NCBI GenBank assembly: GCA_018816945.1 | Contig: JAHIVC010000069.1 | Span: forward strand, 37,339-101,338 | Length of the DNA: 64,000 nt | Direction of reading: 5' to 3' | From: Bacteroidota bacterium | GTDB lineage: Bacteria; Bacteroidota; Bacteroidia; Bacteroidales; GCA-2711565 | Shown here: piece after piece, positions 1 to 64,000 of the stretch | Layout: the number at the start of each line of letters is the position of its first letter | Position numbering within the stretch: position 1 is the stretch's first letter | Made by a program: the position numbers and the translations under genes | The notes under the pieces: generated by a model | What the model was told of the DNA's origin: nothing | The model's input: only the letters and a program-made list of their open reading frames with translations | Database searches by the model: none

Positions 1-1031
1 GAAATAGCAGCACATGTTTCACAATAGGCCGTCATGTTTGGCAATTCATAATTAGCACCAAATCCTTCTCCTTGTCCCAACGCACCAATTCCTCCTGTGA
101 TGTAGAGTTTTTTAGAAACCACATTTTCCCAAACTTTTTTTGTGGCATCCATCAAGGCCTGATCGTTCATCAGCGAAGCTACGTCTGTGACTCCTGAATA
201 CAAATATCCAAAACGAACTGCATGTCCAACCGCCTCATCCTGTTCAACGATTGGTTTATGATCCTGACTGTATTCACTAAGTTTATGACCATCGGTACCT
301 TTTCCGGTTTCATCAATAAAGAAGCGAGCCAACTTTAGGTATTTTTCATCGTTGGTAACTCGGTAGAGTTTTACCAATGCCATTTCAATAATCGGATGCC
401 CGGATGGTGCTTTTTTCTGTCCTTCATTCGGACCAAAAACGGTATTAACCAAATCGGCATTTTTTAGGGCAATGTTGAGCAAAGTTCTTTTTCCTGTTGC
501 TTGATAATGTGCCACTGCTGCTTCATAAAGATGTCCGAAATTATATAATTCATGACTATTCAATCGATCCCAGCGGCCCTTACCGTACCAGCGTTGCAAA
601 CGCTGACATTGATTGGTCAGACAGGTATATAAATAGCCATCGTCTTCCTGGGCCGCACCAATCATAGTGATAAGGCTGTCGAGATAGTTATCAAGATTTT
701 TGTCATATTGTACTGCAAGCGTATAGGAGGCTCCTTCCAGTATTTTGTAAACATCGGTATCATCAAAAGGATAGTCACCTTGATGTTCGCCTTCTATCAA
801 TCCTCCGGCCAAGGCAAAGTTATCCATGCGTCCGGTTTCCTCGCTTTTCCCGAATGCTGAAGGAATTGAAACTATTCGGTTGATTTCTATTTTTGGTGCC
901 CAGAACTGATCGCTTAAATGAACTGAGGTAAATGGGACAGATATCAATGGTTTAGCTGTTTTTTCTTTTGCCTTATTGCATGAAAATATGAATGAAACAA
1001 CAAAGACGCATAATAATATTTTTTTGATCAT
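1..1031 (-). CDS. Glycoside hydrolase family 127-like (beta-L-arabinofuranosidase/DUF1680), partial; the C-terminus runs off the window
   Basis: Hand translation of the reverse strand from ATG at 1031 gives MIKKILLCVFVVSFIFSCNK (lipoprotein-like signal). It continues with HELYNFGHLYEAAVAHY, LYITGGIGA..GEGFG and YCETCAAIS, which resemble GH127 signatures. The frame stays open to position 1. It is not in the ORF track because it is truncated. Confidence 0.65.
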   Translation of the reverse strand, partial: MIKKILLCVFVVSFIFSCNKAKEKTAKPLISVPFTSVHLSDQFWAPKIEINRIVSIPSAFGKSEETGRMDNFALAGGLIEGEHQGDYPFDDTDVYKILEGASYTLAVQYDKNLDNYLDSLITMIGAAQEDDGYLYTCLTNQCQRLQRWYGKGRWDRLNSHELYNFGHLYEAAVAHYQATGKRTLLNIALKNADLVNTVFGPNEGQKKAPSGHPIIEMALVKLYRVTNDEKYLKLARFFIDETGKGTDGHKLSEYSQDHKPIVEQDEAVGHAVRFGYLYSGVTDVASLMNDQALMDATKKVWENVVSKKLYITGGIGALGQGEGFGANYELPNMTAYCETCAAI

Positions 1032-1183
1032 GAGGTAATGAATTGAATAAATAATTTATTTTTTGAAAGTACTGAAGTGATTAGTTCTCCCTCAATTCAA
1101 AAATACAAAAATAATATTAGCATTGATTGAAGCGAAAGGTGAATTAGTAGAGTTGATAGATGTATAAAAATTGTTTTAAATGA

Positions 1184-2383
1184 TCAAGTTGAAACTGTAT
1201 TAAGCAATTTGTCAGAATCATTGTATTTAACAGATATTGTAAAATATAAAATGACCAAAATAGTTGTAAATCCTGTCACCAGAAAGGTCCAACTCGCACC
1301 AAAAGTAAACCAGATTAATCCGGCCATTGAACTGGCAATCATAGTGCAGATGCTTTGGAACCCGGAAAAAGTGCCTATGGCAGTAGCTGTATCTTTTTTA
1401 TCGGTGATATTACTTATCCAGGCTTTTGAAATTCCTTCGGTAGCTGCTCCATAAACACCATAAAGGAAAAATAAAGCAATGAAAGTATAAATATGAGTAC
1501 TGAAACTCATCCCGAAATACACGATGGCAAACAAGGAAAGTCCGAAAATAAACATCTTTTTCAGTCCGATTTTGTCTGCTATCATCCCAATGGGAAAAGC
1601 AAACAAAGCAAATATCAGATTGTAAAAAATATAAACTCCTATTACTGCGATATCGTCAAGCCCGGCTTGCTTTGCTTTAAGTAAGAGAAAAACATCAGAA
1701 CTGTTAAATAGCGTAAACACAAGAAGCCCGATGACAACTTTGCGATATTTTTTTGGACTGACTTTCCAATATTTCAAAAATGAAAAAAAAGAAATTGGTT
1801 TTTTAGGTTCGGGAATATTTTTTCTTTTAACTTTCAGAAAAGAAGAAGCAAAAATCGAAAACAAACCGGGAATAAAAGCAATATAAAAAAGAGTGATATA
1901 ATCTTCCGGGTAGAAATAAAGATAAAATAATGCCAGCAATGGACCGGTAACTGCTCCAAAGGTGTCCATCGACCGATGGAAGCCAAATATTTTCCCTTTT
2001 GTTTGCGGAGTCGCTTCATCGGATAATATGGCGTCTCTGGCTCCAGTCCTGATTCCTTTTCCAAAGCGGTCAATGGTTCTCACAAAGAAAATCCATATCG
2101 GATAAACAAAAAATGCCATCATCGGTTTTGACAGTGCACTTAAAGCATAACCAATTTGAACAAACGGAACTCTTTTGCCCGAATTGTCCGAAAGTTTTCC
2201 AAAGTATCCTTTACTCAATCCTGCAGTAGCTTCTGCAACTCCTTCTAAAATTCCAATTAGGGCTATTGAAAATCCGATTGATTTTAAATAAATAGGCATA
2301 ATTGGATAAAGCATTTCACTGGCAGTATCGGTGAAAAAGCTTACAATTGATAAAATCCAGACTGTTTTTGTGATGTATTTCAA
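1184..2383 (-). CDS. MFS transporter
   Basis: 399 aa and highly hydrophobic, with about 12 predicted TM segments. An MFS loop-like motif GKLSDNSGKR lies between TM2 and TM3. Confidence 0.8.
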   Translation of the reverse strand: MKYITKTVWILSIVSFFTDTASEMLYPIMPIYLKSIGFSIALIGILEGVAEATAGLSKGYFGKLSDNSGKRVPFVQIGYALSALSKPMMAFFVYPIWIFFVRTIDRFGKGIRTGARDAILSDEATPQTKGKIFGFHRSMDTFGAVTGPLLALFYLYFYPEDYITLFYIAFIPGLFSIFASSFLKVKRKNIPEPKKPISFFSFLKYWKVSPKKYRKVVIGLLVFTLFNSSDVFLLLKAKQAGLDDIAVIGVYIFYNLIFALFAFPIGMIADKIGLKKMFIFGLSLFAIVYFGMSFSTHIYTFIALFFLYGVYGAATEGISKAWISNITDKKDTATAIGTFSGFQSICTMIASSMAGLIWFTFGASWTFLVTGFTTILVILYFTISVKYNDSDKLLNTVST

Positions 2384-2462
2384 TGCAATGAATTTATTAT
2401 CAAGTTAATGGTTAAAACACTGCAAATTCATTACAGCTAATTTAGTTTTTGTAAATTTCTAC

Positions 2463-2580
2463 AAAAATTACAAATTACAAATTATAAATTACATCTGCCC
2501 AGACAGAACAAATTCCACACTTCGACACTTCGGCGATGCTCAGTGTGACGATTCCAATTCCCAATATTATTATAGGTTTT
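2463..2580. repeat. Heptamer tandem repeat (AAATTAC x4) next to a short GC-containing palindrome; weaker relative of the 30.0 kb and 41.3 kb elements
   Basis: aaattac aaattac aaattat aaattac at 2465-2492 is followed by tctgcccagaca. Then come cacacttcgacacttcgg and an inverted cacact/agtgtg pair. Confidence 0.5.
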
Positions 2581-2713
2581 TGTATTGTTTGAATTTGATA
2601 CTTGGTGCATTGAATATTGTATGATATTTGTAATTGTTTTTTTTGTGCTTACTAAATGAATCCTGTTTATAAATCAAACATATGGATTTTAATCCAATAG
2701 TGGTTTAGTCAAT

Positions 2714-3484
2714 TCATTTTAAACCTTCCATAACCCTTGCCCAATCAAAGGCAGGGCCTAAATCCCATTTTCCATTCGGGCGGAAATTGATGTGACTTAA
2801 AATCCCTTTGAACGAATTTGCATCAGAAGTATTTAGAACTTCATATCGCTTATCTTCAGCTAAAAATGTTCGGGGAATATTATATCTGGCCGTTAGGTAC
2901 CTTAGAAGCAGAATAATGCTGTCGTACTGTTCATTGGTGAATGAAGCAAAATAGTTTTGTCCACGGAAACCTGCTTGAATAAGAGTATAATACTCCACAT
3001 CTGATAGATTACAGTAATCATCAGTATTGCTATAAACTGTGACCAAACGATCATCAATTTTTTTTAAGTAGCCAATATTGGAAATCTCAATGGCTATGGT
3101 TTTTTTACTCATATTACTGTTACCTCCAACAGTTCCGGGGCCTAAATGATAGGACCAGTATTTTGAGGACCAAAGATTGAATATTTTGCCGCTCCGTCCA
3201 ATTATAAATGGAACAGAAACATGACTATTTGGACTTGTCATGGTTGAGATATCTCCTTTCAAATAACCTGCCGTAAAATGCAGAACAATCTTTTCCTTTT
3301 TGATTTCGTTTTTGTAGAAAAAAGATTCATCATTATTTTCTAAACGGCATTCGGTGTAGTTCAAGGATAAGTTTTCACCAACTATCGGAATATTGACCGG
3401 CTTTAGAATATGTTTTTTCCCTTGTGAATCTAGTCCTGAGGTTTGAAATGAATTCTCGTGATCTGCGATTGATGATGCTTTCAT
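2714..3484 (-). CDS. N-acetylmuramoyl-L-alanine amidase domain protein (amidase_2/PGRP-like)
   Basis: 256 aa. Motifs HFTAGY, HLGPG and IAIEISNIGYL resemble the AmpD/PGRP-type zinc amidase fold. No obvious signal peptide. Confidence 0.55.
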   Translation of the reverse strand: MKASSIADHENSFQTSGLDSQGKKHILKPVNIPIVGENLSLNYTECRLENNDESFFYKNEIKKEKIVLHFTAGYLKGDISTMTSPNSHVSVPFIIGRSGKIFNLWSSKYWSYHLGPGTVGGNSNMSKKTIAIEISNIGYLKKIDDRLVTVYSNTDDYCNLSDVEYYTLIQAGFRGQNYFASFTNEQYDSIILLLRYLTARYNIPRTFLAEDKRYEVLNTSDANSFKGILSHINFRPNGKWDLGPAFDWARVMEGLK

Positions 3485-3823
3485 GGCTTGAGAGTGTGTG
3501 TTATATTTACTTATTGGTTTTTAATCAATTAATTTTTTTCTACTCGATCAATTTATCATTTTTATTCGTTTTATTGAATATTCTTTCTTGGCTTAAATCA
3601 GGATAGTCATTATTCTCAAATAAAAAGGAATGTTGTTTGCGTTGATTAATAGTAAAAAATTCAATCGTTACTTTTCTTAAAATTTATACCATTATCTTTA
3701 ATTTGTCACATCTCTGAACGATTCATTTGATCAGAATGTTCATTATCCAATTGTAAAAAAACGCCCCAGTATGAAGCAGTTTTGTCAAGAAGAATTTTAG
3801 ATTTAATAATAAAGTTTTAATTT

Positions 3824-6800
3824 CTATTGTTTAATTATTTTCGATGTAATAATTTTCCCTTCTGTCTCAAATTTTAATATGTAAAATCCAGCAGGCAATG
3901 AAGATAAATCAACTTCTTTCTCATTGTAGATGTCTTTTACGAGTTCACCTATACTCGAAAATATTCTTAATCTGAAATATTTTTCAGCATAAATATAAAT
4001 TCGGTCGGATGCAGGATTAGGATAAAAGGTGAAAAGTTTATCTGAAGGTTCATCAATAGCGGTAGTTGTGGATACAACAATATATGCAGTTTTTGTAATA
4101 CTATTATTACCTGCATTGTTTGTACTGGTTAATTTAACCTGATAGGTTCCCGGTGAATTATAAACTACAGAAGGATTTTGTAAACTCGAGGTAGCAGGCG
4201 ATCCACCTGTAAATATCCAACTCCAACCGGTAGGATTATTGATTGATAAATCATAAAATTTAACCGTAAGGGGAGCTGAACCTGTTTTTATATCGGCAGT
4301 AAAATTTGCGACGGGTTCAAGTTTTAAATCTCTTACACCGGTTGCATAAAAAACGGGCCATTTTGCATCTATTGCAATGATACTGGCTGAGCCGCTTCCT
4401 GCTATTTTGCTCGAAGCAAGGTTTATACTTGCAACTACCTGCCTGCTGCTGGTATTCAGTGCCGCAAATGCAATTTTATCGTCATTTTTTGAAAAAGATG
4501 GAAAACCAACCGTTGCATTTGTAGTTATCGTTTCTACATTCCCGGTTAATAAATTTGCCCCCAATATGGCATATTCGTTTGAAAAACCATTTATATAATC
4601 AAATGCGATGATATAGGGTGAGTTTTTTGAAAAAGTAGGATTTCCAATACTTACATCATCGGGTAGCGAACCATAAAGTTTGGTTACTAATCCATTGCCA
4701 AAATCATCAGTTTGATTGTCCCAAACCTTGATAATTCCAATATCCCAGTATGTTATATCTGCCGATAGGGTTGATTTGATGGAGTTGTAAGCATCATAAA
4801 TAACATACTCACCTGTATGATCAAACTCGATGGCATCTGCATACAGAACTCCACCGGCTTTGTCGCCGCTGTTGCTGGTGGTGGGATTATATAACTTGAA
4901 CTTTGCCCAACGTTGTGTGATAAAATCATACACATAAATAGCAGTATCAATTTGGGTTGAAATAGCTGCCAATCTATTACGATCCTTCGATAAAGTTACA
5001 TTGTCCCAAAATGCTTCATTCGAGACAATGTATTCATTGGGTGCATTGGGGTCAGAACTCATGGCCCTGATTTTATGGTCATTCGAAACAAATAAAATTG
5101 TACCGCCATTGTCCGAAACGCAAACTTTACCTTTCATGATTGTGGTTGTGTAAGCCATAAAATTAGTGCCAGTAGTCGAGCTTCTATATAGGGTATTTGC
5201 GTTTAATGTGTCTGTATCGTATGTTAGAAGGTATTCTTGTCCGGGGTTAACCTCATATTCCTGAGCGTAATTTATTTGGCTGTCTTCATAAATTCCAACT
5301 GCATCAAAAGCTTTACCGGCTTCCGTTGCTTCCGAGGAGTTGTTCCCATATAAATCTTTTGCCGATTGCACTACTGCAAGCCGAAAATCAATAAATTTTG
5401 ATTTACTGACCAGATAATTATTCAGGGCCCGGTAAAAAACCTTCTCTGCTTTTGTTTTGCTTACTGCTGTAGCAAAAAGATAATATGCATAATTGCCAAT
5501 TCCGCTGTTAATATGAACACCGGCATTATCCTCCTCACCAACGTACATTTCCGATAAATGTTTGGGTTGCCAGTAATAGTGACTCGAATTACCACCATTA
5601 TGTGGATCGGCCATATTTCTTAATGCACCGGATGGATAATAGGGCGATTTTACGATATCTTCACCAATCAGCCAATCATCACGGTCGACCATTGATCCAA
5701 AAATATCAGCATAGGTTTCATTGATTGCTCCCGGCTGTCCGTAATATTCTAAATTAGCCGTATTTGAAACAACACCATGCCCCATTTCGTGAGCCGTAAC
5801 ATCTAATGCCCCTGCAAGAGGTTTGAAGTATGTACCTCCATTTCCATAAAATACAGCTCGCCCATTCCAAAAAGCATTTTCCATCGAGGTTCCATCATCT
5901 TCAGCAACATTTACAAGTGAGAGAATATCGCCTCCCTGATCATTGATGGAATTGCGGTTAAAAGTATTTTTAAAATATGTGTATGCTTGCTTTGCATTGT
6001 AGTGTGCCGAAACACTGGCACGATTTGTCCATGTATTATTTGTTGATGTAACAAATGAATAGTTTAAATTGGTAGTTGAAGTGTTATTTGCATCTAAAGT
6101 CATGATAATACCCTCTGATTTAGTTGAGTTAAACATAGCTTCGGAGATATTATACAGATAATAGGTTCCGGCTTCGAGATAAGTATTTATCGTACGTAAT
6201 ATTCCGTTCAGATCATAAGCACTTGCGATAGTCGGGCCATCAGAATTTGTATTATTATAGAAATGGATTATTTCTCTGCTGTTTGCATCGACAAAATATT
6301 TCCATTCCTCAATGAAATTGGGGCGATATGAAATTTCGTAAGCCAGTTTACCATCGTAAATAACCAATTCTGATTCCGGTCGATCGTACTTTAATAATTC
6401 TTTTTCTTTTGTTGACAGGTTTTTTAAAATGGTTCGTGCTTTTAGGTCATCACTAACTATATTTATTGCTGTTTGTTTATCGATACCGGGGCTAGATTCA
6501 ATTGCCGGATTCAAAAGTTCAATCCGACCTGTAAATAAATCTTTATCAGCACCTATATGCAAGTATGATTCGGCTCCATACACTTTTACTCCTTTAAAAT
6601 ATTGTTGGGCCTTTACATGGGTTATCCCTAAACTATCAGTCTCCGTTTTGGTAATTATCAATTCATCTTTGGGTTTGAGAAGTTTTGTAGTTGATTTTGT
6701 CGATTCAAAAAACGAATAGAAATGTTCTTCACTTGTTTCAACTTTTGTTGATTTTAAATTACTATTTGTTCTCTCAAAAAAAATGGGGGAACCTCCATCT

Positions 6801-7051
6801 GATACCAAATTTTGCACAGAATCATGATTGCTGATTTTGGGGACTTGCAGTGTTGCCGAAACGGGGAAATTATGATTTGAATTCAGGACACCTGATTTCA
6901 AATTCGGATTATTTGAGATTGTTTTGAATGTGAAACCGCTGGGAGAATTATTCGTCTGTGTTTTGGTACGGCTCTTAAAATTATTTCCCTGTTGAGCAAA
7001 TGAAATAGCTGAAATGAGGAGCGCATACGAAAGAAATATCAGTTTTTTCAT
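3824..7051 (-). CDS. Secreted M4 (thermolysin-like) zinc metalloprotease with beta-propeller-like region, PKD domain and T9SS C-terminal sorting domain
   Basis: Signal peptide MKKLIFLSYALLISAISFAQ. HEXXH site VTAHEMGHGV, plus NETYADIFG and GVHINSGI (M4 signatures). A PKD-like segment (FTADIKTGSAPLTVKFYDLS...GTYQVKLTSTN). C-terminal FYPNPASDRIYIY...GFYILKF is typical of Por_Secre_tail. Confidence 0.85.
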   Translation of the reverse strand: MKKLIFLSYALLISAISFAQQGNNFKSRTKTQTNNSPSGFTFKTISNNPNLKSGVLNSNHNFPVSATLQVPKISNHDSVQNLVSDGGSPIFFERTNSNLKSTKVETSEEHFYSFFESTKSTTKLLKPKDELIITKTETDSLGITHVKAQQYFKGVKVYGAESYLHIGADKDLFTGRIELLNPAIESSPGIDKQTAINIVSDDLKARTILKNLSTKEKELLKYDRPESELVIYDGKLAYEISYRPNFIEEWKYFVDANSREIIHFYNNTNSDGPTIASAYDLNGILRTINTYLEAGTYYLYNISEAMFNSTKSEGIIMTLDANNTSTTNLNYSFVTSTNNTWTNRASVSAHYNAKQAYTYFKNTFNRNSINDQGGDILSLVNVAEDDGTSMENAFWNGRAVFYGNGGTYFKPLAGALDVTAHEMGHGVVSNTANLEYYGQPGAINETYADIFGSMVDRDDWLIGEDIVKSPYYPSGALRNMADPHNGGNSSHYYWQPKHLSEMYVGEEDNAGVHINSGIGNYAYYLFATAVSKTKAEKVFYRALNNYLVSKSKFIDFRLAVVQSAKDLYGNNSSEATEAGKAFDAVGIYEDSQINYAQEYEVNPGQEYLLTYDTDTLNANTLYRSSTTGTNFMAYTTTIMKGKVCVSDNGGTILFVSNDHKIRAMSSDPNAPNEYIVSNEAFWDNVTLSKDRNRLAAISTQIDTAIYVYDFITQRWAKFKLYNPTTSNSGDKAGGVLYADAIEFDHTGEYVIYDAYNSIKSTLSADITYWDIGIIKVWDNQTDDFGNGLVTKLYGSLPDDVSIGNPTFSKNSPYIIAFDYINGFSNEYAILGANLLTGNVETITTNATVGFPSFSKNDDKIAFAALNTSSRQVVASINLASSKIAGSGSASIIAIDAKWPVFYATGVRDLKLEPVANFTADIKTGSAPLTVKFYDLSINNPTGWSWIFTGGSPATSSLQNPSVVYNSPGTYQVKLTSTNNAGNNSITKTAYIVVSTTTAIDEPSDKLFTFYPNPASDRIYIYAEKYFRLRIFSSIGELVKDIYNEKEVDLSSLPAGFYILKFETEGKIITSKIIKQ

Positions 7052-7052
7052 G

Positions 7053-7490
7053 TTAATTGTGTTTTAGTGTATTGACCAATACTTTGTAAAATTCTACAAG
7101 CTCAGGCGATTTTGAACCATCGGTCCAGGTAACTTTGTGGGTGCGGATATTCGATTTTATTTCAATAAAATAAGTCATATTACCTCTTTCGGTAAATTTC
7201 AGATTTTGAAACCCAATTTCTTTAACATAGTTTGTGATTCTTTTAATTTCTTTCCTTGAAATTTTATTTATTTTTTCTGGGATTGTATTTACAATTTTAT
7301 AAACCTCACCGTTATTTTTTAAGAGATAATTGCTGCTTGCCCCTGTAAAACCGCCACCACTTCCAAATGATATTTCGGTAAAAATATTTGCTAATTCGGT
7401 TCGGTTTTTTTCTGTGGCACAACTGATTACCAAAAAAAGAAAACAGATTAGAACCGTAATTTTCAGTTTGCGTGAGGTCATATTATGCAT
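7053..7490 (-). CDS. Hypothetical lipoprotein
   Basis: 145 aa with lipobox-like FLVISC. The stop of this gene abuts the start of the protease gene, with a 1-nt gap. Confidence 0.5.
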   Translation of the reverse strand: MHNMTSRKLKITVLICFLFLVISCATEKNRTELANIFTEISFGSGGGFTGASSNYLLKNNGEVYKIVNTIPEKINKISRKEIKRITNYVKEIGFQNLKFTERGNMTYFIEIKSNIRTHKVTWTDGSKSPELVEFYKVLVNTLKHN

Positions 7491-7789
7491 GAGCTACAAT
7501 TTGTTTAAAAAAATATTAAATACTCCATTCTCTGTAAAGTAAGGAGCAAGACCGTTTTTTATTTATATTTTATCGATTTTTAGGTCGATTGAACACATAA
7601 CAAGATTGTAGTAGAAAATCTTTTATCTGCAATTTGAATCCCCGCGGAAAGATTTTCATCATAAATATATGAAAAATTTATTATGAGTAATATTAAATGA
7701 AAATTATAAGTAGCCTAAGATTAGTAGAGTAAATATTTTATTATTTCACAATTTCATTAAACAAGCATTCAGTACCCTGGAATTATTTT

Positions 7790-9643
7790 TTAGTATTTGC
7801 TATCCTTCATTTGCTTATTGTCAAGTCTTATTTGCATCAAACAATGTTTGCAGTCAAACTTTAACAAGTATTTCCGGTTCTGATCCTCCAGATAAAGTGG
7901 TTCAGGCGGGGTATTTTTCGCATGCTGAAATTTTTCACAAAATCCCAATTCATGTTTGATGCAGTAACGAGTGGTCATCAGCAGTTGAGCTTCTTTCACT
8001 GTGCTGATTTCCAATGCTTCCTCAAGTTTTTCTACCCCATGCTCTTTGTAAAACCGGATTGCTTTCTTGTTCGAGATATTTTCAGAAAACCCAACCTCAG
8101 TGTGAGGTAATTTTGGATTCTTACTTTCTACCTTCGAATCTTTTCGGGCAAAAGTTAAAATGCGAAGCTTTTCGTGTTTCTCAAAAAGGGTTCTGCGAAT
8201 TTCATTCAATTCGGAAATACGAAAGAAATAGGCAGTTTCGTAATTAATTTTCACCTCTTTTATATCGAACATTGAACTTCCTGATTTAGAAAGCTGAGCA
8301 ATAATATTTTTTGTTGCCTGTTCCGAATCTTTTGCTAGTTCGGGTAAAGAATCAAGGATATAAACAGAGCTGATTTGATCCTCGTCGATAAGCTCAAATT
8401 GAAGTTTGGATTCTTTCTCTGCCAAATTAATAGTTGCGGAAATTTTGCGTATGGATTTATCAGCATCAAGTGTTTTATTGAATTCATGATCGTAGTTACG
8501 ATAAAGCTCGGTCCCATGAATAAGATTTGATTTGTTGTTGACATATATTTTATGATCCAGTACTTTCTCAACCCTGATCCCAATCAATTCATTGTTTTTA
8601 ATAAAACAAAGCCCATCTCCATTGTGCAATATTTCATTCGTGGTTATGGTAATAAAATCCGAACCCACCATATCTACGATCCCAAGTCTTTTGCCCATCG
8701 ATTTAGGCGAATATTTGTTGATCAGATTTTTCCCGTGCCCTGATAAAAAATAATTTGTACTTCCCCTGCTGAAGCTCTTTTCCGGATCAGGTTCAAAATT
8801 GATTTGAGTTTTTCCGGATGAGGGTTTTTTATAATCGGATCCCAATGCAAAAATTTCATCCAGTTTTCTTCGGTAATAGCTGACCACATTCTTTACATAA
8901 TTGCTGTCTTTTAACCTTCCTTCAATTTTCAAACTTGTAATTCCTGCATCAATCAATTCTTTCAAATGATTACTTAGATTCAGGTCCTTAAGAGAAAGCA
9001 AATGGCTGTTCAATATAATTTTATTGCCTTCTCCATCAATCAGGTTATAGGGGTGACGGCACATTTGGGCGCACATGCCCCTGTTTGCACTTCGCCCTGT
9101 AACAGCCTGACTGAAATAGCATTGTCCGCTCAAACTTACGCATAAGGAACCGTGAACGAAAAACTCCAGTTCAGTTTTTGTTTGGCTTCTGATATTCCGG
9201 ATTTCGTTGAGCGAGAGTTCACGTGCAAGCACAATGCGTTCGAACCCTAGTTCGTCAAAAAAGCGGATCCGTTCGGGATCATAATTATTGGTTTGCGTAC
9301 TGGCATGGAGTGGGATGGGAGGGAGCTTCATCTGCAAAATCCCCATGTCCTGAATGATCAGTGCATCAGCACCTGCATTATAAATCTGATGGATCAGCTT
9401 TTCGGCTTCTTCCAATTCATGATCGTACAAAATGGTATTCAGCGTGACAAAAACCTTTGCTTTGTATTTATGGGCATATTCAATCAGCGTTTCAATATCT
9501 GCCACCGAATTAGCGGCAGCTGCCCTGGCCCCAAATCGATCAGCTCCAATATAAACGGCATCAGCGCCATAGTTTATGGCAACCTTGCCTGTTTCCTGAT
9601 TTTTTGCGGGTGCTAAAAGTTCAATTGCCTTCATCTCAAACAA
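7790..9643 (-). CDS. Peptidase U32 family protein (collagenase-like/RNA hydroxylation family)
   Basis: 617 aa. The N-terminal ELLAPAKN...AINYGADAVYIG and the central E..HGSLCVSLSGQCYFS motif are typical of U32. Confidence 0.85.
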   Translation of the reverse strand: MFEMKAIELLAPAKNQETGKVAINYGADAVYIGADRFGARAAAANSVADIETLIEYAHKYKAKVFVTLNTILYDHELEEAEKLIHQIYNAGADALIIQDMGILQMKLPPIPLHASTQTNNYDPERIRFFDELGFERIVLARELSLNEIRNIRSQTKTELEFFVHGSLCVSLSGQCYFSQAVTGRSANRGMCAQMCRHPYNLIDGEGNKIILNSHLLSLKDLNLSNHLKELIDAGITSLKIEGRLKDSNYVKNVVSYYRRKLDEIFALGSDYKKPSSGKTQINFEPDPEKSFSRGSTNYFLSGHGKNLINKYSPKSMGKRLGIVDMVGSDFITITTNEILHNGDGLCFIKNNELIGIRVEKVLDHKIYVNNKSNLIHGTELYRNYDHEFNKTLDADKSIRKISATINLAEKESKLQFELIDEDQISSVYILDSLPELAKDSEQATKNIIAQLSKSGSSMFDIKEVKINYETAYFFRISELNEIRRTLFEKHEKLRILTFARKDSKVESKNPKLPHTEVGFSENISNKKAIRFYKEHGVEKLEEALEISTVKEAQLLMTTRYCIKHELGFCEKFQHAKNTPPEPLYLEDQNRKYLLKFDCKHCLMQIRLDNKQMKDSKY

Positions 9644-9783
9644 AAGGGCAAATATACAACGCTTTTCGCTCCATATTCTTTTAGGGTGATGCTTTCGTGA
9701 GGGGGAATTCTTTTGATTAAACCAGCGGTAACTAATCAGTCAACAGCAAGTCAATAAAATTAAGGTATTTGAATGAAATCTTT

Positions 9784-9875
9784 CTTTGCTTTGTGTCTCT
9801 TTGAGCTACTTTGGGTAACTTTGTGTAATAGCTGTGTCACAAAGAACCACAAAGAAGACACTAAGTATCACAAAG
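9784..9875. repeat. Helically phased CTTTG (x5) / CAAAG (x3) motif array in the U32-rluA intergenic region
   Basis: CTTTG begins at 9784, 9789, 9799, 9809 and 9819. The inverted CAAAG begins at 9840, 9850 and 9871. Spacing is about 10 bp. Confidence 0.6.
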
Positions 9876-9894
9876 AAGACATCTTCACAACCGC

Positions 9895-10626
9895 TCATTC
9901 TTGACACTGATTAGTTACAACCAGCGTTTTAAAATAAGCCGGGATTTCGGTTTCAAAACTCATTTCCTTTTTTGTATAGGGATGCAAGATATTCAGCGAA
10001 GCGGCATGCAAGGCCAGTCGTTTGATCCCTTTTTCGGGGATCCCATAAATTTTGTCGCCTAATACAGGATGTCCCTTTTCTGAAAAATGTACACGAATTT
10101 GATTTTTTCGGCCCGTCAACAAGGCGATTTCAAGCAAACTGTATTTCCCTGACGCTTTAATTACCTTATATCCTGTTTGCGATAATTTCCCTTTTTCAGG
10201 ATCATTTACCGAATAAACCCTGTGTGCAGCATTTTCGAGTAAATAGGAGGTGATCATGCCTTCTTTTTCCTGAATCGGGCCATGAACAACCGCAAAATAT
10301 TTTTTACTAAAGCTGTTCCAATTTTCCTGTAAAAAACGTTTAGCATTTTCGTTTTTAGCAAAAACCAGGATTCCTGAAGTGTCTTTGTCGAGGCGATGCA
10401 CGATGAATACACGGTTTTTTGATTTTGGATTTCCTTTCCTTACATAATCATTCAACAAAAAGTAAGCTGTTTTTTCTTTTTCCCTGTCGGTACTAATGGT
10501 TAAGAGGCCATACTCTTTATTAACGACCAAAATATCCATATCTTCATATAGAATGGTGAGCCCCTTGGGTTGGTGTTTTTTGGAAGGGCCCTTAAAAGAT
10601 GGGGTTATTTCTTGCATATACAACAA
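9895..10626 (-). CDS. RluA-family pseudouridine synthase
   Basis: 243 aa with the catalytic motif HRLDKDTSG and a C-terminal GRKNQIRVH motif. Confidence 0.85.
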   Translation of the reverse strand: MLYMQEITPSFKGPSKKHQPKGLTILYEDMDILVVNKEYGLLTISTDREKEKTAYFLLNDYVRKGNPKSKNRVFIVHRLDKDTSGILVFAKNENAKRFLQENWNSFSKKYFAVVHGPIQEKEGMITSYLLENAAHRVYSVNDPEKGKLSQTGYKVIKASGKYSLLEIALLTGRKNQIRVHFSEKGHPVLGDKIYGIPEKGIKRLALHAASLNILHPYTKKEMSFETEIPAYFKTLVVTNQCQE

Positions 10627-10680
10627 ATATATGAAGAAATGTGATGGATTGAAGCTGTGCCTTTGTCTAAAAATTAGTAT

Positions 10681-13600
10681 CTATTTATGAAGTTGTTCAT
10701 TAATTTTAAATAGCAACAATTGTTTGTTAATCGGTTTGCTTATATGATCGGAACAACCACAAGCTAAGGCTTTAATTCTGTCAGCTTCGGTAATGTATGC
10801 TGTTTGGGCAATTATGGGTAATTCAGGCTTAAATTCTCTTATCTGTTTTGTGGCTTCGTAACCATCCATCTCAGGCATTTTAAGATCCATCAACACCAAA
10901 TCAATATGCGGGTTAAATTTACATAACTTAACAGCTTCAAGGCCATTTTCAGCCCTGATAATGTTTATTCCAGAATGCGACAACATTTCTTCCAAAACCA
11001 TAAAATTAGAGTCCTGATCTTCAGCGATCAATAATGTTTTAGTGGTATTAAATCCAAAATTCAATCCCTTGATGGAGGGTATTTCAGGTAATTTTTTCGG
11101 ATTTGTATTTTTGTATGGAATGGTAAAATAGAATACTGAACCTTTACCCAATTCGGAAGTTAACCACATTTTACCGCCAAGCATTTCAACATAGGCTTTT
11201 GAGATAGACAGACCCAATCCAGAACCGCCAAAATTTCGTGTAGCGGTGGTTTCAACCTGACGAAATCGATCAAATATTATTTTTTGCATATCCAAATGAA
11301 TACCTATACCTGAATCTTCCACATAAAATTCCAATTGGCTGTCTTTTACCTTATAGCCGTAGTTGATATAACCATGTTGGGTAAATTTAAGGGCATTGCT
11401 TATAAGATTGGTGAGTATTTGCGTTAGTTTGGTTGCATCGGTAATAATAATTGCCTGATCATCGGTTAATCTGGATTTCAAACTAAGCCTAACATTCTTT
11501 TCACTGGCTTTTGAGGAGAATTGCTCTTTTATAAGGTCACATACTAAATTAATGTTAATTTCATTTTTCTGAATTTTTTCCTGCCCGGCCTCAATAGAGG
11601 AAATTCGAATTATATCATCAATAATGGCAAGCAACTGATCGCTGCTTTGAAGGATGATATCGGTAAATTCCTGGCGTTTTTTTGGTTTCAAGTCAGGGTC
11701 GTTAAGAAATCCTGAAAAGCCCATTATGGCATTCAAGGGAGTTCTGATTTCGTGCGAAACATTATTCAGGAAAGCGGTTTTTAGGCGGTCGCTTTCCTCG
11801 GCTCTTTCCTTGGCTTTGATCAATTCGTTTTCTAATTTTTTTCGTTCTGAAATATCGCGGCAACTGCCGTAAATCCATCCATTGGGAAGCTGAACGGTAT
11901 TCAGGTCTGTGTCTACATAGCTCCCGTCTTTCTTCACAAGTTCTATCTCGGAATAGGAACTGCCGGTTATAAACAATTGCTGAAAGATTTGAAAATACTC
12001 TTCCATTCTGTTTTTGGGTGTTATATCGGCAATTGTAAACTTCAGTAATTCTTCCTTTGAATAACCCAATAAATCAACAGCCTGTTTGTTGACGTATATG
12101 TATTTGCCTTCTTTATCGGTAATGAAAATTGCATCAGCGGAGTTCTCGGTAATTGTCTTGAATTTTTCTTCGCTTTCTTTAAGTTTATTTTCAGAATTTT
12201 TTCGTTCGGTTATATCGGTTGCAACACCAATAAGTCCTAATATTTTATTGTCTTTGTCCTTTACAACGGTTGTTGAAAGGTAAACAGGGAATTCGCTCCC
12301 ATTTTTTCTTTTGTTAAATAGCTCACCATGCCATTCACCTCTAATTGTGGCGGGTAGAATTTCACTAACCTGGTTCTGCTCATTTTTAGTAGAATGCACC
12401 AAACTAATTGGTTTCCCAATCAACTCTTTAAGCTTATAGCCATAATTATCTAAAAACGCTTGGTTCACGAAAATGATTTTATCCTCCAGATCGGTAATGC
12501 TTACACATTCATTTATACTCTTCAACGAATGAGCAAGCATTGCGATTTCTTTTTCTGCCTGTTTTTGCCCAGAGATGTCTCTTGCTATACCCAATACGAT
12601 ACTTTGATCCTGTATTTTTATTGGGTACGTGCTGATTTCAACCGTTATTTCTGAACCATTTTTATTATTTATTACAAATTCATCGGGACCGGTAGCCTTG
12701 CCCAATAAATTTTTACCAAGTAGCACAGATGCTTTTGAGAGTTGAATCGGAGAAATGAGTTTTAACTTAAAAAAACTTTTCCCAATCAGCTCAATTTTAC
12801 TATAGCCCAGCATTTTAACTGCTGCAATATTGCCGTCGATAAATGTACCTTTCAGGTCAGTCAGATAATAAGCATCCGGTGCGTAATCAAATAAAATCTT
12901 AAATCTTTCTTCAGAATTTTTCAATTTCTCCTCTGCCTGCTTCCGTTCGGTAATGTCTCGCCCAATTCCCAGAATACCTAGAACTGTTCCGTCTGAATCG
13001 TATAAAGGGGTTTTGATGGTATCCAGAAAGGCGCGATGTCCATTGTTAGCAAAGGTAACCCACTCTTCGTTGCTGGTCGGTTTACCTGCCTCTATAGCTT
13101 TTTGGTCATTTTCGCGAAAAAAGTCGGCCAATTCCCGGTCAACAAAATCATAATCGGTTTTACCAATGATGTCAGCTTCAATTGCTCCAAAAAAACGTTC
13201 GAACATCGGATTGCACGAGAGGAACACTCCATTCGTATCTTTTAGCCAGATTAAATCGGGGATAGTATTCACAAGTGTGCGGAGGTGAGATTCACTCTTT
13301 CGCAGTGCCAACTCCGATTGCCTTCGATTTGTTATATCCTGTGAAATTGTTGCAATAATATTTTTTCCTTCCTCATCCAGAATACGCGACGAATTCCACA
13401 AAACTGTTTTGATATGATTGTCTTTTGTTAAAATGTCTATTTCATCAATATCTTGTTCATCGTCAAGATGATTTTTTAGCAATTCAAGTGTTGCAGCAAT
13501 TTTTTCTTTTGGAAAAAGAAAATCAATTCTTCTACCGATAACTTCAGTTGAATCATAACCGCTCAGTAATTCAAATTTGTGGTTGAAACGTTTTATTATC

Positions 13601-14562
13601 ATGGAAGTGTCCCATATAATAATTGGTGCATGCATAAGCTCCAAAAGAATGTTTAAAGAACCACTTGTTTCCCTTTGTGTTTCTTGTAAGGTATCTTCTT
13701 TGGCTTTTCGTTCAGTAATGTCCTCAATGGCAAGAAGAATAATCTTTTCTTTTCCATATGCCCTTTTTACCTGACGTGCATTTAAAAGCATTACTCTTTT
13801 ACCGATGGCAGAAAAGGTGTGTTCAACCTCGTAATTATCAAAAAAATTTTTTTCAGGAATGATTTCTTCCAGCAATTCTTTCAGTTTTGGAATATCCCAT
13901 TGGTGATTCCCTAATTCATAGATAAGCTTACCAATTGTTTCTTCAGCGCTTACTTTGAAAAATTTATAAAATGAACTGCTGGCTTTTATTACCCTTAAAT
14001 CTTTGTCAATTGCAAGTAATGGTTCACGTACCGTGTCGATTATATTCTCAGTGAATTCATTTAATTCATCTGCGGATGTTTTAATCTTCGCGAGTTCTTT
14101 TCTGGTTTTTTCGAGAACAGCTTCCGTTTCTTTTCTTTCAGTGATATCGCGTATATTGCATTGAATGACCTTAGTATTGTTTACTAAATAAACATTGCTG
14201 ACAAATTCAACATGGATTTTACGTCCATCCGATGCTTCCAATGGTAAATCTTCATAGCGAACATATTCTTTTTGTTTCAATTCCTGGAATTTATCTATAT
14301 TTTCAATAATATCCTGAAAAGCACCAATTTCCCAGATTGATTTTTCAATAAATTCTTTTTTTGAATAGCCCAGCAAATCAATTAAAAACGGGTTAACGTC
14401 AACAATCTTCCCGGTTTTAGCATCAAGAATCAGAATCCCGTCTTTCGCCGATTCAAACAGCCGACGGTAGCGGGTTTCGGAAGCATATAATTCTATCATA
14501 AATATTGATCCCTTTTTTTTGGATTTTTTCTCATGATTATTTGTAACTATTGACTTTCTCAT
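10681..14562 (-). CDS. Multi-PAS hybrid sensor histidine kinase with C-terminal receiver
   Basis: 1293 aa with roughly seven repeated PAS/PAC units (recurrent RDITERK motifs). HisKA H-box SHEIRTPLNAIMGF, HATPase G-boxes (DSGIGI, GGSGLGLSI) and receiver LIAEDQD...DLVLMDLKMPEMDG. Confidence 0.9.
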   Translation of the reverse strand: MRKSIVTNNHEKKSKKKGSIFMIELYASETRYRRLFESAKDGILILDAKTGKIVDVNPFLIDLLGYSKKEFIEKSIWEIGAFQDIIENIDKFQELKQKEYVRYEDLPLEASDGRKIHVEFVSNVYLVNNTKVIQCNIRDITERKETEAVLEKTRKELAKIKTSADELNEFTENIIDTVREPLLAIDKDLRVIKASSSFYKFFKVSAEETIGKLIYELGNHQWDIPKLKELLEEIIPEKNFFDNYEVEHTFSAIGKRVMLLNARQVKRAYGKEKIILLAIEDITERKAKEDTLQETQRETSGSLNILLELMHAPIIIWDTSMIIKRFNHKFELLSGYDSTEVIGRRIDFLFPKEKIAATLELLKNHLDDEQDIDEIDILTKDNHIKTVLWNSSRILDEEGKNIIATISQDITNRRQSELALRKSESHLRTLVNTIPDLIWLKDTNGVFLSCNPMFERFFGAIEADIIGKTDYDFVDRELADFFRENDQKAIEAGKPTSNEEWVTFANNGHRAFLDTIKTPLYDSDGTVLGILGIGRDITERKQAEEKLKNSEERFKILFDYAPDAYYLTDLKGTFIDGNIAAVKMLGYSKIELIGKSFFKLKLISPIQLSKASVLLGKNLLGKATGPDEFVINNKNGSEITVEISTYPIKIQDQSIVLGIARDISGQKQAEKEIAMLAHSLKSINECVSITDLEDKIIFVNQAFLDNYGYKLKELIGKPISLVHSTKNEQNQVSEILPATIRGEWHGELFNKRKNGSEFPVYLSTTVVKDKDNKILGLIGVATDITERKNSENKLKESEEKFKTITENSADAIFITDKEGKYIYVNKQAVDLLGYSKEELLKFTIADITPKNRMEEYFQIFQQLFITGSSYSEIELVKKDGSYVDTDLNTVQLPNGWIYGSCRDISERKKLENELIKAKERAEESDRLKTAFLNNVSHEIRTPLNAIMGFSGFLNDPDLKPKKRQEFTDIILQSSDQLLAIIDDIIRISSIEAGQEKIQKNEININLVCDLIKEQFSSKASEKNVRLSLKSRLTDDQAIIITDATKLTQILTNLISNALKFTQHGYINYGYKVKDSQLEFYVEDSGIGIHLDMQKIIFDRFRQVETTATRNFGGSGLGLSISKAYVEMLGGKMWLTSELGKGSVFYFTIPYKNTNPKKLPEIPSIKGLNFGFNTTKTLLIAEDQDSNFMVLEEMLSHSGINIIRAENGLEAVKLCKFNPHIDLVLMDLKMPEMDGYEATKQIREFKPELPIIAQTAYITEADRIKALACGCSDHISKPINKQLLLFKINEQLHK

Positions 14563-14737
14563 GATATATAATTGTTAATGCAGCACCAATATGATCAGCA
14601 CTGCAATCTTCTAAAATAACCTTAGTTCACATTTGATCTCATATTCCCTGGCATATTATATTGACAAATACGGCACACAGTCAATGAATCCCAGTTCAGG
14701 TCATTTTTTAATAATTAATTACAAGACATTGAACCCA

Positions 14738-14923
14738 TTAAATATTTATGTTCTGCAAACTGTCCAGAAATCCAAATACTTTCAGCAGCCAAATCACAAG
14801 GATGATTACAACAACTGCATTAAGAATTCCCTTAATTGTGCGTTGCATGGGAATGAAGCTATTGATCAGCCAAAGTATCACCCCAACAACTAAAATGACG
14901 ATAATGATTGTTAATAATGGCAT
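14738..14923 (-). CDS. Small two-TM membrane protein (hypothetical)
   Basis: 61 aa, two hydrophobic helices, and the only coherent ORF in this gap. Overlapping plus-strand ORFs look spurious. Confidence 0.4.
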   Translation of the reverse strand: MPLLTIIIVILVVGVILWLINSFIPMQRTIKGILNAVVVIILVIWLLKVFGFLDSLQNINI

Positions 14924-15110
14924 AATAATAAATTTAAATTGTTACTAAATCGTACTTCACAAAGTTCAGGATCATTCCTTTAAAAAACATTACACAATTC
15001 TGCATAAGAGTTACATTATTCACACAATTTTATGTTTATTCAATTCCGAGAATTAATTGTTTACCATTATCCTCAAATAAGCCATTTTTGAAGGAAATTG
15101 GCATTGAGGA

Positions 15111-15214
15111 TTAGAATTCCGTCTTTCGCCGATTAAAATAAGCGGCGAAAGACGGAATTCAGAAGCATATTATTCTTCTATTAAGATTGATCCCTTTTTT
15201 GAATTTTTTGCCAT
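15111..15214 (-). pseudogene. Decayed duplicate of the 5' end of the PAS kinase gene, containing an 18-bp perfect inverted repeat
   Basis: 15111-15214 aligns by eye with 14431-14535, the start of the kinase gene. Shared strings are ccgtctttcgccgatt, gaagcatat, attgatccctttttt and ttttt..catga. The minus-strand reading MAKNSKKGSILIEE* stops after 14 codons. Confidence 0.55.
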
Positions 15215-15232
15215 GACATTCTGTTTTGCGAC

Positions 15233-16084
15233 TTATTTTTTGGCAAATTTTATCAACTCTGAATTAAACTTGTCGGTTTCCTCCAAAAACATGCTGTGAC
15301 CGCTTTTTTCAAAGGCAACAATGTGTGAATTTTTGATACCGGCTTTCATCTGTTCAGCTAAATCAAAAGAACATATTTTATCTTTTTTGCCATGCATGAT
15401 CAAAGTTGGAATGTTAATTTTCTTCATATCATTTCGTAGGTCGGTATCACGTAAAGCAATTAAACATTGGGCAGTTGCATAAGAAGATGCACTGAGATTA
15501 ATGTTATTTAACCAACTACGTATTCCTTCATTTAATGAAGTTTCGGTTGCAGAGAAAATCTTACCAAAATTGGCCAATAACTGTGGCCTGTCCTTATCGT
15601 TCAATGCAATTAATTCATCAACTGCACTTTTAGGGAGGTTGAATTTGAAATCGTTGCGTTGTGTCCAAATCGGGGCTGCTGCTCCCGCCAATACCAACCT
15701 GGAAACATGAGCTCCATCGTCCACTGAAGCATACCGGATCGCAATAGCACCACCCATCGAAAAACCTACCAAAACAGCGTTTTTTACATCCAGTTTACAT
15801 AAAACCTCTTTAATATCCGAAGCATGTACGTCGTAACCATATTCTCCGTAGGGTTTATCTGATTTGCCGAAACCCCGTAAGGTAATACCTATCGCCCTGA
15901 AGTTATTTTTTATCAAAGTATTGTATTGGTATTCATACATTTCGTCACTTAAGGGCCAACCGTGTATCAAAACAATTGGTCTGCCTTCACCTGCATCTGT
16001 AATATGAAGGCGAACATTAGGTTTAACTTCAATGTATTCTGCTCTGGCCTTACCGGAAATTAAATTTTCAGTTAATTTTTCCAT
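15233..16084 (-). CDS. Alpha/beta hydrolase (non-heme haloperoxidase/esterase-like)
   Basis: 283 aa with HGWPLS, the nucleophile elbow GFSMGG and a C-terminal GH catalytic histidine context. Confidence 0.8.
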   Translation of the reverse strand: MEKLTENLISGKARAEYIEVKPNVRLHITDAGEGRPIVLIHGWPLSDEMYEYQYNTLIKNNFRAIGITLRGFGKSDKPYGEYGYDVHASDIKEVLCKLDVKNAVLVGFSMGGAIAIRYASVDDGAHVSRLVLAGAAAPIWTQRNDFKFNLPKSAVDELIALNDKDRPQLLANFGKIFSATETSLNEGIRSWLNNINLSASSYATAQCLIALRDTDLRNDMKKINIPTLIMHGKKDKICSFDLAEQMKAGIKNSHIVAFEKSGHSMFLEETDKFNSELIKFAKK

Positions 16085-16111
16085 TATGTTGAATATTAAA
16101 TTATTTTGATA

Positions 16112-17599
16112 TTACTTTAAATGATTCAATTTCTTATCGTCAATAGTAACTCCCAATCCTTTTGCTACGGCCATTCCTAACTGACGATCGGCACGAAAGA
16201 AATGAGACAGTTGTCTGTTGATAATTTCATCTTTCTTTTTTCCGGAAATGCCTTTCATTGAACCTACAATATTGCCGACAAGATTTTCCTTGTTCTTTTC
16301 GCACATAACCTTGCTGTACAACAAGCCCGGCTGTGTGAAATGATCATCATCGTTTTCGTTACGGTCAAACCAATCGGCAACAGTCGATTCCATCTGCATA
16401 GGCGGTTCTTTATAACTTTCGTCAACAACAATATCATCAAAACTATTGGGGCGATAATTCGGATTGGCACCTCCATTATCTCCAACCTGCATAAGTCCGT
16501 CACGTTGGTAATTTGAATGTCCGTAAGGACATTGGTTTACAGGAATCTGCTCATAGTTCACCCCTAAGCGATAACGCTGTGCATCGGGATAAGAAAGCAA
16601 TCGTCCTTGCAGCAGTTTATCGGGTGAATAACCAATGCCGTCAACAACATGGGCCGGGTCAAATGCAGCTTGTTCTACATCACGAAAATAATTTTCCGGA
16701 ATTTTATTCAATTCCATGATACCCACGTCAATCAATGGAAATTCTTTGTGGAACCATACTTTTGTGATATCAAACGGATTCCATTTAAACGTTTTAGCCT
16801 GTTCGTCGGTCATTACCTGAATTTTTAATGCCCATTTCGGAAAATCATTTTTGGCAATGGCTTCCACCATATCCCGTTGTGCCTGATCAAGGTCAATTCC
16901 TTTCATTTCATCGGCTTCTTTTGCAGTGAAATTTTTCACCCCCTGTAAGGTTACAAAATGAAATTTTACCCAAATCCGCTCATTGTTTTTGTTGAAAAGA
17001 GAAAAGGTATGGCTACCAAAACCATGCATGTGCCGATAGGAAAACGGAGTTCCTCTGTCGCTCATCAGGATGATTACCTGATGCAAACTTTCGGGATTCA
17101 AACTAAAATAATCCCACATCATGGTAGGGCTCTTACAATTTGTCTTGGGATCCCGCTTTTGCGTGTGTATGAAGTGAGAGAATTTTTTCGGGTCCTTTAT
17201 AAAAAATACCGGTGTATTATTGCCCGCTAAATCCCAGTTGCCGTCTTCGGTATAAAACTTCACCGCAAAACCACGAGGGTCACGTTCACTGTCAGCACCA
17301 CCTTTTTCACCACCAACAATTGAAAAGCGGACAAATAATTTTGTTTGCTTGCCTATTTTTGAAAATATTTTCGCCTTAGTGTATCGGGTGATGTCATGGG
17401 TTACGATAAAGGTGCCGAATGCACCTGTCCCTTTTGCGTGAACTACTCTTTCAGGAATACGTTCCCGATTGAAATGCGCCATATCTTCGTGAAGAAAATA
17501 ATCCTGTAACAAAATGGGTCCGCGGTTGCCAACAGACTGCGAATTATCAAACTCAGTGTAAGGCCTGCCGCTTGCTGTTGATAATTTTTTCTTTTCCAT
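16112..17599 (-). CDS. Monofunctional heme catalase
   Basis: 495 aa with FNRERIPERVVHAKGTGAFG, RFSIVGGEKGGADSERDPRGFAVKFY and RLLSYPDAQRYRLG, all classic catalase signatures. Confidence 0.95.
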   Translation of the reverse strand: MEKKKLSTASGRPYTEFDNSQSVGNRGPILLQDYFLHEDMAHFNRERIPERVVHAKGTGAFGTFIVTHDITRYTKAKIFSKIGKQTKLFVRFSIVGGEKGGADSERDPRGFAVKFYTEDGNWDLAGNNTPVFFIKDPKKFSHFIHTQKRDPKTNCKSPTMMWDYFSLNPESLHQVIILMSDRGTPFSYRHMHGFGSHTFSLFNKNNERIWVKFHFVTLQGVKNFTAKEADEMKGIDLDQAQRDMVEAIAKNDFPKWALKIQVMTDEQAKTFKWNPFDITKVWFHKEFPLIDVGIMELNKIPENYFRDVEQAAFDPAHVVDGIGYSPDKLLQGRLLSYPDAQRYRLGVNYEQIPVNQCPYGHSNYQRDGLMQVGDNGGANPNYRPNSFDDIVVDESYKEPPMQMESTVADWFDRNENDDDHFTQPGLLYSKVMCEKNKENLVGNIVGSMKGISGKKKDEIINRQLSHFFRADRQLGMAVAKGLGVTIDDKKLNHLK

Positions 17600-17600
17600 T

Positions 17601-17915
17601 TTAATAATTTTTTAAACGTCCGGTTATTTTTTCCAAAGAAGTTTTCAATTTGTCTATTGCGCCAAAAATAGCCTGCTCATGGGTGTTTGCATGGTCGGTA
17701 ACTGCGATTGGTTTCATACCTGCAAGTCGGGCTTCCATCATGCAGCGTTTATCGTTTAACCCGTCTTTATTGCCATCCTCATCCGAGAGATGAACTTCTA
17801 CCCTTGTTATGTGTTGACTGAACCTGCTTAGTTCTTCCGATATTAAGGAATTTGACGAAGCAATAAGTTCTTCATTCCCGGTTACATTTTTATCTGTATT
17901 AAATTGTATTTTCAT
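17601..17915 (-). CDS. HPF/RaiA-family (S30AE-like) ribosome-associated protein, short form
   Basis: 104 aa. The pattern 'I.F..D.....EL........I...L.RF...I.RVEVHL.D..G' and the gene size fit the sigma54-modulation/HPF family. The stop lies 1 nt from the catalase start. Confidence 0.55.
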   Translation of the reverse strand: MKIQFNTDKNVTGNEELIASSNSLISEELSRFSQHITRVEVHLSDEDGNKDGLNDKRCMMEARLAGMKPIAVTDHANTHEQAIFGAIDKLKTSLEKITGRLKNY

Positions 17916-17929
17916 TTCTTTTCATTTAA

Positions 17930-19084
17930 TTAATAACGAAATATTGCTGCCAGCCCTGTCTCAGAAGGCATTTTTTCGGGTGGAAGTACCATTACTTGCC
18001 CCCCCATCTTTATTACAAGTTCTCCCATATCATCAAGCAGATCATCTACTTTAGGATTTTTCATATCTTTTTTCTGTGTATTTCCTGTCACCAGATTTGT
18101 TACCCTGACAGCAATAATCCGGTCGGCTTCAACAATTAGTGTATCAACCCGTCCCTCAACTGCCGCCACAGCAACTTCCTTGTAGTTATCACTACCTTTG
18201 CCATTTGCTCTAGCCTGCTCAAACCGCTCGACCAGGGTGTCAAGTTTCAGGCTATACTCCGGTTCCATTATTTCCCAGGCCATTTTTGCAAGTTTATCCG
18301 GTGAAACTGATGAAGGATTTATTGCAATTCCTTTGGATAACAACAAAGGATTTTTATTTACCTTTTGAAAAAGGTTATGGTGTTCGGGTAAAGCAGCAAG
18401 AATAAGTGGCCAGCCTGAAGGTTTCGAATGATGTTCGTAAATAGCGCTCGCAGCCACACGAAAAAATCTTTCAGCGTCTTTTTCAGTTTCTTCTTTTTTG
18501 CCACCTTGACCGTGGTGCATTGGCGTACTTTCACCTCCGATGCCGCCATACGATTCAACTGTCGAATGTTTTTCGGTCAATTCACCACCAAGTGCTTCTG
18601 TTATGGTTTTTGGAGTATCCGAAGTGAGTTCAACTTCAGTAAGTGAGTGACGGTTACCTTCAAAAAGACGAATATCATGAAGGGTTAAACCCAAAACGTG
18701 GAAATGATCAAGCGATTGCAAATATTGCCGGAGCGGTTTGGTATGGAAGCTATCGGCCACAATTGCCAATTCTTCAACCGATTTATGCAATCCTATAACT
18801 TTAAACATTCCTTTTGCACTAAAAACAGCCAGTCCATCTTTAGTATAATTCCAAATATTATTGTCGTTAACAAGAGATTCCAAAGGCTCCAGGTATCTCT
18901 CTACCTCATTGACTGAATACTTTTGGAGCAACGATTCCTCCATTTGACTGACCAGGTTTTTAAACCTGATAGGATTCTTAAGGTTTTCAGGATGGGTTTT
19001 GTCCGTTGACATATATAGCGAAAGACAGGGCGACCGATCTACTGAAAGGAGCTCCTGAATCAATTCTTTTGTAAGCAATTCCAT
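17930..19084 (-). CDS. baeRF-like (bacterial eRF1-related) domain protein
   Basis: 384 aa. N-terminal SPCLSLYMSTDKTHPENLKNPIRFKNL and C-terminal GLAAIFRY resemble baeRF-family proteins as I remember them. No HMM confirmation. Confidence 0.45.
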   Translation of the reverse strand: MELLTKELIQELLSVDRSPCLSLYMSTDKTHPENLKNPIRFKNLVSQMEESLLQKYSVNEVERYLEPLESLVNDNNIWNYTKDGLAVFSAKGMFKVIGLHKSVEELAIVADSFHTKPLRQYLQSLDHFHVLGLTLHDIRLFEGNRHSLTEVELTSDTPKTITEALGGELTEKHSTVESYGGIGGESTPMHHGQGGKKEETEKDAERFFRVAASAIYEHHSKPSGWPLILAALPEHHNLFQKVNKNPLLLSKGIAINPSSVSPDKLAKMAWEIMEPEYSLKLDTLVERFEQARANGKGSDNYKEVAVAAVEGRVDTLIVEADRIIAVRVTNLVTGNTQKKDMKNPKVDDLLDDMGELVIKMGGQVMVLPPEKMPSETGLAAIFRY

Positions 19085-19092
19085 AGTTTATA

Positions 19093-19905
19093 TTATTTTT
19101 TTAAAAATTTCTTTAATTGTTCATTGAATTGGTTCGGATTTTCCATATTGCTTAAATGCCCGGCATGTTCAATAATATGAATGGTGGAACCTTTTATTTT
19201 TTCATGCATCGACAAGGCTATATCAGGAGGCGTAATTTCATCTTCTTTTCCCACCATAATAAGTGCCGGCACCTTTATTTGATGCAGTTTAGAGCAGGTT
19301 TCTTTACGTTCCGCTAAAGCATACAAGGTTTTGTAGAGTGATTGTTTTGATGTTTTCATGATCATTTCCCTCACAATAGCTATTTCTTCTATATGTTTTG
19401 AAAATGATATTGGAGCAAAAAGTTTTTTCAGACTTTCTTCCGTATATTGTTCCAATCCTTGTTCCTTGATACTTTCAATGGCCTTCATCCGTTTTTCTTT
19501 TGCTTCGGGCTTATCTTCTGTGCAATTTGTATCACATAAAAGAAGCGCAATAAAACGCTCGGGATGGTTTTCAATGGCGTTTAACGCAATGTATCCGCCC
19601 ATGGAAAAGCCACAGAGTATGGTTTTATCAATCTTCAGGGCATCCATCAAACTGAGCAGATCAATTACAAAAAGCTCAATAGAGAAATCCTCATCACCTG
19701 CATCGGAATTTCCATGCCCACGAATGTCATAGGTAATTACACGGTAATTTTCCTTTAATTCTCCGACCTGCTTGTTCCACATCGCTTTATTCAGTGGAAA
19801 GCCATGAATAAAAATAATAACAGGGTTATTGTCCGATCCTTCGTCTGTGTAGCTGACAATGATATTGTTTGCTATAATTTTCATATTTTTACCCGAGCTA
19901 CGCAT
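19093..19905 (-). CDS. Alpha/beta hydrolase
   Basis: 270 aa with HGFPLN, the nucleophile elbow GFSMGG and a C-terminal HAGHLSN. Confidence 0.8.
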   Translation of the reverse strand: MRSSGKNMKIIANNIIVSYTDEGSDNNPVIIFIHGFPLNKAMWNKQVGELKENYRVITYDIRGHGNSDAGDEDFSIELFVIDLLSLMDALKIDKTILCGFSMGGYIALNAIENHPERFIALLLCDTNCTEDKPEAKEKRMKAIESIKEQGLEQYTEESLKKLFAPISFSKHIEEIAIVREMIMKTSKQSLYKTLYALAERKETCSKLHQIKVPALIMVGKEDEITPPDIALSMHEKIKGSTIHIIEHAGHLSNMENPNQFNEQLKKFLKK

Positions 19906-19922
19906 ACGCTTTTTGCTTTCAT

Positions 19923-20450
19923 TTATTCCACATCTCTCTTATGAAATGAATTTCTGAACTCTTCGCGGTCGTAAAATCCATCAACAGTATTCGAACTATG
20001 AATAGTGTGATCTCCCCTGTAATGGCGAATTACATTTAATTCGTACCCAAAATCAATAACATCTCCTTTTTTGAACCGTTTGGTTTTAGCAAAAGTTGAA
20101 CCATCAATCTGCTTGGTATTCACTAATTTATTTTTCTTATCAATAACTGCCATGCCGATGGGAATAATCAGGTGATTTTCCCCATCCTTGTTTAAAAACT
20201 CGTGTACACCGTCGCTTACGCGATCTTGATACGTGTTAAATCCCTCTTCTATTAATGTTTCATCAACTTCAACATCGAGATAAACCACACGTTCGGCGAT
20301 CTTATTTACAAGTAAATGATCCACTTTTCCAATGGTGCGGTTATTTGCATCTTGTACATCCCAGCCTCTTACATCACTATAATTTTCGGCCACTTTATAA
20401 CCGGATAATTCGGCCAGGTTAAAAAGATTTTTGTTTGTATCTGTCATCAT
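19923..20450 (-). CDS. PRC-barrel domain protein
   Basis: 175 aa. VRGWDVQDANNRTIGKVDHLLVN...VVYLDVEV is typical of PRC-barrel stress proteins. Confidence 0.6.
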   Translation of the reverse strand: MMTDTNKNLFNLAELSGYKVAENYSDVRGWDVQDANNRTIGKVDHLLVNKIAERVVYLDVEVDETLIEEGFNTYQDRVSDGVHEFLNKDGENHLIIPIGMAVIDKKNKLVNTKQIDGSTFAKTKRFKKGDVIDFGYELNVIRHYRGDHTIHSSNTVDGFYDREEFRNSFHKRDVE

Positions 20451-20470
20451 TCTAATTTTTTAAAGATTAT

Positions 20471-21073
20471 TCAATTCATTTTTTGAAGAAGGTCAGAAGC
20501 CTTTGCAAAGTAATTCTTAACTGCATCCTTTTGATCAAGCGTAAGTACTTCCGGTTTTATTGATTCTGATGCACTTTTTAATTCATCAACTTCATCTGCC
20601 AAACCTGGATATTTTGCCTTTTGGATATTTTGCAATACATTGGTTAAAATATCAACCGCATTTCTAATGTTATCCGCATGAGTTGTTTCAAAAGGATCTA
20701 TTGTAATCATATTTGCATATTCCTTTACCTTTTCTAAATCTGCCCGAACTTCATATCCAACCTCATTGGCCATAGCATTTGTAGCATCAATTAGTTTTAA
20801 TAGCGCTTCATTTGTATATGCATGGTCCAGACTCATCTTTTCCTTACTGTTTTCTGCAAAATTTATATATGCCGCAACAGTGCCGTTATTTTCTTTTACC
20901 CCTAAGAGGTCGGTTTCACTCGTATTGGTGATATGATCTGCTTCAGTTACTGCCTCTGTATTTTTGCCGTCATCACTAAATACCAGGAAATATGCAAGCA
21001 ATGCAACTATGACAAGGCCTACGATCATCCATGGCCATGCCTGTTTTTTCTGTTCAATTTTAATTTCTGCCAT
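20471..21073 (-). CDS. Membrane-anchored hypothetical protein
   Basis: 200 aa with a single N-terminal TM (WPWMIVGLVIVALLAYFLVF) and a helical acidic C-terminal region. It is the first gene of the minus-strand stress cluster. Confidence 0.4.
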   Translation of the reverse strand: MAEIKIEQKKQAWPWMIVGLVIVALLAYFLVFSDDGKNTEAVTEADHITNTSETDLLGVKENNGTVAAYINFAENSKEKMSLDHAYTNEALLKLIDATNAMANEVGYEVRADLEKVKEYANMITIDPFETTHADNIRNAVDILTNVLQNIQKAKYPGLADEVDELKSASESIKPEVLTLDQKDAVKNYFAKASDLLQKMN

Positions 21074-21483
21074 AATAATTTTCTTTAAGTGAAATTCTAT
21101 TTGTGAATAATTAGGTTAAAGGTCAGCACATATAAACTGAAAAGTGTTACACAACTATTGTAAAATTTTACAACATTCACACATTATCCACACCCAAACT
21201 AATAGCTTTCATTTACTTTTATATAGGTACTCAAAAAAAGAAATATTTTGTTTTTCCTGTCACTTTTTTTCATTCATTTTCAAATTTATTGTCTTTGTCG
21301 AGTTTGAAATTTGCTTTTCAACCCTGTAAGTTTCCCTTTTTTAAGACAATTTTTAAATGATAAGTTGGAAAGACTATTAGGCAAGGAAAATAAGGCTCGC
21401 AGGGGTGACGAAATAATTATTTGTTTCCCCCGACCAAAATATTCGGCATCTTATTGCTTTTTCTGAATCTTTAGGAAATTATA

Positions 21484-21923
21484 TTATTGAGGTTTATATT
21501 CGTAGGGCAGCCAATCTGCAATCCGCTGATTTGCCATTTCACCTTTGTGGGCATATGTGCCTACGTATCTGCCTGATTTTGAAATTAACCCGATTGCATC
21601 AATAGTTTCAATCCACTTTCTCGGTGTCAAATTGATACTGTTTAATCCGGCTTGTTTTCTAAAGGTGCCGAATTCGACAGGTTTAAAATTCGGGTTATTC
21701 AAAGCTCCCATAATCCAATGAATTCTACCGTATTGCGATTCCTCATCCAATTGCGAATATGGTTCGTCTCTTCTTCATCTCTAACCATATCTGTCAGGCA
21801 GATATAATCTTGCTCGTCTTGTTTAACTATCGAAATAAGCTTATTTTCAACTTCTATCTGAGTTTTATTGGTTATATTGTCAGATCGTTTTTCAATTTGT
21901 ACAAATATACAATTCTTATCCAA
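21484..21923 (-). pseudogene. KilA-N domain protein, frameshifted
   Basis: Two overlapping minus-strand ORFs in different frames together resemble one KilA-N protein. They are 21699-21923 (ending NWMRNRNTVEFIGLWEL) and 21484-21750 (NNPNFKPVEFGTFRKQAGLNSINLTPRKWIE...SGRYVGTYAHK). Confidence 0.6.
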
Positions 21924-22098
21924 TTTATCTTGCTGGCACTACGGCACTTACAATGTATGATAAAGGTTGCGGCATAGATGCGTGCGGGTTTTTCGTGTTG
22001 CTTTCCAGTCCGCCGTTGATAATGTATAAAAGTAGTACAAAGGCTTGAGATTTTCTTCACCCCGCATGCCCTTTTGAGCCGCTGTTGGCATGTCGTTT

Positions 22099-22647
22099 TT
22101 ATCTCTTCATTAATTCTTTAAAGTCATTCCTGCTGTATATTCCAGGACTTGCATGCGAACCATAATTCATTTCAATATTCACATATTTAATTGAATTATT
22201 TTCTGTCAATGTAAAAACTGTTTCACCAAGAAAACAAAATGCACCCGTAGAACCCATTTGTTCACCTAAATATTCGTCTTCTATTATTCGAATTCTAATT
22301 GTGTCTGACGATTGGTCAATATATTCTAATTTGCTTTTTGCTGTCCTTCTATTTAGTATTTCAATTAATTCACTAGGTGTCTTTGAAACTGAGTCTAAAA
22401 GTTTGCCTTTTTCCAAGAATTCATAATTTCTATTTGTGTCAAATTCAGTATGCCAATAAAAGTCTGTAATTATCACAGAATTGAAGTCATAATAATTTTC
22501 ACACTTATTCAATTCATAATTCCAGCTTCCACCACTGTCAAGACACGAATCAATCGCAAGAAACTTTCTTGTCCATATAGTTCCAAAAATTGAAATGATT
22601 ATGATTACAAGAATTAATGTTCCAATAAGTACTTTTTTATTCATCAC
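22099..22647 (-). CDS. Hypothetical membrane-anchored/secreted protein
   Basis: 182 aa with an N-terminal hydrophobic anchor. No motifs recognised. Confidence 0.4.
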   Translation of the reverse strand: MMNKKVLIGTLILVIIIISIFGTIWTRKFLAIDSCLDSGGSWNYELNKCENYYDFNSVIITDFYWHTEFDTNRNYEFLEKGKLLDSVSKTPSELIEILNRRTAKSKLEYIDQSSDTIRIRIIEDEYLGEQMGSTGAFCFLGETVFTLTENNSIKYVNIEMNYGSHASPGIYSRNDFKELMKR

Positions 22648-23133
22648 AGTTCAGTTTATAAAAATGCACGCCAACTCTGTTAAATGTTCACCTTTCTTCC
22701 ACAAAAACATCCAAATTTGCAAGTATTGTTTACTTTTTGTGGTTTTATATCTATCATAAATTCTTCAATCATCTTCATGATTTTAATTTTTAAACGGGGA
22801 GAAAATCAAATATACATAAAAGATCAATATTTCAACTTAATAGTTTAAAAAATACTGATTTAACAGGATCATAAGTCCTAATCCTTAGTTGATAAGGTCT
22901 CCGGTAAACACAAAACCATAAGCCCGCCGAATAAGATTAGCCCGTAATTTTACGCAAAACCCTTCCTTTTTTTACTGGTTTTTAATTGAAAAACCTGCTG
23001 CTTTGTCGCTGATTAAAACGGTACGTTGCGCCCTGTTTCGGCCACCGTATCCGAAATACCTTTACACCATAAAATTTAATTAATCTAACGAATAAAAAAA
23101 ACCTGCAATTAATAACAATAAAAAAGAAGAGTC

Positions 23134-23634
23134 ATGAAAACTAACAAAAAGATTTTAATCGTTGACGACGACGTTGATGTAATCACGGTAGCCCAAACCA
23201 TCCTGACAAAAGAAGGATATACCGTAATTTCCGCATCCGGAAAAGAAGAAGGACTTGAACTGCTTCGAACCGAAAAACCCGATATGGCCATATTGGACGT
23301 AATGATGACAACTCATTACGAAGGATTTGAATTGGCAAATGAAATGCTGAACAATCCTGATCTTAAAAATGTCCCATTCCTTATCCAAACATCTATTGAT
23401 GTTCTGACCACAACTAAGGCCAGTGTTCAGGATATGGCCCGCGAGTTTCGTCGCGATTCAAATTTTAAAGATTTAAATGTACTGCTGGTTAAAAATGTTA
23501 CCGATGGCAGCGCAGGTATCGATTATAAAACCGATGACGGAACTTCAGTGTTTTTCCCTGTTGGCGGATTCCTTACCAAACCTATTGATGGAACTAAATT
23601 GGTAAGTGAAGTAAATAAATTAATGAAAAAATAA
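23134..23634 (+). CDS. Stand-alone response regulator receiver protein
   Basis: 166 aa with KILIVDDD and the phospho-acceptor context DMAILDVMM. No output domain. Confidence 0.85.
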   Translation: MKTNKKILIVDDDVDVITVAQTILTKEGYTVISASGKEEGLELLRTEKPDMAILDVMMTTHYEGFELANEMLNNPDLKNVPFLIQTSIDVLTTTKASVQDMAREFRRDSNFKDLNVLLVKNVTDGSAGIDYKTDDGTSVFFPVGGFLTKPIDGTKLVSEVNKLMKK

Positions 23635-23812
23635 GGGGATTTATTTTCATGATGAAAGTTTGAATAAAAGCAAATGATGAATTGGTAAAAGGGCGCGGTC
23701 GAAATAGAGTTTCGGCTTCCTGCCTGACGGTTTACCTGCCGAAGGAATGGCAGGCAGGCGCTCAAAATCCTTCAAAAACTTTCAATCATTAATAAAACTT
23801 AATGCAGATAAG

Positions 23813-24271
23813 ATGAGTAGGAAAGATATATTTTCAAAATATCAGGAATCAGGGAGAGAAAATCTTATTCCTGTTTTACAGGACATCCAAAACGAAGAGG
23901 GATTTTTATCAGAAGATTCAATTATTGAGGTAGGCAAGTATCTTCATTTGCCAACGAGTAAAATATATGGCGTAGCTACCTTTTATAACCAATTCAGGTT
24001 TAATGCTACTGGCAAATATCATATTCAAATATGCAGGGGAACGGCTTGTCACGTTTTGGGTTCTGCATCTGTTCTGGAAATTCTGGAAAAAACATTAAAA
24101 ACAAAAGCCGGAGAAACCACAAAAGATGGAGTGTTCAGTATAGAAGTGGTGGCATGTATCGGTGCTTGCGGATTGGCTCCGGTAATCTGCATCAATGGAA
24201 ATTTTCATGCAAAAGTCACAAATCAGTCAATTGTTGAAATTATTGATAATTATAGGAATTTAAGCGAATAA
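23813..24271 (+). CDS. hydC: [FeFe]-hydrogenase NuoE-like [2Fe-2S] subunit (HydC/HndA-type)
   Basis: Cys pattern CRGTAC...CIGACGLAP, typical of thioredoxin-like 2Fe-2S NuoE. The ORF opens at 23747, but the in-frame ATG at 23813 (MSRKDIFSKYQ) fits family length. It also avoids the GC hairpin at 23719-23758. Confidence 0.8.
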   Translation: MSRKDIFSKYQESGRENLIPVLQDIQNEEGFLSEDSIIEVGKYLHLPTSKIYGVATFYNQFRFNATGKYHIQICRGTACHVLGSASVLEILEKTLKTKAGETTKDGVFSIEVVACIGACGLAPVICINGNFHAKVTNQSIVEIIDNYRNLSE

Positions 24272-24274
24272 ATC

Positions 24275-26224
24275 ATGGAAGGCACTGAAAATACAGTTAA
24301 GGAATTTTTCATAAATGAAGTTTTACGGGATTATTCCAATAATTCGAAAGATAAGGAAACGCTTAAAAAGTTGTCGTTTTACAAAAATGAAACTATTGAT
24401 AAACCAATCATCTATATTGGTGCCGGAACTTGCGGTTTAGGAGCAGGTGCCGATAAAACCATCCATAAAACAAGACAATATTTAGCAGATAAAAACATTG
24501 AGGCGCGTATCGTTAAAACCGGTTGTATTGGTTTATGTTCATCAGAACCTATTATGGATGTTCAATTACCGGGGCATAACCGTATATCTTTCGAAGCGAT
24601 TACCGAGGATAAAGTTGATGCATTACTTGATGCCATTTTTAAACTCGAACTTCCCGGTGAAAAGCCAATTGGTCAGTTTATACTACCGGATAGCAGAATC
24701 TGGGAAGGTGTAGTTGATATTAACAAACATCCATTTTTTGCGAACCAGCAAAGATTGGTTTTGAAGAATTGCGGAATTATTGATCCGGTCAGCATCGAAG
24801 AGTATATCGCCAAAGGCGGATATAAAAGTTTTGTAAAAACCATCAGCATATATAATCCGGCAGAAGTGTGCCAACTTATTCTCGACAGCGGTTTGCGAGG
24901 CAGAGGAGGAGGGGGATTTCCTTCGGGAATGAAATGGAAATTTGCTAATAAAGAAATCAGTGATCAAAAATATTTGATCTGCAATGCAGATGAAGGTGAT
25001 CCGGGCGCATTTATGGATCGCGCAGTTATCGAAGGGGATCCGCATAAATTAATTGAAGGAATGGCCATTGCAGCTTTCGGAATTGGAGCTACAAAGGCAT
25101 ACATCTATATCAGGGCCGAATACCCATTGGCTATTGAGCGATTGTATCTGGCCATTCAGCAAGCCAAAGATTATGGTTTGGTTGGAAAAAATATTTTTGG
25201 CACGGGTGTAGATTTTGAAATTAAGGTTAAAATGGGTGCAGGGGCATTTGTTTGTGGAGAAGAAACTGCCCTAATGCAGAGTATTGAAGGTAAAAGAGGA
25301 ATGCCAAAGCCTCGGCCCCCATTCCCGACCACCAGTGGATTATTTGGTAAACCAACTGTTATTAATAATGTTGAAACGCTTTCGAATGTCCCTGAAATAA
25401 TTGAAAAAGGCAAAGAATGGTTTGCTTCGATTGGAACCGAAAAAAGTAAAGGAACAAAAGTTTTTGCACTCTCCGGAAAAATCACGTTGACCGGTTTGAT
25501 CGAAGTGCCAATGGGAACTACCATTCGTGATATTTTATTCAAAATTGCCGGAGGCATTAAAGATGGTAAGAAATTCAAAGCCGTTCAAATCGGAGGTCCA
25601 TCAGGGGGATGTATTACTGAGCAGAATCTGGATATTCAAATAGATTACGATTCATTATTAGCTGTGGGTGCTATGATGGGTTCAGGCGGACTTGTTGTAA
25701 TGGATGAAGATACCTGTATGGTTGATGTGGCTAAATTCTTTATGGATTTTATTCAACGTGAAAGTTGTGGAAAGTGCATCCCATGCAGGGAAGGAACCAA
25801 ACGTATGCTTGAGATTCTTGAAAGTATCACCAATAAGCCCCATAGCCAAACCAATAATGAGGCACTCGAACGATTTAAAGGGATCATGCAGCTTGAAAAA
25901 TTGGCAAGGGTCATTAAAGATACTTCCTTATGTGGATTGGGACAATCAGCTCCAAATCCGGTATTGAGCACACTCCTTTGGTTTCGGGACGAATATGATG
26001 CACATATTTATGATCGAAAATGCCCGGCCGGGATTTGTACTAATCTGAGGACTTTCAAAATTGATGTAGATGTTTGTACGGGATGTACTGTTTGTTCGAA
26101 GAAATGCCCTACAGGAGCCATTATCGGAGCCAAAAAAACACCGCATTTTATCGTTGAAGATAAATGTATTGGATGTGGATCATGTGAAGAGGTTTGTAAG
26201 TTTAATGCGATTAGCGTCGTTTAA
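24275..26224 (+). CDS. hydB: [FeFe]-hydrogenase NuoF-like NAD(P)H/FMN subunit (HydB/HndC-type)
   Basis: 649 aa with GRGGGGFPSGMKWKF (FMN/NADH site), ESCGKCIPCREG (N3 cluster) and a C-terminal 2x[4Fe-4S] domain (CTGCTVCSKKCP, CIGCGSCEEVC). Confidence 0.9.
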   Translation: MEGTENTVKEFFINEVLRDYSNNSKDKETLKKLSFYKNETIDKPIIYIGAGTCGLGAGADKTIHKTRQYLADKNIEARIVKTGCIGLCSSEPIMDVQLPGHNRISFEAITEDKVDALLDAIFKLELPGEKPIGQFILPDSRIWEGVVDINKHPFFANQQRLVLKNCGIIDPVSIEEYIAKGGYKSFVKTISIYNPAEVCQLILDSGLRGRGGGGFPSGMKWKFANKEISDQKYLICNADEGDPGAFMDRAVIEGDPHKLIEGMAIAAFGIGATKAYIYIRAEYPLAIERLYLAIQQAKDYGLVGKNIFGTGVDFEIKVKMGAGAFVCGEETALMQSIEGKRGMPKPRPPFPTTSGLFGKPTVINNVETLSNVPEIIEKGKEWFASIGTEKSKGTKVFALSGKITLTGLIEVPMGTTIRDILFKIAGGIKDGKKFKAVQIGGPSGGCITEQNLDIQIDYDSLLAVGAMMGSGGLVVMDEDTCMVDVAKFFMDFIQRESCGKCIPCREGTKRMLEILESITNKPHSQTNNEALERFKGIMQLEKLARVIKDTSLCGLGQSAPNPVLSTLLWFRDEYDAHIYDRKCPAGICTNLRTFKIDVDVCTGCTVCSKKCPTGAIIGAKKTPHFIVEDKCIGCGSCEEVCKFNAISVV

Positions 26225-26241
26225 TTTTTAATACTAAGGAG

Positions 26242-27966
26242 ATGAGTTTCTTAATAGAAGTAAATAATAAAATGCTGGAGGCACAAGAGGGAGAACTGCT
26301 TTTGGAAACATTAAACAGAAATGGTATTAAGGTTCCAACATTGTGCCATCTGAAAAATTCAATGCCATCCGGTGCTTGCCGAATGTGTGTAGTTGAAAAC
26401 AAAAAGTCGGGTAAATTAATCACTGCTTGTTCTCATCCTTCCGAACAGGGAATGAATATATTAACGCATTCGCCAAGGGTAATTGAATCGCGTAAAACTA
26501 TCGTTGAATTGTTGCTTTCAAATCATCCCGACGATTGTTTGTATTGCGTTCGAAACAGGAATTGTGAACTCCAAACTTTGGCCGACGAACTTCAGGTTCG
26601 CGAACGAAAAATCAGAGGTAAAAAAAATAATTATAATATCGATCGCTCAAGCGCCAGTATTGTTAGGGATCCGGATAAATGTATTTTATGTGGCAGATGT
26701 GTCAGGGTTTGCCAGGATATGATGGGCGTTACAGCAATTGACTTTATTAACAGAGGAAGTCGCTCCGTAATCGGAACCAGTTTTAACCGTGGGTTGAATA
26801 CCTCAAGTTGTGTGAATTGTGGTCAGTGTATTTTGGTTTGCCCAACGGGTGCATTATCCGAAAAAAATCACTTTGGTGAAATTCAGGATGCACTTGCAAA
26901 CCCTGAAAAAACGGTGGTTATTCAATATGCACCTGCTATTTCAGTATCTATTGCCGAGGAATTTAATATGGAAGCAGGCAAAGATTTGAACGGGATTTTA
27001 AATTCGGCTTTACGAAAAATCGGTTTCGATCGCGTTTTTGATACCACCTTTTCAGCCGATTTAACCATCATGGAAGAATCTGCCGAATTGATTGATCGGA
27101 TTACTACCGGTGGCGTAATGCCAATGATAACAAGCTGTTGCCCTGCCTGGATCAAATATGCCGAAGAGTTTTATCCTGAACTGATACCGAATATCTCTTC
27201 GTGTAAATCGCCACAGCAAATGTTAGGAGCGGTTATCAAATCATATTGGGCAGAAAGCGAAGGAATTAAACCTGAAAATATTTACTCTGTTTCAATCATG
27301 CCGTGTACTGCCAAAAAGTTTGAAGCACAGAGAGAAGAAATGACCCAGCATGGAATAACCGATGTGGATGCCGTAATTACTACCCGTGAGTTAGGCGATT
27401 TTATTCGAATGATGGGTGTTGATGTGCATAATATTGAGCCTGAACAAGCCGATTCACCTCATGGTTTCATGAGTTCGGCCGGAAAACTGTTTGGCGCATC
27501 GGGAGGGGTAATGGAAGCAGCAATCCGAACAGCTTATTTTAAAATCACCGGTAAAGAATTAGCCGATCTTAAAATACCTGAAATAAGAGGACTTAAAGGT
27601 CGTAAAGAAGCAAAAATAAAGATTGGTGAACTTGAGATTGGTGTAGCCGTGGTGAATGGATTGGCAAATGCAGCCAAACTTCTTGATGAAATTAAAGCAG
27701 GAAAAAATGACATTCATTTTATTGAAGTGATGGCTTGCCCAGGAGGTTGCATCAATGGAGGAGGTCAACATATTGGCGCCTCTGAAGAAGCAATCAGGGC
27801 AAGAATGCAATCTATTTACTCGATTGATAATGATGCAATGATAAGGGTATCTCATAAAAACCCTGAAGTGATTGCTTTGTACGAAAACTATTTGGAAGAG
27901 CCATTGGGAAATAAAAGTCACCATCTCTTACATACTAAGTACACTAAAAGAAATGTGTTAAAATAA
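26242..27966 (+). CDS. hydA: [FeFe]-hydrogenase catalytic subunit, group A3-like
   Basis: The N-terminus has 2Fe-2S and NuoG-like clusters plus two ferredoxin motifs (CILCGRCVRVC, CVNCGQCILVCP). H-cluster motifs are L1 TSCCPAW, L2 MPCTAKKFE and L3 EVMACPGGCINGGGQ. Confidence 0.95.
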   Translation: MSFLIEVNNKMLEAQEGELLLETLNRNGIKVPTLCHLKNSMPSGACRMCVVENKKSGKLITACSHPSEQGMNILTHSPRVIESRKTIVELLLSNHPDDCLYCVRNRNCELQTLADELQVRERKIRGKKNNYNIDRSSASIVRDPDKCILCGRCVRVCQDMMGVTAIDFINRGSRSVIGTSFNRGLNTSSCVNCGQCILVCPTGALSEKNHFGEIQDALANPEKTVVIQYAPAISVSIAEEFNMEAGKDLNGILNSALRKIGFDRVFDTTFSADLTIMEESAELIDRITTGGVMPMITSCCPAWIKYAEEFYPELIPNISSCKSPQQMLGAVIKSYWAESEGIKPENIYSVSIMPCTAKKFEAQREEMTQHGITDVDAVITTRELGDFIRMMGVDVHNIEPEQADSPHGFMSSAGKLFGASGGVMEAAIRTAYFKITGKELADLKIPEIRGLKGRKEAKIKIGELEIGVAVVNGLANAAKLLDEIKAGKNDIHFIEVMACPGGCINGGGQHIGASEEAIRARMQSIYSIDNDAMIRVSHKNPEVIALYENYLEEPLGNKSHHLLHTKYTKRNVLK

Positions 27967-29957
27967 TGACAGTCAATATGGGACACGCAGAACGAAATAA
28001 GCTGGTTATCACGGTAAAAGACAAATGCCGTGTGTGCTATACCTGCGTGCGTGAATGCCCGGTTAAGGCAATAAAGATTAATAATGGGCAGGCAGAAGTA
28101 ATAAATGAAAGGTGCATCGGGTGTGGCAATTGTGTGAAGGTGTGCAGTCAGGGAGCGAAAGTTTTTCTTGACTCAAAAAGCGAGGTTGAACAATTGCTTA
28201 ATTCCGATGAAAGGGTCATCGCATGTATAGCTCCAAGCTTTCCGGCCGAGTTTTCTGATATTAAGGATTATCAGTGTTTGGTTAGAATGATTAAAAGATT
28301 GGGTTTTTTAAAAGTCGTGGAAGTTGCTTTTGGAGCCGATTTGATTGCATGTGAATATCGTCAGATGATAGAAAGCGATGACCCTACACCCTACATTTCC
28401 TCTGACTGTCCATCTATTGTTTATTATATTGAACATTATCATCCCGATTTGGTCAAAAATCTATCGCCGATAGCATCGCCAATGGTTGCAATAACAAGGG
28501 TGATTCATGAAGAATATGGAAAAGATGTGAAGGTTGTTTTTATCGGGCCCTGCATCGCCAAAAAAGCAGAATCAAATGAGGTTGATGAAGCCATCACGTT
28601 TAAAGAGCTTAGGGAATTATTTGAGAAATATCAAATCGTGCCGCAAAAAACCGATCGTTGCGATTTTGATCCGCCCAGAGCTTCCAGAGGAGCTGTATTT
28701 CCTGTTTCCAGGGGTTTAATTCAATCTATTGATAAAAGTGATGATTTGGTGAATGGAAAAATTATTACTGCTTCAGGTAAGGATAACTTCAAGGAAATTA
28801 TCAAAGAATTTGAAAGTGGGGAAATTGATTGTAAATACATGGAATTGCTATGCTGCAAAGGATGCATCATGGGCCCGGGTATGACCAATAAGGATAAGCG
28901 ATATTTCAAAAGAAGCCAAATCAGCAATTATGTAAAACAAAAGCTGGAAGTGTTTGATCAGGAAGAGTGGGAGGGCTATATTAAAAAGTACAGCCATCTC
29001 GACTTGTCACAAAATTTCACTTCAAACGATCGAAGAGTAGCCAGACCCGATCAGAAATCTATCGAGAAAGTGCTATTAAGCATGGGTAAGAGAAAGGCTT
29101 CTGATTATCTGAATTGCGGAACCTGTGGATATGATACGTGCATAGAACACGCGGTAGCTATTGTTCAGGGATATGCCGAAACTGAAATGTGTTTGCCATA
29201 TAGCATTGAAAAATTGCATAAATCAATCGAAGATTTAAATATTTCGAACGAAAATCTTGACAATGCGCGTATAGCACTTAAACAATCGGAAAAACTTGCG
29301 CATATGGGCCAATTGTCGGCCGGTATTGCCCACGAATTGAACAATCCTTTGGGGGTCATTACCATGTACAGCAATATCCTGAAGGAAGAAACAACTCCTG
29401 ATAATCCAATGTTTAAGGATTTGGAATTGATTGTTGACCAAACAGAGCGATGCAAAAAAATAGTAGGCGGCTTGTTGAATTTTGCCCGCAAAAGCCAGGT
29501 TAAAAAGGTTGAAACAAATCTCGAAAAATTTGTAATTCACAGCACTGAATCTATTGTTTTACCATCAAATATTGAATTGGAAGTAAAAACAAATCTGACT
29601 GATTCACTGGTAATGATCGATCAGGATCAGATGATGCAGGTTTTAACCAATCTGGAGAAAAATGCCATAGAAGCCATGCCAAACGGAGGTATTCTAAGCA
29701 TCGATATTACTGATACCGAGTCAAATTTTAAAATTATAATTTCCGATACGGGGGTTGGTATTCCGCAGGAGAACATGGATAAACTTTATACTCCGTTTTT
29801 TACAACAAAAGCATTGGGGAAAGGCACCGGACTAGGATTACCGTTGGTATATGGAATTGTTAAAATGCATAGGGGCCAAATTAATGTGGTGTCAAATACG
29901 GATAAGAGTAAAGGACAAACGGGTACTTCATTTATAATAGATGTTCCTAAATTTTAG
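27966..29957 (+). CDS. [FeFe]-hydrogenase-like (H-cluster domain) sensor histidine kinase
   Basis: 663 aa. N-terminal 2x[4Fe-4S] (CRVCYTCVRECP, CIGCGNCVKVC). Hydrogenase large-domain homology with variant motifs SSDCPS (L1), IGPCIAKKAE (L2) and ELLCCKGCIMGPG (L3). A CGTCGYDTC Fe-S-like segment, the HisKA H-box AHELNNPLG, and HATPase (DTGVGI, GTGLGL). ATG overlaps the hydA stop (TAATG). Confidence 0.85.
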   Translation: MTVNMGHAERNKLVITVKDKCRVCYTCVRECPVKAIKINNGQAEVINERCIGCGNCVKVCSQGAKVFLDSKSEVEQLLNSDERVIACIAPSFPAEFSDIKDYQCLVRMIKRLGFLKVVEVAFGADLIACEYRQMIESDDPTPYISSDCPSIVYYIEHYHPDLVKNLSPIASPMVAITRVIHEEYGKDVKVVFIGPCIAKKAESNEVDEAITFKELRELFEKYQIVPQKTDRCDFDPPRASRGAVFPVSRGLIQSIDKSDDLVNGKIITASGKDNFKEIIKEFESGEIDCKYMELLCCKGCIMGPGMTNKDKRYFKRSQISNYVKQKLEVFDQEEWEGYIKKYSHLDLSQNFTSNDRRVARPDQKSIEKVLLSMGKRKASDYLNCGTCGYDTCIEHAVAIVQGYAETEMCLPYSIEKLHKSIEDLNISNENLDNARIALKQSEKLAHMGQLSAGIAHELNNPLGVITMYSNILKEETTPDNPMFKDLELIVDQTERCKKIVGGLLNFARKSQVKKVETNLEKFVIHSTESIVLPSNIELEVKTNLTDSLVMIDQDQMMQVLTNLEKNAIEAMPNGGILSIDITDTESNFKIIISDTGVGIPQENMDKLYTPFFTTKALGKGTGLGLPLVYGIVKMHRGQINVVSNTDKSKGQTGTSFIIDVPKF

Positions 29958-29968
29958 GGTTTTAATCA

Positions 29969-30105
29969 AGAAGACAGAATACAGAAGACACAAGTAATAA
30001 GTAATAAGTAATAAGTAACAACCTGCCTGCCGCAGGCAGGGTAACAAGTATCAAGTAACCAGTAACCAGCAACCAGTAACCAGCAACCAGTAACCAGCAA
30101 ACTAA
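29969..30105. repeat. Intergenic element: 7-nt periodic tandem repeats flanking the GC-rich palindrome CCTGCCTGCCGCAGGCAGG
   Basis: agaagac/agaatac/.../ataagta x3 on the left, and the palindrome at 30022-30040. On the right, accagta/accagca alternate about six times. Confidence 0.85.
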
Positions 30106-30145
30106 AATCTGAATCTTGAATCGAACAACTTAAAAAAATAAAAAA

Positions 30146-30544
30146 ATGAAAAGCGACATACGAAAAACAATATTAGTAGTTGATGATGATAGCGATTATC
30201 TGTTTCAGATGAAACTCCAGATTGAAAAGTTTGGATTTAATGTTATAACCGCTGAAGGTCAAAATCAAGGAATTAAAGTTCTTGAAACTACTAAGCCTGA
30301 TATGGCAATTATTGATTTAATGATGGAGAATATGGATAGCGGATTTATTCTTGGTCATAAAATAAAACAAAAATACCCCGATGTACCTGTTATTATTGCA
30401 AGTGCCGTTACTGCTGAAACAGGGATGATCTTTGGTCTGGAATCGAAAGAGGATAAAACCTGGATTAAAGCTGATCTTTATCTTGAAAAAGGATTAAGAT
30501 TGGATCAACTTCACAGGGAAATTAATAAACTTCTAAAGCTCTAA
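30146..30544 (+). CDS. Single-domain response regulator (CheY-like)
   Basis: 132 aa with ILVVDDD and DMAIIDLMM. Confidence 0.85.
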   Translation: MKSDIRKTILVVDDDSDYLFQMKLQIEKFGFNVITAEGQNQGIKVLETTKPDMAIIDLMMENMDSGFILGHKIKQKYPDVPVIIASAVTAETGMIFGLESKEDKTWIKADLYLEKGLRLDQLHREINKLLKL

Positions 30545-30546
30545 AA

Positions 30547-31668
30547 ATGGAAATTTTAAAGGTATTGGTAGTTGACGACGAACCCGGAATTCGTTCAGGA
30601 ATCGGGAGGATCATGCGCAATTTCACGGTCAGTTATCCTTTCATGGAAGAAGATTTCGCATTTGAATTAATCGATGCCGAGACAGGTGAAATGGCGATTG
30701 AGATTATTGAATCGCAAAATATCGATATCATTTTACTCGATAATCAGCTTCCGGGTATTAACGGTATTGAAGTGTTGGAGTATATCCGCAAAATTCAGTA
30801 CGATGCATTGGTAATGATGATCACCAGCTATGCTTCACTCGATTTGGCCGTTAAAGCAACAAATATCGGAGCATACAATTTCGTACCAAAACCTTTTACA
30901 CCCCAGGAACTTAAAACTGCTATCGAAAGCATAACCAAGCAACTGTATTTAAAGCGGATGACCCGGAAAATGAATAAGGAGGGAAAACAAATCCGCTTTC
31001 AGTTTCTTTCGGTGCTTTCACACGAATTAAAATCGCCTATTAATGCCATCGAAGGTTATTTGAAAATAATGCAGGAAAAGCAAGTAGGAGATAATATTGA
31101 TGATTATGCCATTATGATTGATCGTTCGATTGAACGACTAAAAGGAATGCGGACGCTAATCCTTGATTTACTTGATTTGACTAAGCTTGAGTCAGGGAAA
31201 AAATCCAGGACCATCAATCAGGTTGATATTTATGAAGTCGCTAAAATGGCGATGGATACCATTGAACCTCTTGCAATTCAAAAGCAGGTAAAGGTTTATT
31301 TGAATGCAGAGGAGAATATGTACATATCATCTGATAAAGATGAGTTGGAAATAATATTGAATAACCTTTTATCGAATGCAATAAAATATAATAAAGACGA
31401 AGGGAAGGTTTTTTTAAATATTTTAAAAGATGAGAAGAGCGTTAAGATAATCATTGAAGATACCGGAATAGGTATGAGTTCGGAGGATATGGAAAAACTG
31501 TTTCAGGAGTTTGTGAGAATTAAAAACTCAAAAACCAAAAATGTGACCGGAAGTGGATTGGGACTCTCAATAACTAAAAAAATGGTGGAACTAAATGGAG
31601 GTACCATTAATGTCGATAGTACTCCCGATGTGGGAAGTAAATTCACGGTAGTCTTACCGCTTAAATAA
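30547..31668 (+). CDS. Receiver-histidine kinase hybrid (N-terminal REC, HisKA, HATPase)
   Basis: 373 aa with VLVVDDEP...ILLDNQLPG, the H-box LSHELKSPINAIEG, then EDTGIGM and GSGLGLSI. It starts 3 nt after the preceding receiver gene. Confidence 0.85.
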   Translation: MEILKVLVVDDEPGIRSGIGRIMRNFTVSYPFMEEDFAFELIDAETGEMAIEIIESQNIDIILLDNQLPGINGIEVLEYIRKIQYDALVMMITSYASLDLAVKATNIGAYNFVPKPFTPQELKTAIESITKQLYLKRMTRKMNKEGKQIRFQFLSVLSHELKSPINAIEGYLKIMQEKQVGDNIDDYAIMIDRSIERLKGMRTLILDLLDLTKLESGKKSRTINQVDIYEVAKMAMDTIEPLAIQKQVKVYLNAEENMYISSDKDELEIILNNLLSNAIKYNKDEGKVFLNILKDEKSVKIIIEDTGIGMSSEDMEKLFQEFVRIKNSKTKNVTGSGLGLSITKKMVELNGGTINVDSTPDVGSKFTVVLPLK

Positions 31669-31679
31669 AGACTAATAAG

Positions 31680-33107
31680 ATGATCTTTAAGCCACAAAAA
31701 TATAACATCAAGGATGAATCAATGGTTGATTTCATTGATCCCGAAGAAATAAATGATTATTTAGATCGGGCCAAACCAACAACTGAAATGGTTAGGCAAG
31801 TGATTTTAAAGTCATTAAACAAAGAGCGATTAAATTTAGAGGAAGTTGCCTTGCTGGTAAAAGCTACAGATCCTGAACAAATTGAAATGATTAAGGAAGG
31901 GGCGAAGACCCTTAAACGCAATGTTTATGGAAACCGGATTGTTTTATTTGCACCTCTTTATGTCGGTAATCTTTGCAATAATAATTGTAAATATTGTGGA
32001 TTTAGGGCATCGAACAGCAATGCTGAACGAAAAACCCTTAATGATCAGGAATTGCACGAAAATGTAGTTGCTTTAGAACAAAATGGTCAAAAACGACTCA
32101 TTTTGGTTTTTGGTGAACATCAAAAATATAATGCACAATACATTGCCGATACCGTTCGAAAGGTATATGCCATACGATCAGGAAATGGTGAAATCCGCAG
32201 GGTGAATATCAATGCTGCACCTATGGAAATTGAAGATTTTAAAACAGTCAAAGAATCAGGAATCGGAACTTATCAGATTTTTCAGGAAACTTATCATCCT
32301 GAAGCATATAAAAAATATCATCTATCCGGAAAAAAAGCAGATTTTAACTATCGGATCACATCCCTAGATCGTGCCATGGAAGCCGGAATTGATGATGTTG
32401 GGATTGGTGTTTTATTTGGTTTGTATGATTGGAAATATGAGGTTTTGGCTTTGGTTAGGCACACCAATCATCTGGAAGCCTGTTATAATATTGGGCCACA
32501 TACGCTCTCCTTTCCCCGTTTGCAAAAAGCGCTAAATCTTGATGTCGATGATCGGTATTTAGTAAGTGATGAGGAATTTACCCGGATCATTGCCATTCTC
32601 CGATTGGCAGTTCCTTATACAGGAATGATTTTAACAGCCAGGGAAACGGCCGAAATTAGAAGAGAAGTATTGCAATATGGTTGTTCGCAAATTGATGCAG
32701 GAACAAAAATTGAAATTGGAGCCTATGCTGAAAAATTTCAGAAGAACCAGGAACTTAAGAAGGAGCAGTTTCAAATTAACGACAATCGTTCGTTAAATGA
32801 CGTTATCGAAGAATTAATTGATCAGGATTACCTGCCTTCATTCTGCACGGCATGTTACCGATTGGGTAGAACAGGAGAGCATTTTATGGAGTTTTCGGTA
32901 CCCGGTTTTATCAAAAGGTATTGTTCATCGAATGCTTTACTAACCCTGGCAGAATACCTGATGGACTATGCACCTCCTAAAACTGCTGAGAGAGGATGGA
33001 CGCTTATAGAAAAAAGCATGCTTGATTTGGAAGGGTTTCAGGACATCGACGAAGTACATGCTCGTTTACAGAGAATAAAAAACGGGGAACGCGATTTATA
33101 TTTTTAG
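31680..33107 (+). CDS. hydG: [FeFe]-hydrogenase maturase HydG (radical SAM tyrosine lyase)
   Basis: Radical SAM motif CNNNCKYCGF. The C-terminal CTACYRLGRTGEHFMEFSVPGFIKRYC matches the HydG CX2CX22C motif exactly by my count. Confidence 0.9.
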   Translation: MIFKPQKYNIKDESMVDFIDPEEINDYLDRAKPTTEMVRQVILKSLNKERLNLEEVALLVKATDPEQIEMIKEGAKTLKRNVYGNRIVLFAPLYVGNLCNNNCKYCGFRASNSNAERKTLNDQELHENVVALEQNGQKRLILVFGEHQKYNAQYIADTVRKVYAIRSGNGEIRRVNINAAPMEIEDFKTVKESGIGTYQIFQETYHPEAYKKYHLSGKKADFNYRITSLDRAMEAGIDDVGIGVLFGLYDWKYEVLALVRHTNHLEACYNIGPHTLSFPRLQKALNLDVDDRYLVSDEEFTRIIAILRLAVPYTGMILTARETAEIRREVLQYGCSQIDAGTKIEIGAYAEKFQKNQELKKEQFQINDNRSLNDVIEELIDQDYLPSFCTACYRLGRTGEHFMEFSVPGFIKRYCSSNALLTLAEYLMDYAPPKTAERGWTLIEKSMLDLEGFQDIDEVHARLQRIKNGERDLYF

Positions 33108-33118
33108 CTTATAAAGCC

Positions 33119-34327
33119 ATGAGCAAAGGAACAGATTTAAAACCGCATATAGGTATTTTTGGAAGAAGGAACAATGGGAAAAGTTCATTTATAAATGCTA
33201 TTATTGGTCAGGAAGTAGCGATTGTTTCGGATCAGTCAGGTACAACCACTGATCCTGTAAAAAAATCGGTTGAGATTTTTGGAGTTGGTCCTGTTGTAAT
33301 GATCGATACGGCCGGAATTGACGATACAGGCGAATTGGGCTCAAAAAGGGTAGCGAAAACACGGGAGGTGATTAAAACCATCGATCTGGCCATTTTAATC
33401 ATTGCAAAAAACACTTTTGGTGATGACGAAGTTGAACTGTTGAATGAATTTAAAGCGTTTAATATCCCGGCCATCATTATTCATAATAAAGCTGATATTG
33501 AGGAACTTGATTTTGATACGCTTGATCGGATTAAATTCTTCTTAAACTCTGAAGTGCTTGATTTTAGCGCCATTGATAAGGAGAATAAGGAAAAAGTAAT
33601 TGAAGCCATCAAAAGAAATATTCCAAAAACGGCATACCAAAAACCTTCTTTATTCAAAGGAATCCTAAAACCAAAAGACGTGGTGCTTTTGGTAACACCA
33701 ATCGACTCGGAAGCTCCTGATGGCAGAATGATTTTACCTCAGGTGATGGCCTGGCGCGATGTGCTCGACAAGGATTGTATCTGCATGTCGGTGAAAGAAA
33801 CAGAACTGGAATATTTTATGAAACTTGGAATTAAACCTGCGTTGGCGGTTACCGATAGTCAGGTTTTCGATTATGTAAATTCAGTTCTTCCTGCAGAAAT
33901 CCCATTAACAAGTTTTAGTATTCTTTTTGCCCGATTAAAGGGCGATCTGGATGTTTACATCAAAGGAACTAATCAAATCGATAAATTACAAAATGAGGAT
34001 AAAATATTGATCCTGGAATCATGCACCCATCAGTTAAGTTGTGAAGATATCGGAAGGTTTAAAATACCCGTTTGGTTGGAGAAGCATACCGGTAAAAAAT
34101 TACATTACGAATTCCGATCTGGATTAAATGCCTCATTAGAAGATCTGACTGAATATGCTTTGGTTATTCAATGTGGTGGCTGTGTTGCAACCCGCAAGCA
34201 AGTCCTGAACAGGTTGCAAATCGTATCGGGGAAAAATATTCCAATTACTAATTATGGGATGCTGATTGCTTATGTGAATGGTATTTTTGAGAGAGTTATT
34301 CAACCTTTTTATCAAGATGAAACATAA
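33119..34327 (+). CDS. hydF: [FeFe]-hydrogenase maturase GTPase HydF
   Basis: P-loop GRRNNGKSS, DTAG, NKAD, and C-terminal Cys/His motifs (SCTH...QCGGC). Confidence 0.9.
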   Translation: MSKGTDLKPHIGIFGRRNNGKSSFINAIIGQEVAIVSDQSGTTTDPVKKSVEIFGVGPVVMIDTAGIDDTGELGSKRVAKTREVIKTIDLAILIIAKNTFGDDEVELLNEFKAFNIPAIIIHNKADIEELDFDTLDRIKFFLNSEVLDFSAIDKENKEKVIEAIKRNIPKTAYQKPSLFKGILKPKDVVLLVTPIDSEAPDGRMILPQVMAWRDVLDKDCICMSVKETELEYFMKLGIKPALAVTDSQVFDYVNSVLPAEIPLTSFSILFARLKGDLDVYIKGTNQIDKLQNEDKILILESCTHQLSCEDIGRFKIPVWLEKHTGKKLHYEFRSGLNASLEDLTEYALVIQCGGCVATRKQVLNRLQIVSGKNIPITNYGMLIAYVNGIFERVIQPFYQDET

Positions 34328-35399
34328 TCGTTTAAAGGAAATCCTTCAAAAATCTTTTCTTGAGAAAGAAGACATTCTTATGCTTCTCAACACTTACGGG
34401 GCGGAAAAGGAATTGTTATTTGAATATGCCTCGATGGTCAAAAATCAAAATGTCGGAAACAAGGTTTATTTGAGAGGGTTGATCGAGTATTCAAATATTT
34501 GTAAAAAGGATTGTTATTATTGCGGTATCCGATCGTCAAACCATTATTTTTGCCGTTATGAAGTTACTCCGCAGGAGATAGCTGAGGCATGTAATTTTGC
34601 TGTTCAAAATCGATTGGGTTCAATGGTCGTGCAAAGTGGCGAATTACAATCAGATGCATTTACCGATAAAATATTGGAGCTTATCAAAATAATTAAATCC
34701 CGTTCCAACGGAAAAATGCGCATCACTTTATCTTGTGGAGAACAAAAACCCGAAGTTTATCAAAAATGGTTCGATGCAGGTGCCGAGCGTTATTTGTTGA
34801 GGATTGAAACTTCCAATCAGGAATTGTATAAAAAAATTCACCCCGACAATGGTATTCATAATTATCAGAATAGAATTGATGCTTTAAATAACCTGAAAAA
34901 GATAGGGTTTCAAACAGGCACGGGAGTAATGATAGGTCTTCCCTACCAAACCATTGAAGATTTGGCCGATGATATAATTTTTATGCGCGATATTGATATC
35001 GACATGTGCGGAATGGGGCCATTTATTGAACATGAAAACACCCCATTATACAGCCATAGACAATCTTTACTTCCATTACAGGCACGTTATCAATTAGGAC
35101 TTAAAATGATTGCTGTTTTACGCATTGTTATGAAAGATATCAATATTGCATCAACAACTGCTTTGCAGGCCATTGACCCTCGTGGTAAACGCAGTGGTTT
35201 AGAAGTTGGAGCTAATGTAATCATGCCAAATATCACCCCGGTGAAATATAAATCCAATTATCATCTGTATAAAGACAAACCAGGATCAGGCTTAAGTATT
35301 GAAGATGAGTTAAATTATTCGGTTCAAACCATTGAAAAAGCAAATTGTGTTGTTGCTTATGAAGAGTCCGGTGATTCGCTGCGTTTTGTAAACAGATAA
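34317..35399 (+). CDS. hydE: [FeFe]-hydrogenase maturase HydE (radical SAM)
   Basis: Radical SAM motif CKKDCYYCGIR with BioB-like architecture. The ORF opens at 34278. I prefer the ATG at 34317 (MKHNRLKEIL), which overlaps the hydF stop (ATGAAACATAA). The start is uncertain. Confidence 0.85.
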   Translation: MKHNRLKEILQKSFLEKEDILMLLNTYGAEKELLFEYASMVKNQNVGNKVYLRGLIEYSNICKKDCYYCGIRSSNHYFCRYEVTPQEIAEACNFAVQNRLGSMVVQSGELQSDAFTDKILELIKIIKSRSNGKMRITLSCGEQKPEVYQKWFDAGAERYLLRIETSNQELYKKIHPDNGIHNYQNRIDALNNLKKIGFQTGTGVMIGLPYQTIEDLADDIIFMRDIDIDMCGMGPFIEHENTPLYSHRQSLLPLQARYQLGLKMIAVLRIVMKDINIASTTALQAIDPRGKRSGLEVGANVIMPNITPVKYKSNYHLYKDKPGSGLSIEDELNYSVQTIEKANCVVAYEESGDSLRFVNR

Positions 35400-35442
35400 A
35401 TTCGTAAATTTGAGGTATGTTTCCTGAACAAAAATTATTAAA

Positions 35443-37536
35443 ATGGGAAGGTTCAAATCAATTATACCTCTTAAGTTAAGGCTTTTCTTTCCAATTGCTT
35501 TCATTATCATATTTATTATCGCAGTGGCTACTTTGCTATTCATCAATAGCTCAATCAAAACATTCAATCTGCAAATTGAAAACAATTTAGAATTGGAAGT
35601 GAAAACCATTACTAAAATGTTTGAACGGGAAAGGCAATTAAAGCTGGAAAAGGTAAAAACCAATTTAAAAGTGGCGCATAGCCTTTTTTATAATGAAACC
35701 TTTAAAATTACCGGTGATAAGATAAGTGTTCATGCAATAAATCAGGAAAACGGTTCAGTGCATAATGCACTTATTAATAAGTGGTTATTGAATGGAGAAT
35801 TGCTCAATAATAATTTTGTATTTGTTGATAGCATTAAAAATTTACTCGGAGGCACGGCGACTATCTTTCAAAAAATCGATAGTGGTTATATCAGGGTATC
35901 TACCAATGTTCAAAATGCAGATGGTGTCAGAGCTGTAAATTCTTATATCCCTAATTCATCGCCTGTGGTTCAGGCAATAGAAAAAGGCGAGACCTATTTT
36001 GGTCGTGCTTTTGTGGTTAATGATTGGTATATTACTGCCTATGAACCGATTGTTATAAAAAATCAAATAGTTGGGATTTTATATGTTGGCGACAGGGAAA
36101 AAGATCTGCCAAAATTAAGAGAAATCCTTTATAGTTTGAAAATTGGAAAAACAGGCTATCCATTTGTTTTTGACAGGAGTGGATTGATGTTGATACATCC
36201 ATCTATTGAAGGTGAGAATTGGAAGGATAGTACGTTGTTCGTTAAAAGTCAGGATCCCAATCAAAAAATTATCCGATACAACTTTCTGGGAAAAGAAAAG
36301 ATTGCCGCTAAAAATTATTATGAAGATTTTGAGATTTATATTTTAGCCTCAATCGAAGCTGAAAGGGAAAACGGGAATTTTATCCGTAATACCATCCTCA
36401 CCTCTTCGCTTATAGCAATCATAATCATCATCATTTTGCTGTCGTTTTTATATTTTCTTACGGCTGATCGTATTTATAAATACTTTGTTCAATTAGATAT
36501 TTCCAATAAAAAGCTTATTTATGCCAGGGAAGCATTAAAGCAGTCGGAGGATCGGTTTCAAAAGTTGTTTAATAGTACCGGAGACGATATTTTTGTGACC
36601 GACACGAATGAAAATATTGTTGAAGTAAATCAGGCAAGTTGCAATACATTAGGATATACCCGTGAAGAATTACTTTCTAAAAAAATGAGTGAGATCAAAT
36701 CTCAAAAGTATGCAACATTGGTATCAGAAAACCGAAAAAAGATATATGAACTTGGAACATATACCTTTGAGTCGGAACATATGGCAAAGGATGGTAAGAT
36801 CATTCCTGTTGAGGCGACTTCAAGGGTTTTAGATTATAACAATGAAAAATTGATTTTGAGTGTAGTCCGAAATATTGGAACTCGAAAAGAAACCGAAAGG
36901 GAAATATTAAGTACGGTTATCCGAACTGAGGAACGGGAGCGGGAAAGATTTGCAAAGGACATGCACGATAGTGTCGGACCGCTTTTATCAACCATAAAAT
37001 TGTACGTAAATGAATTAAAATCACCAAACCTCGAAACTGAAGAACGTACTGATTTTGTTAATCAAACCAATGAGATTCTGGATGAAGCGATCATTTCAAT
37101 TCGCACCATATCCAATAACCTTATGCCTCGGGTAATTCATAAATATGGGTTGATTAAGGCACTCGAGTCTTTTTGTGATAAAGTAAATAAAACGAATAAA
37201 ATCAATATTCAATTAGAGTCAAAACACATTTCCGATCGATTAGATCAAAATTTAGAACTTATCTTATTTAGGGTAATTACAGAACTTATTACCAATACAC
37301 TAAAGCATGCAAATGCTAAAAATATCAATATTGAATTGGAGAAAAGCCGTAATAAAATTATCATGAGTTTTAAAGATGACGGGATTGGTTTTGATATTGA
37401 TAAAATTATGAATTCGGAACATTTAGGAATGGGACTCAAAAATATTATCAGCCGCATTAAATCGATCAATGGCGACTATCATTTTATAAGCTTTCCGGAT
37501 AATGGATTTCAAATTAGGGTTAATATAGATTTATAA
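35443..37536 (+). CDS. Cache-domain sensor histidine kinase (PAS, HisKA_3/NarX-LiaS type)
   Basis: 697 aa. TM1, then a periplasmic Cache-like region (ATIFQKIDSGYIRVSTNV...GILYVGD; GKTGYPFVFDRSGLMLIHP) and TM2. Then PAS, the HisKA_3 H-box DMHDSVGPLLS and HATPase. Confidence 0.85.
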   Translation: MGRFKSIIPLKLRLFFPIAFIIIFIIAVATLLFINSSIKTFNLQIENNLELEVKTITKMFERERQLKLEKVKTNLKVAHSLFYNETFKITGDKISVHAINQENGSVHNALINKWLLNGELLNNNFVFVDSIKNLLGGTATIFQKIDSGYIRVSTNVQNADGVRAVNSYIPNSSPVVQAIEKGETYFGRAFVVNDWYITAYEPIVIKNQIVGILYVGDREKDLPKLREILYSLKIGKTGYPFVFDRSGLMLIHPSIEGENWKDSTLFVKSQDPNQKIIRYNFLGKEKIAAKNYYEDFEIYILASIEAERENGNFIRNTILTSSLIAIIIIIILLSFLYFLTADRIYKYFVQLDISNKKLIYAREALKQSEDRFQKLFNSTGDDIFVTDTNENIVEVNQASCNTLGYTREELLSKKMSEIKSQKYATLVSENRKKIYELGTYTFESEHMAKDGKIIPVEATSRVLDYNNEKLILSVVRNIGTRKETEREILSTVIRTEERERERFAKDMHDSVGPLLSTIKLYVNELKSPNLETEERTDFVNQTNEILDEAIISIRTISNNLMPRVIHKYGLIKALESFCDKVNKTNKINIQLESKHISDRLDQNLELILFRVITELITNTLKHANAKNINIELEKSRNKIIMSFKDDGIGFDIDKIMNSEHLGMGLKNIISRIKSINGDYHFISFPDNGFQIRVNIDL

Positions 37537-37538
37537 TT

Positions 37539-38186
37539 ATGAATGAAACTGTTAAAGTATTTGTAGTTGACGATCACGAAATTTTTCGGAACGGATTAAA
37601 AATGGTGCTTGGCAAACTGAAGTATACCAAGGTGATTGCCGAAGCTTCGAATGGTGCAGATTTTCTGAACTTGCTTAAAGAAAATGAGCCGGATATCGTT
37701 TTAATGGACATCGAAATGCCTATCATGAATGGCATTGATGCAACAATTAATGCATTGAAAATTAAGCCTGATTTGAAAATTATTGCACTTACCATGTTTA
37801 ATGAAGATGAATACATCCAAAGTATGATCGATGCTGGTGTTAAAGGTTTTTTGATTAAAAACATCAATAAGGAAACCCTTGATAAGGCCATACAAACAGT
37901 GTTAAATGGTGGGAACTATTACTCCGAAGAATTGTTTGATTTCTTTACTAAACAAATTGTAAAAGACGATAAGCCAAAATCTGATGTTGTTAAACTTACC
38001 CGTCGCGAAAAAGAAATATTACAATTGGTTTGTGAGGGTTTGAGCAATCAGGAAATTGCTGATATTTTATTTGTGAGTGAACGTACCATCGTTGGACATA
38101 AATCAAACCTGCTTTCAAAAATGGGCTGTAAAAACACGATTGGCATGATGTCGTACGCTATAAAAAATAAGCTGGTCGTACTATAA
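37539..38186 (+). CDS. NarL/LuxR-family response regulator
   Basis: 215 aa with VFVVDDH...VLMDIEMP and a C-terminal LuxR HTH (LTRREKEILQLVCEGLSNQEIADILFVSERTI). Confidence 0.9.
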   Translation: MNETVKVFVVDDHEIFRNGLKMVLGKLKYTKVIAEASNGADFLNLLKENEPDIVLMDIEMPIMNGIDATINALKIKPDLKIIALTMFNEDEYIQSMIDAGVKGFLIKNINKETLDKAIQTVLNGGNYYSEELFDFFTKQIVKDDKPKSDVVKLTRREKEILQLVCEGLSNQEIADILFVSERTIVGHKSNLLSKMGCKNTIGMMSYAIKNKLVVL

Positions 38187-38285
38187 TTTGCACCTTGAAA
38201 AACCGCTTTGTTTGTTTTTTCGTAATGGGCTCTCATTGCGTATTAAAAAACCATTACTTTTATACTCTCTACTAAAAAACTAAAA

Positions 38286-40250
38286 ATGACTGTAATTCTC
38301 AGAAGATCAGAGATAAATGATCTTGATTTACTTGATAATATCGAAAAAGCCTGTTTTAAAAAGTTTCAACAAAGCTCCCGACGAAATCTTCACCATAGTT
38401 TGACCAGTCCGTTTCAGGAAGTATGGATAGCTGAGATAAAAAATGGAAAAGGTAATAATGAAGTAGGGGCATTGATACTTCATTTGCGTTCACATACATT
38501 AAGAATATACTCGCTTGCAGTTCTTCCTGCTTTTCAAGGAAAGGGAATAGGTCGGAAATTATTGACCCATGCCTGCAATATTGCACTGGCAAAGGGTTGT
38601 GTCAAGGTTTCTTTAGAAGCTCATTCTAAAGACGAAAGGCTGATTGGATGGTACAAACGTTTTGGTTTTAAACCTAAAGATATTCAGAAAGATTACTATT
38701 CGAAAGGCGAGGATGCAGTTCGAATGATTTTTACTTTGTCAAGACCTAAAGTTCGATCTACAATTTCAAATTTAATTGTTGTTGATAGAACTTCCGATTG
38801 GAAGCTAAAACTTGATGGCGTAAGGATCGTGTCTTCAAAGAGTTATATTGCCGACCCTGAATTTCAAACGAACATGAAATTAAGGGTATTCAATCTTAGC
38901 AATTCATATCGCTATCAAAGCCTCGGGTATTATGTTTCACTACTTGCTTCGGCCCGCGATCATAGGGCTATTCCCAGTGTTACTACAATGCGCGATTTTA
39001 AGAATCTATCGGTTATACGATCCATAGCAAATGATATTGATGAAATAGTACAGGCAGCTTTAGCAAAAGTAAATGAGAAAGAGTTTAGCTTAAAAATCTA
39101 TTTTGGACAAACTACTGAATCTGCTTTTAAAATATTAGGGTATAAATTGTATCAGTTATTTGAGTCACCAATTTTGGAAGTGAGTTTTGTTAAAACTGAT
39201 AAGTGGTTGATTAAAAAAATATCCCCTTTAAGTCTGGAAAAAATAAAAGATGTTGAACATGAACAAATTCAATCTTTTGCGAATACATACTTCTCAAAAA
39301 AAAGATTTCAAAAACCCCGGTTGAAACATTATAAATATGATTTGGCCATTCTTATCAATCCGAATGAACCGAATCCTCCATCATGTCCATTAGCTTTGAA
39401 ATCGTTTAAAGAAGCTGCCAATAAAATCGGTTTTTATGTCGATTTTATTACAAAGGATGATTATCATGATATTTGTGAATATGATGCACTTTTTATTCGT
39501 GAAACTACAAGCGTAAATGATCATACTTATCAGTTTTCACGCCGTGCATATGCTGAAGGATTGGTTGTGATCGACGATCCATGGTCAATATTACGCTGTG
39601 CCAATAAGGTATACTTGAATGAAAGGATGAAGCAGAATAAAATTGCCACTCCTCGAACAGAAATGTTAACAAAAGGAGTTTTTAATTTGGCAAATGCCGA
39701 ATTATTTACTTTCCCTTTGGTACTGAAACAGCCTGATAGTGCATTTTCACTGGGAGTTACCAAAGTAACCAATGCGGCAGAGATGGTTGAATCTGTGCAA
39801 AAATTATTTCAGAAGTCGGATTTAATTATAGCACAAGAATTCCTTTATTCTGAATTCGATTGGCGAATCGGCATTTTAGATCAAGTGCCATTGTTCGCCT
39901 GTAAATATTTTATGGCCAAAGATCATTGGCAGATCTATAATTGGAAAGCATCAAAAGATGAGGGTACAGGAGAAGCCGAAACTGTCTCAATTTCAATGGT
40001 ACCTGAAAACGTATTGAAGGTTGCTTTAAAGGCAGCCGCCTTAATGGGCGATGGATTGTATGGGGTTGACTTGAAGGAAGTAGGGGATAAGGTTTATGTC
40101 ATCGAAGTAAATGATAATCCAAATATAGATGCAGATATTGAAGACTTTGTTTTAAAAGATGAACTCTACACAAAAGTAATGCAAACTATTTTTAATCGAA
40201 TAGAAGATTCGAGAAATACCAAGCGACTCGTAGCTGTTGAGTTAACATAA
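38286..40250 (+). CDS. GNAT acetyltransferase fused to a RimK-like ATP-grasp ligase
   Basis: 654 aa. The N-terminal GNAT has motif A LAVLPAFQGKGIGRKLL. The C-terminal ATP-grasp has FPLVLKQPDSAFSLGV, IAQEF, DWRIGIL and VIEVNDNPNID. Confidence 0.75.
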   Translation: MTVILRRSEINDLDLLDNIEKACFKKFQQSSRRNLHHSLTSPFQEVWIAEIKNGKGNNEVGALILHLRSHTLRIYSLAVLPAFQGKGIGRKLLTHACNIALAKGCVKVSLEAHSKDERLIGWYKRFGFKPKDIQKDYYSKGEDAVRMIFTLSRPKVRSTISNLIVVDRTSDWKLKLDGVRIVSSKSYIADPEFQTNMKLRVFNLSNSYRYQSLGYYVSLLASARDHRAIPSVTTMRDFKNLSVIRSIANDIDEIVQAALAKVNEKEFSLKIYFGQTTESAFKILGYKLYQLFESPILEVSFVKTDKWLIKKISPLSLEKIKDVEHEQIQSFANTYFSKKRFQKPRLKHYKYDLAILINPNEPNPPSCPLALKSFKEAANKIGFYVDFITKDDYHDICEYDALFIRETTSVNDHTYQFSRRAYAEGLVVIDDPWSILRCANKVYLNERMKQNKIATPRTEMLTKGVFNLANAELFTFPLVLKQPDSAFSLGVTKVTNAAEMVESVQKLFQKSDLIIAQEFLYSEFDWRIGILDQVPLFACKYFMAKDHWQIYNWKASKDEGTGEAETVSISMVPENVLKVALKAAALMGDGLYGVDLKEVGDKVYVIEVNDNPNIDADIEDFVLKDELYTKVMQTIFNRIEDSRNTKRLVAVELT

Positions 40251-40345
40251 ATAAAAATAGTCATTGTGAAATCTTTCAAAATAATCACGTATATCTAATT
40301 TTTATATTGGGCATATGCTTATATTTGTAAAATAATATAAATCTT

Positions 40346-40633
40346 ATGCCCAGAACAAAGTGCAAGCGATACATTGAAACTGAGCCATTTGTTACTTATT
40401 ACAAACCGACAGGGATACCTTTACGAACAATCACTGAAGTTACTCTCGAGCTTGATGAATTGGAAGCCATTCGATTAGCAGATTTGGAAGGTTTATATCA
40501 GGATAAAGCAGCTGAAAAAATGATGGTGAGCCGACAAACATTTGGACGAATAATTAGCGGTGCCCATCAAAAAATTGCAGAAGCACTAATTCATGGAAAG
40601 GCTATTAAAATTAATCATCAAAACAATACTTAA
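40346..40633 (+). CDS. DUF134 (UPF0251) putative DNA-binding protein
   Basis: 95 aa. MPRTKCKRYIE..P....YKP.GIP plus a sigma70-r4-like HTH (QDKAAEKMMVSRQTFGRII). Confidence 0.8.
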   Translation: MPRTKCKRYIETEPFVTYYKPTGIPLRTITEVTLELDELEAIRLADLEGLYQDKAAEKMMVSRQTFGRIISGAHQKIAEALIHGKAIKINHQNNT

Positions 40634-40634
40634 A

Positions 40635-40823
40635 ATGGCACATCTGGATCATAAGGGCCCTGAAAATAAAGGTCCTAAAACAGGAAGAAAACTTGGGAAA
40701 TGTAAAAAGGATGAAGAAAACGAATTTGAATTTGGTGTTGGTAAGGGAATGAAAAGAAAAGCAGAAGATAATAGTGAAGGAAAAGGGAAAAGACTGAAAA
40801 GTGGAAAAATGTTTAACAAATAA
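40635..40823 (+). CDS. DUF5320-like small basic protein
   Basis: N-terminal KGPENKGPKTGRKLGKC fits the GP..GP.TGR..G.C pattern I recall for DUF5320. I chose the ATG at 40635, just after the DUF134 stop, rather than the overlapping 40593 start. Confidence 0.5.
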   Translation: MAHLDHKGPENKGPKTGRKLGKCKKDEENEFEFGVGKGMKRKAEDNSEGKGKRLKSGKMFNK

Positions 40824-40835
40824 AAGGCTTTAAAA

Positions 40836-41219
40836 ATGAAAAAAATTGCAGTTCCAACCAGAAATGACATTGTTGATGCACACTTTGGTCATTGTGAGTA
40901 TTATTCAATTTTCACAGTAAATGAAAAAAGCGAAATTATTGATAAAGAATTATATGCCGCTCCACAGGGTTGTGGATGTAAATCGAATATTGCACCTTTA
41001 CTTGCAGAAAAAGGAGTATATTTAATGTTGGCCGGTAATATGGGGGTGGGGGCAGTTAATGTGCTTCAATCATCTAATATAGAGGTATTAAGAGGTTGTG
41101 AAGGGAAAGTGGATGAAGTTGTAAGTAGTTATTTGAGTGGTATGCTTAGCGATAGTGGCAAAAGTTGTGCGCATCATGCACATCATGGATCGGACGATCA
41201 TCAGTGTGAACATCACTAA
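40836..41219 (+). CDS. NifB/NifX-family (dinitrogenase FeMo-cofactor-binding fold) protein with a His-rich C-terminal tail
   Basis: 127 aa with HFGHC and a LAGNMG-type motif typical of the family. The tail is CAHHAHHGSDDHQCEHH. Confidence 0.8.
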   Translation: MKKIAVPTRNDIVDAHFGHCEYYSIFTVNEKSEIIDKELYAAPQGCGCKSNIAPLLAEKGVYLMLAGNMGVGAVNVLQSSNIEVLRGCEGKVDEVVSSYLSGMLSDSGKSCAHHAHHGSDDHQCEHH

Positions 41220-41225
41220 AATAAA

Positions 41226-41335
41226 TAGAATGTAGAATGCAGAATGTAGAATGTAGAAACCAGCAACCACCTGCCTGCCGCAGGCAGGGCAACCAGAAAC
41301 CAGAAACCAGAAACCAGAAACCAGAAACCAGAAAC
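41226..41335. repeat. Second copy of the heptamer-repeat / CCTGCCTGCCGCAGGCAGG palindrome element
   Basis: tagaatg-type heptamers x4-5 on the left, and a palindrome at 41270-41288 identical to that at 30022-40. On the right, ccagaaa x5. Confidence 0.85.
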
Positions 41336-41365
41336 AATACCTAATAACCTATAAAAATATATCAA

Positions 41366-41806
41366 ATGAAAGTTGGCATTATTATTTGCGATCGCTACCA
41401 GACATGTGGGGGCGGTAAATGTTTTAGATCAGTACAAAACCGAGAAGGTGCATTTTCAATCTATTCAAAGGATGAGCCATTGGAAGTGGTCGGATATTCG
41501 ACATGTGGCGGTTGTCCGGGCGGTAATGTGGAATATGTTCCCGAAGAAATGATCAAAAATGGGGCTGATGCTATCCATCTTGCAACCGGTTTGGTTGTTG
41601 GATATCCACCTTGTCCTTATATCAACGATTTCAAACATTTTATTGAGGTAAAATATAAAACAAAAGTTGTACTTGGCACCCATCCAATTCCTTTGAAATA
41701 TAAAAATGTTCATGAAAAGCTTGAAATGTGGGGGAATTGCAATATGTCGGAATGTGCAGGACATTTATTGTCGGAAAGTGAGGAAATGATGGAGTCCTAT
41801 AATTAG
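41366..41806 (+). CDS. CGGC domain protein
   Basis: 146 aa with CDRYQTCGGGKC and STCGGCPG motifs. Confidence 0.75.
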   Translation: MKVGIIICDRYQTCGGGKCFRSVQNREGAFSIYSKDEPLEVVGYSTCGGCPGGNVEYVPEEMIKNGADAIHLATGLVVGYPPCPYINDFKHFIEVKYKTKVVLGTHPIPLKYKNVHEKLEMWGNCNMSECAGHLLSESEEMMESYN

Positions 41807-41932
41807 TTTTTTAAATAAGAATATTTTACCAGGATTAAGGCAGACATCCATGCTTAATCTTTGTTAATACTTTTTTGTAATATGTTAAAGCTGGTTGTAA
41901 AATAGTTAATTTTATCGACCTTATTTTCGACT

Positions 41933-42856
41933 ATGCCCATAAAACCCCAACTTAAGGGATATGCCTTTGCATTACTAGCTACCATTGGTGGTTCAACTGT
42001 TTACATATTTAGCAAAGCAGCTTTTAATCAAATCAGTTTGGCTCAATTTGGCGTTTACTGGTTTGCAATGGCCATTGTTTGGAATACCTTATTTACCCTT
42101 CGCTCAGCCGAGCACCGTCAGTTTCATATACTTACACCTAAAACGATCAAGGTACTGATCCTGATAGGCTTTATTGAAATTATTGCAACCGGTACATTTT
42201 ATGCAGCAATCTCAGTCTCTGTAAATCCCGCAATTCCATCATTCCTCCGGAATATGGAGTATATTTTTGTCACCCTTATGGGGGTCATTCTATTAAAAGA
42301 ACGATTTACATTTATCGAAGTGTTGGGTATTTTGCTTACAATAATTGGAGTACTGGTCATCAGTTATCATAAAGACGTTTCGGTTGAGTCGTATTTTAAA
42401 AGTAGCGCAGGGTTAATGCTCATTTCAACAATTTTTTATGGGGTACGAACCATTACAGTAAAACTGCATATTCAAAATATTACACCTACCATTTTAGCCA
42501 TAAGCCGTGCCATTTTTTTATTAATTGCAGCCCTGATCATGTTGGAAATTTTAGGACAGGGCTTTGCGATACCAACTAAAGCATTGATTAATATAACGAT
42601 TGGATCTTTCCTCGGACCATTCCTAACTTCTTTAAGCCAATATAATGCCCTCAAATATCTTGAGGCTTCTCGATCAGCAATAATACAAAGTACTACAGCA
42701 CTTTTTGTCCTTATAGGTGCTTATTTATTCTTTGGAAGATTTCCAATGGGGTATCAACTGGTAGGTGGCGCCATTGCCATTGCAGGCCCTATGATCTTGA
42801 TTATGGGTAAGAAAATCAACTTCAACCGGAATCACATACAAAGAGTTAGAACATAG
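41933..42856 (+). CDS. EamA/DMT-family transporter
   Basis: 307 aa with about 10 TM helices in two repeated halves. Confidence 0.8.
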   Translation: MPIKPQLKGYAFALLATIGGSTVYIFSKAAFNQISLAQFGVYWFAMAIVWNTLFTLRSAEHRQFHILTPKTIKVLILIGFIEIIATGTFYAAISVSVNPAIPSFLRNMEYIFVTLMGVILLKERFTFIEVLGILLTIIGVLVISYHKDVSVESYFKSSAGLMLISTIFYGVRTITVKLHIQNITPTILAISRAIFLLIAALIMLEILGQGFAIPTKALINITIGSFLGPFLTSLSQYNALKYLEASRSAIIQSTTALFVLIGAYLFFGRFPMGYQLVGGAIAIAGPMILIMGKKINFNRNHIQRVRT

Positions 42857-43068
42857 CATAGAACGAGATTCAGCGTTCTTCTACTTTCCATTTTTTTATC
42901 AAAAAAGCTTTTCAACTATTGATTGAATTCATTTCATCATGCAAACTACATCATGAAATCAAATATTTTTATAGCGCATATTGATTAGAGGAGGCATCAT
43001 CAGATAAGAAGATGTTGGAAGGAGATTGATAATTATATCAAGTAGAGTAGATTCTCAAGATTGCGTTC

Positions 43069-45690
43069 TTAAATACCTATTCTATAGCTAAATTTCACCA
43101 AAAATATGTTGTGTGGTTTCCCAGCAAACAAATCATGGAAACTATTATTGAAGTTTGAATCGGAATTATCATTATAGCCTGATCGTGTTTGATTCCAAAC
43201 CAGATAAACCGAAGAACCCGGATTATATTCCCATCGGATAACCAGATTTGATAAAAATTCCTGTACATTAAAATCAGGTTTTTTAATTGTATAATCAACA
43301 ACACCATCAGCCGATTCATCAATTTCATATGTGTCATTGATAAGGCCACTGATTTGATTGGAATTAAAGACATGGAACCTATTGCTGTAGTTCGAATTCA
43401 TTGGATCTGTGATCACTTTGTAATCTTTGTATTTTCCGTTGGCAAAAAATGGCTGACCCCAATACTGTAAGGTTAAATCGGGAGTCAAATTGTAACTTAA
43501 GCGAATTGATGCACTGATGGTAGTTTGATTTAAACCCGCAAAAATATATCGATCGTTATTGTTATATGTCAAATGATCAATATATTGTAATTCCCTATAT
43601 GATTTAGAATACGAAGGATTCACGGAAACGGTTAAATTATTTATCGGTTTATAGGTTAGCCCGGTTTCGAATGAAAAACCATTTGAACTCAGCTCAAATC
43701 CATTTGAAAGTCTGGAATAAAGATGAACAGATAATTTTTTTCGTTCATCAGAATTTACACTAATCTGAACCTGAAAATCACCTTGAGAGCGCATCCTGGG
43801 ACCACCACGTAAAACTGTATTTGAAATTCCATTAGTATTTATATTCATATGACCCCAAACATTCCAGAAGTTTTTTAGGTTCATGTTGGCATTCAATTCA
43901 AATCCATGTCCTAATAAATTTCCTCCAAAATCCCATATATTATAAAGATCTGAACTGATATTCCAATTGCGGTAAATTCCTTTTGGTTCCCAAACGCGAT
44001 ATTGCCCCCAGTACATCGCGAATAACTGATCTGCCTGACGGAGATAACCCATATCGTTCAATTCAAAGCCCGGTGTTTTCCACAGAACAACTGCCAAATG
44101 CGACCAATGTCCTTTTTGTCTGAATACTTGTATTCGTCCGCCGGAGCCCATTAAAGAGGTTTTGTCGGGATCATAATTGGTGTAATTATTATCAGATCTT
44201 TGATAGTATCTGGCTGATGATTCCTGTGTGGTAGTGATCGCTTCTTTGGTTCCGTTTACCTGGCTAATAGCTGCACTAATATTGAACATCCAACTTTTAT
44301 TTTTATAATATTTTGTAAAATCAATGCCACCGGTAAGCGCTGATTTATGATAATTTTCTTCTGTTATCTCATCCAATTCCCTTATTGTACTTGTTACCAT
44401 TCCGCCAATAATAGTGTTTCCATTGTCCGAATCCTTTTGAATTCTGCCGAGAAAATAATTTGTTAAGGGCTCTACTTTTTCAAATCTTCTAAAACCATTG
44501 TTATCAATCTCAGCTCTAACTTCGGCAGTAACACTTTCTATTACCCCAATAGATAATCCATTACTGGTTTTACCAGTTAGTTTTGCTGCACTGATAATCG
44601 GTGTGAAAAGCGGTACTTTGGCGTATTCATTGTCATTTATATCAGGATAAAGCCTAGGTCTTCGGCCAATTCGCCTGGAATAAAAAAGGTTATCGTTACC
44701 TACACCTCCGTCTCCTATACCAATTCCGAAGGAGGTAATGTTGGCACCTTCAATAAAGAAGGGTCTTTTTTCACTAAAATAAGTTTCATAAGCACTTAAG
44801 TTTACTTCTGAAGGATCTGCTTCGACTTGTCCAAAATCAGGGTTAATGGTTAGGTCCAGTGTTAGATTATTTGTGACCCCGATTTTGGCATCAATACCCC
44901 CGTTAGCGTCTCCGCCTTTGCCATCTGCAAAAGGGTTTTCTGAATCGGCTTCATAGCTTTCCAGCTTTGCAACTCCGTATGGGGTGATATCAAATATTTT
45001 ACGTGGTTTGATGGTTTCCAGGCCACCGAGCTCTCCAAACAGATGCACCAATCCATTAGCATCTTTAGGAACATGCTGCCAGAAATCGAGTTCATAGTGA
45101 CGATAGGTTTGTCGAAAAACCTGCAGACCCCATACCCCGTCTGACTCTTTCTCAAATCGTAATTGACTAAAAGGAATTTTAAATTCAGCGATCCAACCGT
45201 CTTCAACTAAATTGACTTTAACCCACCAATTTGCATTCCATGATTCATCTTCATTATCTCCATCTTCTGTCAGCATTTGATCAAATTTAACACCACTTGC
45301 TGTGACTGCAAACATAAAAGCAGTACGCAAATCATGATAACTATCGAAAGCAATTCCCATAAAATCACCGTCAGGATTATCACGTCGTGTAAGTCGTTGG
45401 ACAATGCTGTCAGGGCTCGTGTCGAAGGCTTTCATCCCCAAATATAAATTGTCCTTGTCGAATAATATTTTGAATTCTGTTTTTTGAGTTGCCGGCTCAG
45501 CATTGTATGGTTCATGTTGTGTAAAATCATCGAGCCACACTCCAAGTTTCCATGCTTCATCGTTTAATATCCCGTCTATTACCGGAGGATTTTGTATGAA
45601 TGTAGCATTGTACTTCTTTTTGATTAAATCTTGCCCAAATGTTACATAGCTTATTAAAGCGAATACAATTAAAAAAAATGCCTTTCTCAT
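43069..45690 (-). CDS. DUF5916/CBM9-like outer-membrane-associated protein
   Basis: 873 aa with a signal peptide. The N-terminal PPVIDGILNDEAW...F.Q..P is typical of CBM9/DOMON-like modules. A long beta-rich C-terminal region ends in an aromatic-rich strand. Confidence 0.65.
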   Translation of the reverse strand: MRKAFFLIVFALISYVTFGQDLIKKKYNATFIQNPPVIDGILNDEAWKLGVWLDDFTQHEPYNAEPATQKTEFKILFDKDNLYLGMKAFDTSPDSIVQRLTRRDNPDGDFMGIAFDSYHDLRTAFMFAVTASGVKFDQMLTEDGDNEDESWNANWWVKVNLVEDGWIAEFKIPFSQLRFEKESDGVWGLQVFRQTYRHYELDFWQHVPKDANGLVHLFGELGGLETIKPRKIFDITPYGVAKLESYEADSENPFADGKGGDANGGIDAKIGVTNNLTLDLTINPDFGQVEADPSEVNLSAYETYFSEKRPFFIEGANITSFGIGIGDGGVGNDNLFYSRRIGRRPRLYPDINDNEYAKVPLFTPIISAAKLTGKTSNGLSIGVIESVTAEVRAEIDNNGFRRFEKVEPLTNYFLGRIQKDSDNGNTIIGGMVTSTIRELDEITEENYHKSALTGGIDFTKYYKNKSWMFNISAAISQVNGTKEAITTTQESSARYYQRSDNNYTNYDPDKTSLMGSGGRIQVFRQKGHWSHLAVVLWKTPGFELNDMGYLRQADQLFAMYWGQYRVWEPKGIYRNWNISSDLYNIWDFGGNLLGHGFELNANMNLKNFWNVWGHMNINTNGISNTVLRGGPRMRSQGDFQVQISVNSDERKKLSVHLYSRLSNGFELSSNGFSFETGLTYKPINNLTVSVNPSYSKSYRELQYIDHLTYNNNDRYIFAGLNQTTISASIRLSYNLTPDLTLQYWGQPFFANGKYKDYKVITDPMNSNYSNRFHVFNSNQISGLINDTYEIDESADGVVDYTIKKPDFNVQEFLSNLVIRWEYNPGSSVYLVWNQTRSGYNDNSDSNFNNSFHDLFAGKPHNIFLVKFSYRIGI

Positions 45691-46038
45691 AATCTTCAGT
45701 CAAATCAATTGTTAGTTTTATTCTGTTTGTAAGACTCCTTTTTATGATTTTTGTTACAATATATTGTTTAAATATTTTTTCTAGAGCAAGAATTACAGTT
45801 CATATTCTGAGTTTTGAATTTTTAACCTATCCCAATAAAATATAAAAAATTTAATATCGTTGAATATATCAACACGTGTATGTAATTTCAACACGCATGC
45901 TAACGTGCAGATTAATAGTGCTATGGATGATAATACCATATGCGGTGTTGAATAATGCAATATTATTTTGTGAGATGAATAAATAAGGTGTTGTTGTAAT
46001 GTGCAGATAATCAATTCTATAGGATTAAAAATTTGCTT

Positions 46039-46054
46039 TGGCACTATAATTGAC
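46039..46054 (+). promoter_or_regulatory. Candidate sigma54 (-24/-12) promoter
   Basis: TGGCAC-TATAA-TTGAC versus the consensus TGGCAC-N5-TTGC. GG/TTG spacing is correct and there is one mismatch in the -12 GC. It lies 86 nt upstream of the ATG at 46140, and a sigma54 activator gene sits at 52473. Confidence 0.35.
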
Positions 46055-46139
46055 TTCCCAAATTCATAAATAATAACATAATGATAATATAGAAAAGTTA
46101 TGTTCCTTTTTTGAAGAATTTATTTAAAAAATCAAAGCA

Positions 46140-47816
46140 ATGAAAAAGTTAATCTATTTATTTATCGGATTATTGATGCTAATAAGTATTTGTCCGAGCA
46201 GCAATGGAACTGAAATCAATAATGAAATTTCTAAGGAAGGATCTATGACCGTTTTATGCTCACCTGATTTATTTAATTTAACGAACAGATGGGTTGAAGA
46301 ATATGGCAAATTGAATCAGGATTTAAAAATCAAAGTACTTAAAATTGACCATAATTCTGTTGACAAAGCTTACAGCTCAGGTTTTAATGTGAGTTTGGTT
46401 TCGGAAAGTTCTTTATACTTACTTAAGAAGCCAACGAATTTATCGCTTGTTGTTGGTAGAGATATTTTAGTTCCTATCATGAATGCGAATAATCCTTTAA
46501 AAACTGAAATTTTAACTCAAGGGATTTCTTCAGGAAAACTTGCCGGGTTTTTTAAAAGCCAAGGGGATCATAATTGGGGTTCGCTTTTGAATATTGAATC
46601 AAATTTTCCTATCCATTATTATAAATCAGATAATGATGAGCTTAGTTCTGCCGTTGAAGAATTTTTAAAAATGAATGGGATAGCCATTGAAGGAATAATT
46701 GTCGCTAATAATCAGGAAGTAATTACGTCAGTTCAGAAAGATATTTATTCCATTGCATTTTGCAGGATCACAGATGTTATAAATCCTATGAATAATGAGA
46801 TGCTTGAAAATATCACCTTACTGCCAATAGATAAGAATGGGAATGGTAAAATGGACTCTTTTGAACAGATTTATAATGATTTGAATGCATTTTCAAGAGG
46901 TGTTTGGATTGGGAAGTATTCAAAGGAATTGGTCACAAATATTTATGCTGTTTCTAACCAAAATGTTGATAATGGTAAAGAAAAAGAATTCATCAAATGG
47001 ATGCTTACCGATGGACAACAATTTTTAAGCACCGATGGATATTCTGAATTGATGCTTAGCGAGCGACAATCTAAATTAGATGTATTATATAATGATAAGA
47101 TAATTCTTAACGCAATCGAAAACCTGAACTATAGTCGTCAAAGAGTTGGTCTTTTCATTTTAATAATTGCAACCATTATAGGTTTAATAGTCGGTTCAAC
47201 TTTTTATTTCAAAAGACAAAAAAGTACAGAAAAACCGACTTTAATTTCAAAACCGATTGGGTATTTTGATGCAAAATCAATAAGTGTTCCTAATGGATTA
47301 TTTTTCGATAAAACCCACACCTGGGTATATATGGAAATGGATGGTGTTCTAAGAATAGGAATAAATGATTTTATTACCAGAATTACAGGTGACCTCACAG
47401 GTATTAAGATGAAGAATCCAGGGGAAGAAATAAGGAAAGGAGATACTATAATCACACTTATTCAAAATGGGAAACAATTAAACATCAAGTCACCGGTTTC
47501 TGGTATTATTAGTCAACAAAACGAAAAACTAAACGCAAATGCCGCTATTATTAAAGAATGTCCGTATTCTGAAGGCTGGGTTTATGTAATTGAGCCGACC
47601 AATTGGTTTCGTGAGATTCAGTTTTTATTCATGTCTGAAAAATTCAAAAAATGGTTAATCTCCGAATTTACCCGACTCAAAGATTTTCTTTCTCAAACCC
47701 AAAATATGCCTTTAGTGCTTCAAGAAGGAGGTGAACTTAAAGAAGCTATACTTGCAGATTCTCGACCTGAAGTATGGGAAGATTTTCAATCCAATTTTAT
47801 AGATACCGCTTTATAA
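46140..47816 (+). CDS. Bitopic protein: periplasmic PstS/PBP-like domain, one TM, cytoplasmic GcvH-like domain
   Basis: 558 aa. Signal peptide, a substrate-binding-protein-like region, and a TM (VGLFILIIATIIGLIVGSTFYF followed by KRQK). The C-terminus resembles glycine-cleavage H (HTWVYME..GVLRIGINDF...SPVSGII...PYSEGWVYVIEP). Confidence 0.6.
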   Translation: MKKLIYLFIGLLMLISICPSSNGTEINNEISKEGSMTVLCSPDLFNLTNRWVEEYGKLNQDLKIKVLKIDHNSVDKAYSSGFNVSLVSESSLYLLKKPTNLSLVVGRDILVPIMNANNPLKTEILTQGISSGKLAGFFKSQGDHNWGSLLNIESNFPIHYYKSDNDELSSAVEEFLKMNGIAIEGIIVANNQEVITSVQKDIYSIAFCRITDVINPMNNEMLENITLLPIDKNGNGKMDSFEQIYNDLNAFSRGVWIGKYSKELVTNIYAVSNQNVDNGKEKEFIKWMLTDGQQFLSTDGYSELMLSERQSKLDVLYNDKIILNAIENLNYSRQRVGLFILIIATIIGLIVGSTFYFKRQKSTEKPTLISKPIGYFDAKSISVPNGLFFDKTHTWVYMEMDGVLRIGINDFITRITGDLTGIKMKNPGEEIRKGDTIITLIQNGKQLNIKSPVSGIISQQNEKLNANAAIIKECPYSEGWVYVIEPTNWFREIQFLFMSEKFKKWLISEFTRLKDFLSQTQNMPLVLQEGGELKEAILADSRPEVWEDFQSNFIDTAL

Positions 47817-47861
47817 AGAAAAGCTTATTGAAATTTTTAATTCATAATAATATTTAAAACC

Positions 47862-48725
47862 ATGAGTATTAATCGAAGAAATTTTTTTAAGTTCCTTAGC
47901 CTAACAGGACTAACTCTAGCTGTTGGAAAGGAATCTGTTGCCCAATCTGATAAGAGCCAGGAAGTAGATTTCTTAAGCATCCTATACGATTCAACCCGCT
48001 GTGTAGGATGTCAAAGTTGTGAATTTGCCTGTGCCGAAGCGCATGATTTACCTGAGCCTGTGGGTTCACCTGAACCCGGTATAATCCGTAAACTTGATGA
48101 GACCAATCGGTGTGTGATTAATTGTTACAACACTTCGAAAGGGGAGATATATGTAAAACAACAATGCATGCATTGCAACGAGCCGGCTTGTTCTTCAGCT
48201 TGCCTCACAAATGCCATGCATAAAACAAAGGAAGGCCCGGTGATCTGGAGAGACAATAAGTGTATGGGATGCCGGTATTGCATGATATCCTGTCCATTTG
48301 ATATTCCTAAATTTGAATTCTATAGCGTAAATCCAAAAATCCAGAAATGCAATATGTGTTTCGACAGGCTCGAAGAAGCTAAAATACCGGCCTGTGTCGA
48401 AAATTGTCCTGCTGAAGCGTTAGTTTTTGGAACGAGAAGAGAATTGATAAAGGAAGCCAGAAAAAGAATAGTTGAAGATCCGGATACATATGTAGATCAA
48501 ATTTATGGCGAACATGAAGCCGGTGGCACTGGCAGCCTGTATTTATCATCTGTGCCATTTAACGAACTGGGATTTAGAACGAACCTTCACAAAACCTCTT
48601 ACCCTGAATTGTCCAAGGGATTTCTTTATAGTGTACCAACCATATTTGTCCTTTGGCCCGCACTATTATTAGGAATAAATGAAGCCACTAAAAATAATCA
48701 CGTAAAAGAAGACGAAAATGAGTAA
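47862..48725 (+). CDS. Tat-exported 4x[4Fe-4S] ferredoxin-like subunit (HybA/PsrB/DsrO-like) with a C-terminal TM anchor
   Basis: Twin-arginine signal NRRNFFKF. Four Cys clusters: CVGCQSCEFAC, CMHCNEPAC, CMGCRYCMISCP and CNMC...CVENCP. A hydrophobic C-terminal helix. Confidence 0.8.
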   Translation: MSINRRNFFKFLSLTGLTLAVGKESVAQSDKSQEVDFLSILYDSTRCVGCQSCEFACAEAHDLPEPVGSPEPGIIRKLDETNRCVINCYNTSKGEIYVKQQCMHCNEPACSSACLTNAMHKTKEGPVIWRDNKCMGCRYCMISCPFDIPKFEFYSVNPKIQKCNMCFDRLEEAKIPACVENCPAEALVFGTRRELIKEARKRIVEDPDTYVDQIYGEHEAGGTGSLYLSSVPFNELGFRTNLHKTSYPELSKGFLYSVPTIFVLWPALLLGINEATKNNHVKEDENE

Positions 48726-49947
48726 TACGAAGTATGCCATTGCAAAGGATAATGATGGTAAAAATATGCTGAAATTTTTATTAGGTGAATTGAAACCAAA
48801 AGGTAAAATAATCACGCCTTTTAATATTATATCCGTACCGGTAATTCTGGTCGGAACAGTAATTATTGTCTATCGGTTTATCCACGGATTGGGTTCGGTT
48901 TCAAACATTTCGCAAGAAATTCCATGGGGGCTTTGGAAAGGTTTTAATGTGGTAACCGGAGTTGCCTTTGCCGGTGGTGCTTATGTTCTTACATTTATTG
49001 TTTACATTCTCAATGTCAAGAAGTTTCACTCGTTGGTTAGGATTACGGTTCTCAACGGTTTTCTTGCCTACATGTTTTATGCCGGGGCTCTGGTTCTCGA
49101 CTTAGGAAAACCCTGGAATATTATCAACCCGATTATCGGTAACAGCTTTGGTGCCAGCTCGGTTCTGTTTTTGGTAGCCTGGCATTTCTTACTCTACATG
49201 ATTGCCCAACTGATCGAATTTTCACCGGCAATTGCAGAATGGTTGGGTGCCAGACGGGCTCATAAAATTCTTTCCGGGATGACGCTGGCTGCTGTTATTT
49301 TTGGTATTACTTTGTCAACGCTGCATCAGTCTGGTCTGGGAGCCATGTATTTAATGGCCAAAGAAAAAATACACCCTCTCTGGTATTCTGAGTTTATCCC
49401 GGTCATGTTCTTCGTTTCCAGTATTTTTGCAGGGCTTTCACTGGTTATTTTTGAAGGCTCCATAAGTAAAAAAGTATTTTCTGATCAGATAAGTGATAAA
49501 AACCACAAGGCACACCACGGAATAGTCATCAGCTTTGCAAAAGTTTGTGCCGTTACCATGTTTGCTTACTTTTTTCTTCAGATTCTGGTTTTTGTACACG
49601 GTCAACATTGGGATTTATTAAATACATCGATGGGTTATTGGTACCTGACCGAAATGTTGGGATTTGTACTTTTTCCAATGTTGCTTTTCTTCTATGGTTA
49701 CCGAAGAGATAACTCGTTGTTGGTTAAGATCGCCGCCATCATCACTATGCTAGGGATTATAATTAACCGATTGAATGTGACGATTATAGGTTTTCGATGG
49801 GATGCGGTTCCTCGTTATTATCCATCATGGATGGAAATTGTTGTTTCACTGGCTATAATCTTTACCGAAATTTGGATATTCCGATGGATTATTAATCGCA
49901 TGCCAGTTTTAAGGGAATCTCCCATCTGGGCGAAAAATCAAAAATAA
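48718..49947 (+). CDS. NrfD/PsrC/HybB-family integral membrane quinone-interacting subunit
   Basis: 409 aa with about 10 TM helices. It overlaps the FeS subunit gene by 8 nt. Family assignment rests on size, topology and pairing with a HybA-like gene. Confidence 0.75.
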   Translation: MSNTKYAIAKDNDGKNMLKFLLGELKPKGKIITPFNIISVPVILVGTVIIVYRFIHGLGSVSNISQEIPWGLWKGFNVVTGVAFAGGAYVLTFIVYILNVKKFHSLVRITVLNGFLAYMFYAGALVLDLGKPWNIINPIIGNSFGASSVLFLVAWHFLLYMIAQLIEFSPAIAEWLGARRAHKILSGMTLAAVIFGITLSTLHQSGLGAMYLMAKEKIHPLWYSEFIPVMFFVSSIFAGLSLVIFEGSISKKVFSDQISDKNHKAHHGIVISFAKVCAVTMFAYFFLQILVFVHGQHWDLLNTSMGYWYLTEMLGFVLFPMLLFFYGYRRDNSLLVKIAAIITMLGIIINRLNVTIIGFRWDAVPRYYPSWMEIVVSLAIIFTEIWIFRWIINRMPVLRESPIWAKNQK

Positions 49948-49990
49948 ATTAACCTGTATTCTTTTTTTGAATACCTAAAAAATAAAAGCA

Positions 49991-50710
49991 ATGGACGGAT
50001 TTACTTATCATGATATCTTCCAAACAAAAGGAATAGAATATCTTGTAATTATTGCATTTCTGATTATCCTTATTCCTTTCTGGATCATTATTAATCGAAA
50101 AGACATAATCATTCGGAAAATAAAGGAAACATTTGGAATTCTCACATCAGACATTTTAAAAATCCCTAAAGGGGTATTTTTTAGTAATCATCATACCTGG
50201 GCTCATCTTGAAAAATCAGGAGTCGCTGAGGTTGGTCTGGATGATTGGTTACTCCATTTAGCCGGAGAAGTCGAGTTTGGTCAGATCAAGGAAAAAGGAG
50301 CTGAGATAAAGAAAGGTGAAATACTTACTCAAATAGTTAGTAAAGGTAGGTTCTTGAATATCATTTCACCCATATCCGGGGTGGTTATAGATACCAATCC
50401 CATGCTTCGTGAAGATGCTTCAATAATTGGGCAAGATCCATATAAGAAGGGTTGGATCTGTAAAATAGAACCTTCAAGTTGGAAATCCGAAACTTCTTCC
50501 TTTTATGTTGGTGAGGAAGCTAAGCAATGGCTTAAGATAGAATTGGAACGGTTTAAAGATTTTATTTCCATTTCGTTGGCTAAAAACCATCCTGAAAGCT
50601 CCTTGATTATAATGCAGGAAGGTGGAGAACTTCGCGATCATCCACTTTATGATTTACCTAAGGATGTTTGGCAGGATTTTCAAAAAATATTTTTAGATAG
50701 TGAGGTATAA
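49991..50710 (+). CDS. Membrane-anchored GcvH-like protein (paralog of the C-terminus of 46140-47816)
   Basis: 239 aa. N-terminal TM followed by RKDIIIRKIK, then HTWAHLEKSGVAEVGLDDW...SPISGVV...PYKKGWICKIEP. The tail MQEGGELRD...VWQDFQKIFLD matches LQEGGELKE...VWEDFQSNFID in the larger protein. Confidence 0.6.
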   Translation: MDGFTYHDIFQTKGIEYLVIIAFLIILIPFWIIINRKDIIIRKIKETFGILTSDILKIPKGVFFSNHHTWAHLEKSGVAEVGLDDWLLHLAGEVEFGQIKEKGAEIKKGEILTQIVSKGRFLNIISPISGVVIDTNPMLREDASIIGQDPYKKGWICKIEPSSWKSETSSFYVGEEAKQWLKIELERFKDFISISLAKNHPESSLIIMQEGGELRDHPLYDLPKDVWQDFQKIFLDSEV

Positions 50711-50718
50711 AAGATTGT

Positions 50719-50750
50719 ACAAAACTGGTGATTTATCACCAGTTTTTTGT
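50719..50750 (+). terminator. Rho-independent terminator
   Basis: Stem AAAACTGGTGA / TCACCAGTTTT with loop TTTA, followed by a T-run. Confidence 0.7.
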
Positions 50751-50800
50751 ACTTTGTAGGCTATATTTAAATCTCTGGCATCTTGTAATCATTTCGTGAT

Positions 50801-52468
50801 ATGAATTTATTCAGGCAAAAAAGTAAGATTGGTTTCGAAAATTCATTTATGCACAAATATTTGAGGTTTCATTCTTCGATTTATGGCAGGGTTGTTTATA
50901 TCATTACTATACTTTCAGTAATCCTTTTTCTTTCATTCGGTATCATTTTCAGATCAGTTTATCGGGAATATTTAAATACGGTAATTCGCCAAAGCGGAAA
51001 CAATGTCGGGTCGGTAGTAGAAGGTGCTTTATATTATTCCATGCTTACGAACGACAAGGGCAGCCTCCAAAGTACGATGGATATTATCAATACCATGAAT
51101 GGAATCGATGAAGTAAATATGTACGATAGCAAAGACAGCTTGGCTTATTCTTCCTTTTTTTCTGATTCTATTAATTCAGGCAACCCCAATTGTGTTGCCT
51201 GTCATGATGATTTAAACGAAATGTTTGTCTGGAATGAGAAATCGTATAAAATTATAGATATAAAAAGTGCCTGTAGTATGAATAAGACCGAAAAAGGTCA
51301 CAGGCAACTTCTGATCCGAACCCCGATCATGAATGAAAAATCATGCTATCTCAGTTCATGCCATGCGCATAATGAAAGTGATGAACTTCTTGGTTCGCTG
51401 ATTATTAAAATTCCATTAAATGATCTTGATACCGCTATTCAAAAATCTTCTGCCGAATTTTTTATTCTAGCCATATTAACCACAATTCTTTTAGTGTCCT
51501 TTTTGATTTTATTTACCAGTGATAAAATTAAAAAACCGTTGAATGCCATTATCCAAGCAAGTGAATCTGTTGCCAGAGGTGATAAAAGCACAAGATTGGA
51601 AATTAAACCCAATCTGCTGGATGATATGAGATTGGTGTCACAGGCCTTCAATAATATGCTGGATAATTTGAATGCGGCCAATATTGAGCTCGAAAACTGG
51701 TCGCATCAGCTTGAATACAAGGTACAAAAGAAAACCGTGGAACTTTCAGAAATTCAGCAGGAGTTAATACATATTGAACGGATTGCTTCACTTGGGAAAT
51801 TGTCATCATCAGTTGCACATGAAATAAACAATCCGCTATCAGGTGTATTAACTTATACAAAGCTGGTTCATAAGCAACTTGAAAAATTGGAAATGGATTC
51901 AAAATCAAAGGAATCGATGTTGAAATATTTGAAGGTGATAGAGGCTGAAACAAAACGTTGTGGGGACATTGTAAAGAGTCTTTTGGATTTTTCGAGGAAA
52001 GATGAAGTAAATTTTGAAAATAAATCACTTCACAAGATTTTAAAAGATGCCTACGATTTGATGGCACATCAAATGAAAATATTGAATATCAATTTTTATG
52101 TTGATTTTACAGCCTCGAATGACTTGATAAGTTGTCGTGAAAACCAAATAAAGCAAGCTAGCATTGCAGGTTTAGTGAATGCCTCCGAAGCGGTATCACA
52201 AAATGGTGAAATAGTGATGAAAACTTCTAATCCTGATAAGGATCACATAAAGCTTGAAATTATTGATAATGGCGTAGGAATTACCCCTGATGATATACCA
52301 CATATTTTTGAACCATTCTTTTCTGCCAAACAAAAAGTAAGTGGGATTGGTTTAGGACTAGCAATTGTTCACGGTATAGTTCAAAATCATAAAGGTAAGA
52401 TTGAAGTGGATTCAGAACTGGGTAAAAGAACTACCATTTCCATTATTTTACCATTAGTAAAAATTTAA
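50801..52468 (+). CDS. Sensor histidine kinase with a periplasmic heme-c-motif domain, HAMP, HisKA and HATPase
   Basis: 555 aa. Between TM1 and TM2 lie CVACH (CXXCH) and CYLSSCH (CX4CH). Then a HAMP-like segment, the H-box AHEINNPLSG, and DNGVGI / GIGLGLAI. Confidence 0.85.
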   Translation: MNLFRQKSKIGFENSFMHKYLRFHSSIYGRVVYIITILSVILFLSFGIIFRSVYREYLNTVIRQSGNNVGSVVEGALYYSMLTNDKGSLQSTMDIINTMNGIDEVNMYDSKDSLAYSSFFSDSINSGNPNCVACHDDLNEMFVWNEKSYKIIDIKSACSMNKTEKGHRQLLIRTPIMNEKSCYLSSCHAHNESDELLGSLIIKIPLNDLDTAIQKSSAEFFILAILTTILLVSFLILFTSDKIKKPLNAIIQASESVARGDKSTRLEIKPNLLDDMRLVSQAFNNMLDNLNAANIELENWSHQLEYKVQKKTVELSEIQQELIHIERIASLGKLSSSVAHEINNPLSGVLTYTKLVHKQLEKLEMDSKSKESMLKYLKVIEAETKRCGDIVKSLLDFSRKDEVNFENKSLHKILKDAYDLMAHQMKILNINFYVDFTASNDLISCRENQIKQASIAGLVNASEAVSQNGEIVMKTSNPDKDHIKLEIIDNGVGITPDDIPHIFEPFFSAKQKVSGIGLGLAIVHGIVQNHKGKIEVDSELGKRTTISIILPLVKI

Positions 52469-52472
52469 CGGA

Positions 52473-53822
52473 TTGATTATGTCAAAAAATATTTCAATAC
52501 TAATCGTTGATGATGAAGAATCTGTAAGGGATTCATTATACAACTGGTTTATCGAAGATGGTTATCGTGTCGAATGCGCCGGTAATGCTAAAGAGGCATT
52601 GTCTATTATCGAATCCAGAGAATTTGATATCGTACTAGCGGATATTAAAATGCCCGGCATGGATGGATTGGAAATGCATCGTAGAATAAAAGCGCAAAAT
52701 AAAGAAACCATCGTCATAGTTATGACTGCATTTGCATCGGTTGATACAGCTGTTCAGGCCTTAAAAGATGGTGCCTACGATTACATAACCAAGCCATTTG
52801 ATCCTGACGATCTTTCACATCTGGTTAGAAATGCTGCCAAACAAATTACTTTAAAAGCAGAAAATGAAGCCTTAAGGAACAAAATGAATGAGCTTGAAAA
52901 TGTCGAAGACATTATCGGGAAAAGTGAAGGTATGCTGAAAGTGCTCAAGGAAGTTAAGAGTGTGGCGCAATCTAATTCTTCCGTTATCATTACCGGAGAA
53001 AGTGGTACAGGAAAAGAACTTATTGCCAGGGCCATTCATTTTAATTCTTCCCGCAGGTATTTCCCTTTGGTAAGTGTTCATTGTGGAGCTTTGACGGAAA
53101 GTTTGCTGGAGAGTGAATTGTTTGGTCATGAAAAAGGAGCATTTACAGGTGCCATGTATAACCGAAAAGGCAGGTTCGAAATGGCCGATGGCGGAACGAT
53201 ATTTCTTGATGAAATAGCTACAATTTCTTCAAAAACACAAGTAGAATTGCTACGTGTGCTGGAATCGAAGAGTTTTATGCGGGTAGGGGGTAATAAAGAA
53301 ATCAGTTCCGATTTCAGGGTGATTTGTGCAACCAATAAAGATTTGAAAAAGATGGTGGAGAACGGAACATTCAGAGAGGATTTATTTTATCGGTTGAATG
53401 TGGTTAATATCAATATCCCACCGCTTCGCGATAGGGTAGAGGACATTCCAATGCTGATGAATCATTTTATAATTAAGTATTGTACTGCGATGAGCAGGGA
53501 TATGGTCACAATTGAACCGGCAGCCTTAAAACGCCTGGAGGAATTTGAATTTCCGGGTAACGTACGTGAACTCGAAAATATGATCGAACGTGCCATTGTA
53601 ATCGGGAATGGGAAAGAAATCCGTTTGGCAGATCTTCCGATGGGGAAAGACATCATTTACAGTTCAGTTGAAAGTTTGGATGATCTTGAAAAAAAATACA
53701 TACTGCAAATTCTAAACAAGTATGATTGGAATATTACCCGTTCCGCTAAAGCCCTAAAAGTTGACAGGGTAACCCTTTACAATAAAATCAAAAAATACGA
53801 TTTGAACGCAAGCAAGACATAA
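52473..53822 (+). CDS. Sigma54-dependent response regulator (NtrC/AtoC family)
   Basis: Receiver (ILIVDDE...VLADIKMPGMDG). AAA+ domain with GESGTGKE, the GAFTGA motif (EKGAFTGA) and ESELFGHE. C-terminal Fis-type HTH. Confidence 0.9.
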   Translation: MIMSKNISILIVDDEESVRDSLYNWFIEDGYRVECAGNAKEALSIIESREFDIVLADIKMPGMDGLEMHRRIKAQNKETIVIVMTAFASVDTAVQALKDGAYDYITKPFDPDDLSHLVRNAAKQITLKAENEALRNKMNELENVEDIIGKSEGMLKVLKEVKSVAQSNSSVIITGESGTGKELIARAIHFNSSRRYFPLVSVHCGALTESLLESELFGHEKGAFTGAMYNRKGRFEMADGGTIFLDEIATISSKTQVELLRVLESKSFMRVGGNKEISSDFRVICATNKDLKKMVENGTFREDLFYRLNVVNINIPPLRDRVEDIPMLMNHFIIKYCTAMSRDMVTIEPAALKRLEEFEFPGNVRELENMIERAIVIGNGKEIRLADLPMGKDIIYSSVESLDDLEKKYILQILNKYDWNITRSAKALKVDRVTLYNKIKKYDLNASKT

Positions 53823-53917
53823 AAACTTAAATTTAAGATGGGCTTGTAACCGGATGAAAAGACTGTCACCCGACTAAATATTAACTGTTTTAAAATAACT
53901 AACCTTTCGTTTATAAA

Positions 53918-54451
53918 TTGGATAAGCATAACATCATATTGATTGCTCATGGACAATTCGAAACCAGCTTTCTGAGAGAAATAGCTGAAGAAGTAGCATT
54001 TGAGTATAATTGTTCCGTAGCTGTTCAAGAGAGTCAACTCGATTTGACGAATTTTTATGATCCTACACGCCGGCAATATGATGGGTATAAGTTACTTAAG
54101 GAAATCGAAGGAATGAATATTGCCGGTTATAATAAAAAGATTGGGTTATTTCGGGTCGATTTGTTTATCCCTATTCTCACCTATATTTTCGGTCAGGCTT
54201 TCTTTAAAGGTAATTCAGGAATTGCTTCACTTTACCGACTCAAAAATGAGCAATACGGAATGAAGACCGATCAGAATTTGCTTTTTTATCGTTTCAGAAA
54301 AGTCATCATTCATGAAATTGGTCATACTTTCGGATTGATTCATTGCCATGTTCCAAACTGTGTCATGCGATCAAGTACCTACGTGGAGGATATTGATCAG
54401 AAGAGGAATCATTTGTGCAATAACTGCAGGGAAGAGATGATGAAACACTGA
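53918..54451 (+). CDS. Archaemetzincin-like (M54) zinc metallopeptidase
   Basis: HEIGHTFGLIHC...CVM...CNNC fits the HEXXHXXGX3CX4CXM...CXXC archaemetzincin signature. Confidence 0.75.
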   Translation: MDKHNIILIAHGQFETSFLREIAEEVAFEYNCSVAVQESQLDLTNFYDPTRRQYDGYKLLKEIEGMNIAGYNKKIGLFRVDLFIPILTYIFGQAFFKGNSGIASLYRLKNEQYGMKTDQNLLFYRFRKVIIHEIGHTFGLIHCHVPNCVMRSSTYVEDIDQKRNHLCNNCREEMMKH

Positions 54452-54660
54452 TCTTTTATTTTATTGCTGATTTGACGATATTTTTAAATTCCCCTTCGGG
54501 TGGAATTCTGACTGCTGTGTCAGGCATGTTGCGATGTCGTCGAATTAAATGGTTGAACCTGATTGCTGCAGTCAAGTTTGTAATTAAATACTACAACTTT
54601 TATTAATATTTTTTTCTATAATTGAAAAGGAATTCAAAAATGTATAACGCCGTCTTTTGG

Positions 54661-54897
54661 TTATTCTTTGCAGCTCTTATCGCAAATCGGCGGGGTGGAT
54701 GTTTTCTTACACATGCACCACATTACTTCTTGGTTTTTTTCAAAGGTAACGGCACAAGGTTTTTTACTTGTTCCTCTATGTGATCCATCGCAAAATGGTT
54801 GGGTAGAACTATTTCCGCAGGCACACCAGTGATATTCACCGGCCTCCATACTCATTAATTTAGATTGTACATCCTTTTCTTCTGGTTTATTTTTCAT
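54661..54897 (-). CDS. CDGSH-type iron-sulfur domain protein
   Basis: 78 aa with one canonical CACGNSSTQPFCDGSH motif and a second degenerate one, CMCKKTSTPPICDKSC. Confidence 0.8.
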   Translation of the reverse strand: MKNKPEEKDVQSKLMSMEAGEYHWCACGNSSTQPFCDGSHRGTSKKPCAVTFEKNQEVMWCMCKKTSTPPICDKSCKE

Positions 54898-55211
54898 AAC
54901 TAGCTGATGGTAAATTAATATTAAATTTCATTTGTATATGTTTCTGAAGTCATAGAAAAAGATTTTATTATTATATACAATTGACCTCTAAAAATCTCAA
55001 AAAGTTCTATAAAGCGAATATCGGAAAACTTAGGCCTTTTTCATAATAAAAAAACTTATATTTTATAAGATTTATTAATCCCTTTTTCCATGCTTGCCGA
55101 TCTAAAAAACTAAAAGTAAGTTGTGATTTAAATATGAATAAATTGTTGGTGATTTTGTTTATAAATTTTAAAAGCACTTGCTACAGAATGGTTTCAAGTG
55201 GCTGATTATAA

Positions 55212-55290
55212 GTGTCATGGGTAGTAATCCCGAATCATCGGGAGAACTTACGACCTTCCCGACTTCTAGTCGGGACGCGCTAACCAGATT
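55212..55290 (-). repeat. tRNA-like element, 3'-type copy 1 (pseudo-tRNA with hairpin insertion)
   Basis: The minus strand reads TGGTTAGCGCG-TCCCGACTAGAAGTCGGGA-AGGTCGTAAGTTC-[TCCCGATGATTCGGGA]-TTACTACCCATGACAC. No 5' acceptor strand. Followed by a hairpin. Confidence 0.6.
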
Positions 55291-55330
55291 TTATAAAAAA
55301 AAGAGTCTTAGCATGTTGCTAAAACTCTTA

Positions 55331-55408
55331 GTGTCATGGTGTTAATCCCGAATCTCCGGGAGAACTAACGACCTTCCCGACTTCCAGTCGGGACGCGCTA
55401 ACCAGATT
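55331..55408 (-). repeat. tRNA-like element, 3'-type copy 2
   Basis: Same architecture, with anticodon-like loop CTGGAAG and T-stem GTTA/TAAC (copy 1 has GTAA/TTAC). Followed by a hairpin plus T8. Confidence 0.6.
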
Positions 55409-55452
55409 GTATCAAAAAAAAGAGCTTCATCATCGTGTTGAAACTCTCAGTG

Positions 55453-55527
55453 TCGGGGTAGTAAGATTCGAACTTACGACCTCCTGCTCCCAAAGCAGGC
55501 GCGCTAACCGGACTACGCTATACCCCG
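55453..55527 (-). tRNA. tRNA-Pro (anticodon TGG)
   Basis: Hand-folded 75-nt cloverleaf. Acceptor CGGGGTA/TACCCCG+A, anticodon arm CCTGC-TTTGGGA-GCAGG, and T arm GTAAG-TTCGAAT-CTTAC. Followed by a hairpin plus T8 terminator. Confidence 0.9.
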
Positions 55528-55570
55528 TTTATTTTTATTTAATAAGTATTTTAAAGAACAATTTTATTTT

Positions 55571-55652
55571 CCAATCCTACGACCTTCCCGACTTCCAGTC
55601 GGGATGCGCTAACCTGATGGAGTTTATCCCGAAGATTCGGGACTATACCCCG
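55571..55652 (-). repeat. tRNA-like element, 5'-type copy A
   Basis: The minus strand reads CGGGGTATAG-[TCCCGAATCTTCGGGA]-TAAACTCCATCAGGTTAGCGCA-TCCCGACTGGAAGTCGGGA-AGGTCGTAGGATTGG. It has a 5' acceptor strand but no complete T arm or 3' acceptor. Confidence 0.6.
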
Positions 55653-55694
55653 TATATTTTTATTAATAAGTATTTTAAAGAACAATTTTATTTT

Positions 55695-55777
55695 CCAATC
55701 CTATGACCTTCCCGACTTCCAGTCGGGACGCGCTAACCGAATGGAGTTTATCCCGAAGATTCGGGACTTATACCCCG
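55695..55777 (-). repeat. tRNA-like element, 5'-type copy B
   Basis: Near-identical to copy A, and preceded by the same AT-rich spacer (ATTGTTCTTT(T)AAA..ATTATTAA..) that also precedes tRNA-Pro. Confidence 0.6.
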
Positions 55778-55826
55778 TATTTTTTTATTTTAATAATTAT
55801 TTAAAAGAACAATTCTCCTTTTGTTT

Positions 55827-55916
<90 letters not shown>

Positions 55917-56056
55917 AATAGAGGACTGCAAAAGTATAAAAAGCTTTTGTATTCACAAATGTTTTTTCCACTTTTATTCTAATTATTTTAATGTTCTTTT
56001 TAAAGTAGACATATTAAATTCTTTACGAAATTTGCATAAAATACCTGATAGAAACT

Positions 56057-56575
56057 ATGAATGATTCAAAAAATATTGAGATCAAGGCTCGTTGCATAGA
56101 TTTAGAACGCATCCGAAAAATTCTTCTTGATAAAAAGGCTGAATTTATTGGTGTCGATCATCAAGTTGACACTTATTTTAAGGTTAATTCAGGTAGATTA
56201 AAATTACGGGAAGGTAATATTGAAAATAATTTGATTCATTATCAACGACCAGATCAGCTTGGACCGAAACAAAGTGATTTTACGTTATTTAAAACAGAAA
56301 GTGGTTGTGAATTAAAAAAAATACTCAACAAAGCACTTGGCATTATGGTAATTGTTGATAAAATACGTGAAATTTATTTTATTGATAATGTTAAATTTCA
56401 TCTCGATCAGGTGAAAGATTTAGGTAGTTTTATAGAAATTGAGGTTATTGATAAGCAAGGAGTATTAAATGAAAATGATATGCTAATGACTTGTCAGTTT
56501 TATTTGAAATTGTTTTTAATTAAGAAAAATCAATTGATTGAGAATTCATATAGTGATATGATTTTAAAGATGTAA
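56057..56575 (+). CDS. CYTH-domain protein (class IV adenylate cyclase/CyaB-like)
   Basis: 172 aa with an N-terminal IEIKAR (EXEXK-like) motif and LKLREG. Confidence 0.65.
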   Translation: MNDSKNIEIKARCIDLERIRKILLDKKAEFIGVDHQVDTYFKVNSGRLKLREGNIENNLIHYQRPDQLGPKQSDFTLFKTESGCELKKILNKALGIMVIVDKIREIYFIDNVKFHLDQVKDLGSFIEIEVIDKQGVLNENDMLMTCQFYLKLFLIKKNQLIENSYSDMILKM

Positions 56576-56675
56576 ACCTCTCGTTTTAAGTAAGAATTTT
56601 AATTTACTTAACATCAGTTATTTGATTTTTTGCCTCCAGATTTTTCTGAGTCGTAGTGAAATTTGTTTGAATATT

Positions 56676-58283
56676 TTATTTAATTGTCAGAATGATAGGG
56701 GATAGAGACCTTTCATCATTAAAAGGCCCTACTGCAACAATATTATCAAATAATAAATTTTGCCCTCGGTTTGTAATTTCAATTTGTGCAATCATTTCCT
56801 CAGTTAATAATCCATTGTTAGAAATATATTGATATATATTAAATCCTTTTTGAATTGTTAATTTAAATGATTTTATTTCAAAAGTTAGATCAAAACTAAA
56901 ATCGGACGGCATTTTTGGAACAATGGCACCAGCTGCAAGCAGAATCTCTCGATTTATAAAACCTTCCTTAATATTTGCAATTGTTGCTATTGGATCAGGT
57001 AGCCGTTTAATCCTAAAATTTTGTGAACCCATTTCTTTTTTAATTCCGTTGATGATTGCCGAAATCGTTATTACGGTATACCTTTCATCGGGAGGAACCG
57101 TTACAGTCCATTTATCAGATGAAAGACCGGCAGTTATGGTCCCTTTCGAAATTACCGGATGGAGATTTTCCTTAGAAATCCCTGAAACTGAAATGGAAAC
57201 TGTATTCTCAACACCGATATATAATACATTCATTTCTGCCACTGAGATAGTAACTGAAGGTTCTGCTACTACATATTGATTAGAAAAATGATAATAATTT
57301 GTTTCACCGGATGAAGTTTTTACTCCAATAACCCCGGCATATTTATTTATACCTGTCTTCCGTGCAGGTAGACGGATATCAGATTTTCCATCAATACTAC
57401 TAATCAGTTCTGCTTTGCTTAGTTCACTAATTGGAAGTGAATCCACATCTCTCATTAAATATATTTCAGGGCTCTGGCTTGTGTCATAAGCTGCAACAAT
57501 CACTTCTGCCTTATATTCATCTCCAACAAAAATGTAATTATTATCCGGTAGAACTTTTGCATCAATTTTATCATAGCTAAAATCTTCGGCATTTATTTCA
57601 TCCATTAACTTATTTACAATTTCAAATTCCGCATCATATACTTCGGTAATAATTTTATTTAAAATCGTGATATCTGCAGCCAGTATTGTGTTGTAAAAAT
57701 GATGAGCTTCCCAATTCTGTCTTTGTCCATCAGCATTAAAGTAAGTACTATCAGTAATGAGTCCAAGCTTTAAGTCATTTCTATCTTTGGGATTTATCAG
57801 CTCAATCATTTTTTGACGATGTTCGATAATCTTTTCCTTTAAGTATCTTGATTTTCCTTGTGAACCATCATGGGAATCACCCATAAGATAGGCTGTTGTT
57901 AAACTATAATTATCTTTACTTTTTAAGTTTCTAATTTCAATTGTTTTTGCTGAATCTATTGATATTTTTTCAGTTACTGAAATCAACTCATATCGAAGGT
58001 TACTGATAAATTCAATCATTTTTCCAGAAAGGGATTTTGCTTCCCTGGCTTTATCCCAATAAGGCTTAACCTCATGCTGATTTAACTGGTACATTTTTTC
58101 AAAAGTGCCATAAGTGCTTTGAAGCCTCTGTGAAAATTTCTCGTTTGTTAATACTATACTTTCATTTACAACCAAAAACGCATCAATCACTTCTTTAGAA
58201 ACATTAATTGCTAATAAGGCCGTAAGCACAAGGTACATCATAGCAATCATGCGTTGTCTGGGTGTTTCTTTTGCTCCTGCCAT
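56676..58283 (-). CDS. gldM: GldM/PorM homolog (T9SS/gliding motor periplasmic shaft protein family)
   Basis: 535 aa. The N-terminus MAGAKETPRQRMIAMMYLVLTALLAINVSKEVIDAF closely parallels the canonical GldM N-terminus and TM helix. C-terminal FRIKRLPDPIATI is like GldM FRIKGIPGP. No gldL, gldK or gldN is adjacent. Confidence 0.85.
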   Translation of the reverse strand: MAGAKETPRQRMIAMMYLVLTALLAINVSKEVIDAFLVVNESIVLTNEKFSQRLQSTYGTFEKMYQLNQHEVKPYWDKAREAKSLSGKMIEFISNLRYELISVTEKISIDSAKTIEIRNLKSKDNYSLTTAYLMGDSHDGSQGKSRYLKEKIIEHRQKMIELINPKDRNDLKLGLITDSTYFNADGQRQNWEAHHFYNTILAADITILNKIITEVYDAEFEIVNKLMDEINAEDFSYDKIDAKVLPDNNYIFVGDEYKAEVIVAAYDTSQSPEIYLMRDVDSLPISELSKAELISSIDGKSDIRLPARKTGINKYAGVIGVKTSSGETNYYHFSNQYVVAEPSVTISVAEMNVLYIGVENTVSISVSGISKENLHPVISKGTITAGLSSDKWTVTVPPDERYTVITISAIINGIKKEMGSQNFRIKRLPDPIATIANIKEGFINREILLAAGAIVPKMPSDFSFDLTFEIKSFKLTIQKGFNIYQYISNNGLLTEEMIAQIEITNRGQNLLFDNIVAVGPFNDERSLSPIILTIK

Positions 58284-58288
58284 TTGTG

Positions 58289-58795
58289 TTATTGGGTTAT
58301 TGTATAATCGACATATATGGTGCTAATTCCTGGTTGAATTTTAGCATAATCTGTAATTTTAAAAGAAAATATAAGTTGATGACCTTCATTTCTTCCTGAA
58401 CCTGTATAGCTGGTTCCTATATTATCAATTAACGTCTTAGGAATATGCGATAATTGCACATTCCCGACCGGTTTACCTATTTTTCCATTACTAAATCCTC
58501 GGTATCTTTTTGCTTCTATGTATAACTCCAAACCTTCTGGTACACTTCCTGAAGATATATTTACTGATATAGAGGCAGTAGGATCAGATGCTCCAATCAA
58601 TAAGGTATAATTTAACCATTGAGAATCATCAACAATTATCTGCCCTCGGCTACCTGCATTGTTTATTATCGCTAAATCTAAAAAAATAGGTGTCTTTTTT
58701 GAAATAGACAATTTATTCTGAGCAGACATATAATTTATACTCATGACCATGAATGCGCAAATTATGATTCTTAAATTTCTCATCTTTTTTATCAA
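58289..58795 (-). CDS. Small secreted beta-rich protein, paralog of 63385-63948
   Basis: 168 aa with a signal peptide ending MSAQ. It shares TLIDNIGTSYTGSGRNEGHQL with TLVSNIGSCYSGTAADDGYRM of the 187-aa protein. It lies 5 nt upstream of gldM-like and 24 nt downstream of the 1017-aa gene. Confidence 0.5.
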   Translation of the reverse strand: MIKKMRNLRIIICAFMVMSINYMSAQNKLSISKKTPIFLDLAIINNAGSRGQIIVDDSQWLNYTLLIGASDPTASISVNISSGSVPEGLELYIEAKRYRGFSNGKIGKPVGNVQLSHIPKTLIDNIGTSYTGSGRNEGHQLIFSFKITDYAKIQPGISTIYVDYTITQ

Positions 58796-58819
58796 ATTTT
58801 TATAAGGAACATACTTGAA

Positions 58820-61800
58820 TTAAATTATTTTCTGAAATTTTATTTTACGCACTTCTTTTTTAATAAGTACTTCGACTATTTTTACTTCTCCTGATGAAAG
58901 TTCAACTTTAAGTTCTTTGGTAACCAGCTGATAACCTGAAGGAATACCTTTATCATAGACTTTTAATTGCCAGACTCCAGTTCTGAGATCTTCAAAATTA
59001 AAATACCCAGTTTTATTTGAAAAAACCCTATAAACTTCATTTCCTTTACTGATTTCTATAATAAGGTTTCCTAATTGCTCCTTAACAGGAATATATTCTC
59101 GGCTGTTGATGTTAGAATCTTCCTGAATAATTATTTTACCAGTTATTCTGCTTGATTTTGTGAGTACTATTTCAAAAACTTTAGTCTCTCCCGGCAGGAT
59201 TTCAATCTTATAAGGTCCGGGTGTTTCAGCAATTGTATTTAGACCTGTGATTGCATCGTTCATTAAAAGGTAATATATACCAGTTTTAACAATAGGAAAT
59301 TCAAAGAATCCATTTTTATCTGTGTGAGCAATATTTCCGGACAGGGTGAATATAATTCCTTCAATATTTTCCACCCCTTTGTTAATCACTCGGCCTTTAA
59401 GGCTGCAAATATCTTTCTTTTTCGCAACCGGAACGTTTATGATGTAATTATAGCTTAAAGCAACGCTTAATTCTTTATTATTAAGTGTATTTCTGGTAAG
59501 ATTGTAATTGGCAGAAAGTCCAAACTCATGTTTATTGTTCATTGCTAAACTAATTCTGGAAGAAATTAAACTCCGATCTTTATAATATTCCTCCATCTCA
59601 TAATTATTTTGATATTCAAAAACGATACTGAGTTTTTTCCAGAATATTGCATCAAGTGAAGCACCATAATATATTGATTTTAAATCGCGGGTTTTATAAT
59701 ACTGACCTCCTTGGTAATTCGCAAATACATCGAGTGAAAAGCTATTACTTACTTTGTAATCCATTGACAAATAAGATTTGTACACAGTTGTAAGTTCACC
59801 TTCTTTATATACCAGTAGATTATTAATCTTTCCCATTTCTCCGTAAAAATTGAGTGCAAATCTTTTTATTCTATTTTGAAAAGTAATCCTCCCTGTGTAT
59901 TCTTCATAATTAAAGAGTTTTTGTTCGAATCTGTCTTCTCGTTTTCGCTTGTACACAGCAAATCCTAAACTGTTCACTTTTTTGATCCTAAACATAGCCA
60001 AGAAACTGATATTTGTACTTAAAGGTGCATTTGAATATATCGTATCTAGGGCACTATTGATATGATTAAGCTCGTAACTGGCCGAAATATTTGATTTGGG
60101 AATAATGGACGTGCTAATTCCCGCTGAAAGATATTTTGAATTTGAAAAATATCCTGGAAAATCCTTATCTGCCATGGTATAGTTAAAATAGGTCCTGATT
60201 TTCGACCCACTCAACTTCAAACTTCCTTTATATGCCGAAGATGTTTTATCATTTTCCATGCCATTAGCGTATTCAAAATCTAATAAAGCCCATTTGGTAA
60301 GATTGGTCGTACCTGATACTGTTAAAAGCTCTACAATAGAATTTGTGATAAAAGTTTTATTTAGGTATCCTAAATTAATTTTGAAATTTTTAGTAGGAAA
60401 ATAACTGCTGTAAACAGAATATACCTGGGTGACGTTAGGATAATACTTGGGATAATTCAAAAAAGCTCCAAGCATTAATTTTTTAAAAATGTTCTCAACA
60501 CCTACTCCTTGCCCATGACGTGATGACTCAGTTAGGTCAGTCAATCTGTAATTATGATCACCCACCACTATATTTAAATGATTTGATGAATATTTTGCAA
60601 AGTATTCTCTATTTAATCCGAACACAGGATTTCCTTCCTTATCAGGTAAACGCACACGAAACTCTACCATTCTTTTTTTATTTGGAGAGATCATTCCTTT
60701 TGCGCTTATATCAAACATATAACCAAATCTTTTTTCTCCATTTCTTTCATCTGAAATGGCCAAACTTCTTATACTAATAGGAATACGATCATAAGCATCA
60801 AACTTTTGTGTTATTGACGGAATAACATCGAAAGAAAACGAATTTGTAACTGAAACTTCTGGCTTTCCAACTATAGTTGCTGTCAGGTGCACACTTTTTC
60901 TTGTATAAATAAGAATGTCTTTTTTTGTTGAAAATGGGATCCTCATGTTCGCATAGGAATCAGGTTTGATGGAGAGCATTTTATCCTCGACTGATGTTTC
61001 GGTGGTGACCTTTGTATTAATATCAATTTCTAAGTTTGACAAATTACGAACCCGGAAATGTACAATTAATGAATCTCCTGCGAACACATAATCCTGAGTT
61101 GGCAATGTCTCAATTGCAATCTCATATCTGGGCTTTATTAAAACAGGTATTTTTAATAATTTAACCATTTTGCTATTCATTTTATTGAATACTTCAACCT
61201 TTATAGTATCAGTTCCAACCAACGTCGATTCTTGAATATAAAAACTCAAAACTTTAATTTTCTTGCTATTCTTTCCAACCATCACTGATGAATAATCATT
61301 TAGTAAACTCCAGGCTTCTGGAGCTGTAATTTTCAAATGAAATTCCTTTGCTGTTTTGCTGTTATTCGTGAGCATGATTACTAAATTTATGCTGGAACCA
61401 GGTATTATTTCTTTGACCCCATTTTCGATTAAAGAAGCATCCAATAGCTCCATATCTGTATTATTCTCAGTTTCGATAATTTGATGATCTTTATCAACTA
61501 TTAATATCTTATCACCATTTGGCTCACGTTCGTTTATTGGTTTATTTGAAGTTCTTTTTAACAGATTGTCAGATTCATCATTTATTTCAACCTCTTTATT
61601 AGAAATGAGAGAAGTATTATCAGCAAAATTACCTGGTAGAAAATATTTCTGACCAACAATTAGTTCATCATTGTTTTTGAGAAATGCTTGATTTATCTTT
61701 TTAAATTCTGCCAGATTTTTGTCAGGATTTAAACCATTTCGTCGTAGCAATGCATAAATACCTTCCCCCTTTTCTGCAATAGTTGATTTAAGGTTTTCTT

Positions 61801-61873
61801 GAGCCATTCCAAAAAAACAGAAACCAAATATAAAGAACCATATGAGTGTTAGTTTTCTCATGTTTTTTAGCAA
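58820..61873 (-). CDS. Large outer-membrane protein: LysM-like, two CARDB/NEW3-like Ig domains, putative beta-barrel, two CarboxypepD_reg-like domains
   Basis: 1017 aa with a signal peptide. LysM-like GEGIYALLRRNGLNP...LIVGQKYFLPG. An alternating aromatic/polar beta-strand region spans roughly residues 340-790. C-terminal LKGRVINKG...TDKNGFFEF and ITGKIII...SNKTGYFNFEDL. Confidence 0.55.
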   Translation of the reverse strand: MLKNMRKLTLIWFFIFGFCFFGMAQENLKSTIAEKGEGIYALLRRNGLNPDKNLAEFKKINQAFLKNNDELIVGQKYFLPGNFADNTSLISNKEVEINDESDNLLKRTSNKPINEREPNGDKILIVDKDHQIIETENNTDMELLDASLIENGVKEIIPGSSINLVIMLTNNSKTAKEFHLKITAPEAWSLLNDYSSVMVGKNSKKIKVLSFYIQESTLVGTDTIKVEVFNKMNSKMVKLLKIPVLIKPRYEIAIETLPTQDYVFAGDSLIVHFRVRNLSNLEIDINTKVTTETSVEDKMLSIKPDSYANMRIPFSTKKDILIYTRKSVHLTATIVGKPEVSVTNSFSFDVIPSITQKFDAYDRIPISIRSLAISDERNGEKRFGYMFDISAKGMISPNKKRMVEFRVRLPDKEGNPVFGLNREYFAKYSSNHLNIVVGDHNYRLTDLTESSRHGQGVGVENIFKKLMLGAFLNYPKYYPNVTQVYSVYSSYFPTKNFKINLGYLNKTFITNSIVELLTVSGTTNLTKWALLDFEYANGMENDKTSSAYKGSLKLSGSKIRTYFNYTMADKDFPGYFSNSKYLSAGISTSIIPKSNISASYELNHINSALDTIYSNAPLSTNISFLAMFRIKKVNSLGFAVYKRKREDRFEQKLFNYEEYTGRITFQNRIKRFALNFYGEMGKINNLLVYKEGELTTVYKSYLSMDYKVSNSFSLDVFANYQGGQYYKTRDLKSIYYGASLDAIFWKKLSIVFEYQNNYEMEEYYKDRSLISSRISLAMNNKHEFGLSANYNLTRNTLNNKELSVALSYNYIINVPVAKKKDICSLKGRVINKGVENIEGIIFTLSGNIAHTDKNGFFEFPIVKTGIYYLLMNDAITGLNTIAETPGPYKIEILPGETKVFEIVLTKSSRITGKIIIQEDSNINSREYIPVKEQLGNLIIEISKGNEVYRVFSNKTGYFNFEDLRTGVWQLKVYDKGIPSGYQLVTKELKVELSSGEVKIVEVLIKKEVRKIKFQKII

Positions 61874-62117
61874 GTTATGCGTCAGAAAAATCCAAAAAAG
61901 TCTTGATGTTTCAAGTGATTATTTTCTGGCACTGCTATGCTATAAACCATCTCCAAAAAGCCATATGCAATTGAAAAAGATCAGTACTATACAAAACATA
62001 GCATTTGTTGAAGATTTTCTCATGCCAATCTACTCTAAATTAAAAATACTGGCTGGTTTCTTCTTAAACTATAAAGAGGTTCATTCGGGTTGAATTTATT
62101 TTTATAAATTCTTGACT

Positions 62118-62909
62118 TTAGAAATAAAGGACATAGTCAATACCGAACACATCTTCTTCTTTTCCGTCTGCAATAATTAAACATTGGTATGTTTTTTTAC
62201 TCTCCACACCTTTTAAATTTAAACGGAATCTGACAGAAGTCTTTGGGTATATCCCTTTCTTAGATGAGGTAATAACTTTTACGGATTTACCAGTTTCATC
62301 GAAAAGCTCCATCGAAAGTTCGGGAGCGATATAGTGTTGGCCTGTATTGACTATATCGACTGCTAAATACAAATTGTCGCCTTCTGTAATTAGTGTTGGG
62401 TTTAAAAAAGTTAATGCACCCATTCCTTTATTTTCTATTTCGGTAACCATTTGTATCGCGTAACGCGTTACAGTATTTATGTTCAGTTCTCCTTTTTGTT
62501 CAGGATCAATCGGGTTCACCCCTTCAATCATTATTATGCTCCAAAAAGTTCCGCTCAATGTATCGGTTTTTGGAATAACAATTTCGTATTGAATGAAACG
62601 ATTTTCTTTCCCCTTTACAATTAAAGTTTTAGGACTGTAATTAATCCACGATGCGTTTGATCTTTCATGCGTAACAGGTTCATCATAAAAAGTGTAATCT
62701 TCATAATTATAGAGTAAATCTGTCTGATAGATTCTCACTTCCTGATCCATTTCTTCACTATTGTGTAATTTGATTTCTCCTCTAATAGTATCTCCCCCTA
62801 TACCACTATGTAGATGTTTTAGGCTACCTAAAACCTCTATTGATGCCAATGATAATAAAGGCAGCATGCCAATAAAAATCAATGCAAGACAATATTTTAT
62901 TTTTTTCAT
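62118..62909 (-). CDS. Secreted two-domain Ig-like protein (chaperone-like / DUF916-DUF3324-like)
   Basis: 263 aa with a signal peptide. Two beta-sandwich-like halves (GEIKLHNSEEMDQEVRIYQ...; LYLAVDIVNTGQHYIAPELSMELFDETGK). The family assignment is from memory only. Confidence 0.4.
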   Translation of the reverse strand: MKKIKYCLALIFIGMLPLLSLASIEVLGSLKHLHSGIGGDTIRGEIKLHNSEEMDQEVRIYQTDLLYNYEDYTFYDEPVTHERSNASWINYSPKTLIVKGKENRFIQYEIVIPKTDTLSGTFWSIIMIEGVNPIDPEQKGELNINTVTRYAIQMVTEIENKGMGALTFLNPTLITEGDNLYLAVDIVNTGQHYIAPELSMELFDETGKSVKVITSSKKGIYPKTSVRFRLNLKGVESKKTYQCLIIADGKEEDVFGIDYVLYF

Positions 62910-63245
62910 AATTTTAAATTTTATTTTTTAATTATCATATGCCTGCCTATCGGCAGACAGAAAATGCCCTATAATCATCTCTGTTGTATAAATTTATTTT
63001 ATGGGCATTTCATCTATTTCTTTATTAAATTGAATTATTAATTCCTTCCGGTGTAATGGTTTGCATAAGATAACTCTTCCATTTATTAAATTTTAGCATC
63101 TGTTTAAATGATTAAAATGAGGTAATTCACGCTTTGAAAATTCAACAGTTTTGATTTTAAAGAAGAATTACTTCAATACAGGATCAGAACCTGAATAACT
63201 TAAATAGAGGATTTGTAAAATGAAAGATCACTTTCGATGCGAATA

Positions 63246-63273
63246 AAATGCGGCAGATAAATCCGCCGCATTT
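63246..63273 (-). terminator. Probable intrinsic terminator/attenuator downstream of the 187-aa gene
   Basis: Minus-strand hairpin AAATGCGGCGGA-TTTA-TCTGCCGCATTT with one mismatch, followed by TATT. It lies about 112 nt after the stop at 63385. Confidence 0.5.
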
Positions 63274-63384
63274 CAACCATTCTTCGGCAAAACTTTAATA
63301 ACATTAGTTTAAAGGTCATGCACGAAGGTTTATTTCACACACGGAAATAAATCTTAAAAAATAACACGCTCTAAAGAGCTTGTT

Positions 63385-63948
63385 TTACAATGCCGCTGTA
63401 AGTGTTAAGGTTACGATAAGGCTGGCTGACGCAGTAGCACGGATGTCTGCATAATTTGCTGATGGATTATCAAGGCCCCATGTGTATTTCATTCTGTATC
63501 CATCATCAGCTGCTGTTCCCGAATAACAACTTCCGATATTGCTAACTAGTGTTGCATCGCTGGTTGTTAATGTCACATCTGTTGCGACAGGTGTTCCAAC
63601 GGTACCTACTGCATTGGCATTAGGATTTAAAACTCTTGCTGTCAGAGTTGTTCCTCCAGGTAAGGTTCCGGTAAACTTGGCGCTAAGGGTGCGTGGTGCT
63701 GCATCAGAAATTACAGATGAAAATTGCACATACGCACTTGAATCAGAAATACTACTTTGAACGGCCTCCCCAGCAACAGTTGCTGCACTCAGGGTTAAAT
63801 TTACACCTCCGCTTGTTGTGGCAAGCAAAGCTACCTCCGGCAATCCCATTGTAATATTGTGAGAGGTTACATTATCTTGGGTGTGTGCTTTTGTAACAGA
63901 TAAAAAACATCCCCCAATAATTCCAATTACAATAATTAATTTTTTCAT
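63385..63948 (-). CDS. Small secreted Ala/Thr/Gly-rich beta protein (candidate fibre/pilin-like subunit)
   Basis: 187 aa with a signal peptide. The composition resembles surface-fibre subunits and is noticeably more GC-rich than the surroundings. Paralogous to 58289-58795. Confidence 0.5.
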   Translation of the reverse strand: MKKLIIVIGIIGGCFLSVTKAHTQDNVTSHNITMGLPEVALLATTSGGVNLTLSAATVAGEAVQSSISDSSAYVQFSSVISDAAPRTLSAKFTGTLPGGTTLTARVLNPNANAVGTVGTPVATDVTLTTSDATLVSNIGSCYSGTAADDGYRMKYTWGLDNPSANYADIRATASASLIVTLTLTAAL

Positions 63949-64000
63949 TTTCGTGTGTTTTATGGTTTATTAATTTTTAATTTGAATACATTCTGTTTTT

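Follow-up and report, generated by a model that had tools for sequence, protein, structure and literature searches.

The HydDB classification of hydrogenases contains an [FeFe] group C1, labelled ‘histidine kinase-linked (putative)’, whose members are putative H2 sensors acting via histidine kinases (PMC5037454). In Petrimonas mucosa, a cultured member of the Bacteroidales, a C1 gene lies beside a bifurcating hydrogenase (PMC7768429), and the C1 proteins of Hydrogenedentota carry a HATPase_c domain and are often encoded next to A3 genes (PMC11406978). Our literature search returned no biochemical study of a kinase-fused [FeFe] form. Two other group C/D enzymes, TmHydS and TamHydS, have been studied: both bind an H-cluster and react with H2, with slow turnover (PMC8163306, PMC10407848). 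Neither has an enzymatic output domain, so signalling is not directly measurable in them, and H2 sensing by group C/D [FeFe]-hydrogenases is still called putative (PMC8924675).

A parallel exists among the regulatory [NiFe] hydrogenases (group 2b) of Cupriavidus and Rhodobacter, where HoxBC, a slow hydrogenase, reports H2 to the kinase HoxJ, which controls hydrogenase genes (PMC5037454, Table 1). Its resemblance to the protein described below is one of proposed role: the metal site and family are unrelated, HoxBC and HoxJ are separate proteins joined via a PAS-like domain, and HoxA serves as output regulator.

Domain architecture and classification of the sensor kinase

We analysed a window of 64,000 nucleotides, the whole stretch of DNA considered here, from an uncultured Bacteroidales bacterium. 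The gene at 27966..29957 (+ strand, as are all features below) encodes a HydS-type sensor kinase of 663 residues, assigned to [FeFe] group C1. Translation possibly starts at Met5 (27978): homologues are 658-660 residues long and the family consensus begins MGHA. The overlap with the hydA stop codon reported in a preliminary description of this DNA exists as TAATG, but it depends on the start chosen, and most homologues begin at the equivalent of Met5.

Pfam gives the domain order as two [4Fe-4S] clusters, H-domain, C-terminal [4Fe-4S] domain, HisKA and HATPase_c, with E-values well under chance level. The N-terminal ferredoxin-like domain (residues 16-64; 28011..28157) matches Fer4 families and has two CxxCxxCxxxC(P/S) motifs, C21xxC24xxC27xxxC31 and C50xxC53xxC56xxxC60, whose cysteines are invariant in 56 relatives. 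The H-domain (residues 83-304; 28212..28877) was delimited by PF02906, alignment with CpI, family conservation and Foldseek. Fe_hyd_lg_C (PF02906) aligns over profile positions 2-245 of 245 (168.8 bits, E 2e-49), and the AlphaFold model, with pLDDT 85-96 over this domain, matches DdHydAB, CbA5H, the HydA of HydABC, and CpI with Foldseek probability 1.0, so both profile and fold place it in the H-domain superfamily. These matches, with the alignments to CpI and HydA, bear out the earlier reading of two ferredoxin-type clusters followed by a domain colinear with HydA.

The C-terminal Fe-S domain (residues 382-411; 29109..29198; PF04060 ‘FeS’, E 1e-8) holds a Cx2Cx4Cx16C motif formed by C384, C387, C392 and C409, all invariant in 121 relatives; the CGTCGYDTC string noticed previously is its beginning. 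From the last Fe-S ligand a helical linker (approximately residues 410-446; 29193..29303), recognised from its sequence pattern and AlphaFold, leads to HisKA, with hydrophobic residues at a spacing of 3-4 (I414, L417, I421, L424, L431 and L438). The monomer model shows a helix at 410-426 and then loses confidence (pLDDT <50 for 420-463). The ‘coiled region’ originally placed here (~410-447) reads as helical, with that spacing, in a part that is modelled at low confidence. Pfam finds no PAS domain in the protein, the model has no beta-sheet between residues 305 and 446, and the linker, with ~38 residues between C409 and HisKA, is too short to leave room for one. The transmitter (29304..29948) comprises HisKA (447-509), with the H-box His456 in SAGIAHELNNP, and HATPase_c (552-661), with N, G1, F and G2 boxes. 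It is complete, as had been stated, and of the HisKA class: H456, N562, N566, D594, G596, G598, F611, G618, G620, G622 and G624 show no variation among 56 relatives. Its best matches are ZraS and AtoS, the best match in the PDB is ZraS, and Foldseek relates the C-terminal half of the model to ZraS with probability 1.0.

Among the [FeFe] groups, the sensor scores far below the group A and group B models (TIGR02512, 101.5 bits versus a cutoff of 406; TIGR04105, 198.9 bits versus a cutoff of 450), whereas the adjacent HydA shows all group A features. The N-terminal pair of [4Fe-4S] clusters combined with the C-terminal Cx2Cx4Cx16C domain, the latter a signature of group C/D sensory hydrogenases (PMC8163306, PMC13104023), is of the sensory type. 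The Cys299 relay and the group A proton path are lost, and Met353 (CpI numbering) is replaced by Gly as in TmHydS. Membership of group D (M2e) is contradicted by an invariant Gly194 where Ser or Thr would be expected, and by Leu251 in place of Glu252; the M2f form is contradicted in that no PAS follows the Fe-S domain. It is the M2f/C3 subtype that is characterised by PAS, and C1 is not. The histidine kinase link that defines C1 is present on the same polypeptide, as HisKA and HATPase_c with intact boxes.

The nearest relatives in a 50% clustering are also kinase-fused (P0121-P0126, P0128, P0130-P0132). More than 120 clusters of full-length homologues, at 61-94% identity, were found, and the same full-length architecture occurs in 21 genomes. 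Elsewhere the sensor module occurs in fusions whose output is a PAS-kinase, a GAF-kinase or a sigma-54 activator; joined to such varied outputs, it behaves as a signal-input domain. The hydrogenase-kinase fusion is therefore widespread and already catalogued, and does not represent a novel protein type. The preliminary description overstated its novelty; its remark that kinase-fused forms had been classified (HydDB C1, PMC5037454) and not characterised agrees with our literature search. Its statement that the studied examples carry PAS domains applies to TmHydS and not to TamHydS, a group D enzyme (PMC8163306).

Compared with HydDB C1 proteins such as P. mucosa ING2E5A_0849, which likewise has an H-domain linked to a histidine kinase, adjoins a multimeric bifurcating-type hydrogenase and is a proposed H2 sensor (PMC5037454, PMC7768429), the sensor shows no essential difference. 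TmHydS shares the two [4Fe-4S] clusters, the loss of Cys299, the change of Met353 to Gly, the C-terminal Cx2Cx4Cx16C motif and proximity to a bifurcating hydrogenase (PMC8163306, PMC10407848). However, the Cys299 site is Ala in TmHydS and Asp in the sensor, and the Fe-S domain of TmHydS precedes a PAS domain, with no kinase, whereas that of the sensor joins a HisKA kinase directly, with no PAS. TamHydS is similar to the sensor in combining two [4Fe-4S] clusters, H-domain and Cx2Cx4Cx16C without PAS, and its gene adjoins those of a trimeric bifurcating hydrogenase, a kinase-like ATPase being encoded separately nearby (PMC8163306). It is not fused to a kinase, and has Ala137, a Ser at the Met353 site and an alternative proton path based on Glu252 where the sensor has Asp147, Gly194 and Leu251. 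The acidic residues flanking the C-terminal ligands of TamHydS, D378 and D403, correspond to Asn383 and Met408. Overall, we judge it fairly probable that the protein is a soluble, cytoplasmic, hydrogenase-derived histidine kinase of [FeFe] group C1 that senses H2 (or H2/redox) for hydrogen metabolism.

The predicted H-cluster site and the aspartate at the Cys299 position

Residues were mapped by HMMER alignments to CpI structures and by BLASTP against the adjacent HydA. The L1 loop of the sensor is SSDCP, with D147 (codon at 28404-28406) and C148 corresponding to CpI C299 and C300. L2 is IGPCIAKKAE, in which G194, C196, K199 and E202 correspond to M353, C355, K358 and E361. L3 is ELLCCKGC, in which L295, C296, C297 and C300 correspond to M497, A498, C499 and C503, followed by GPGM where group A has GGGQ. 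The motifs SSDCP, GPCIAKKAE and ELLCCKGCIMGPGM thus stand against the group A motifs TSCCP, MPCxxKxxE and ExMxCxxGCxxGGGQP. The alignment upholds three claims made from the bare sequence: retention of the four H-cluster cysteines, the altered L1 together with an L3 lacking GGGQ and Met, and the replacement of the relay Cys by Asp.

The ligand cysteines C148, C196, C297 and C300 occur without exception in 121 relatives, whose identity goes as low as 61%. C296 is replaced by Ser in 6 of the 121 and is therefore not the L3 ligand. Also kept are the pocket residues A89-P90-S91 (CpI A230-P231-S232), S171-P172, K199 and F245. As judged from sequence, the predicted site keeps every Cys needed to hold an H-cluster. 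The L3 ligands C297 and C300 form a CxxC, where group A has a CxxxC with one residue more, and this spacing may count against assembly of a complete H-cluster.

This shortened loop, along with the degenerate L1, L2 and L3 signatures, is the starting point for another reading, that the protein senses redox state and not H2: its [4Fe-4S] clusters, including that of the H-site, would equilibrate with the ferredoxin/NADH pool, and the [2Fe] subcluster would be absent or irrelevant. The family conserves three or four Fe-S sites, the PF04060 domain sits directly on the kinase linker, and one study, which could barely recover P1-P3 motifs in C1 proteins, questioned H2 sensing (PMC11406978). However, the invariance of C300 (equivalent to the bridging Cys), K199 (the cyanide-binding lysine K358), the A-P-S and S-P motifs, F245 and D147 would be difficult to account for if there were no [2Fe] site, hydGFE belong to the same conserved gene cluster, and TmHydS and TamHydS bind a functional H-cluster with comparably degenerate motifs (PMC8163306). 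We consider a pure redox sensor unlikely, though the most serious competitor to H2 sensing.

All 121 close relatives have D147, with GAC as its codon in 10 and GAT in 12 of 22 genomes. In other clades of groups C and D, the Cys299-equivalent position is hypervariable. Asp147 is thus, on these alignments, a clade-wide feature and no oddity peculiar to this gene. Our literature search found no paper describing Asp at the Cys299 site of C1 proteins, and the C1 papers found do not mention an invariant Asp there; the feature may be new. Apart from D147, the canonical proton path has been lost: the equivalent of E279 falls within a 4-residue deletion, that of R286 is hydrophobic, and 107 of 121 relatives have Ala in place of S319. 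The position of CpI V423 and TamHydS E252 (mapping taken from PMC10407848) is Leu251, with Leu in 100, Met in 19 and Lys in 2 of the 121.

In engineered group A enzymes, only Asp and Ser substitutions at the relay Cys are reported to keep activity, and Cys-to-Asp variants retain 10-58% of H2-evolution activity (PMC9563086, Table 3). The best-scoring CpI entry in the PDB for the sensor is the C299D variant (6GLZ), which, like CaI C298D and CrHydA1 C169D, shares with the sensor the TS-D-CP chemistry beside the bridgehead amine. Those are laboratory mutants whose proton pathway is otherwise intact, whereas the Asp of the sensor is natural and fixed in its clade, with the rest of the pathway missing. 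We tentatively propose, as a possibility we hold with considerable doubt, that the Bacteroidota C1 clade represents a natural ‘C299D’ hydrogenase, in which a carboxylate relay was re-installed at the canonical site, the remainder of the group A path and the group D Glu route were lost, and the H-domain and Fe-S domain are coupled to a kinase without PAS. Were this so, the reaction with H2 should be faster, or have another threshold, than in the Ala-type TmHydS and TamHydS, and phosphorylation of the His would, for the first time, allow [FeFe]-based H2 sensing to be read out directly by biochemistry.

Gene neighbourhood and proposed signalling route

The sensor gene lies within a neighbourhood of 11 genes (REC, hydCBA, sensor kinase, REC, REC-kinase, hydGFE) kept in ~20 Bacteroidota species. 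It is headed by a conserved gene for a receiver-only response regulator of 166 residues with an insertion in the REC fold (23134..23634). The HydABC-type [FeFe]-hydrogenase follows as hydC (NuoE-like, 23747-24271), hydB (NuoF-like, 24275-26224) and hydA (26242-27966), the last with canonical TSCCP, MPCxxKxxE and ExMxCxxGCxxGGGQ; a match to NF040763 (‘NADH-dependent [FeFe] hydrogenase, group A6’) at 812 bits, above the cutoff of 765, supports the type. The adjacency to such a hydrogenase claimed previously is therefore sound. Directly downstream of the sensor in ~20 species is a second receiver-only regulator, of 132 residues (30146-30544), followed in the same species by a REC-HisKA-HATPase_c hybrid kinase (30547-31668); these two are candidate phosphotransfer partners. 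The H-cluster maturase genes hydG (31680-33107) and hydF (33119-34327) were assigned by TIGR models and synteny, with TIGR03955 and TIGR03918 scores above their cutoffs, and the probable hydE (34278-35399) by a Radical_SAM match and synteny. A Cache-PAS-HisKA_3 kinase (35443-37536) and a NarL/LuxR-type response regulator (37539-38186) form a pair that, in most relatives, borders the hyd cluster at one end or the other.

The following route seems plausible. HydEFG would mature HydA and the sensor alike, and H2 would be bound and slowly split at the sensor H-cluster. The proton would be accepted by Asp147, the only residue able to do so at the position flanking the bridgehead amine, and the electrons would pass to the accessory clusters. 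Redox or conformational changes that result in the H-domain and C-terminal Fe-S domain would be passed along the helical linker as far as the DHp helix, and so switch autophosphorylation of His456 on or off. [quoted passage not shown] The phosphoryl group may then pass to the adjacent receiver-only protein, to the receiver of the adjacent REC-kinase, or to both, and this small relay would tune the expression or activity of HydABC, and related fermentation functions, by H2 partial pressure. Control of the neighbouring hydrogenase, as put forward in the preliminary description, is suggested by gene position only, and no sigma-54 promoter was found upstream.

The kinase-fused form offers a simple readout, autophosphorylation with and without H2, and the Bacteroidales clade adds a compact architecture, conserved candidate partners next door and a fixed Asp tied to a well-studied engineered variant. 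Its worth lies in being an experimental entry point and not in being a new kind of system. The bacteria concerned are often found fermenting in digesters, sediments and comparable anoxic settings, and interspecies hydrogen transfer would be affected if H2 fed back on their bifurcating hydrogenase.

The hyd cluster has no DNA-binding partner of matching family for the sensor, beside which only receiver-only proteins and the REC-kinase are encoded; the sole DNA-binding regulator nearby is the NarL/LuxR type, whose family pairs with the other kinase (HisKA_3). Together with tight coupling to hydA (the TAATG overlap, or an 11-nt gap) and an Asp at the relay site that could permit real turnover (PMC9563086), this would suit a fourth subunit of HydABC, regulatory or catalytic, comparable to the ‘BfuT’/HydS proposed beside A3 enzymes; it would act mainly post-translationally, its kinase and the receivers adjusting activity or serving as a phosphate sink. 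But complex formation with HydABC is a proposal only, the solved HydABC structures (8A6T, 7P5H and 7Q4V) contain no such subunit, and the complete, conserved transmitter and the downstream REC-kinase point to phosphorelay signalling, so we regard this role as improbable, below that of a redox sensor. A fusion artefact or a decayed, functionless paralogue, for which only the non-canonical motifs speak, is ruled out to a negligible residue of doubt by the recurrence of the architecture in >120 clusters and 21 genomes, the invariant catalytic and ligand residues, and the synonymous codons for D147.

Architecture and classification of the kinase-fused H-domain protein

The open reading frame at 27966-29957 (+ strand) encodes a 663-aa sensor kinase. 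The preliminary description saw in it an H-domain fused to a histidine kinase, with two ferredoxin clusters and a whole transmitter, and Pfam matches every one of these parts: a pair of ferredoxin-type 4Fe-4S motifs (residues 16-64), a complete [FeFe]-hydrogenase H-domain (residues 83-304; PF02906, E 2e-49), a small “FeS” domain (residues 382-411; PF04060), HisKA (residues 447-509) and HATPase_c (residues 552-661), with the H, N, G1, F and G2 boxes of the kinase invariant among relatives. The N-terminal half scores well under the cutoffs of the NCBIfam models for group A (TIGR02512; 101 bits, cutoff 406) and group B (TIGR04105; 199 bits, cutoff 450) hydrogenases. The C-terminal half resembles AtoS/ZraS-type kinases in NCBIfam, and its top sequence match in the PDB is ZraS.

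An AlphaFold model, for which the input alignment comprised 56 relatives, has pLDDT values of 85-96 in the H-domain and low confidence confined to the linker at 420-463. Foldseek matched residues 1 to 430-460 of the model to DdHydAB, CbA5H, the HydA of HydABC and CpI, and the remainder to ZraS, with a probability of 1.0 throughout. A PAS domain preceding HisKA was ruled out: Pfam finds none, there are too few residues to form one, and the model has no β-sheet in this region. The reported overlap with hydA is present as a TAATG in which the sensor’s first ATG runs into the stop codon of hydA, but it may not be real, because most homologues start at the residue matching Met5.

By its fused kinase the gene belongs to a class that is already catalogued, HydDB group C1, “histidine kinase-linked (putative)”, a possible H2 sensor (PMC5037454). 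In Petrimonas mucosa a C1 gene adjoins an Hnd-type bifurcating hydrogenase (PMC7768429), and in Hydrogenedentota C1 proteins with HATPase_c are found beside A3 genes; there the P1-P3 motifs were hardly detectable and the authors left H2 sensing open (PMC11406978). That kinase-fused forms are classified yet uncharacterised agrees with the HydDB entry and with our literature search, which returned no biochemical work on them; the group C and D sensory hydrogenases characterised so far are only TmHydS (group C, with PAS) and TamHydS (group D).

H-cluster ligands and the aspartate at the Cys299 site

Residues were mapped to the group A reference CpI by HMMER alignments to CpI entries and by BLASTP against the neighbouring HydA (25% identity, E 8e-26), with consistent results. 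In L1, D147 corresponds to C299 and C148 to C300; in L2, G194, C196, K199 and E202 correspond to M353, C355, K358 and E361; and in L3, L295, C297 and C300 correspond to M497, C499 and C503. All four H-cluster cysteines are thus kept, as first proposed: C148, C196, C297 and C300 align with the CpI ligands and are invariant in 121 relatives. The first cysteine of the CC pair, C296, was rejected as a ligand, being Ser in 6 of these 121 while C297 never varies. The last two ligands are spaced CxxC rather than the CxxxC of group A, through a one-residue deletion between them. The alignment also bears out the Asp at the position of the proton-relay Cys, and an L3 lacking both GGGQ (here GPGM) and the Met. 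Of the CpI entries in the PDB, the engineered C299D variant 6GLZ scores highest. Since the adjacent HydA keeps canonical motifs (TSCCP, MPCTAKKFE and EVMACPGGCINGGGQ), these changes are specific to the sensor paralogue.

As judged from the CpI alignment and the relatives, the sensor kinase lacks the group A proton pathway except at D147. The counterpart of E279 falls within a four-residue deletion, that of E282 (E130) is kept in just 88 of 121 relatives, that of S319 is Ala in 107 of 121, and that of R286 is hydrophobic. With the rest of the pathway gone, D147 is the sole conserved protonatable side chain at a known bridgehead-amine contact position. Group A enzymes with the Cys-to-Asp substitution keep 10-58% of H2-evolution activity, with the bias moved toward evolution (PMC9563086). 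For groups C and D, “mostly” Ala is reported at the Cys299 site (PMC10407848); that the Cys has been lost counts among the arguments that such an enzyme is slow and sensory (PMC8924675). A literature search on the SDCP motif gave nothing relevant and no mention of Asp at this site, and it is this residue, fixed in the Bacteroidota clade and not found described in the literature, that makes the protein worth pursuing.

Comparisons with TamHydS were routed through the CpI numbering published in papers rather than through direct sequence alignment. On this basis Glu252, the alternative relay of group D where group A has Val (PMC10407848), corresponds to Leu251, a position that is hydrophobic in the sensor family, and Glu289, conserved across all groups, corresponds to the invariant E293. 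Gly194 and Leu251 reject membership of group D. The CGTCGYDTC noted initially is the beginning of a complete Cx2Cx4Cx16C motif (C384, C387, C392 and C409), which Land et al. and subsequent studies give as the shared signature of sensory hydrogenases of groups C and D (PMC8163306, PMC13104023). In TamHydS acidic residues flank the C-terminal cluster ligands, whereas the sensor kinase has Asn383 and Met408 there, a difference that may, speculatively, give its cluster another potential than in TamHydS.

A further difference lies at Arg249 (codon 28710-28712), where F417-GATGG of CpI is F245-PVSRG in the Bacteroidota sensor clade. The residue is near-invariant (R in 117 and H in 4 of 121), and its CpI counterpart, Gly421, lies near the H-cluster pocket.

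Conservation and spread of the sensor module

A word-indexed search with the sensor kinase gave 7,930 proteins at E ≤ 1e-20. Of these matches, the top 120 clusters are full-length, 61-94% identical and of identical Pfam architecture, and come almost exclusively from Bacteroidales/Bacteroidota MAGs; the nearest genome is “Bacteroidetes bacterium HGW-Bacteroidetes-17”, at 95% amino-acid identity. D147, the four C-terminal cysteines and the phospho-acceptor H456 are, like the H-cluster ligands, invariant across the 121 close relatives. In 10 genomes D147 is encoded by GAC, in 12 others by GAT; the use of both argues that selection keeps the Asp in place.

A full HMMER scan with residues 1-425 against 1.84 billion representatives gave 966 proteins at E ≤ 1e-30, and a kinase is present in 44 of the best 150. 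The CxxC spacing is common to 86 of these 150 and to 43 of the 44 kinase-fused ones, so it is a lineage trait and no defect of the sensor gene. Among the same 150 a wide range of residues occupies the Cys299 site (A, S, T, P, C, N, H, F, Y, V, L or W), with Thr (ATTCPA) in the kinase-fused clusters next closest to the sensor’s own. Asp occurs there only in two fragments of the sensor’s own clade and in P0262, an unrelated 574-aa group C-type protein without a kinase whose L1 reads SSDCPS; this protein suggests more than one origin for Asp at that site.

Elsewhere the sensor module is fused to varied outputs. Representatives from the scan (P0155, P0160, P0158, P0242 and P0125) include direct fusion to a sigma-54 AAA+ activator with HTH_8 and fusions to a PAS-sigma-54 activator, a GAF-GAF-kinase, a PAS-kinase-REC-REC and a PAS-kinase. 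The unit of two [4Fe-4S] clusters, H-domain and PF04060 domain behaves as a portable input domain.

Gene neighbourhood and possible signal output

The observations of the preliminary description are right, and its interpretation, an H2 or redox input into a phosphorelay controlling the adjacent hydrogenase, is reasonable yet unproven. H2 reacting at the H-cluster would alter the H-domain/Fe-S unit, in redox state or in conformation, and this change would be relayed to the DHp domain via a helix-prone segment with 3-4 hydrophobic spacing, which links the last Fe-S ligand, C409, to His456, 47 residues away. The phosphoryl group is likely to pass to the products of the two genes immediately downstream, a receiver-only protein (30146-30544) and a REC-kinase (30547-31668), with the upstream receiver-only protein an additional candidate.

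Gene order is kept at 21 loci of different species: REC, hydC, hydB, hydA, sensor kinase, REC, REC-kinase, hydG, hydF, hydE. A Cache-PAS-HisKA_3 kinase and a NarL/LuxR regulator (35443-38186) adjoin the cluster in most relatives (loci L001-L018), following hydE in some genomes and preceding the first receiver gene in others, which suggests that the pair is functionally linked to the cluster and makes it a possible transcriptional output. This NarL-type protein (37539-38186) is the only DNA-binding regulator nearby, and by family its match is the HisKA_3 kinase. As the sensor’s kinase resembles NtrB/ZraS/AtoS and its relatives are fused to sigma-54 activators, sigma-54 promoters were searched for (TGGCAC-N5-TTGCW, up to 2 mismatches): there were 24 matches against 27 expected by chance, none of them in intergenic regions of the hyd cluster. 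A scan of 22600-38300 for sigma-70 promoter and terminator consensus, ill-suited to Bacteroidota, gave counts at or below shuffle expectation. With the NarL regulator pairing elsewhere and no sigma-54 promoter found, it is the conserved position of the sensor kinase that suggests possible control of the adjacent hydrogenase.

Between the sensor kinase and the receiver gene that follows lies a spacer (29958-30145, 188 bp) composed of short tandem repeats (AGAAGAC x3.7, AAGTAAT x3.9, GTAACCA x8 and AACCAGTAACCAGC x3), which flank a GC-rich hairpin, CCTGCCTGC-CGC-AGGCAGG, at about 30022-40. The length of this spacer in relatives ranges from about 10 to about 500 bp, and it may act as a variable regulatory element or mark the boundary of a transcript.

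The hyd cluster opens with a receiver protein (23134-23634, 166 aa) that carries a ~45-residue insertion between the β-4 region and the conserved Lys-Pro (FLTKP); Pfam covers just 92 of 111 profile positions, and the protein is kept in about 20 species. HydB (24275-26224) is a long, 649-aa NuoF-like subunit with a C-terminal 2x[4Fe-4S] region. The adjacent HydA (26242-27966) matches the NCBIfam model “NADH-dependent [FeFe] hydrogenase, group A6” (812 bits, cutoff 765); judged by sequence, the enzyme may be either truly electron-bifurcating or NADH-only. Past the regulatory genes, 38286-40250 encodes a 654-aa fusion of a GNAT acetyltransferase, RLAN and a RimK-like ATP-grasp domain, which is kept in the closest relative (L001).

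Follow-up and report, generated by a model that had tools for sequence, protein, structure and literature searches.

What is the origin of an identical, GC-rich palindrome that lies between genes at two places of one contig, each time among 7-nt tandem repeats, and does it act on the genes around it? We analyzed the 64-kb stretch of DNA that contains both copies (the window; GC content ~36%). The window encodes T9SS sorting-domain and GldM genes, indicating a Bacteroidota host. We refer to the 19-base palindrome, CCTGCCTGCCGCAGGCAGG, as PAL. A sequence-only reading of the window had reported that the two copies (Table 1) are identical and that one lies between a kinase gene and a REC gene and the other between a NifX-like and a CGGC gene, and we found it correct on both points.

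A discrete insertion within heptamer arrays

The occurrence of PAL among heptamers is real and well above chance level. Exact PAL is expected 0.01 times in dinucleotide shuffles and was observed twice. When we scanned the window for tandem repeats with periods of 4 to 12, we obtained five runs of period 7, four of which border the two PALs, and zero runs of any other period in this range. In total, the 64 kb contain two exact PALs and three variants, all intergenic and all single copies. Both as RNA and as single-stranded DNA, PAL is predicted to fold into a hairpin with an 8-bp stem and a 3-nt loop (-14.6 kcal/mol). In the predicted RNA fold of the region, this hairpin stands alone and the A/C-rich flanks are unstructured.

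Copy 1 occupies the 188-nt spacer between genes for a HydA-like sensor histidine kinase and a receiver-domain (REC) protein, within an [FeFe]-hydrogenase cluster, and copy 2 the 146-nt spacer between the NifX-like gene and a gene encoding a CGGC domain. The kinase (27966-29957) carries [FeFe]-hydrogenase large-subunit-like and Fe-S domains fused to HisKA/HATPase, as in a sensory-hydrogenase-type histidine kinase, and its neighbors are HydABC-like genes and the HydE/F/G maturases.

The heptamers had been described as differing between the two sides of each palindrome. This is true but incomplete, as without PAL each spacer is a single in-phase array whose unit sequence drifts stepwise from one end to the other. 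With the 19 nt removed, the copy 1 spacer is one unbroken array of 16 units, AGAAGAC AGAATAC AGAAGAC ACAAGTA ATAAGTA (x3) ACAA^GTA ACAAGTA TCAAGTA (ACCAGTA ACCAGCA) x3, where the caret marks the site of PAL. Likewise, the copy 2 spacer is one unbroken array of 13 units, TAGAATG TAGAATG CAGAATG TAGAATG TAGAAAC CAGCAAC CA^GCAAC CAGAAAC (x6). For the joined arrays, identity at lag 7 is 0.82 (copy 1) and 0.87 (copy 2), compared to 0.32 or less at neighboring lags, and the two sides are in register only at offset 0, i.e., when exactly 19 nt are deleted. The split point was ACMA^G in all five insertions of this clade (two in the window, two in the relative L127, and one in the relative L138). PAL is thus a discrete 19-bp insertion at a fixed position of the repeat unit in this clade.

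Table 1. Positions of PAL-related features in the window, and content of the two orthologous junctions in relatives
Feature	Position in window	Strand	Neighbor protein identity	Content
Copy 1 array, upstream part	29969..30021	+		7 units (AGAAGAC, AGAATAC, AGAAGAC, ACAAGTA, ATAAGTA x3) plus ACAA, the first 4 nt of the PAL-split unit
PAL copy 1	30022..30040	+		19-bp insertion at ACAA^GTA
Copy 1 array, downstream part	30041..30099	+		GTA, ACAAGTA, TCAAGTA, (ACCAGTA/ACCAGCA) x3; in phase with upstream part
Copy 2 array, upstream part	41226..41269	+		TAGAATG, TAGAATG, CAGAATG, TAGAATG, TAGAAAC, CAGCAAC, CA
PAL copy 2	41270..41288	+		Identical to copy 1; inserted at ACCA^GCA
Copy 2 array, downstream part	41289..41335	+		GCAAC, CAGAAAC x6
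40-nt PAL-related element	23719..23758	+		PAL's two arms at its ends
AATTTTA x3 array and PAL variant GCCTGCCTATCGGCAGACAG	62910..62960			Array 62910-62931, variant 62941-62960
AAATTAC x4 array and TCTGCCCAGACAGA	2465..2507			Array 2465-2493, TCTGCCCAGACAGA 2494-2507
NifX-CGGC, L138 (HGW-Bacteroidetes-17, GCA_002840985.1)			CGGC 98%	12-unit array (…CCAGCAA CCAGTAA CCAGAAA…), PAL absent
NifX-CGGC, L139-L142 (four independent assemblies, mutually identical)			CGGC 95%	10-unit array, PAL absent
NifX-CGGC, L123			CGGC 90%	39 nt, AT-rich, no array
NifX-CGGC, L124			CGGC 75%	38 nt, AT-rich, no array
NifX-CGGC, L125			CGGC 73%	46 nt, AT-rich, no array
Kinase-REC, L126/L127			REC 98%	PAL at equivalent position and second copy; arrays differ on both sides
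Kinase-REC, L128			REC 85%	Pure 17-unit (GWATCAA) array, PAL absent
Kinase-REC, L129			REC 83%	102 nt, no array
Kinase-REC, L143			REC 80%	11 nt

At five listed sites, PAL has an exact 7-nt direct repeat on its flanks, compared to 0.02 expected. These five are the two window copies and copies in L045, L055, and L086; all lie in heptamer arrays and preserve their phase. PAL is also in phase within an array of period 8 (L085) and within an array on a viral contig (L130). Insertion within 7-nt arrays may duplicate 7 bp of the target; outside arrays, no target duplication was seen around PAL at the listed sites. We rejected a MITE, as the inserted unit is only 19 bp, compared to 70-300 bp, and there is no duplication outside arrays.

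Three weaker relatives had also been proposed in the window, of which two are real. The element at 23719-23758 has the form CCTGCCTG-[24 nt with hairpin CCTGCC-GAAGGAAT-GGCAGG]-CAGGCAGG. Between a REC gene and a NuoE-like gene there is a conserved hairpin, and this element precisely interrupts its 3′ arm. The relatives L129 and L128 carry this hairpin uninterrupted (tttcggctt^cgctc, insert absent). The second element lies ~30 nt upstream of the start of a minus-strand gene (62118-62909); its PAL variant resembles CCTGCCTACGGCAGGCAGG, a variant present in L126/L127. The third, at 2494-2507, is only a possible decayed PAL, a weak assignment.

Stems of CCTGCC/GGCAGG with loops unlike that of PAL account for every other GC-rich hairpin in the window, a repeat in the tRNA region aside. 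There, two minus-strand tRNA genes (55453-55527 and 55828-55916) are interleaved with 118-124-nt tandem repeats (55211-55814), each of which holds the hairpin CCCGACTTCCAGTCGGG (four copies). The arrangement resembles the duplication of a unit made up of a tRNA and its spacer.

Filled and empty sites in relatives

We fetched orthologous junctions through their neighboring proteins (Table 1). As the sequence-only reading had supposed, the heptamer flanks vary by strain: at the NifX-CGGC junction, arrays of 0, 10, 12, and 13 units occur among relatives whose CGGC proteins are 90-100% identical. The kinase-REC spacer is as short as 11 nt and exceeds 256 nt at its longest. In L126/L127, PAL at this junction has the flanks GTAACAA^PAL^GTAACAAGTATCAAG and G, not C, as its center base, and the second copy, variant CCTGCCTACGGCAGGCAGG, follows 49 nt downstream, likewise at ACAA^GTA. 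We also found a reciprocal site. Between a RimK-like gene and a DUF134 gene, L138 has a spacer of ~480 nt with an (AGATTCA AGACACA)n array and a PAL variant inserted at ACAA^GAT, whereas the window has 95 nt with neither.

Filled and empty sites at orthologous junctions thus place the array first and PAL later, and the order of events indicated by these comparisons is short junction, heptamer array, PAL insertion. Arrays and PAL both turn over within a few percent of protein divergence. As the four independent assemblies of one relative (L139-L142) carry identical arrays, variation within a population is not visible there, and the phase-variation-like instability that had been envisaged was not borne out. 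At the kinase-REC junction, PAL was kept in two strains despite changed arrays, which is compatible with some selection.

Several features of these loci deserve mention in their own right. In L138, ~1600-1900 holds an array of about nine 14-mers (AGATTCAAGACACA) with the PAL variant CCTGCCGGCCGCAGGTAGG; the counterpart of this spacer in the window is empty. L138 also has a degenerate PAL, CCTGCGGCAAGGCAGG, in the convergent EamA/DUF5916 spacer. Short-read contigs from the window's own strain (Logan, SRR6514274) break at the NifX-CGGC array-plus-PAL element: L122 stops 75 nt past the NifX stop codon and L001 resumes 60 nt ahead of the CGGC start codon. In L125, an IS200-like Y1 transposase gene (PF01797; 1072-1569) lies directly upstream of the orthologous DUF134-NifX-CGGC operon. 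We considered it as a linked gene and rejected it, since it has no counterpart in the window or other loci; its position beside an operon that lacks both array and PAL is probably a coincidence.

Distribution and variants of PAL across phyla

We scanned one genome per species for exact matches; counts refer to the matches listed and are lower bounds. The family had been suspected to extend beyond the two window sites, and it does: exact PAL is carried by more than 120 DNA stretches, and these represent at least 15 phyla. By record title, the matches listed include ~47 from Bacteroidota, ~28 from Acidobacteriota, 13 from Desulfobacterota/'delta', seven from candidate-phyla-radiation lineages, and four from Planctomycetota, as well as Ignavibacteriota, Omnitrophota, Elusimicrobiota, Nitrospirota, Verrucomicrobiota, and others. 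Most listed matches are metagenome-assembled genomes; PAL is also found in isolates (the complete genome of Algoriphagus halophilus, Winogradskyella, and Lutimonas) and in megabase long-read contigs of several phyla. Composition predicts ~4 matches in the whole collection, compared to at least 128 sites observed. Among the listed sites, 75 of 128 are in loci with less than 50% GC, where at most ~2 are expected, and only seven of these 75 are inside ORFs (at least 100 codons). In viral contigs, PAL had six matches compared to two and zero for two composition-matched control palindromes, counts too small to speak for or against a phage as its vector.

The flanks of PAL show a polar preference, R^PAL^G, often GAT. 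Among 125 listed sites, position -1 is G in 86 and A in 28 (a purine in 114), and positions +1 to +3 prefer G, A, and T (70, 60, and 61 sites). The flank pair G..G occurs at 48 listed sites, compared to ten with the palindromic pair G..C. Relative to GC skew, PAL, oriented by its central C, is distributed 15:32 (p=0.02), a weak bias that is confounded with gene direction; we therefore set aside a replication-strand bias.

At eight of 126 listed sites, an exact short-period run is found no farther than 60 nt from PAL, compared to 1.2 at random positions. Seven is the commonest tandem period in the listed PAL loci (24 of 51 arrays), and most of these arrays lack PAL. In addition, 'patchworks' of successive heptamer or octamer arrays with differing units occur in long non-coding stretches of Omnitrophota, NPL-UPA2, and Bacteroidales (L021 4380-4900; L093 3940-4160 and 5300-5640; L106 420-1300; L060 1180-1400), and the arrays of the Bacteroidales locus L060 share CCAGCAA/CCAGTAA units with the window.

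No gene regularly accompanies PAL in the listed loci. In an all-against-all BLAST of 781 ORFs from 120 listed loci, no recurring protein was adjacent to PAL and no family occurred in more than nine loci. Pfam scans and tblastn of the window detected no transposase, reverse transcriptase, or HUH/Y1 gene. In a single listed case, Allomuricauda sp. CP2A (L111 3156-3235), PAL lies in the D-loop region of a tRNA-like sequence; the Rfam tRNA match (32.3 bits) is barely above the gathering threshold and ARAGORN makes no call. Since this was the one case and ARAGORN and Rfam revealed nothing general, we rejected a tRNA or tmRNA origin.

Among near-exact variants, the stem is broken in ten, contains a wobble pair in six, and is compensated in one. 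Such a predominance of broken stems is expected if the copies decay from a master sequence, and not if selection shapes the structure. One variant, in which a transition alters the loop-closing base pair, is shared by several phyla (CCTGCCTACCGCAGGCAGG, or CCTGCCTGCGGTAGGCAGG on the other strand; L126 118-136, L090, L096, L067, L048, and L116) and may be a second master sequence. Apart from PAL, the GC-rich hairpins met most often in the listed low-GC PAL loci have CCTGCC/GGCAGG stems with other loops. Beside the AAATTAC array of the window, the word CTTCGACACTTCGGCGATGCTCAGTGTGACG (2513-2550) resembles words that adjoin PAL in Acidobacteriota (L047, L049: ...CCCTTCGGCTTCGCTCAGGA...). Other words recur in several phyla, such as gtcattccgag...cgaggaatc with PAL nested within it, which suggests that intergenic hairpin words shared across phyla form a wider set.

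Origin, alternatives, and relation to known repeats

We think it probable, though well short of certain, that PAL is a non-autonomous dispersed 19-bp palindrome, inserted late into pre-existing, slippage-prone arrays by the copying of a single-strand hairpin. Two layers are involved. First, intergenic junctions that were once short acquire A/C-rich, unstructured heptanucleotide simple-sequence arrays, which turn over through point mutation and, presumably, replication slippage; their turnover between strains is seen directly, and slippage is the presumed cause. Slipped-strand mispairing is the standard account of heptamer repeat arrays (PMC4679880). Second, as the filled and empty sites show, PAL was inserted later and precisely, with no evident target duplication, at ACMA^G of an existing array or in a hairpin arm. 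It would be copied in trans as a single-stranded hairpin and would enter DNA wherever repeat arrays or hairpin arms, for example, leave it briefly single-stranded or slipped. As PAL has an intrinsic flank polarity but none relative to transcription, the process appears to act at the level of DNA rather than transcripts.

By analogy, the nearest mechanistic precedent may be the processing of REP hairpins by HUH/Y1 enzymes of the TnpA-REP/RAYT type. Processing of REP and IS200/IS605 hairpins by HUH/Y1 enzymes occurs on the lagging-strand template and leaves no duplication. Y1 subclasses with 'atypical' hairpins have been reported in Bacteroidetes, Acidobacteria, and Planctomycetes (PMC6006769).

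A 19-mer identical across phyla would not be expected of a non-autonomous element and is hard to explain if PAL is one; alternatively, the identity could reflect a conserved function. A bolder proposal, which we offer only tentatively, is that PAL is a pan-bacterial 19-bp mobile element, the smallest mobile DNA recognized, that is kept identical in at least 15 phyla as the substrate of a conserved, putative single-strand DNA enzyme; this enzyme would target structure-prone DNA (repeat arrays, hairpin arms) and would itself pass between phyla by horizontal transfer.

Does PAL instead act in transcripts? The sequence-only reading had raised a hairpin terminator or processing site, with heptamer number altering the spacing of downstream promoters. 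As a functional RNA element, PAL would be a terminator, attenuator, or processing/stabilizing hairpin, with heptamer number tuning the gene that follows. Each of the five window elements separates co-directional genes and precedes a native A-rich leader by 30-46 nt or more, the PAL hairpin is stable and isolated between unstructured flanks, and L126/L127 keep PAL at the equivalent position. Heptamer arrays ahead of start codons have been suggested as sites for translational regulators (PMC4679880), and REPs can stabilize upstream mRNA (PMC6006769). However, a terminator fails because the sense strand has no U-tract after PAL; we detected no intrinsic terminator match on the sense strand at either copy, and a weak antisense match at copy 1 only. 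The gap of only 11 nt between kinase and REC in L143 indicates a single operon. Gene order is unchanged in relatives that have no PAL despite 95-98% identical neighboring proteins, and also in more distant ones that have no insert at all; a requirement for the element at these junctions is thus unsupported. A role tied to the transcript sense is likewise unsupported by the orientation of PAL (set by its central C) relative to flanking genes, which is the same at 20 and opposite at 25 of 45 co-directional listed sites. In addition, variants break the stem without compensation, and the PAL region matches no Rfam family at the gathering threshold or at E<=1. The regulatory interpretation is therefore mostly unsupported, and we regard a functional RNA as unlikely. 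The element, which lengthens the untranslated spacer by ~100-180 nt, is probably neutral or mildly modulatory for the host. By analogy with REPs, a U-tract-free intercistronic hairpin of this stability could act as a barrier to 3′ exonucleases, and a REP-like effect on mRNA stability or processing is possible.

A different origin would be spread of PAL by ectopic gene conversion or template switching through heptamer homology, or its recurrence through (CCTG)n/(CAGG)n slippage followed by palindromization. Both window copies are in ACCAGYA/ACAAGTA-type units at an equal position in the unit, and similar units occur at unlinked loci and in L060. PAL is itself composed of CCTG/CAGG tetramers, and its CCTGCC/GGCAGG stem recurs with other loops in the listed loci, as described above. 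Nonetheless, we consider this origin quite unlikely. The copies share only ~5 nt of flank (ACMA^G), and PAL is also found in arrays of unrelated units (L045, L055, L085, L086, and L130), in a hairpin arm, and in non-repetitive DNA. As for slippage, it is improbable that an identical 19-mer would arise independently in at least 15 phyla.

A conserved protein-binding or DNA-structural site, kept identical by selection rather than mobility, would fit the cross-phylum 19/19 identity, the polar flanks, and the intergenic placement. Binding of nucleoid proteins, gyrase, or a replication factor, the roles that would apply here, has been proposed for BIMEs. Yet PAL is present or absent at the same junction in near-identical strains, its density is low and irregular, its variants decay, and no gene recurs nearby in the listed loci, making such a site very unlikely. 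Finally, an assembly or binning artifact, which the ends of short-read contigs at the element and the predominance of metagenome-assembled genomes might suggest, is effectively refuted and has a negligible probability: the same structures are present in independent JGI, ENA, Logan, and NCBI assemblies, PAL is present in isolate genomes and megabase long-read contigs, and its flanks match the composition of each host.

The palindrome had been taken for a member of an undescribed family. This holds for its sequence, as a full-text literature search returned no match to PAL, but not for the architecture, which is familiar from the small dispersed repeats (SDRs) of Nostoc and from heptamer arrays. 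By analogy, PAL appears to most resemble cyanobacterial SDRs in heptamer arrays, and REP elements. In 2008, Elhai and colleagues reportedly described small palindromic dispersed repeats (SDR1-8) within tandem heptamers in Nostoc punctiforme and relatives; SDRs are said to be ~20 nt long, to lie in heptamers and hairpins, and to be polymorphic between relatives, by a mechanism that was not known. Like these SDRs, PAL is a ~20-nt non-coding dispersed repeat in heptamers and a hairpin, with filled and empty sites, no encoded protein, and no duplication outside arrays. PAL differs in sequence, in its Bacteroidota host, and in being a near-perfect palindrome that is identical in at least 15 phyla, whereas SDRs are reported to be restricted to cyanobacteria, mostly Nostocaceae (PMC5861425, which like PMC3116915 cites the 2008 study).

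With REPs, BIMEs, and REPINs, PAL shares the form of a short, extragenic, multicopy palindrome that is mostly intergenic, forms a hairpin in single-stranded DNA or RNA, has no target duplication, and possibly stabilizes mRNA. The hallmark of REPs is a GTAG/CGTC tag (GT[AG]G guide) at the foot of the hairpin (PMC3733652), which PAL lacks: within 8 nt of PAL, these tags are at background only (GTAG 8 and CGTC 7 of 126 listed sites, compared to 9 and 10 for the controls GATC and TCGA). Unlike REPINs and BIMEs, PAL is nearly always single, with close inverted pairs only in L034 and L084 among 120 listed loci. REPs are also lineage specific, which PAL is not, and no RAYT gene was found in the window, nor does any protein family recur next to PAL in the 120 listed loci.

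The window arrays themselves are ordinary heptanucleotide simple-sequence repeats. Such arrays are known as cyanobacterial STRRs and long simple sequence repeats (LSSRs) (Mrazek 2007, summarized in PMC4679880), and TAACTGA heptamers are known from Beggiatoaceae, Cyanobacteria, and Bacteroidetes (PMC4679880). The window arrays resemble these: they are tandem and intergenic, have no predicted structure, often precede start codons, are strain specific in length and copy number, and favor period 7. They differ in their units (ACCAGYA, ACAAGTA, ATAAGTA, TAGAATG, and AGAAGAC) and in the inserted palindrome, which is absent from those reports.

PAL itself is best filed with small palindromic dispersed repeats. 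Two features stand out: the clean, stepwise record of its insertion, and the 19/19 identity in at least 15 phyla. If the pan-bacterial proposal were true, PAL would be one member of a larger, undescribed set of intergenic 'hairpin words'. On the practical side, array-plus-PAL elements break short-read assemblies, and translating them can yield spurious small ORFs. How REPs, SDRs, and other very short palindromic repeats arise and spread is an old question. In this clade, operon junctions are seen in stages, bare, with an array, and with an array and a precise 19-bp PAL, in genomes whose neighboring proteins are 73-98% identical. As these staged junctions provide the order of events, the exact inserted unit, the target motif ACMA^G, and the polarity, a mobilizing enzyme becomes searchable by phylogenetic profiling.

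Follow-up and report, generated by a model that had tools for sequence, protein, structure and literature searches.

GcvH-fold membrane proteins flank an HmcB/HmcC-like iron–sulfur and NrfD pair in a conserved seven-gene cassette of anaerobic Bacteroidia

What does a membrane-bound iron–sulfur/NrfD protein pair do when it lies between two GcvH-like proteins and has no catalytic subunit beside it? The question is raised by four plus-strand open reading frames (Table 1) in a 64-kb window, by which we mean the whole stretch of DNA analysed. The initial annotation described them as a four-gene unit closed by a terminator and comprising a periplasmic binding protein (PBP)-like, membrane-anchored GcvH protein, a HybA/DsrO-like iron–sulfur protein, an NrfD/HybB-like subunit and a second membrane-anchored GcvH protein; both the reading frames and their Pfam matches agree with this description. 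The start of gene 3 overlaps the end of gene 2 by 8 nt, and a terminator-like hairpin (stem region 50721–50746) does follow gene 4. The unit, however, does not end at this hairpin, as the conserved gene set runs on to position 54451.

Table 1. Coordinates of the cassette genes and associated elements within the window.
Feature	Position	Strand	Description
Upstream repeat motif	45859..45952	+	Visible in window; 7-mer kept upstream of promoter in relatives
Sigma-54 type -24/-12 promoter	46039..46053	+	TGGCAC-N5-TTGA; lies 87 nt ahead of gene 1
Gene 1	46140..47816	+	558 aa; PBP-TM-GcvH protein
Gene 2	47862..48725	+	287 aa; Tat-exported, tail-anchored periplasmic 4x[4Fe-4S] protein, HmcB/HybA type
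Gene 3	48718..49947	+	409 aa; NrfD-family integral membrane subunit, HmcC/HybB type
Gene 4	49991..50710	+	239 aa; TM-GcvH protein
Hairpin and T-rich run	50721..50756	+	Intrinsic-terminator-like; between gene 4 and kinase gene
Sensor histidine kinase gene	50801..52468	+	TM1, periplasmic domain, TM2, HAMP, HisKA, HATPase
Sigma-54-dependent response regulator gene	52473..53822	+	Receiver, AAA+ and Fis-type HTH domains
Archaemetzincin (peptidase M54) gene	53918..54451	+	Pfam M54; HEIGH...C...C...CxxC signature

Matches to the cassette were found in 447 genomes, from which 80 species-level genomes were taken for a synteny survey covering the neighbourhoods of 82 loci. The order gene 1, gene 2, gene 3, gene 4, kinase, regulator, M54 peptidase was kept in ~70 of the 80 species-level genomes, from anaerobic Bacteroidia, and recurred in divergent members at 33–37% identity and in Marinimicrobia. 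The conserved unit is therefore one of seven genes, not four, with the kinase, the sigma-54 regulator and the M54 peptidase added, and no description of this combination was found in the literature searched. The proposed tie between the GcvH-like genes and the iron–sulfur/NrfD pair held throughout, with the GcvH-like genes flanking the pair, translationally close-packed, in 82/82 loci. No other neighbouring gene family occurred in more than 10 of the 82 loci.

Gene 2 matches Fer4_11 in Pfam and carries a twin-arginine Tat motif and, by hydropathy, a hydrophobic C-terminal tail; all 16 of its cluster cysteines are invariant when aligned to E. coli HybA, and its nearest sequence match in the PDB is FdnH. 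Among NCBIfam models it scores 315 bits against HmcB and 236 bits against HybA, both under cut-off. Gene 3 matches NrfD above the Pfam cut-off, has 9–10 hydrophobic segments by hydropathy and scores 394 bits against HmcC and 250 bits against HybB, again under the equivalog cut-offs (420 bits for HmcB and 550 bits for HmcC). By these scores the two proteins are nearest to HmcB/HmcC, with HybA/HybB next. As in E. coli hydrogenase-2, a Tat-exported, tail-anchored 4x[4Fe-4S] protein is paired with a 10-TM-type NrfD subunit, here at 29% identity to HybB. HybB residues R89, Y99, E148 and H184, reported to be required for hydrogen oxidation (review, PMC8076601), correspond to R108, Y118, E167 and H203 of gene 3. 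The equivalents of Y99, E148 and H184 are unchanged in 81/81 family members and in Marinimicrobia, that of R89 is Arg in 80/81 and Lys in one, and most of the putative N-side channel residues of HybB are invariant in the family. Unlike HybB, the cassette protein carries S105A, E133L, S190A and E268V at predicted quinone-site and P-side positions, and unlike the Hyb system the cassette has GcvH-fold partners and no HybO/HybC hydrogenase genes nearby.

A likeness to Hmc may extend to gene 4, which consists of a highly conserved N-terminal TM helix, a GcvH-fold domain (Pfam GCV_H, residues 64–182) and a tail shared with gene 1. Its N-terminal 30 residues match HmcD weakly (E 0.007; 16 bits against a curated cut-off of 34), as does the helix of 16 of 24 gene 4 homologues (best E 2e-4), and if this helix stands for HmcD, genes 2 to 4 follow the order hmcB-C-D. 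The cassette resembles the Hmc/Nhc complexes of Desulfovibrio in its nearest family matches, in this putative B-C-D order, and in the pairing of a Tat-exported, tail-anchored four-cluster protein with a cofactor-less NrfD-type subunit. It differs from them in lacking the multihaem cytochrome HmcA/NhcA as well as HmcE/HmcF, in carrying its D-like helix within a protein that also has a GcvH-fold domain and a novel tail, and in an extra TM-GcvH subunit to which a PstS-like domain has been added in Bacteroidia. Hmc/Nhc are found in sulfate reducers; the cassette instead belongs to Bacteroidia and Marinimicrobia, where genes for a kinase, a sigma-54 regulator and an archaemetzincin accompany it.

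In the window the pair has no adjoining gene for a hydrogenase, molybdopterin or cytochrome subunit, as the initial annotation had noted, and none is conserved across the 82 loci. The 82 neighbourhoods contained no [NiFe]-hydrogenase small or large subunit gene, no molybdoenzyme gene and no HmcE/HmcF (cytochrome b, HdrD-like) gene, and the 64-kb window contained no CxxCH-rich reading frame of the HmcA/NhcA type. Multihaem cytochromes lie near the cassette in only ~6 loci, outside the operon; these include c554-like tetrahaem cytochromes and 16–18-haem cytochrome c/b fusions within 10 kb, in several different arrangements and in genomes labelled Bacteroidia, 'Chlorobiota' and Marinimicrobia. 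Their presence beside a minority of loci may be coincidental, and most loci, this window included, have no nearby cytochrome.

The GcvH-like domains of genes 1 and 4 are true members of the fold, with Pfam GCV_H matches at E 1e-21 to 1e-23, TM-scores of ~0.8 to the solved H-proteins 1onl and 3ab9 (Foldseek), and retention of the framework motifs HxW, SPxSG and PY..GW at 23–31% identity to GcvH and GcvH-like carriers. They are also paralogues, as first suggested from the shared tail, with 36% identity over 191 aa of domain and tail (E 6e-50). The conserved C-terminal tails are ~60 residues long and, like the linkers, were modelled by AF2 at low confidence. The initial annotation had placed Gly at the lipoyl-Lys column of both proteins and a lysine beside it, one position later (+1) in gene 1 and one earlier (-1) in gene 4, and had doubted canonical lipoylation; our alignment bears out each of these points. 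Among relatives, Gly occupies the column in 116/120, 118/118 and 130/145 sequences. Both paralogues follow a G-K pattern family-wide, with Lys mostly at +1, although several members of both have Arg, or rarely Gln, His or Asn, at this position, and the gene 4 of the window is among the few with Arg. Lipoylation is therefore unlikely. Since the +1 Lys (K445 in gene 1) is invariant in 118/118 close gene 1 homologues, covalent modification of that paralogue may nevertheless occur. Basic residues outnumber those before the TM helix on its C-terminal side in both proteins (4 vs 2 in gene 1, 5 vs 1 in gene 4), and by the positive-inside rule both GcvH-like domains are predicted to be cytoplasmic, in line with the topology first proposed.

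These proteins share their fold and framework with GcvH, with LbpA of the sHdr system and with GcvH-L, but are membrane-tethered, carry the ~60-residue tail, have Gly in place of the lipoyl-Lys and lack gcvT/P, hdr, lplA or SirTM neighbours; the dsrE genes linked to LbpA are likewise missing. GcvH itself is soluble and ~130 aa long, whereas the cassette proteins carry extra domains, and their GcvH domains score 59–76 bits against equivalog cut-offs of 116–117. NqrA and RnfC offer a further comparison, as their barrel-sandwich hybrid domains are lipoyl-like, lack a cofactor and lie at the cytoplasmic face of membrane redox complexes. A few members of the GcvH-like family match these domains weakly, but no homology was detected beyond fold class, both NqrA and RnfC are soluble, peripheral proteins of complexes unrelated to this one, and the comparison is one of analogy only.

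Gene 1 adds a signal peptide and a PstS-like domain (~34–318) ahead of its TM helix (336–354), GcvH-fold domain (Pfam GCV_H, 388–505) and tail (LQEGGEL...VWEDFQ..FID). The periplasmic PBP-like domain noted initially is borne out by PBP_like_2 matches among its homologues in Pfam and by an AF2 model of a type II binding-protein fold (pLDDT ~80–90 over residues 34–318), whose top PDB matches are phosphate-binding proteins. In Marinimicrobia and one 'Chlorobiota' MAG a short TM-GcvH protein replaces this form, and the PBP-like domain is therefore outside the core of the module. The suggestion that a periplasmic ligand gates the module through this domain accordingly falls as a statement about the core, and is retained as a putative input in Bacteroidia.

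The cassette also carries the elements of a sigma-54 two-component circuit. The promoter before gene 1 is one of two one-mismatch matches to its pattern in the whole window, and was recovered in 46/69 loci with the strict pattern and in 51/70 with a relaxed form. Upstream of it, the motif GTGTTGAA/TTCAACAC forms a palindrome at 45859–45875 with further copies at 45885–45895 and 45943–45952, and the 7-mer TGTTGAA/TTCAACA lies upstream of the promoter in 49/51 related loci; these repeats are probably binding sites for the sigma-54 activator. The kinase, which precedes the regulator in the conserved synteny, has a periplasmic domain of ~165 aa, with a weak sCache_4 match as its sole domain match, containing CxxCH (C131–H135) and Cx4CHxH (C182–H190) motifs. 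Both are present in 72/72 Bacteroidia homologues; in Marinimicrobia CxxCH is absent, and Cx4CHxH is kept more widely than CxxCH. A periplasmic CxxCH is a mark of c-type haem sensor kinases, of which this protein may or may not be one. Within NCBIfam the kinase is nearest to AtoS/ZraS and the regulator to AtoC/ZraR, and the cassette shares with ZraPSR, AtoSC and TorT/TorS a -24/-12 promoter, preceded here by the probable activator sites, and a co-encoded periplasmic binding-protein domain. It departs from these systems in its unrelated, Cys/His-bearing sensor domain, in having a predicted redox module as the putative target operon, and in co-encoding an archaemetzincin. The latter matches Pfam M54 and PDB archaemetzincins at E 1e-20 each, and its zinc site (HEIGHTFGLIHC...C...CNNC) fits the HExxHxxGxxH/C plus Cys4 motif. 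The archaemetzincin gene is present in 71 loci and, in loci other than that of the window, overlaps or abuts the regulator gene, and is likely co-transcribed with kinase and regulator. The linkage of kinase, regulator and peptidase is so tight that it may mean more than simple regulation.

How, then, is the cassette to be read? That the pair is an ordinary HybA/HybB or HmcB/HmcC anchor, with its catalytic genes elsewhere or lost and the GcvH-like genes unrelated to it, would account for the significant similarity to both families and for the multihaem cytochromes adjoining a minority of loci. We consider this improbable, given the close-packed flanking by GcvH-like genes in every locus, the strong conservation of the gene 4 helix and its weak match to HmcD, the failure to reach any NCBIfam equivalog cut-off, the retention of cassette order between phyla at 33–37% identity and the lack of a hydrogenase or molybdoenzyme in all 82 neighbourhoods. 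Least probable of all is that the GcvH-like domains act as swinging-arm carriers, with a lipoyl or other acyl group on the shifted Lys and redox cycling driven by the module, by analogy with LbpA in sHdr, even with a true H-protein fold and a +1 Lys invariant among close gene 1 homologues. Shifting the target Lys of a lipoyl domain by one residue reportedly abolishes lipoylation, as Wallis and Perham are said to have found in 1994, and here the canonical column is Gly while the +1 Lys is itself replaced in several members. Ligase and lipoyl synthase genes are absent from the conserved neighbourhood across the 82 loci. Moreover, the FeS clusters are all periplasmic, NrfD-type subunits hold no redox cofactor (PMC8076601) and no HmcE-, HmcF- or HdrD-like protein is encoded nearby, leaving no electron path to the cytoplasmic GcvH domains.

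A more serious rival, if still a rather unlikely one, is that genes 1–4 serve mainly to feed signals to the kinase encoded beside them. The iron–sulfur/NrfD pair would report on the redox state of either the quinone pool or a carrier in the periplasm, the PstS-like domain on an oxyanion-type ligand, and the cytoplasmic GcvH-fold tails would relay both to kinase, regulator or archaemetzincin, with accessory logic like that of TorT/TorS, LuxP/LuxQ or ZraP/ZraS. Such a device would suit the linkage of the three downstream genes to genes 1–4 in ~70/80 genomes and across phyla, the want of a conserved catalytic partner in the 82 loci, the position of the invariant CxxCH and Cx4CHxH motifs of the kinase on the same side of the membrane as the iron–sulfur protein, and the GcvH-fold tails, which are the most conserved elements without an explanation. 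The sigma-54 promoter and motif before gene 1, however, fit the simpler arrangement in which genes 1–4 are the target of the circuit, feedback being possible. Two loci (L036 and L050) keep genes 1–4 without an adjoining kinase, regulator or peptidase, the PBP domain is missing in Marinimicrobia and one 'Chlorobiota' MAG, and a pair in which all four FeS clusters and the HybB channel residues are fully conserved has the look of a functional, energy-transducing unit.

We therefore lean, tentatively, towards reading the cassette as a membrane redox module that descends from HmcBCD/NhcBCD, is inducible and interacts with quinones, with its partner encoded elsewhere and its GcvH-fold domains serving as caps or regulators. 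This keeps the quinone-linked module first envisaged, now as a conserved one without a description in the literature searched, and sets aside as unlikely the carrier role offered for its GcvH-fold domains alongside regulator and scaffold. None of the findings named at the outset as contrary to that proposal turned up in the 82 loci or the topology prediction. Under the module reading, the kinase would sense a signal in the periplasm, of redox or metal type, and the sigma-54 activator would turn on genes 1–4. The iron–sulfur/NrfD pair could then carry electrons to or from menaquinone, exchanging them with a diffusible partner in the periplasm; the most plausible candidate is a small multihaem cytochrome c, by comparison with HmcA/NhcA of the parent complexes. 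On the cytoplasmic side, the GcvH-fold domains would cap or regulate the NrfD subunit, which has no cofactor, and would themselves have no redox role; there may be one for each pseudo-symmetric half of that subunit, much as unmodified lipoyl-like domains are found in NqrA and RnfC. The PstS-like domain that gene 1 carries in Bacteroidia would add a periplasmic ligand input to the module.

An ORF check of the window reproduced exactly the coordinates of the four plus-strand reading frames in the initial annotation, with 8 nt common to the end of gene 2 (a Tat-exported 4x[4Fe-4S] protein) and the start of gene 3 (an NrfD-type protein), and a terminator-like hairpin lies where a terminator had been placed after gene 4. 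The unit had been taken to end there; synteny instead gives a conserved unit of seven genes, in the order gene 1, gene 2, gene 3, gene 4, histidine kinase, sigma-54 response regulator and M54 peptidase wherever the contig permits, with the last three not adjoining gene 4 only in loci L036 and L050. A pattern scan with each species represented by one genome recovered relatives of gene 4 (a TM-GcvH protein) from 447 genomes, the closest being HGW-Bacteroidetes-17 (88% identity); the best 80 of the 447 are nearly all Bacteroidia MAGs, including Prolixibacteraceae, Salinivirgaceae, Tangfeifania, Mariniphaga and Draconibacterium. The same seven genes surround divergent members at 33–37% identity, and also occur in Marinimicrobia, where an additional soluble, Cys-rich GcvH-like protein follows gene 4. 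Clustering all neighbouring ORFs of 82 loci yielded no eighth conserved gene and no catalytic subunit, no other family being found in more than 10 of the 82. This FeS/NrfD lineage without a catalytic subunit is represented by more than 1,300 protein clusters and, at species level, by at least 447 genomes; a pair of GcvH-fold membrane proteins and a sigma-54 circuit of its own always accompany it. Because the cassette is kept across phyla, we rejected the idea of a remnant of a known complex. The additional Marinimicrobia protein, with an N-terminal C-x12-C-x5-C-x2-C motif, has no wider link by homology search, its four clusters all being from Marinimicrobia.

Pfam assigns Fer4_11 to gene 2 and NrfD to gene 3, and NCBIfam scores place HmcB above HybA for the former (315 and 236 bits) and HmcC above HybB for the latter (394 and 250 bits), all under the equivalog cut-offs. 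Among 76 family members aligned against E. coli HybA, all 16 cluster cysteines of gene 2 are invariant, and the twin-arginine motif and tail anchor are kept. Gene 3 of the window is 29% identical to E. coli HybB, in which replacement of R89, Y99, E148 or H184 is reported to reduce hydrogen oxidation (PMC8076601). Save one R89 to K, these four residues are kept in 81 of 81 gene 3 family members and the Marinimicrobia homologue, as are most putative N-side channel residues, whereas several predicted quinone-site and P-side residues differ. The pair looks functional, not degenerate, because the cluster cysteines and key HybB residues are kept; gene 3 had no match to PDB sequences at E < 0.01. The first 30 residues of gene 4 are strongly conserved (MdGF.Y.nIFeTKGiEY...), which is unusual for a plain anchor, and in 16 of 24 homologues they match HmcD weakly, below the threshold. 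Operons of the Desulfovibrio respiratory complexes Hmc and Nhc are ordered hmcB-C-D and nhcB-C-D, the same succession of FeS protein, NrfD protein and D-like helix as in the cassette.

GCV_H domains (Pfam) occupy residues 388-505 of gene 1, a PBP-TM-GcvH protein, and 64-182 of gene 4, and the GcvH-plus-tail regions, 36% identical over 191 residues (E 6e-50), are paralogues at the sequence level. A full-library search returned 284 clusters (50% identity) at E < 1e-30, essentially of two architectures (~237 aa and ~560 aa). In AF2 models (pLDDT 70 for gene 1; 67 for gene 4, higher in the domain) both GcvH domains superpose on solved H-proteins with TM-scores of about 0.75–0.8, single-chain confidence being low outside the PBP and GcvH domains. 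Hydropathy and the positive-inside rule predict that gene 1 starts with a signal peptide and a periplasmic domain, crosses the membrane through a helix at 336-354 and has its C-terminal part in the cytoplasm. For gene 4 they predict a short N-terminus outside, a membrane-crossing helix at 15-33 and likewise a C-terminal part in the cytoplasm. Common to both is a C-terminal extension of ~60 residues (W..E..RFKDF ... LQ(D/E)GGEL ... P.EVW(E/Q)DFQ..F(I/L)D), kept across phyla and modelled with low confidence. Alignment against E. coli and B. subtilis GcvH sequences bore out the earlier reading of Gly in the lipoyl-Lys column of both genes and of a Lys beside it, at +1 for gene 1 and -1 for gene 4. 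Gly occupies this column in 116 of 120 gene-4 homologues (+1: Lys 116, Arg 3, Gln 1), in 118/118 gene-1 homologues (Lys at +1 in all 118) and in 130 of 145 representatives at 50% identity (+1: Lys 135, Arg 7, other 3); arginine at +1 is found in both paralogue types, window gene 4 included. A conserved positive charge fits the +1 column better than a universally required acylation site. In databases, genes 1 and 4 are named 'glycine cleavage system protein H' or 'hypothetical', the former probably misleading.

The PBP-like domain of gene 1 is modelled confidently over residues 34-318, and among PDB structures it best matches phosphate-binding proteins of the PstS type and other oxyanion binders, at 12–18% identity; Pfam PBP_like_2 matches many gene 1 homologues. 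Cassette versions of gene 1 from Marinimicrobia (255 aa) and one 'Chlorobiota' MAG (227 aa) are missing the domain, making it a lineage-specific addition. On contig L094, a lone protein (P0268) joins a partial PstS-like domain straight to a helix of gene-4 type (HmcD-like), with the GcvH fold and tail of that type, amid many small unannotated ORFs and a C1 peptidase, and the contig is possibly a phage or mobile element.

A sigma-54-type promoter (TGGCAC-N5-TTGA) precedes gene 1 by 87 nt, and the strict pattern stands before this gene in 46 of 69 loci, where by our estimate well under one would be expected by chance. Further upstream the window has three copies of the motif GTGTTGAA/TTCAACAC, one of them palindromic, and a 7-mer of this motif is present in 49/51 loci. 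Promoter and motif form the classic layout of an operon predicted to be driven by a sigma-54 activator, and such an activator is encoded three genes downstream. No second sigma-54 promoter was found before the kinase gene, a TGGCAT at about 50766 having no proper -12 element after it. The kinase has two TM helices either side of a ~165-residue domain with a weak sCache_4 match and nothing meaningful among PDB sequences; all 72 Bacteroidia homologues have both CxxCH and Cx4CHxH, Marinimicrobia having Cx4CHxH only, and haem or metal binding by this sensor domain is plausible. The last cassette gene is, judged by its sequence, a bona fide archaemetzincin, a family for which we know of no function.

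The window encodes no c-type cytochrome, its sole CxxCH being that of the kinase, and most loci have no cytochrome nearby. A small c554-like tetrahaem cytochrome with a signal peptide lies <10 kb away, in varying arrangements, at L003, L022, L040, L047, L061 and L087, and at L040, L047 and L087, loci labelled as three different phyla, the cassette adjoins a protein in which a cytochrome c with 16-18 haems is fused to an FdnI-like cytochrome b. These fusions, often with the tetrahaem cytochrome close by, resemble CbcL-type quinol oxidases. HmcA and NhcA are the multihaem cytochrome partners in the parent complexes, and weak guilt-by-association suggests that periplasmic multihaem cytochromes may be redox partners of the pair.

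Elsewhere in the window, the hydrogenase-kinase fusion lies downstream of the HydABC-type hydrogenase; after it come two receiver proteins and then HydG, HydF and HydE, which are maturases. The locus looks like a sensory-hydrogenase signalling unit beside the enzyme it perhaps controls. A Nitro_FeMo-Co gene is also found upstream of the Marinimicrobia cassette, probably by coincidence. The GldM-like gene and the two ORFs after it are possibly a gliding or T9SS-related cluster.

Coordinates of the cassette and other features in the window and in homologous loci
Sequence	Position	Strand	Feature
Window	3824-7051	-	M4 peptidase with T9SS sorting tail
Window	10681-14562	-	1293-aa hybrid histidine kinase, ~six PAS domains and receiver domain
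Window	16112-17599	-	Catalase
Window	23747-35399	+	HydABC-type [FeFe]-hydrogenase (NuoE-like, NuoF-like, HydA), hydrogenase-kinase fusion, receiver proteins and maturases
Window	27966-29957		Hydrogenase-like protein fused to histidine kinase (Fe_hyd_lg_C, FeS, HisKA, HATPase_c)
Window	38286-40250	+	654-aa fusion, GNAT acetyltransferase and RimK-like ATP-grasp domains (RLAN, RimK)
Window	40346-41806	+	Small-gene trio: DUF134 DNA-binding-like, NifX/NifB-like Nitro_FeMo-Co and CGGC-domain proteins
Window	45859-45875		Palindromic copy of upstream motif
Window	46140-47816	+	Gene 1
Window	47862-48725	+	Gene 2
Window	48718-49947	+	Gene 3
Window	49991-50710	+	Gene 4
Window	50721-50746		Terminator-like hairpin
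Window	50801-52468		Histidine kinase
Window	52473-53822		Sigma-54 response regulator
Window	53918-54451		Archaemetzincin (M54)
Window	56676-58283	-	GldM-like protein, all four GldM domains; then two unannotated ORFs (168 aa, 1017 aa), same strand
L040	9817-12300		Multihaem cytochrome c with C-terminal FdnI/Ni_hydr_CYTB-like cytochrome b; 16 CxxCH
L047	15481-18294		Same fusion type; 18 CxxCH
L087	17811-20321	-	Same fusion type
L087	10758-11516		Extra Marinimicrobia GcvH-like protein, between gene 4 and kinase gene
L094	3328-4692		P0268, 454 aa

Our leading reading, held tentatively and at somewhat less than even confidence, is an inducible module derived from HmcBCD/NhcBCD that would couple menaquinone to a diffusible periplasmic carrier, with the GcvH-fold domains acting as non-redox cytoplasmic caps or regulators. 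For such a module, the two pseudo-symmetric four-helix bundles of the NrfD fold (PMC8076601) would fit two paralogous GcvH-fold partners. NrfD/FeS pairs are a common quinone-coupling unit of many anaerobic respiratory enzymes, in which a catalytic subunit is normally present; that this pair is the ordinary anchor of such a known enzyme is very unlikely, set beside the neighbourhoods of the 82 loci. That the GcvH-like domains are true lipoyl-type carriers, as their H-protein fold might suggest, is highly improbable: the redox-carrier option of the initial annotation lost weight in view of Gly in the Lys column, Lys giving way to Arg beside it and the missing transmembrane electron path, a route to these domains being absent because the clusters are all periplasmic, NrfD-type subunits are devoid of redox cofactors (PMC8076601) and HmcE/HmcF-like proteins are missing.

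Genes 1-4 could alternatively serve as an input device for the kinase encoded beside them, the main rival reading, which we consider somewhat unlikely. Rather unlikely too is a new class of NrfD-family complex, at once respiratory module and sensor, in which cofactor-less GcvH-fold domains would monitor or gate NrfD's conformation or proton-channel state and signal through their conserved tails to the kinase, sigma-54 regulator and archaemetzincin; as part of that reading, and at its strength, a swinging-arm carrier would have been repurposed into cofactor-less cytoplasmic modules.

The components are of known kinds and it is their combination that is new: an Hmc-like pair lacking a catalytic subunit, two GcvH-fold subunits that are membrane-tethered, lack the Lys and carry a novel tail, and a dedicated circuit of kinase, sigma-54 regulator and archaemetzincin. 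No description of the cassette was found in the literature searched, and a review of NrfD proteins has no GcvH-associated type among those covered (PMC8076601). Knowing the role of the cassette would extend the catalogue of NrfD-type complexes by one member, reveal the H-protein fold in a new and probably non-lipoylated use and give archaemetzincins a testable context, which, if the sensor-module reading is true, would be the first functional context for bacterial archaemetzincins. It would also make electron flow clearer in fermentative or respiratory Bacteroidia, which are abundant in anoxic sediments and groundwater.

Follow-up and report, generated by a model that had tools for sequence, protein, structure and literature searches.

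Hairpin-substituted partial tRNA copies beside tRNA genes of Bacteroidota and their association with small GIY-YIG nuclease genes

Homing endonucleases typically target conserved functional sequence. SegB of phage T4 is a GIY-YIG homing endonuclease encoded in a tRNA cluster; it is reported to recognise the T-psi-C stem-loop motif that tRNA genes have in common, and to bring about its own inheritance together with that of the flanking tRNA DNA (PMC2330249). The locus described here lies in a 64-kb stretch of DNA from a Bacteroidota bacterium (the window), and consists of hairpin-bearing pieces of a tRNA gene on both sides of the intact gene. No description of hairpin-substituted tRNA fragments was found in Rfam or in a full-text literature search, and they apparently represent a widespread, undescribed class of tRNA-flanking elements, whereby conserved partial copies, each plugged by a hairpin, bracket some tRNA genes of Bacteroidota and their relatives.

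Anatomy of the array in the window

As originally predicted, four units derived from tRNA-Pro are arranged around a true tRNA-Pro(TGG), and the flanks of all four derive from this resident gene (Table 1). Two 3'-truncated copies (5'-type units A and B) lie upstream of it and two 5'-truncated copies (3'-type units C and D) downstream, separated only by terminators or spacers of 40-45 nt. In all four units a 19-nt palindrome, TCCCGAC-N5-GTCGGGA, has taken the place of the 17-nt anticodon arm, and each unit carries a second hairpin with a TCCCGA stem. The predicted shared core, 36 nt in length (GGTTAGCGCGTCCCGACTGGAAGTCGGGAAGGTCGT), occurs four times with at most one mismatch (55703-55738, 55579-55614, 55368-55403 and 55250-55285), where none is expected from shuffled sequences. 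The extra hairpins, TCCCGA-N4-TCGGGA, likewise number four, with no other in the 64 kb and 0.05 expected. The view of the units as pseudo-tRNA pieces of tRNA-Pro bearing one recurring palindrome is supported. A more exact description is well supported: each is a partial duplicate of the resident tRNA-Pro gene in which a palindrome stands exactly where the anticodon arm would be.

Table 1. Features of the tRNA-Ser/tRNA-Pro locus, in window coordinates (L043 and L044 are orthologous loci)
Feature	Position	Strand	Remarks
Candidate -7 box, Bacteroidota-type	55929-55936		TACTTTTG; upstream of tRNA-Ser(GCT); read from the sequence
tRNA-Ser(GCT)	55827..55916	minus	ARAGORN; Rfam 52.5 bits; first gene of the operon
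Unit A, 5'-type	55695..55777	minus	Starts with tRNA-Pro acceptor 5' strand CGGGGTATA; D-arm replaced by hairpin TCCCGAATCTTCGGGA (55751-55766); anticodon arm replaced by TCCCGACTGGAAGTCGGGA (55710-55728); truncated after T-stem 5' strand
Unit B, 5'-type	55571..55652	minus	Starts with CGGGGTATA; hairpin 55627-55642; arm-replacing hairpin 55586-55604
tRNA-Pro(TGG), intact, resident	55452..55527	minus	ARAGORN; Rfam 70.4 bits
tRNA-Pro intrinsic terminator, hairpin + T8	55414..55447	minus	Homologous terminators follow tRNA-Pro in L043 and L044
Unit C, 3'-type	55331..55408	minus	Starts in D-loop (CTGGTTAGCGCG); arm replacement 55375-55393; T-loop broken by TCCCGGAGATTCGGGA (55346-55361); 3' end is a degenerate acceptor 3' strand, ACCATGACAC
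Terminator-like hairpin + T8 after unit C	55295..55328	minus	13-pair stem, T-run; repeat family D6; diverged duplicate of the tRNA-Pro terminator
Unit D, 3'-type	55212..55290	minus	Arm replacement 55257-55275, loop TAGAA; T-loop hairpin TCCCGATGATTCGGGA (55228-55243); 3' end ACCCATGACAC, degenerate as in unit C
Terminal hairpin	55170..55202	minus	GCCACTTG...CAAGTGC + TTTT; after unit D, closes the locus

The remaining structural claims of the original prediction hold in most respects. An AT-rich spacer, the one also found in front of tRNA-Pro, precedes both unit A and unit B (repeat families D1 and D3), and unit A is 88% identical to unit B with its spacer, forming a tandem duplicate of 124 nt (repeat family D1). 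The extra hairpin is found at the D-arm in the 5'-type units and in the T-loop in the 3'-type units, and each 3'-type unit is followed by a hairpin of its own. The extra hairpin of units A and B (loop ATCT) is the reverse complement of that of unit C (loop AGAT), and the two are one palindrome in two orientations. The acceptor stem of Bacteroidota tRNA-Pro(GGG) ends in the very stem TCCCGA/TCGGGA, a 7-mer match that is not improbable in a set of tRNAs.

No terminator is present between tRNA-Ser and tRNA-Pro, where units A and B sit, and these two units are probably co-transcribed with both tRNAs. The Bacteroidetes -7 promoter consensus is TAnnTTTG, and by this standard the candidate box may serve as the promoter element of the tRNA-Ser operon. 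Neighbouring genes in the window encode Peptidase_M54, zf-CDGSH, CYTH and GldM. The TCCCGA-stem palindromes of the 64 kb number eight, all of them confined to 55212-55777 and not dispersed, and an assignment to REP or BIME repeats was rejected on these grounds. An att-site fragment of an integrase island was also rejected; no integrase or island DNA lies between the intact tRNA and the fragments in the window, and the native 17-nt anticodon arm is kept in none of the units.

The units are not tRNAs: they are rejected by both ARAGORN and Rfam, and the 'anticodon' in the loop varies among orthologues. A tRNA search, proposed at the outset as a check on the units, called only tRNA-Ser and tRNA-Pro and none of the four, even at E<=10. 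Rfam was run at gathering threshold on the window and at E<=10 on 55100-56000, with only sub-threshold noise (for instance, rsmX and permuted tmRNA) beyond the two tRNAs, and a scan of fifteen related loci returned tRNAs only. No unit scored above threshold as a cloverleaf (RF00005), and none has the 7-nt anticodon loop and constant anticodon of a tRNA. The loops of orthologous units read TGGAA, TAGAA, CAAAA, TGAAA and ATAAAAG. The predicted anticodon-arm-like hairpin is present, as a 7-bp stem with a 5-nt loop, but its GGA or AGA 'triplet' is without meaning, given the CAAAA, TGAAA and ATAAAAG loops. A CsrB/RsmX-type sponge was rejected, with rsmX scoring 17.2 bits where the gathering score is 56, and GGA not conserved in the loops of orthologues.

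Each unit folds better than shuffled sequence (z-scores of -2.1 to -5.7). The covariation check gave no support for a wider RNA fold: in an RNAalifold analysis of eight 3'-type units covariation was limited to one pair, the only consensus structure being the hairpin, which is conserved in sequence with a covariation term of ~0.

The orthologous locus and the wider family

Two orthologous loci, in genomes of about 4 Mb, were reached via CYTH homologues of 70-71% identity (L043 and L044). Both have the order seen in the window, with tRNA-Ser, a 5'-type unit, tRNA-Pro, the 3'-type unit or units, and homologous terminators; the number of 5'-type and 3'-type units is 2 + 2 in the window, 1 + 2 in L043 and 1 + 1 in L044. 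Unit B is orthologous to the sole 5'-type unit of either locus, whereas unit A is without a counterpart in both. Unit C is orthologous to the first 3'-type unit of L043, and unit D to its second and to the single one of L044. The terminal hairpin is kept at both loci as AATCA...CCATTCTG..., and the extra hairpins are absent from the orthologues. At L041, an integrase island occupies the same tRNA-Ser.

The hairpin stem is conserved at the orthologous loci while loop and flanks diverge. Stem bases are identical to those of the window at 42/42 positions in L043 and 27/28 in L044, as compared to 11/15 and 6/10 for the loops, 69/75 for tRNA-Pro, and 68% and 63% for other aligned columns. Pooled over both loci, 69/70 stem bases are identical versus about 65% in neighbouring aligned columns, and the 5'-type unit is nearly unrecognisable save for its hairpin and AGGTCG. 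Such constraint on the palindrome sets the units apart from plain decaying duplicates, in line with the original prediction. The T-stem swap between units C and D (GTTAG/TTAAC versus GTAAG/TTAC) is also present as described, but its reading as a sign of compensatory selection on structure is not supported. It is best explained by fragments tracking the T-stems of resident or donor tRNA-Pro genes via gene conversion, since the GCAGG/CCTGC of the orthologues equals that of their own tRNA-Pro.

The array is not a local oddity; across many organisms the same hairpin plugs tRNA fragments, which belong to at least six identities. The 19-nt hairpin stands in place of the native 17-nt arm in copies of Asp-GTC, Ser-TGA, Pro-GGG, Pro-TGG, Val-TAC and Arg-ACG, and hairpin-plugged fragments occur in metagenomes and in an Ignavibacteria MAG. 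The swap is exact, in that the 8-nt left and 5-nt right flanks are identical to the resident tRNA, units A to D included. The same exact replacement in unrelated tRNA identities, including a class II tRNA-Ser, calls for a structure-aware or site-specific mechanism, so far undescribed. Other loci share this layout, with any 5'-type units upstream of the intact cognate tRNA and any 3'-type units downstream of it, frequently as tandem arrays. For instance, there are four 5'-type units in L030 and four 3'-type units in L033, and in L035, L036, L037 and L045 the tRNA has units to either side. The 5'-type units stop at the T-stem or at GGTTC. The central 5-7 nt of the palindrome vary among lineages but are mostly uniform inside one array. 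That the array of the window is an ORF-less, ancient member of a family present in Bacteroidota and at least one Ignavibacteria MAG is well supported.

Most loci were found by an exact-hairpin search, which makes their stem invariance a product of the search itself; the only loci free of this bias are L035-L037, L043-L045, L038 and L040. A scan of genome contigs with loop TRGAA and an AGG flank returned one locus, the pattern being too narrow to gauge rarity. Viral contigs gave 0 matches to both hairpin patterns, and thus no evidence for a phage vector. ARAGORN mis-calls three hairpin-bearing copies as tRNA-Ser(GGA) or tRNA-Gly(TCC). At least one short-read contig, that of L001, ends inside a unit, and a 23S_rRNA_IVP ORF lies in the Ser-Pro spacer of L033.

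Association with GIY-YIG genes

In an all-against-all BLAST of the ORFs of 22 loci and the window, GIY-YIG is the only neighbour family that recurs (10 loci); no integrase, transposase or RAYT does so. The original prediction had allowed for a remnant of integrase-mediated rearrangement, but the partner that recurs encodes a small GIY-YIG nuclease rather than an integrase. The proteins are stand-alone UPF0213-type domains of 80-95 aa (Pfam PF01541; PDB UPF0213 proteins 1zg2 and 1ywl), with invariant catalytic residues and no DNA-binding domain. Their ORFs adjoin the tRNA locus in L002, L005, L012, L013, L015, L021, L024, L027, L035-L038, L040 and L045, often between the intact tRNA gene and the fragment. 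The ORF runs into the 3'-type fragment in one fixed frame, creating the C-terminus ...GSEHPD(FQ/WK)SGGS*, or ...SEHPD* where the loop contains TAG or TGA. A wider search for GIY-YIG proteins yielded 5224 clusters at 50% identity, and tRNA-encoded tails, from varied loops, are found in 11 of the top 150 cluster representatives.

Hairpin class co-varies with protein subgroup. A TCCGCC-N4-GGCGGA hairpin goes with P0012, P0014 and P0015 (L038, L040 and L045), which are 51% identical within their subgroup and 41% to the remaining GIY-YIG proteins, and proteins that go with the TCCCGAC class can be as little as 35% identical; the stem in L037 is CCCCGAC/GTCGGGG. Approximately half of the tRNA-context loci are without an ORF in the DNA examined. 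No GIY-YIG gene was found in the 64-kb window (tblastn), or seen in the DNA examined at the tRNA-Pro loci L020, L025, L028, L030, L033, L043 and L044. In L037, ORF-less and ORF-bearing 3'-type units lie side by side; this arrangement and the invariant catalytic residues are the only pointers to a putative site-specific cutting of the ORF-less allele, with gene conversion to follow.

Interpretation and comparison with known systems

The reading we prefer, at a probability of about 0.5, is that the units are cis-elements and duplication scars of a family of tRNA-gene-associated GIY-YIG selfish elements. The cassettes would be selfish elements living on tRNA genes, like phage T4 SegB, and would insert or spread by break-stimulated homologous recombination via the conserved D-loop and T-arm segments. 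Such recombination would create partial duplications with breakpoints in the D-loop and the T-stem or T-loop. The invariant stem of the palindrome would be the cis-acting target that the nuclease or its complex reads, whether the nuclease is encoded in cis or by another copy in the genome, and the hairpin would also keep any fragment from acting as a tRNA. Arrays may grow and shrink by unequal recombination, while gene conversion may keep the flanks of the fragments like the resident tRNA. What was observed is the anatomy of the units, their distribution and conservation, their linkage to GIY-YIG and the way in which hairpin class follows protein subgroup; we infer the recognition of the hairpin by the nuclease, the route of recombination, and any benefit or cost to the host. 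Because no GIY-YIG gene was found in the window or in the DNA examined at the tRNA-Pro loci, action in trans has to be assumed. Moreover, classical homing leaves immunity unexplained, since an intact tRNA gene persists beside the element, and sequence-specific recognition by proteins of 80-95 aa without a DNA-binding domain is only putative. A bolder proposal is that the palindromes are recognition sites of stand-alone UPF0213/YhbQ-like GIY-YIG nucleases, together making up a new minimal mobile or selfish cassette on tRNA genes that duplicates tRNA segments, swaps arms and loops with cloverleaf-level precision, and persists as ORF-less arrays serviced in trans. This we put forward tentatively, as something short of probable.

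The long conservation of ORF-less orthologous units would also fit a host function, and counts against a selfish element. The units might be host-functional RNA elements, involved in tRNA-operon processing or stability or acting as sponge or decoy sRNAs, that the GIY-YIG genes merely exploit as conserved landing sites. At an ORF-less orthologous locus the stem exceeds even tRNA-Pro in conservation, units A and B probably share a transcript with two tRNAs, all units fold better than shuffles, and a target of conserved functional sequence is what a homing endonuclease would typically choose. However, this explanation is unlikely in light of the absence of covariation and of an Rfam match, a loop that varies freely and can be inverted, 3'-type units that lie behind strong T8 terminators, and 5'-type units that have decayed outside the hairpin and AGGTCG in L043 and L044. 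The palindrome could instead be the core site of a site-specific recombinase, at the place where integrases normally use the anticodon stem-loop, with the arrays being att accretions or mobile tRNA/GIY-YIG cassettes. Invariant inverted-repeat arms around a lineage-variable centre are suggestive of such a site, as are units that bracket the intact tRNA in direct orientation like attL and attR, and the integrase island in L041 would be compatible with it. Yet no recombinase recurs beside the hairpin loci, a complete att core of only 19 bp would be very short, and the window is without island DNA between the repeats. Furthermore, loops differ by side in L036 (GAAAA versus TGAAA) and L043 (CAAAA versus TGGAA), and spacer-homology-dependent exchange would therefore be blocked, making a recombinase site quite improbable.

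Plain decay of tandem tRNA-Pro duplicates with chance palindromic insertions, implying neither function nor mechanism, would account for the simple 124-nt duplication of A and B, the degenerate acceptor ends of C and D, and the decay of non-hairpin parts in relatives. It is effectively refuted by the identical 19-nt replacement in six tRNA identities and several lineages, the near-invariant stems amid diverged columns, and the hairpin's link to, and co-variation with, a specific protein family. Lastly, functional or split tRNAs, in which 5'-type and 3'-type halves would pair via their hairpins to present an anticodon such as GGA or AGA, are suggested by the full complementarity of the A/B hairpin to that of unit C and by complementary acceptor halves (inverted repeats I3-I6). 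For practical purposes this too is refuted, and with it split or permuted tRNA genes, as both types of piece overlap from D-loop to T-stem, each with its own arm replacement, so that no single cloverleaf results. In addition, the 7-bp stem and pentaloop present an 'anticodon' that varies (CAAAA, TGAAA, TAGAA, TTCCA), both tRNA finders reject all four units, and the extra hairpins are missing from orthologues.

For the very large and uncharacterised family of stand-alone UPF0213-type GIY-YIG nucleases, the palindrome provides a concrete candidate substrate, with 14 stem bases that are more conserved than the tRNA gene itself. The units also represent an annotation hazard, as copies are mis-called as tRNAs, small ORFs gain tRNA-encoded tails, and a contig can break within a unit.

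The family shares single features with several known systems. Like type III toxin-antitoxin arrays (ToxIN-like), it can place tandem structured repeats and a terminator by a small nuclease gene (L035 and L045), but its repeats come from tRNA sequence and sit beside an essential tRNA gene, many loci including the window are ORF-less, and the ORF has a GIY-YIG DNA-nuclease fold rather than that of an endoRNase toxin. REP and BIME sequences are likewise short GC-rich palindromes in which the stem is conserved and the loop varies, and they too can have either orientation and at times form clusters; the units differ in holding fixed positions within tRNA-derived sequence and in having a GIY-YIG partner, with no RAYT seen. 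The intervening sequences of 23S rRNA, which RNase III excises, interrupt a functional rRNA gene. In them, as here, the native hairpin of a structured-RNA gene gives way to a foreign, longer palindromic stem, whereas in the present case the functional tRNA is untouched and the hairpin is confined to partial copies. Att-site duplications of integrative elements (PMC9897764) also place partial, non-canonical tRNA copies beside an intact gene, where tRNA finders can mis-call them. Unlike those duplications, the fragments lie on both sides of the intact gene with no integrase or island between the repeats, and the anticodon arm, normally within the att identity block, is precisely replaced in the same way across tRNA identities.

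Compared to SegB, the proteins of this family are smaller stand-alone domains without a DNA-binding domain, the family is chromosomal (Bacteroidota and Ignavibacteria) rather than of phage, and the window is without a GIY-YIG ORF. Partial tRNA duplicates with a palindrome in place of the anticodon arm also set the family apart, and do not feature in the abstract of PMC2330249. Common to both is a GIY-YIG gene among tRNA genes; in the present family the ORFs lie directly before or after tRNA genes, and the breakpoints of the fragments cluster at the T-arm and the D-loop.

Hairpin units at the tRNA-Pro locus and its orthologues

Every copy of TCCCGA-N4-TCGGGA in the 64 kb lies at the tRNA-Pro locus (4 copies versus 0.05 expected), and a 36-nt core recurs there four times with at most one mismatch, versus 0 expected in the window. 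The tandem duplication formed by units A and B spans 124 nt and takes in the spacer found before tRNA-Pro. The four-unit layout and coordinates of the original prediction were accurate. ARAGORN and Rfam likewise bore out the distinction between units and genuine tRNAs, recognising two real tRNAs at the locus and none of units A-D, Rfam even at E<=10. The GGA or AGA 'triplet' seen earlier in the anticodon-like hairpin has no standing, because this hairpin has a 7-bp stem closed by a pentaloop. The extra hairpin of units A and B (loop ATCT) is the reverse complement of that of unit C (loop AGAT); the two are one palindrome in two orientations. A 99-aa ORF at 55407-55706 (+) is spurious: it crosses tRNA-Pro and units B and C in antisense, and its 'DLPDFQSG' is translated hairpin.

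Features of the tRNA-Pro locus in the window
Feature	Position	Strand	Basis
Promoter box, Bacteroidota-type	heads locus, before tRNA-Ser(GCT)	minus	
tRNA-Ser(GCT)	55916-55827	minus	ARAGORN, Rfam
Unit A	55777-55695	minus	
Unit B	55652-55571	minus	
tRNA-Pro(TGG), then hairpin+T8 terminator	55527-55452	minus	ARAGORN, Rfam
Unit C, then hairpin+T8	55408-55331	minus	
Unit D, then closing hairpin	55290-55212	minus	
zf-CDGSH, real neighbour gene	54650-54897	minus	
Peptidase_M54, real neighbour gene	53918-54451		

Orthologous loci in two relatives with ~4-Mb genomes, L043 and L044, were reached through CYTH homologues of the window's neighbour gene (70-71% protein identity). Both present CYTH and a divergent promoter, followed by tRNA-Ser(GCT), one 5'-type unit, tRNA-Pro(TGG) with its terminator, and two (L043) or one (L044) 3'-type units, the terminators being homologous to those of the window. 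Orthologues exist for each of units B, C and D, and unit A is a lineage-specific duplicate. Identity to the window in L043 and L044, respectively, is 42/42 and 27/28 for hairpin stems, 11/15 and 6/10 for loops, 69/75 in both for tRNA-Pro, and 68% and 63% for other aligned columns. From this persistence, with near-invariant stems, we conclude that the units are ancient and have not simply decayed as duplicates. The T-arm of the 3'-type units is that of each genome's own tRNA-Pro (GCAGG/CCTGC in L043 and L044, GTAAG in the window); thus, the flanks undergo concerted evolution with the resident tRNA-Pro, a process that never overwrites the hairpin.

L043 and L044 also carry a T-arm-like piece, GGGCAGTTCAAATCATTCGCCTTTTGGCGGATAAACTGCC, enclosing a TCGCC...GGCGG hairpin, ahead of tRNA-Ser (~2790-2870 in both, minus strand, after the promoter); the window lacks this piece, and a similar 'ATAAACTCC' follows the hairpin in window units A and B. 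In a closer relative, whose CYTH is 75% identical, the gene immediately after tRNA-Ser(GCT) at the orthologous locus (L041 1561-2862) encodes a phage integrase; the L041 DNA inspected shows neither tRNA-Pro nor hairpin units, and the locus thus doubles as a site of island integration.

The same hairpin at other tRNA genes

A narrow hairpin pattern found one locus among species-representative genomes, in an Ignavibacteria MAG (L002), ordered tRNA-Val, tRNA-Asp 5' fragment, small ORF, intact tRNA-Asp, the anticodon arm of the fragment being the identical 19-mer. In the metagenome scan 32 loci match TCCCGACTRGAAGTCGGGA. At about 20 the hairpin sits within partial copies of a tRNA standing intact alongside (Val, Pro-GGG, Pro-TGG, Ser-TGA, Arg and others); the other ~12, in unrelated contexts, roughly equal a rough chance estimate for an 18-base pattern. 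The 19-nt hairpin exactly replaces the native 17-nt arm, with identical flanks of 8 nt (left) and 5 nt (right), in six tRNA identities, class II tRNA-Ser among them. Relative to the tRNA, the hairpin is found in both orientations (loop TGGAA or TTCCA).

Upstream units are 3'-truncated copies ending at the T-stem 5' strand or GGTTC, and downstream units are 5'-truncated copies starting in the D-loop at GGTT. Tandem amplification is frequent, with four 5'-type units in L030, four 3'-type in L033 and, as in the window, two units after tRNA-Ser(GCT) in L028. L035 (2450-3800 of a 1.4-Mb contig) carries three tandem repeats of terminator, ORF and fragment, alongside 5'-type units. Even its full-length tRNA-Val-like copy, which the repeats follow, holds the hairpin; either a second tRNA-Val(TAC) lies elsewhere in the genome, or copies were collapsed in assembly. 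The period of these repeats is 339 nt. Relative to the orthologous loci, extra TCCCGA hairpins in the D-loop or T-loop are confined to the window lineage; analogous insertions occur in L015 (T region), L031 (D-loop), L029 and L038. Full-length pseudo-tRNAs in L031 (130-330) and L029 (210-330) bear several different palindromic insertions, which sit in the D-loop, the anticodon arm and the T-loop and in places interrupt even the acceptor 3' strand, for instance CCTGCCTG...CAGGCAGG, and in L029 a long hairpin is nested within the TCCCGA/TCGGGA stem.

Hairpin-bearing pseudo-tRNAs are called tRNA-Ser(GGA) or tRNA-Gly(TCC) by ARAGORN (L030 8482-8555, L043 2274-2342, L035 2547-2625), the L035 copy scoring 61 bits in Rfam. 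The CTGGAAG/CTTCCAG loop resembles that of an anticodon arm, which makes such copies a systematic trap for annotation. The arrays also fragment assemblies, as a short-read contig of the same or a near-identical strain (L001, Logan SRR7067315) ends exactly inside the unit A hairpin, at 55710-55728. On four GC-rich contigs (L003, L010, L011, L018), three from a single assembly, the identical 19-mer stands outside tRNA sequence, as GTCATGAAC-hairpin-GCTTG, and may belong to an unrelated family of repeats. The hairpin stem, TCCCGA(C)/(G)TCGGGA, also matches the acceptor-stem end (with N73, +1 and -1) of Bacteroidota tRNA-Pro(GGG), CGGGATG...CATCCCGAC, its halves joined 'wrong way round' (L030 3396-3471 and L020 2467-2541 versus the window hairpins), and the CCCCGAC variant of L037 is the 3' end of tRNA-Pro(TGG); for a 7-mer, this match may be coincidence.

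A GIY-YIG partner gene

All-against-all ORF comparison of 22 loci and the window gave a single recurrent family, of 80-95 aa with a GIY-YIG domain (PF01541) and no variation at the catalytic Tyr/Tyr/Arg/His/Glu positions; among solved structures, the UPF0213 proteins 1zg2 and 1ywl are nearest to it. In every case the ORF has the intact tRNA on one side and a hairpin fragment on the other, and in the downstream arrangement it enters the fragment in a single, constant frame (GGT TCA GAG CAT CCC GAC ... TCG GGA GGG TCG TAG), giving tails ...GSEHPDFQSGGS, shortened to ...SEHPD where the loop holds TAG or TGA. An exhaustive search with P0006, one of these proteins, returned 5224 clusters (50% identity). 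Of the 150 top-ranked representatives, 11 have (E/G)(H/Y)PD tails with varied loops (HPDCKSGGS, HPDFTSGGS, HPDQQSGGS) and 13 have N-terminal peptides that are translated tRNA genes; tRNA-gene association is thus a family trait. No GIY-YIG gene was found in the window (tblastn, 64 kb) or at any tRNA-Pro locus examined. In L033, a 23S_rRNA_IVP (four-helix-bundle) ORF lies between tRNA-Ser(GCT) and tRNA-Pro(TGG) (~11260-11820, minus, Pfam), upstream of the four 3'-type units, and is another small gene type colonising structured-RNA loci.

Five loci were found by protein similarity and not by hairpin pattern. L036 (tRNA-Val) has identical stems with loops GAAAA and TGAAA, and L037 (tRNA Arg-ACG) has CCCCGAC-TAAAG-GTCGGGG, with one compensatory outer pair. 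The others carry TCCGCC-N4-GGCGGA. In L040 (tRNA Met, 4-5 tandem ORFs) and L045 (tRNA Met) this hairpin takes the place of the anticodon arm's 3' half, and the L038 (Val-GAC) fragment has three insertions of it, spread over its D, anticodon and T regions. The TCCGCC-class proteins P0012, P0014 and P0015 group together (51% identity within, 41% to the rest), and identity among TCCCGAC-class proteins falls to 35%. Hairpin class thus tracks protein subgroup, which in this small sample is what a specific protein-site relationship would predict.

Mechanism and relation to known systems

The GIY-YIG cassettes may be selfish elements living on tRNA genes, the palindrome stem serving as a putative cis site read by the nuclease. 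Partial duplications would be expected when a tRNA gene recombines with a tRNA fragment carried by the element, through a single crossover or a break-induced route, and ORF-less arrays such as that of the window could be kept in trans or through some use to the host. The weak points of this selfish-element reading are that the window and the tRNA-Pro loci examined lack the gene, that the partner protein, tiny as it is, lacks a DNA-binding domain, and that classical homing does not explain sparing of the adjacent intact tRNA. A further weak point is that exact arm swaps in unrelated tRNAs need a structure-aware step.

A host RNA function for the units, in line with their age, is unlikely. Structural selection, suggested earlier by a compensatory T-stem swap, gained no covariation support: RNAalifold on eight 3'-type units recovered no consensus structure but the hairpin, and the covariation term was close to 0. 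The constraint is on stem sequence and not on a wider RNA fold. That the palindrome is the core site of a recombinase is less probable still; the stem is suitably invariant, and the linked gene is a nuclease of the GIY-YIG family.

Rfam holds no family matching the units of the window and related loci, and full-text literature searches found no description of hairpin-substituted tRNA fragments. Seg-type free-standing GIY-YIG endonucleases, att-derived tRNA fragments (PMC9897764), REP/BIME palindromes, rRNA intervening sequences and ToxI-like arrays each have one aspect in common with the units, which lack their defining features. According to one report (PMC2330249), SegB of phage T4 is a GIY-YIG homing endonuclease in a tRNA cluster whose 27-bp site holds a conserved T-psi-C stem-loop motif, a precedent for GIY-YIG elements at tRNA genes. 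We rate the hairpin-unit family as falling among nuclease-associated selfish elements at tRNA genes, with a substantial chance that it represents a distinct mechanism.
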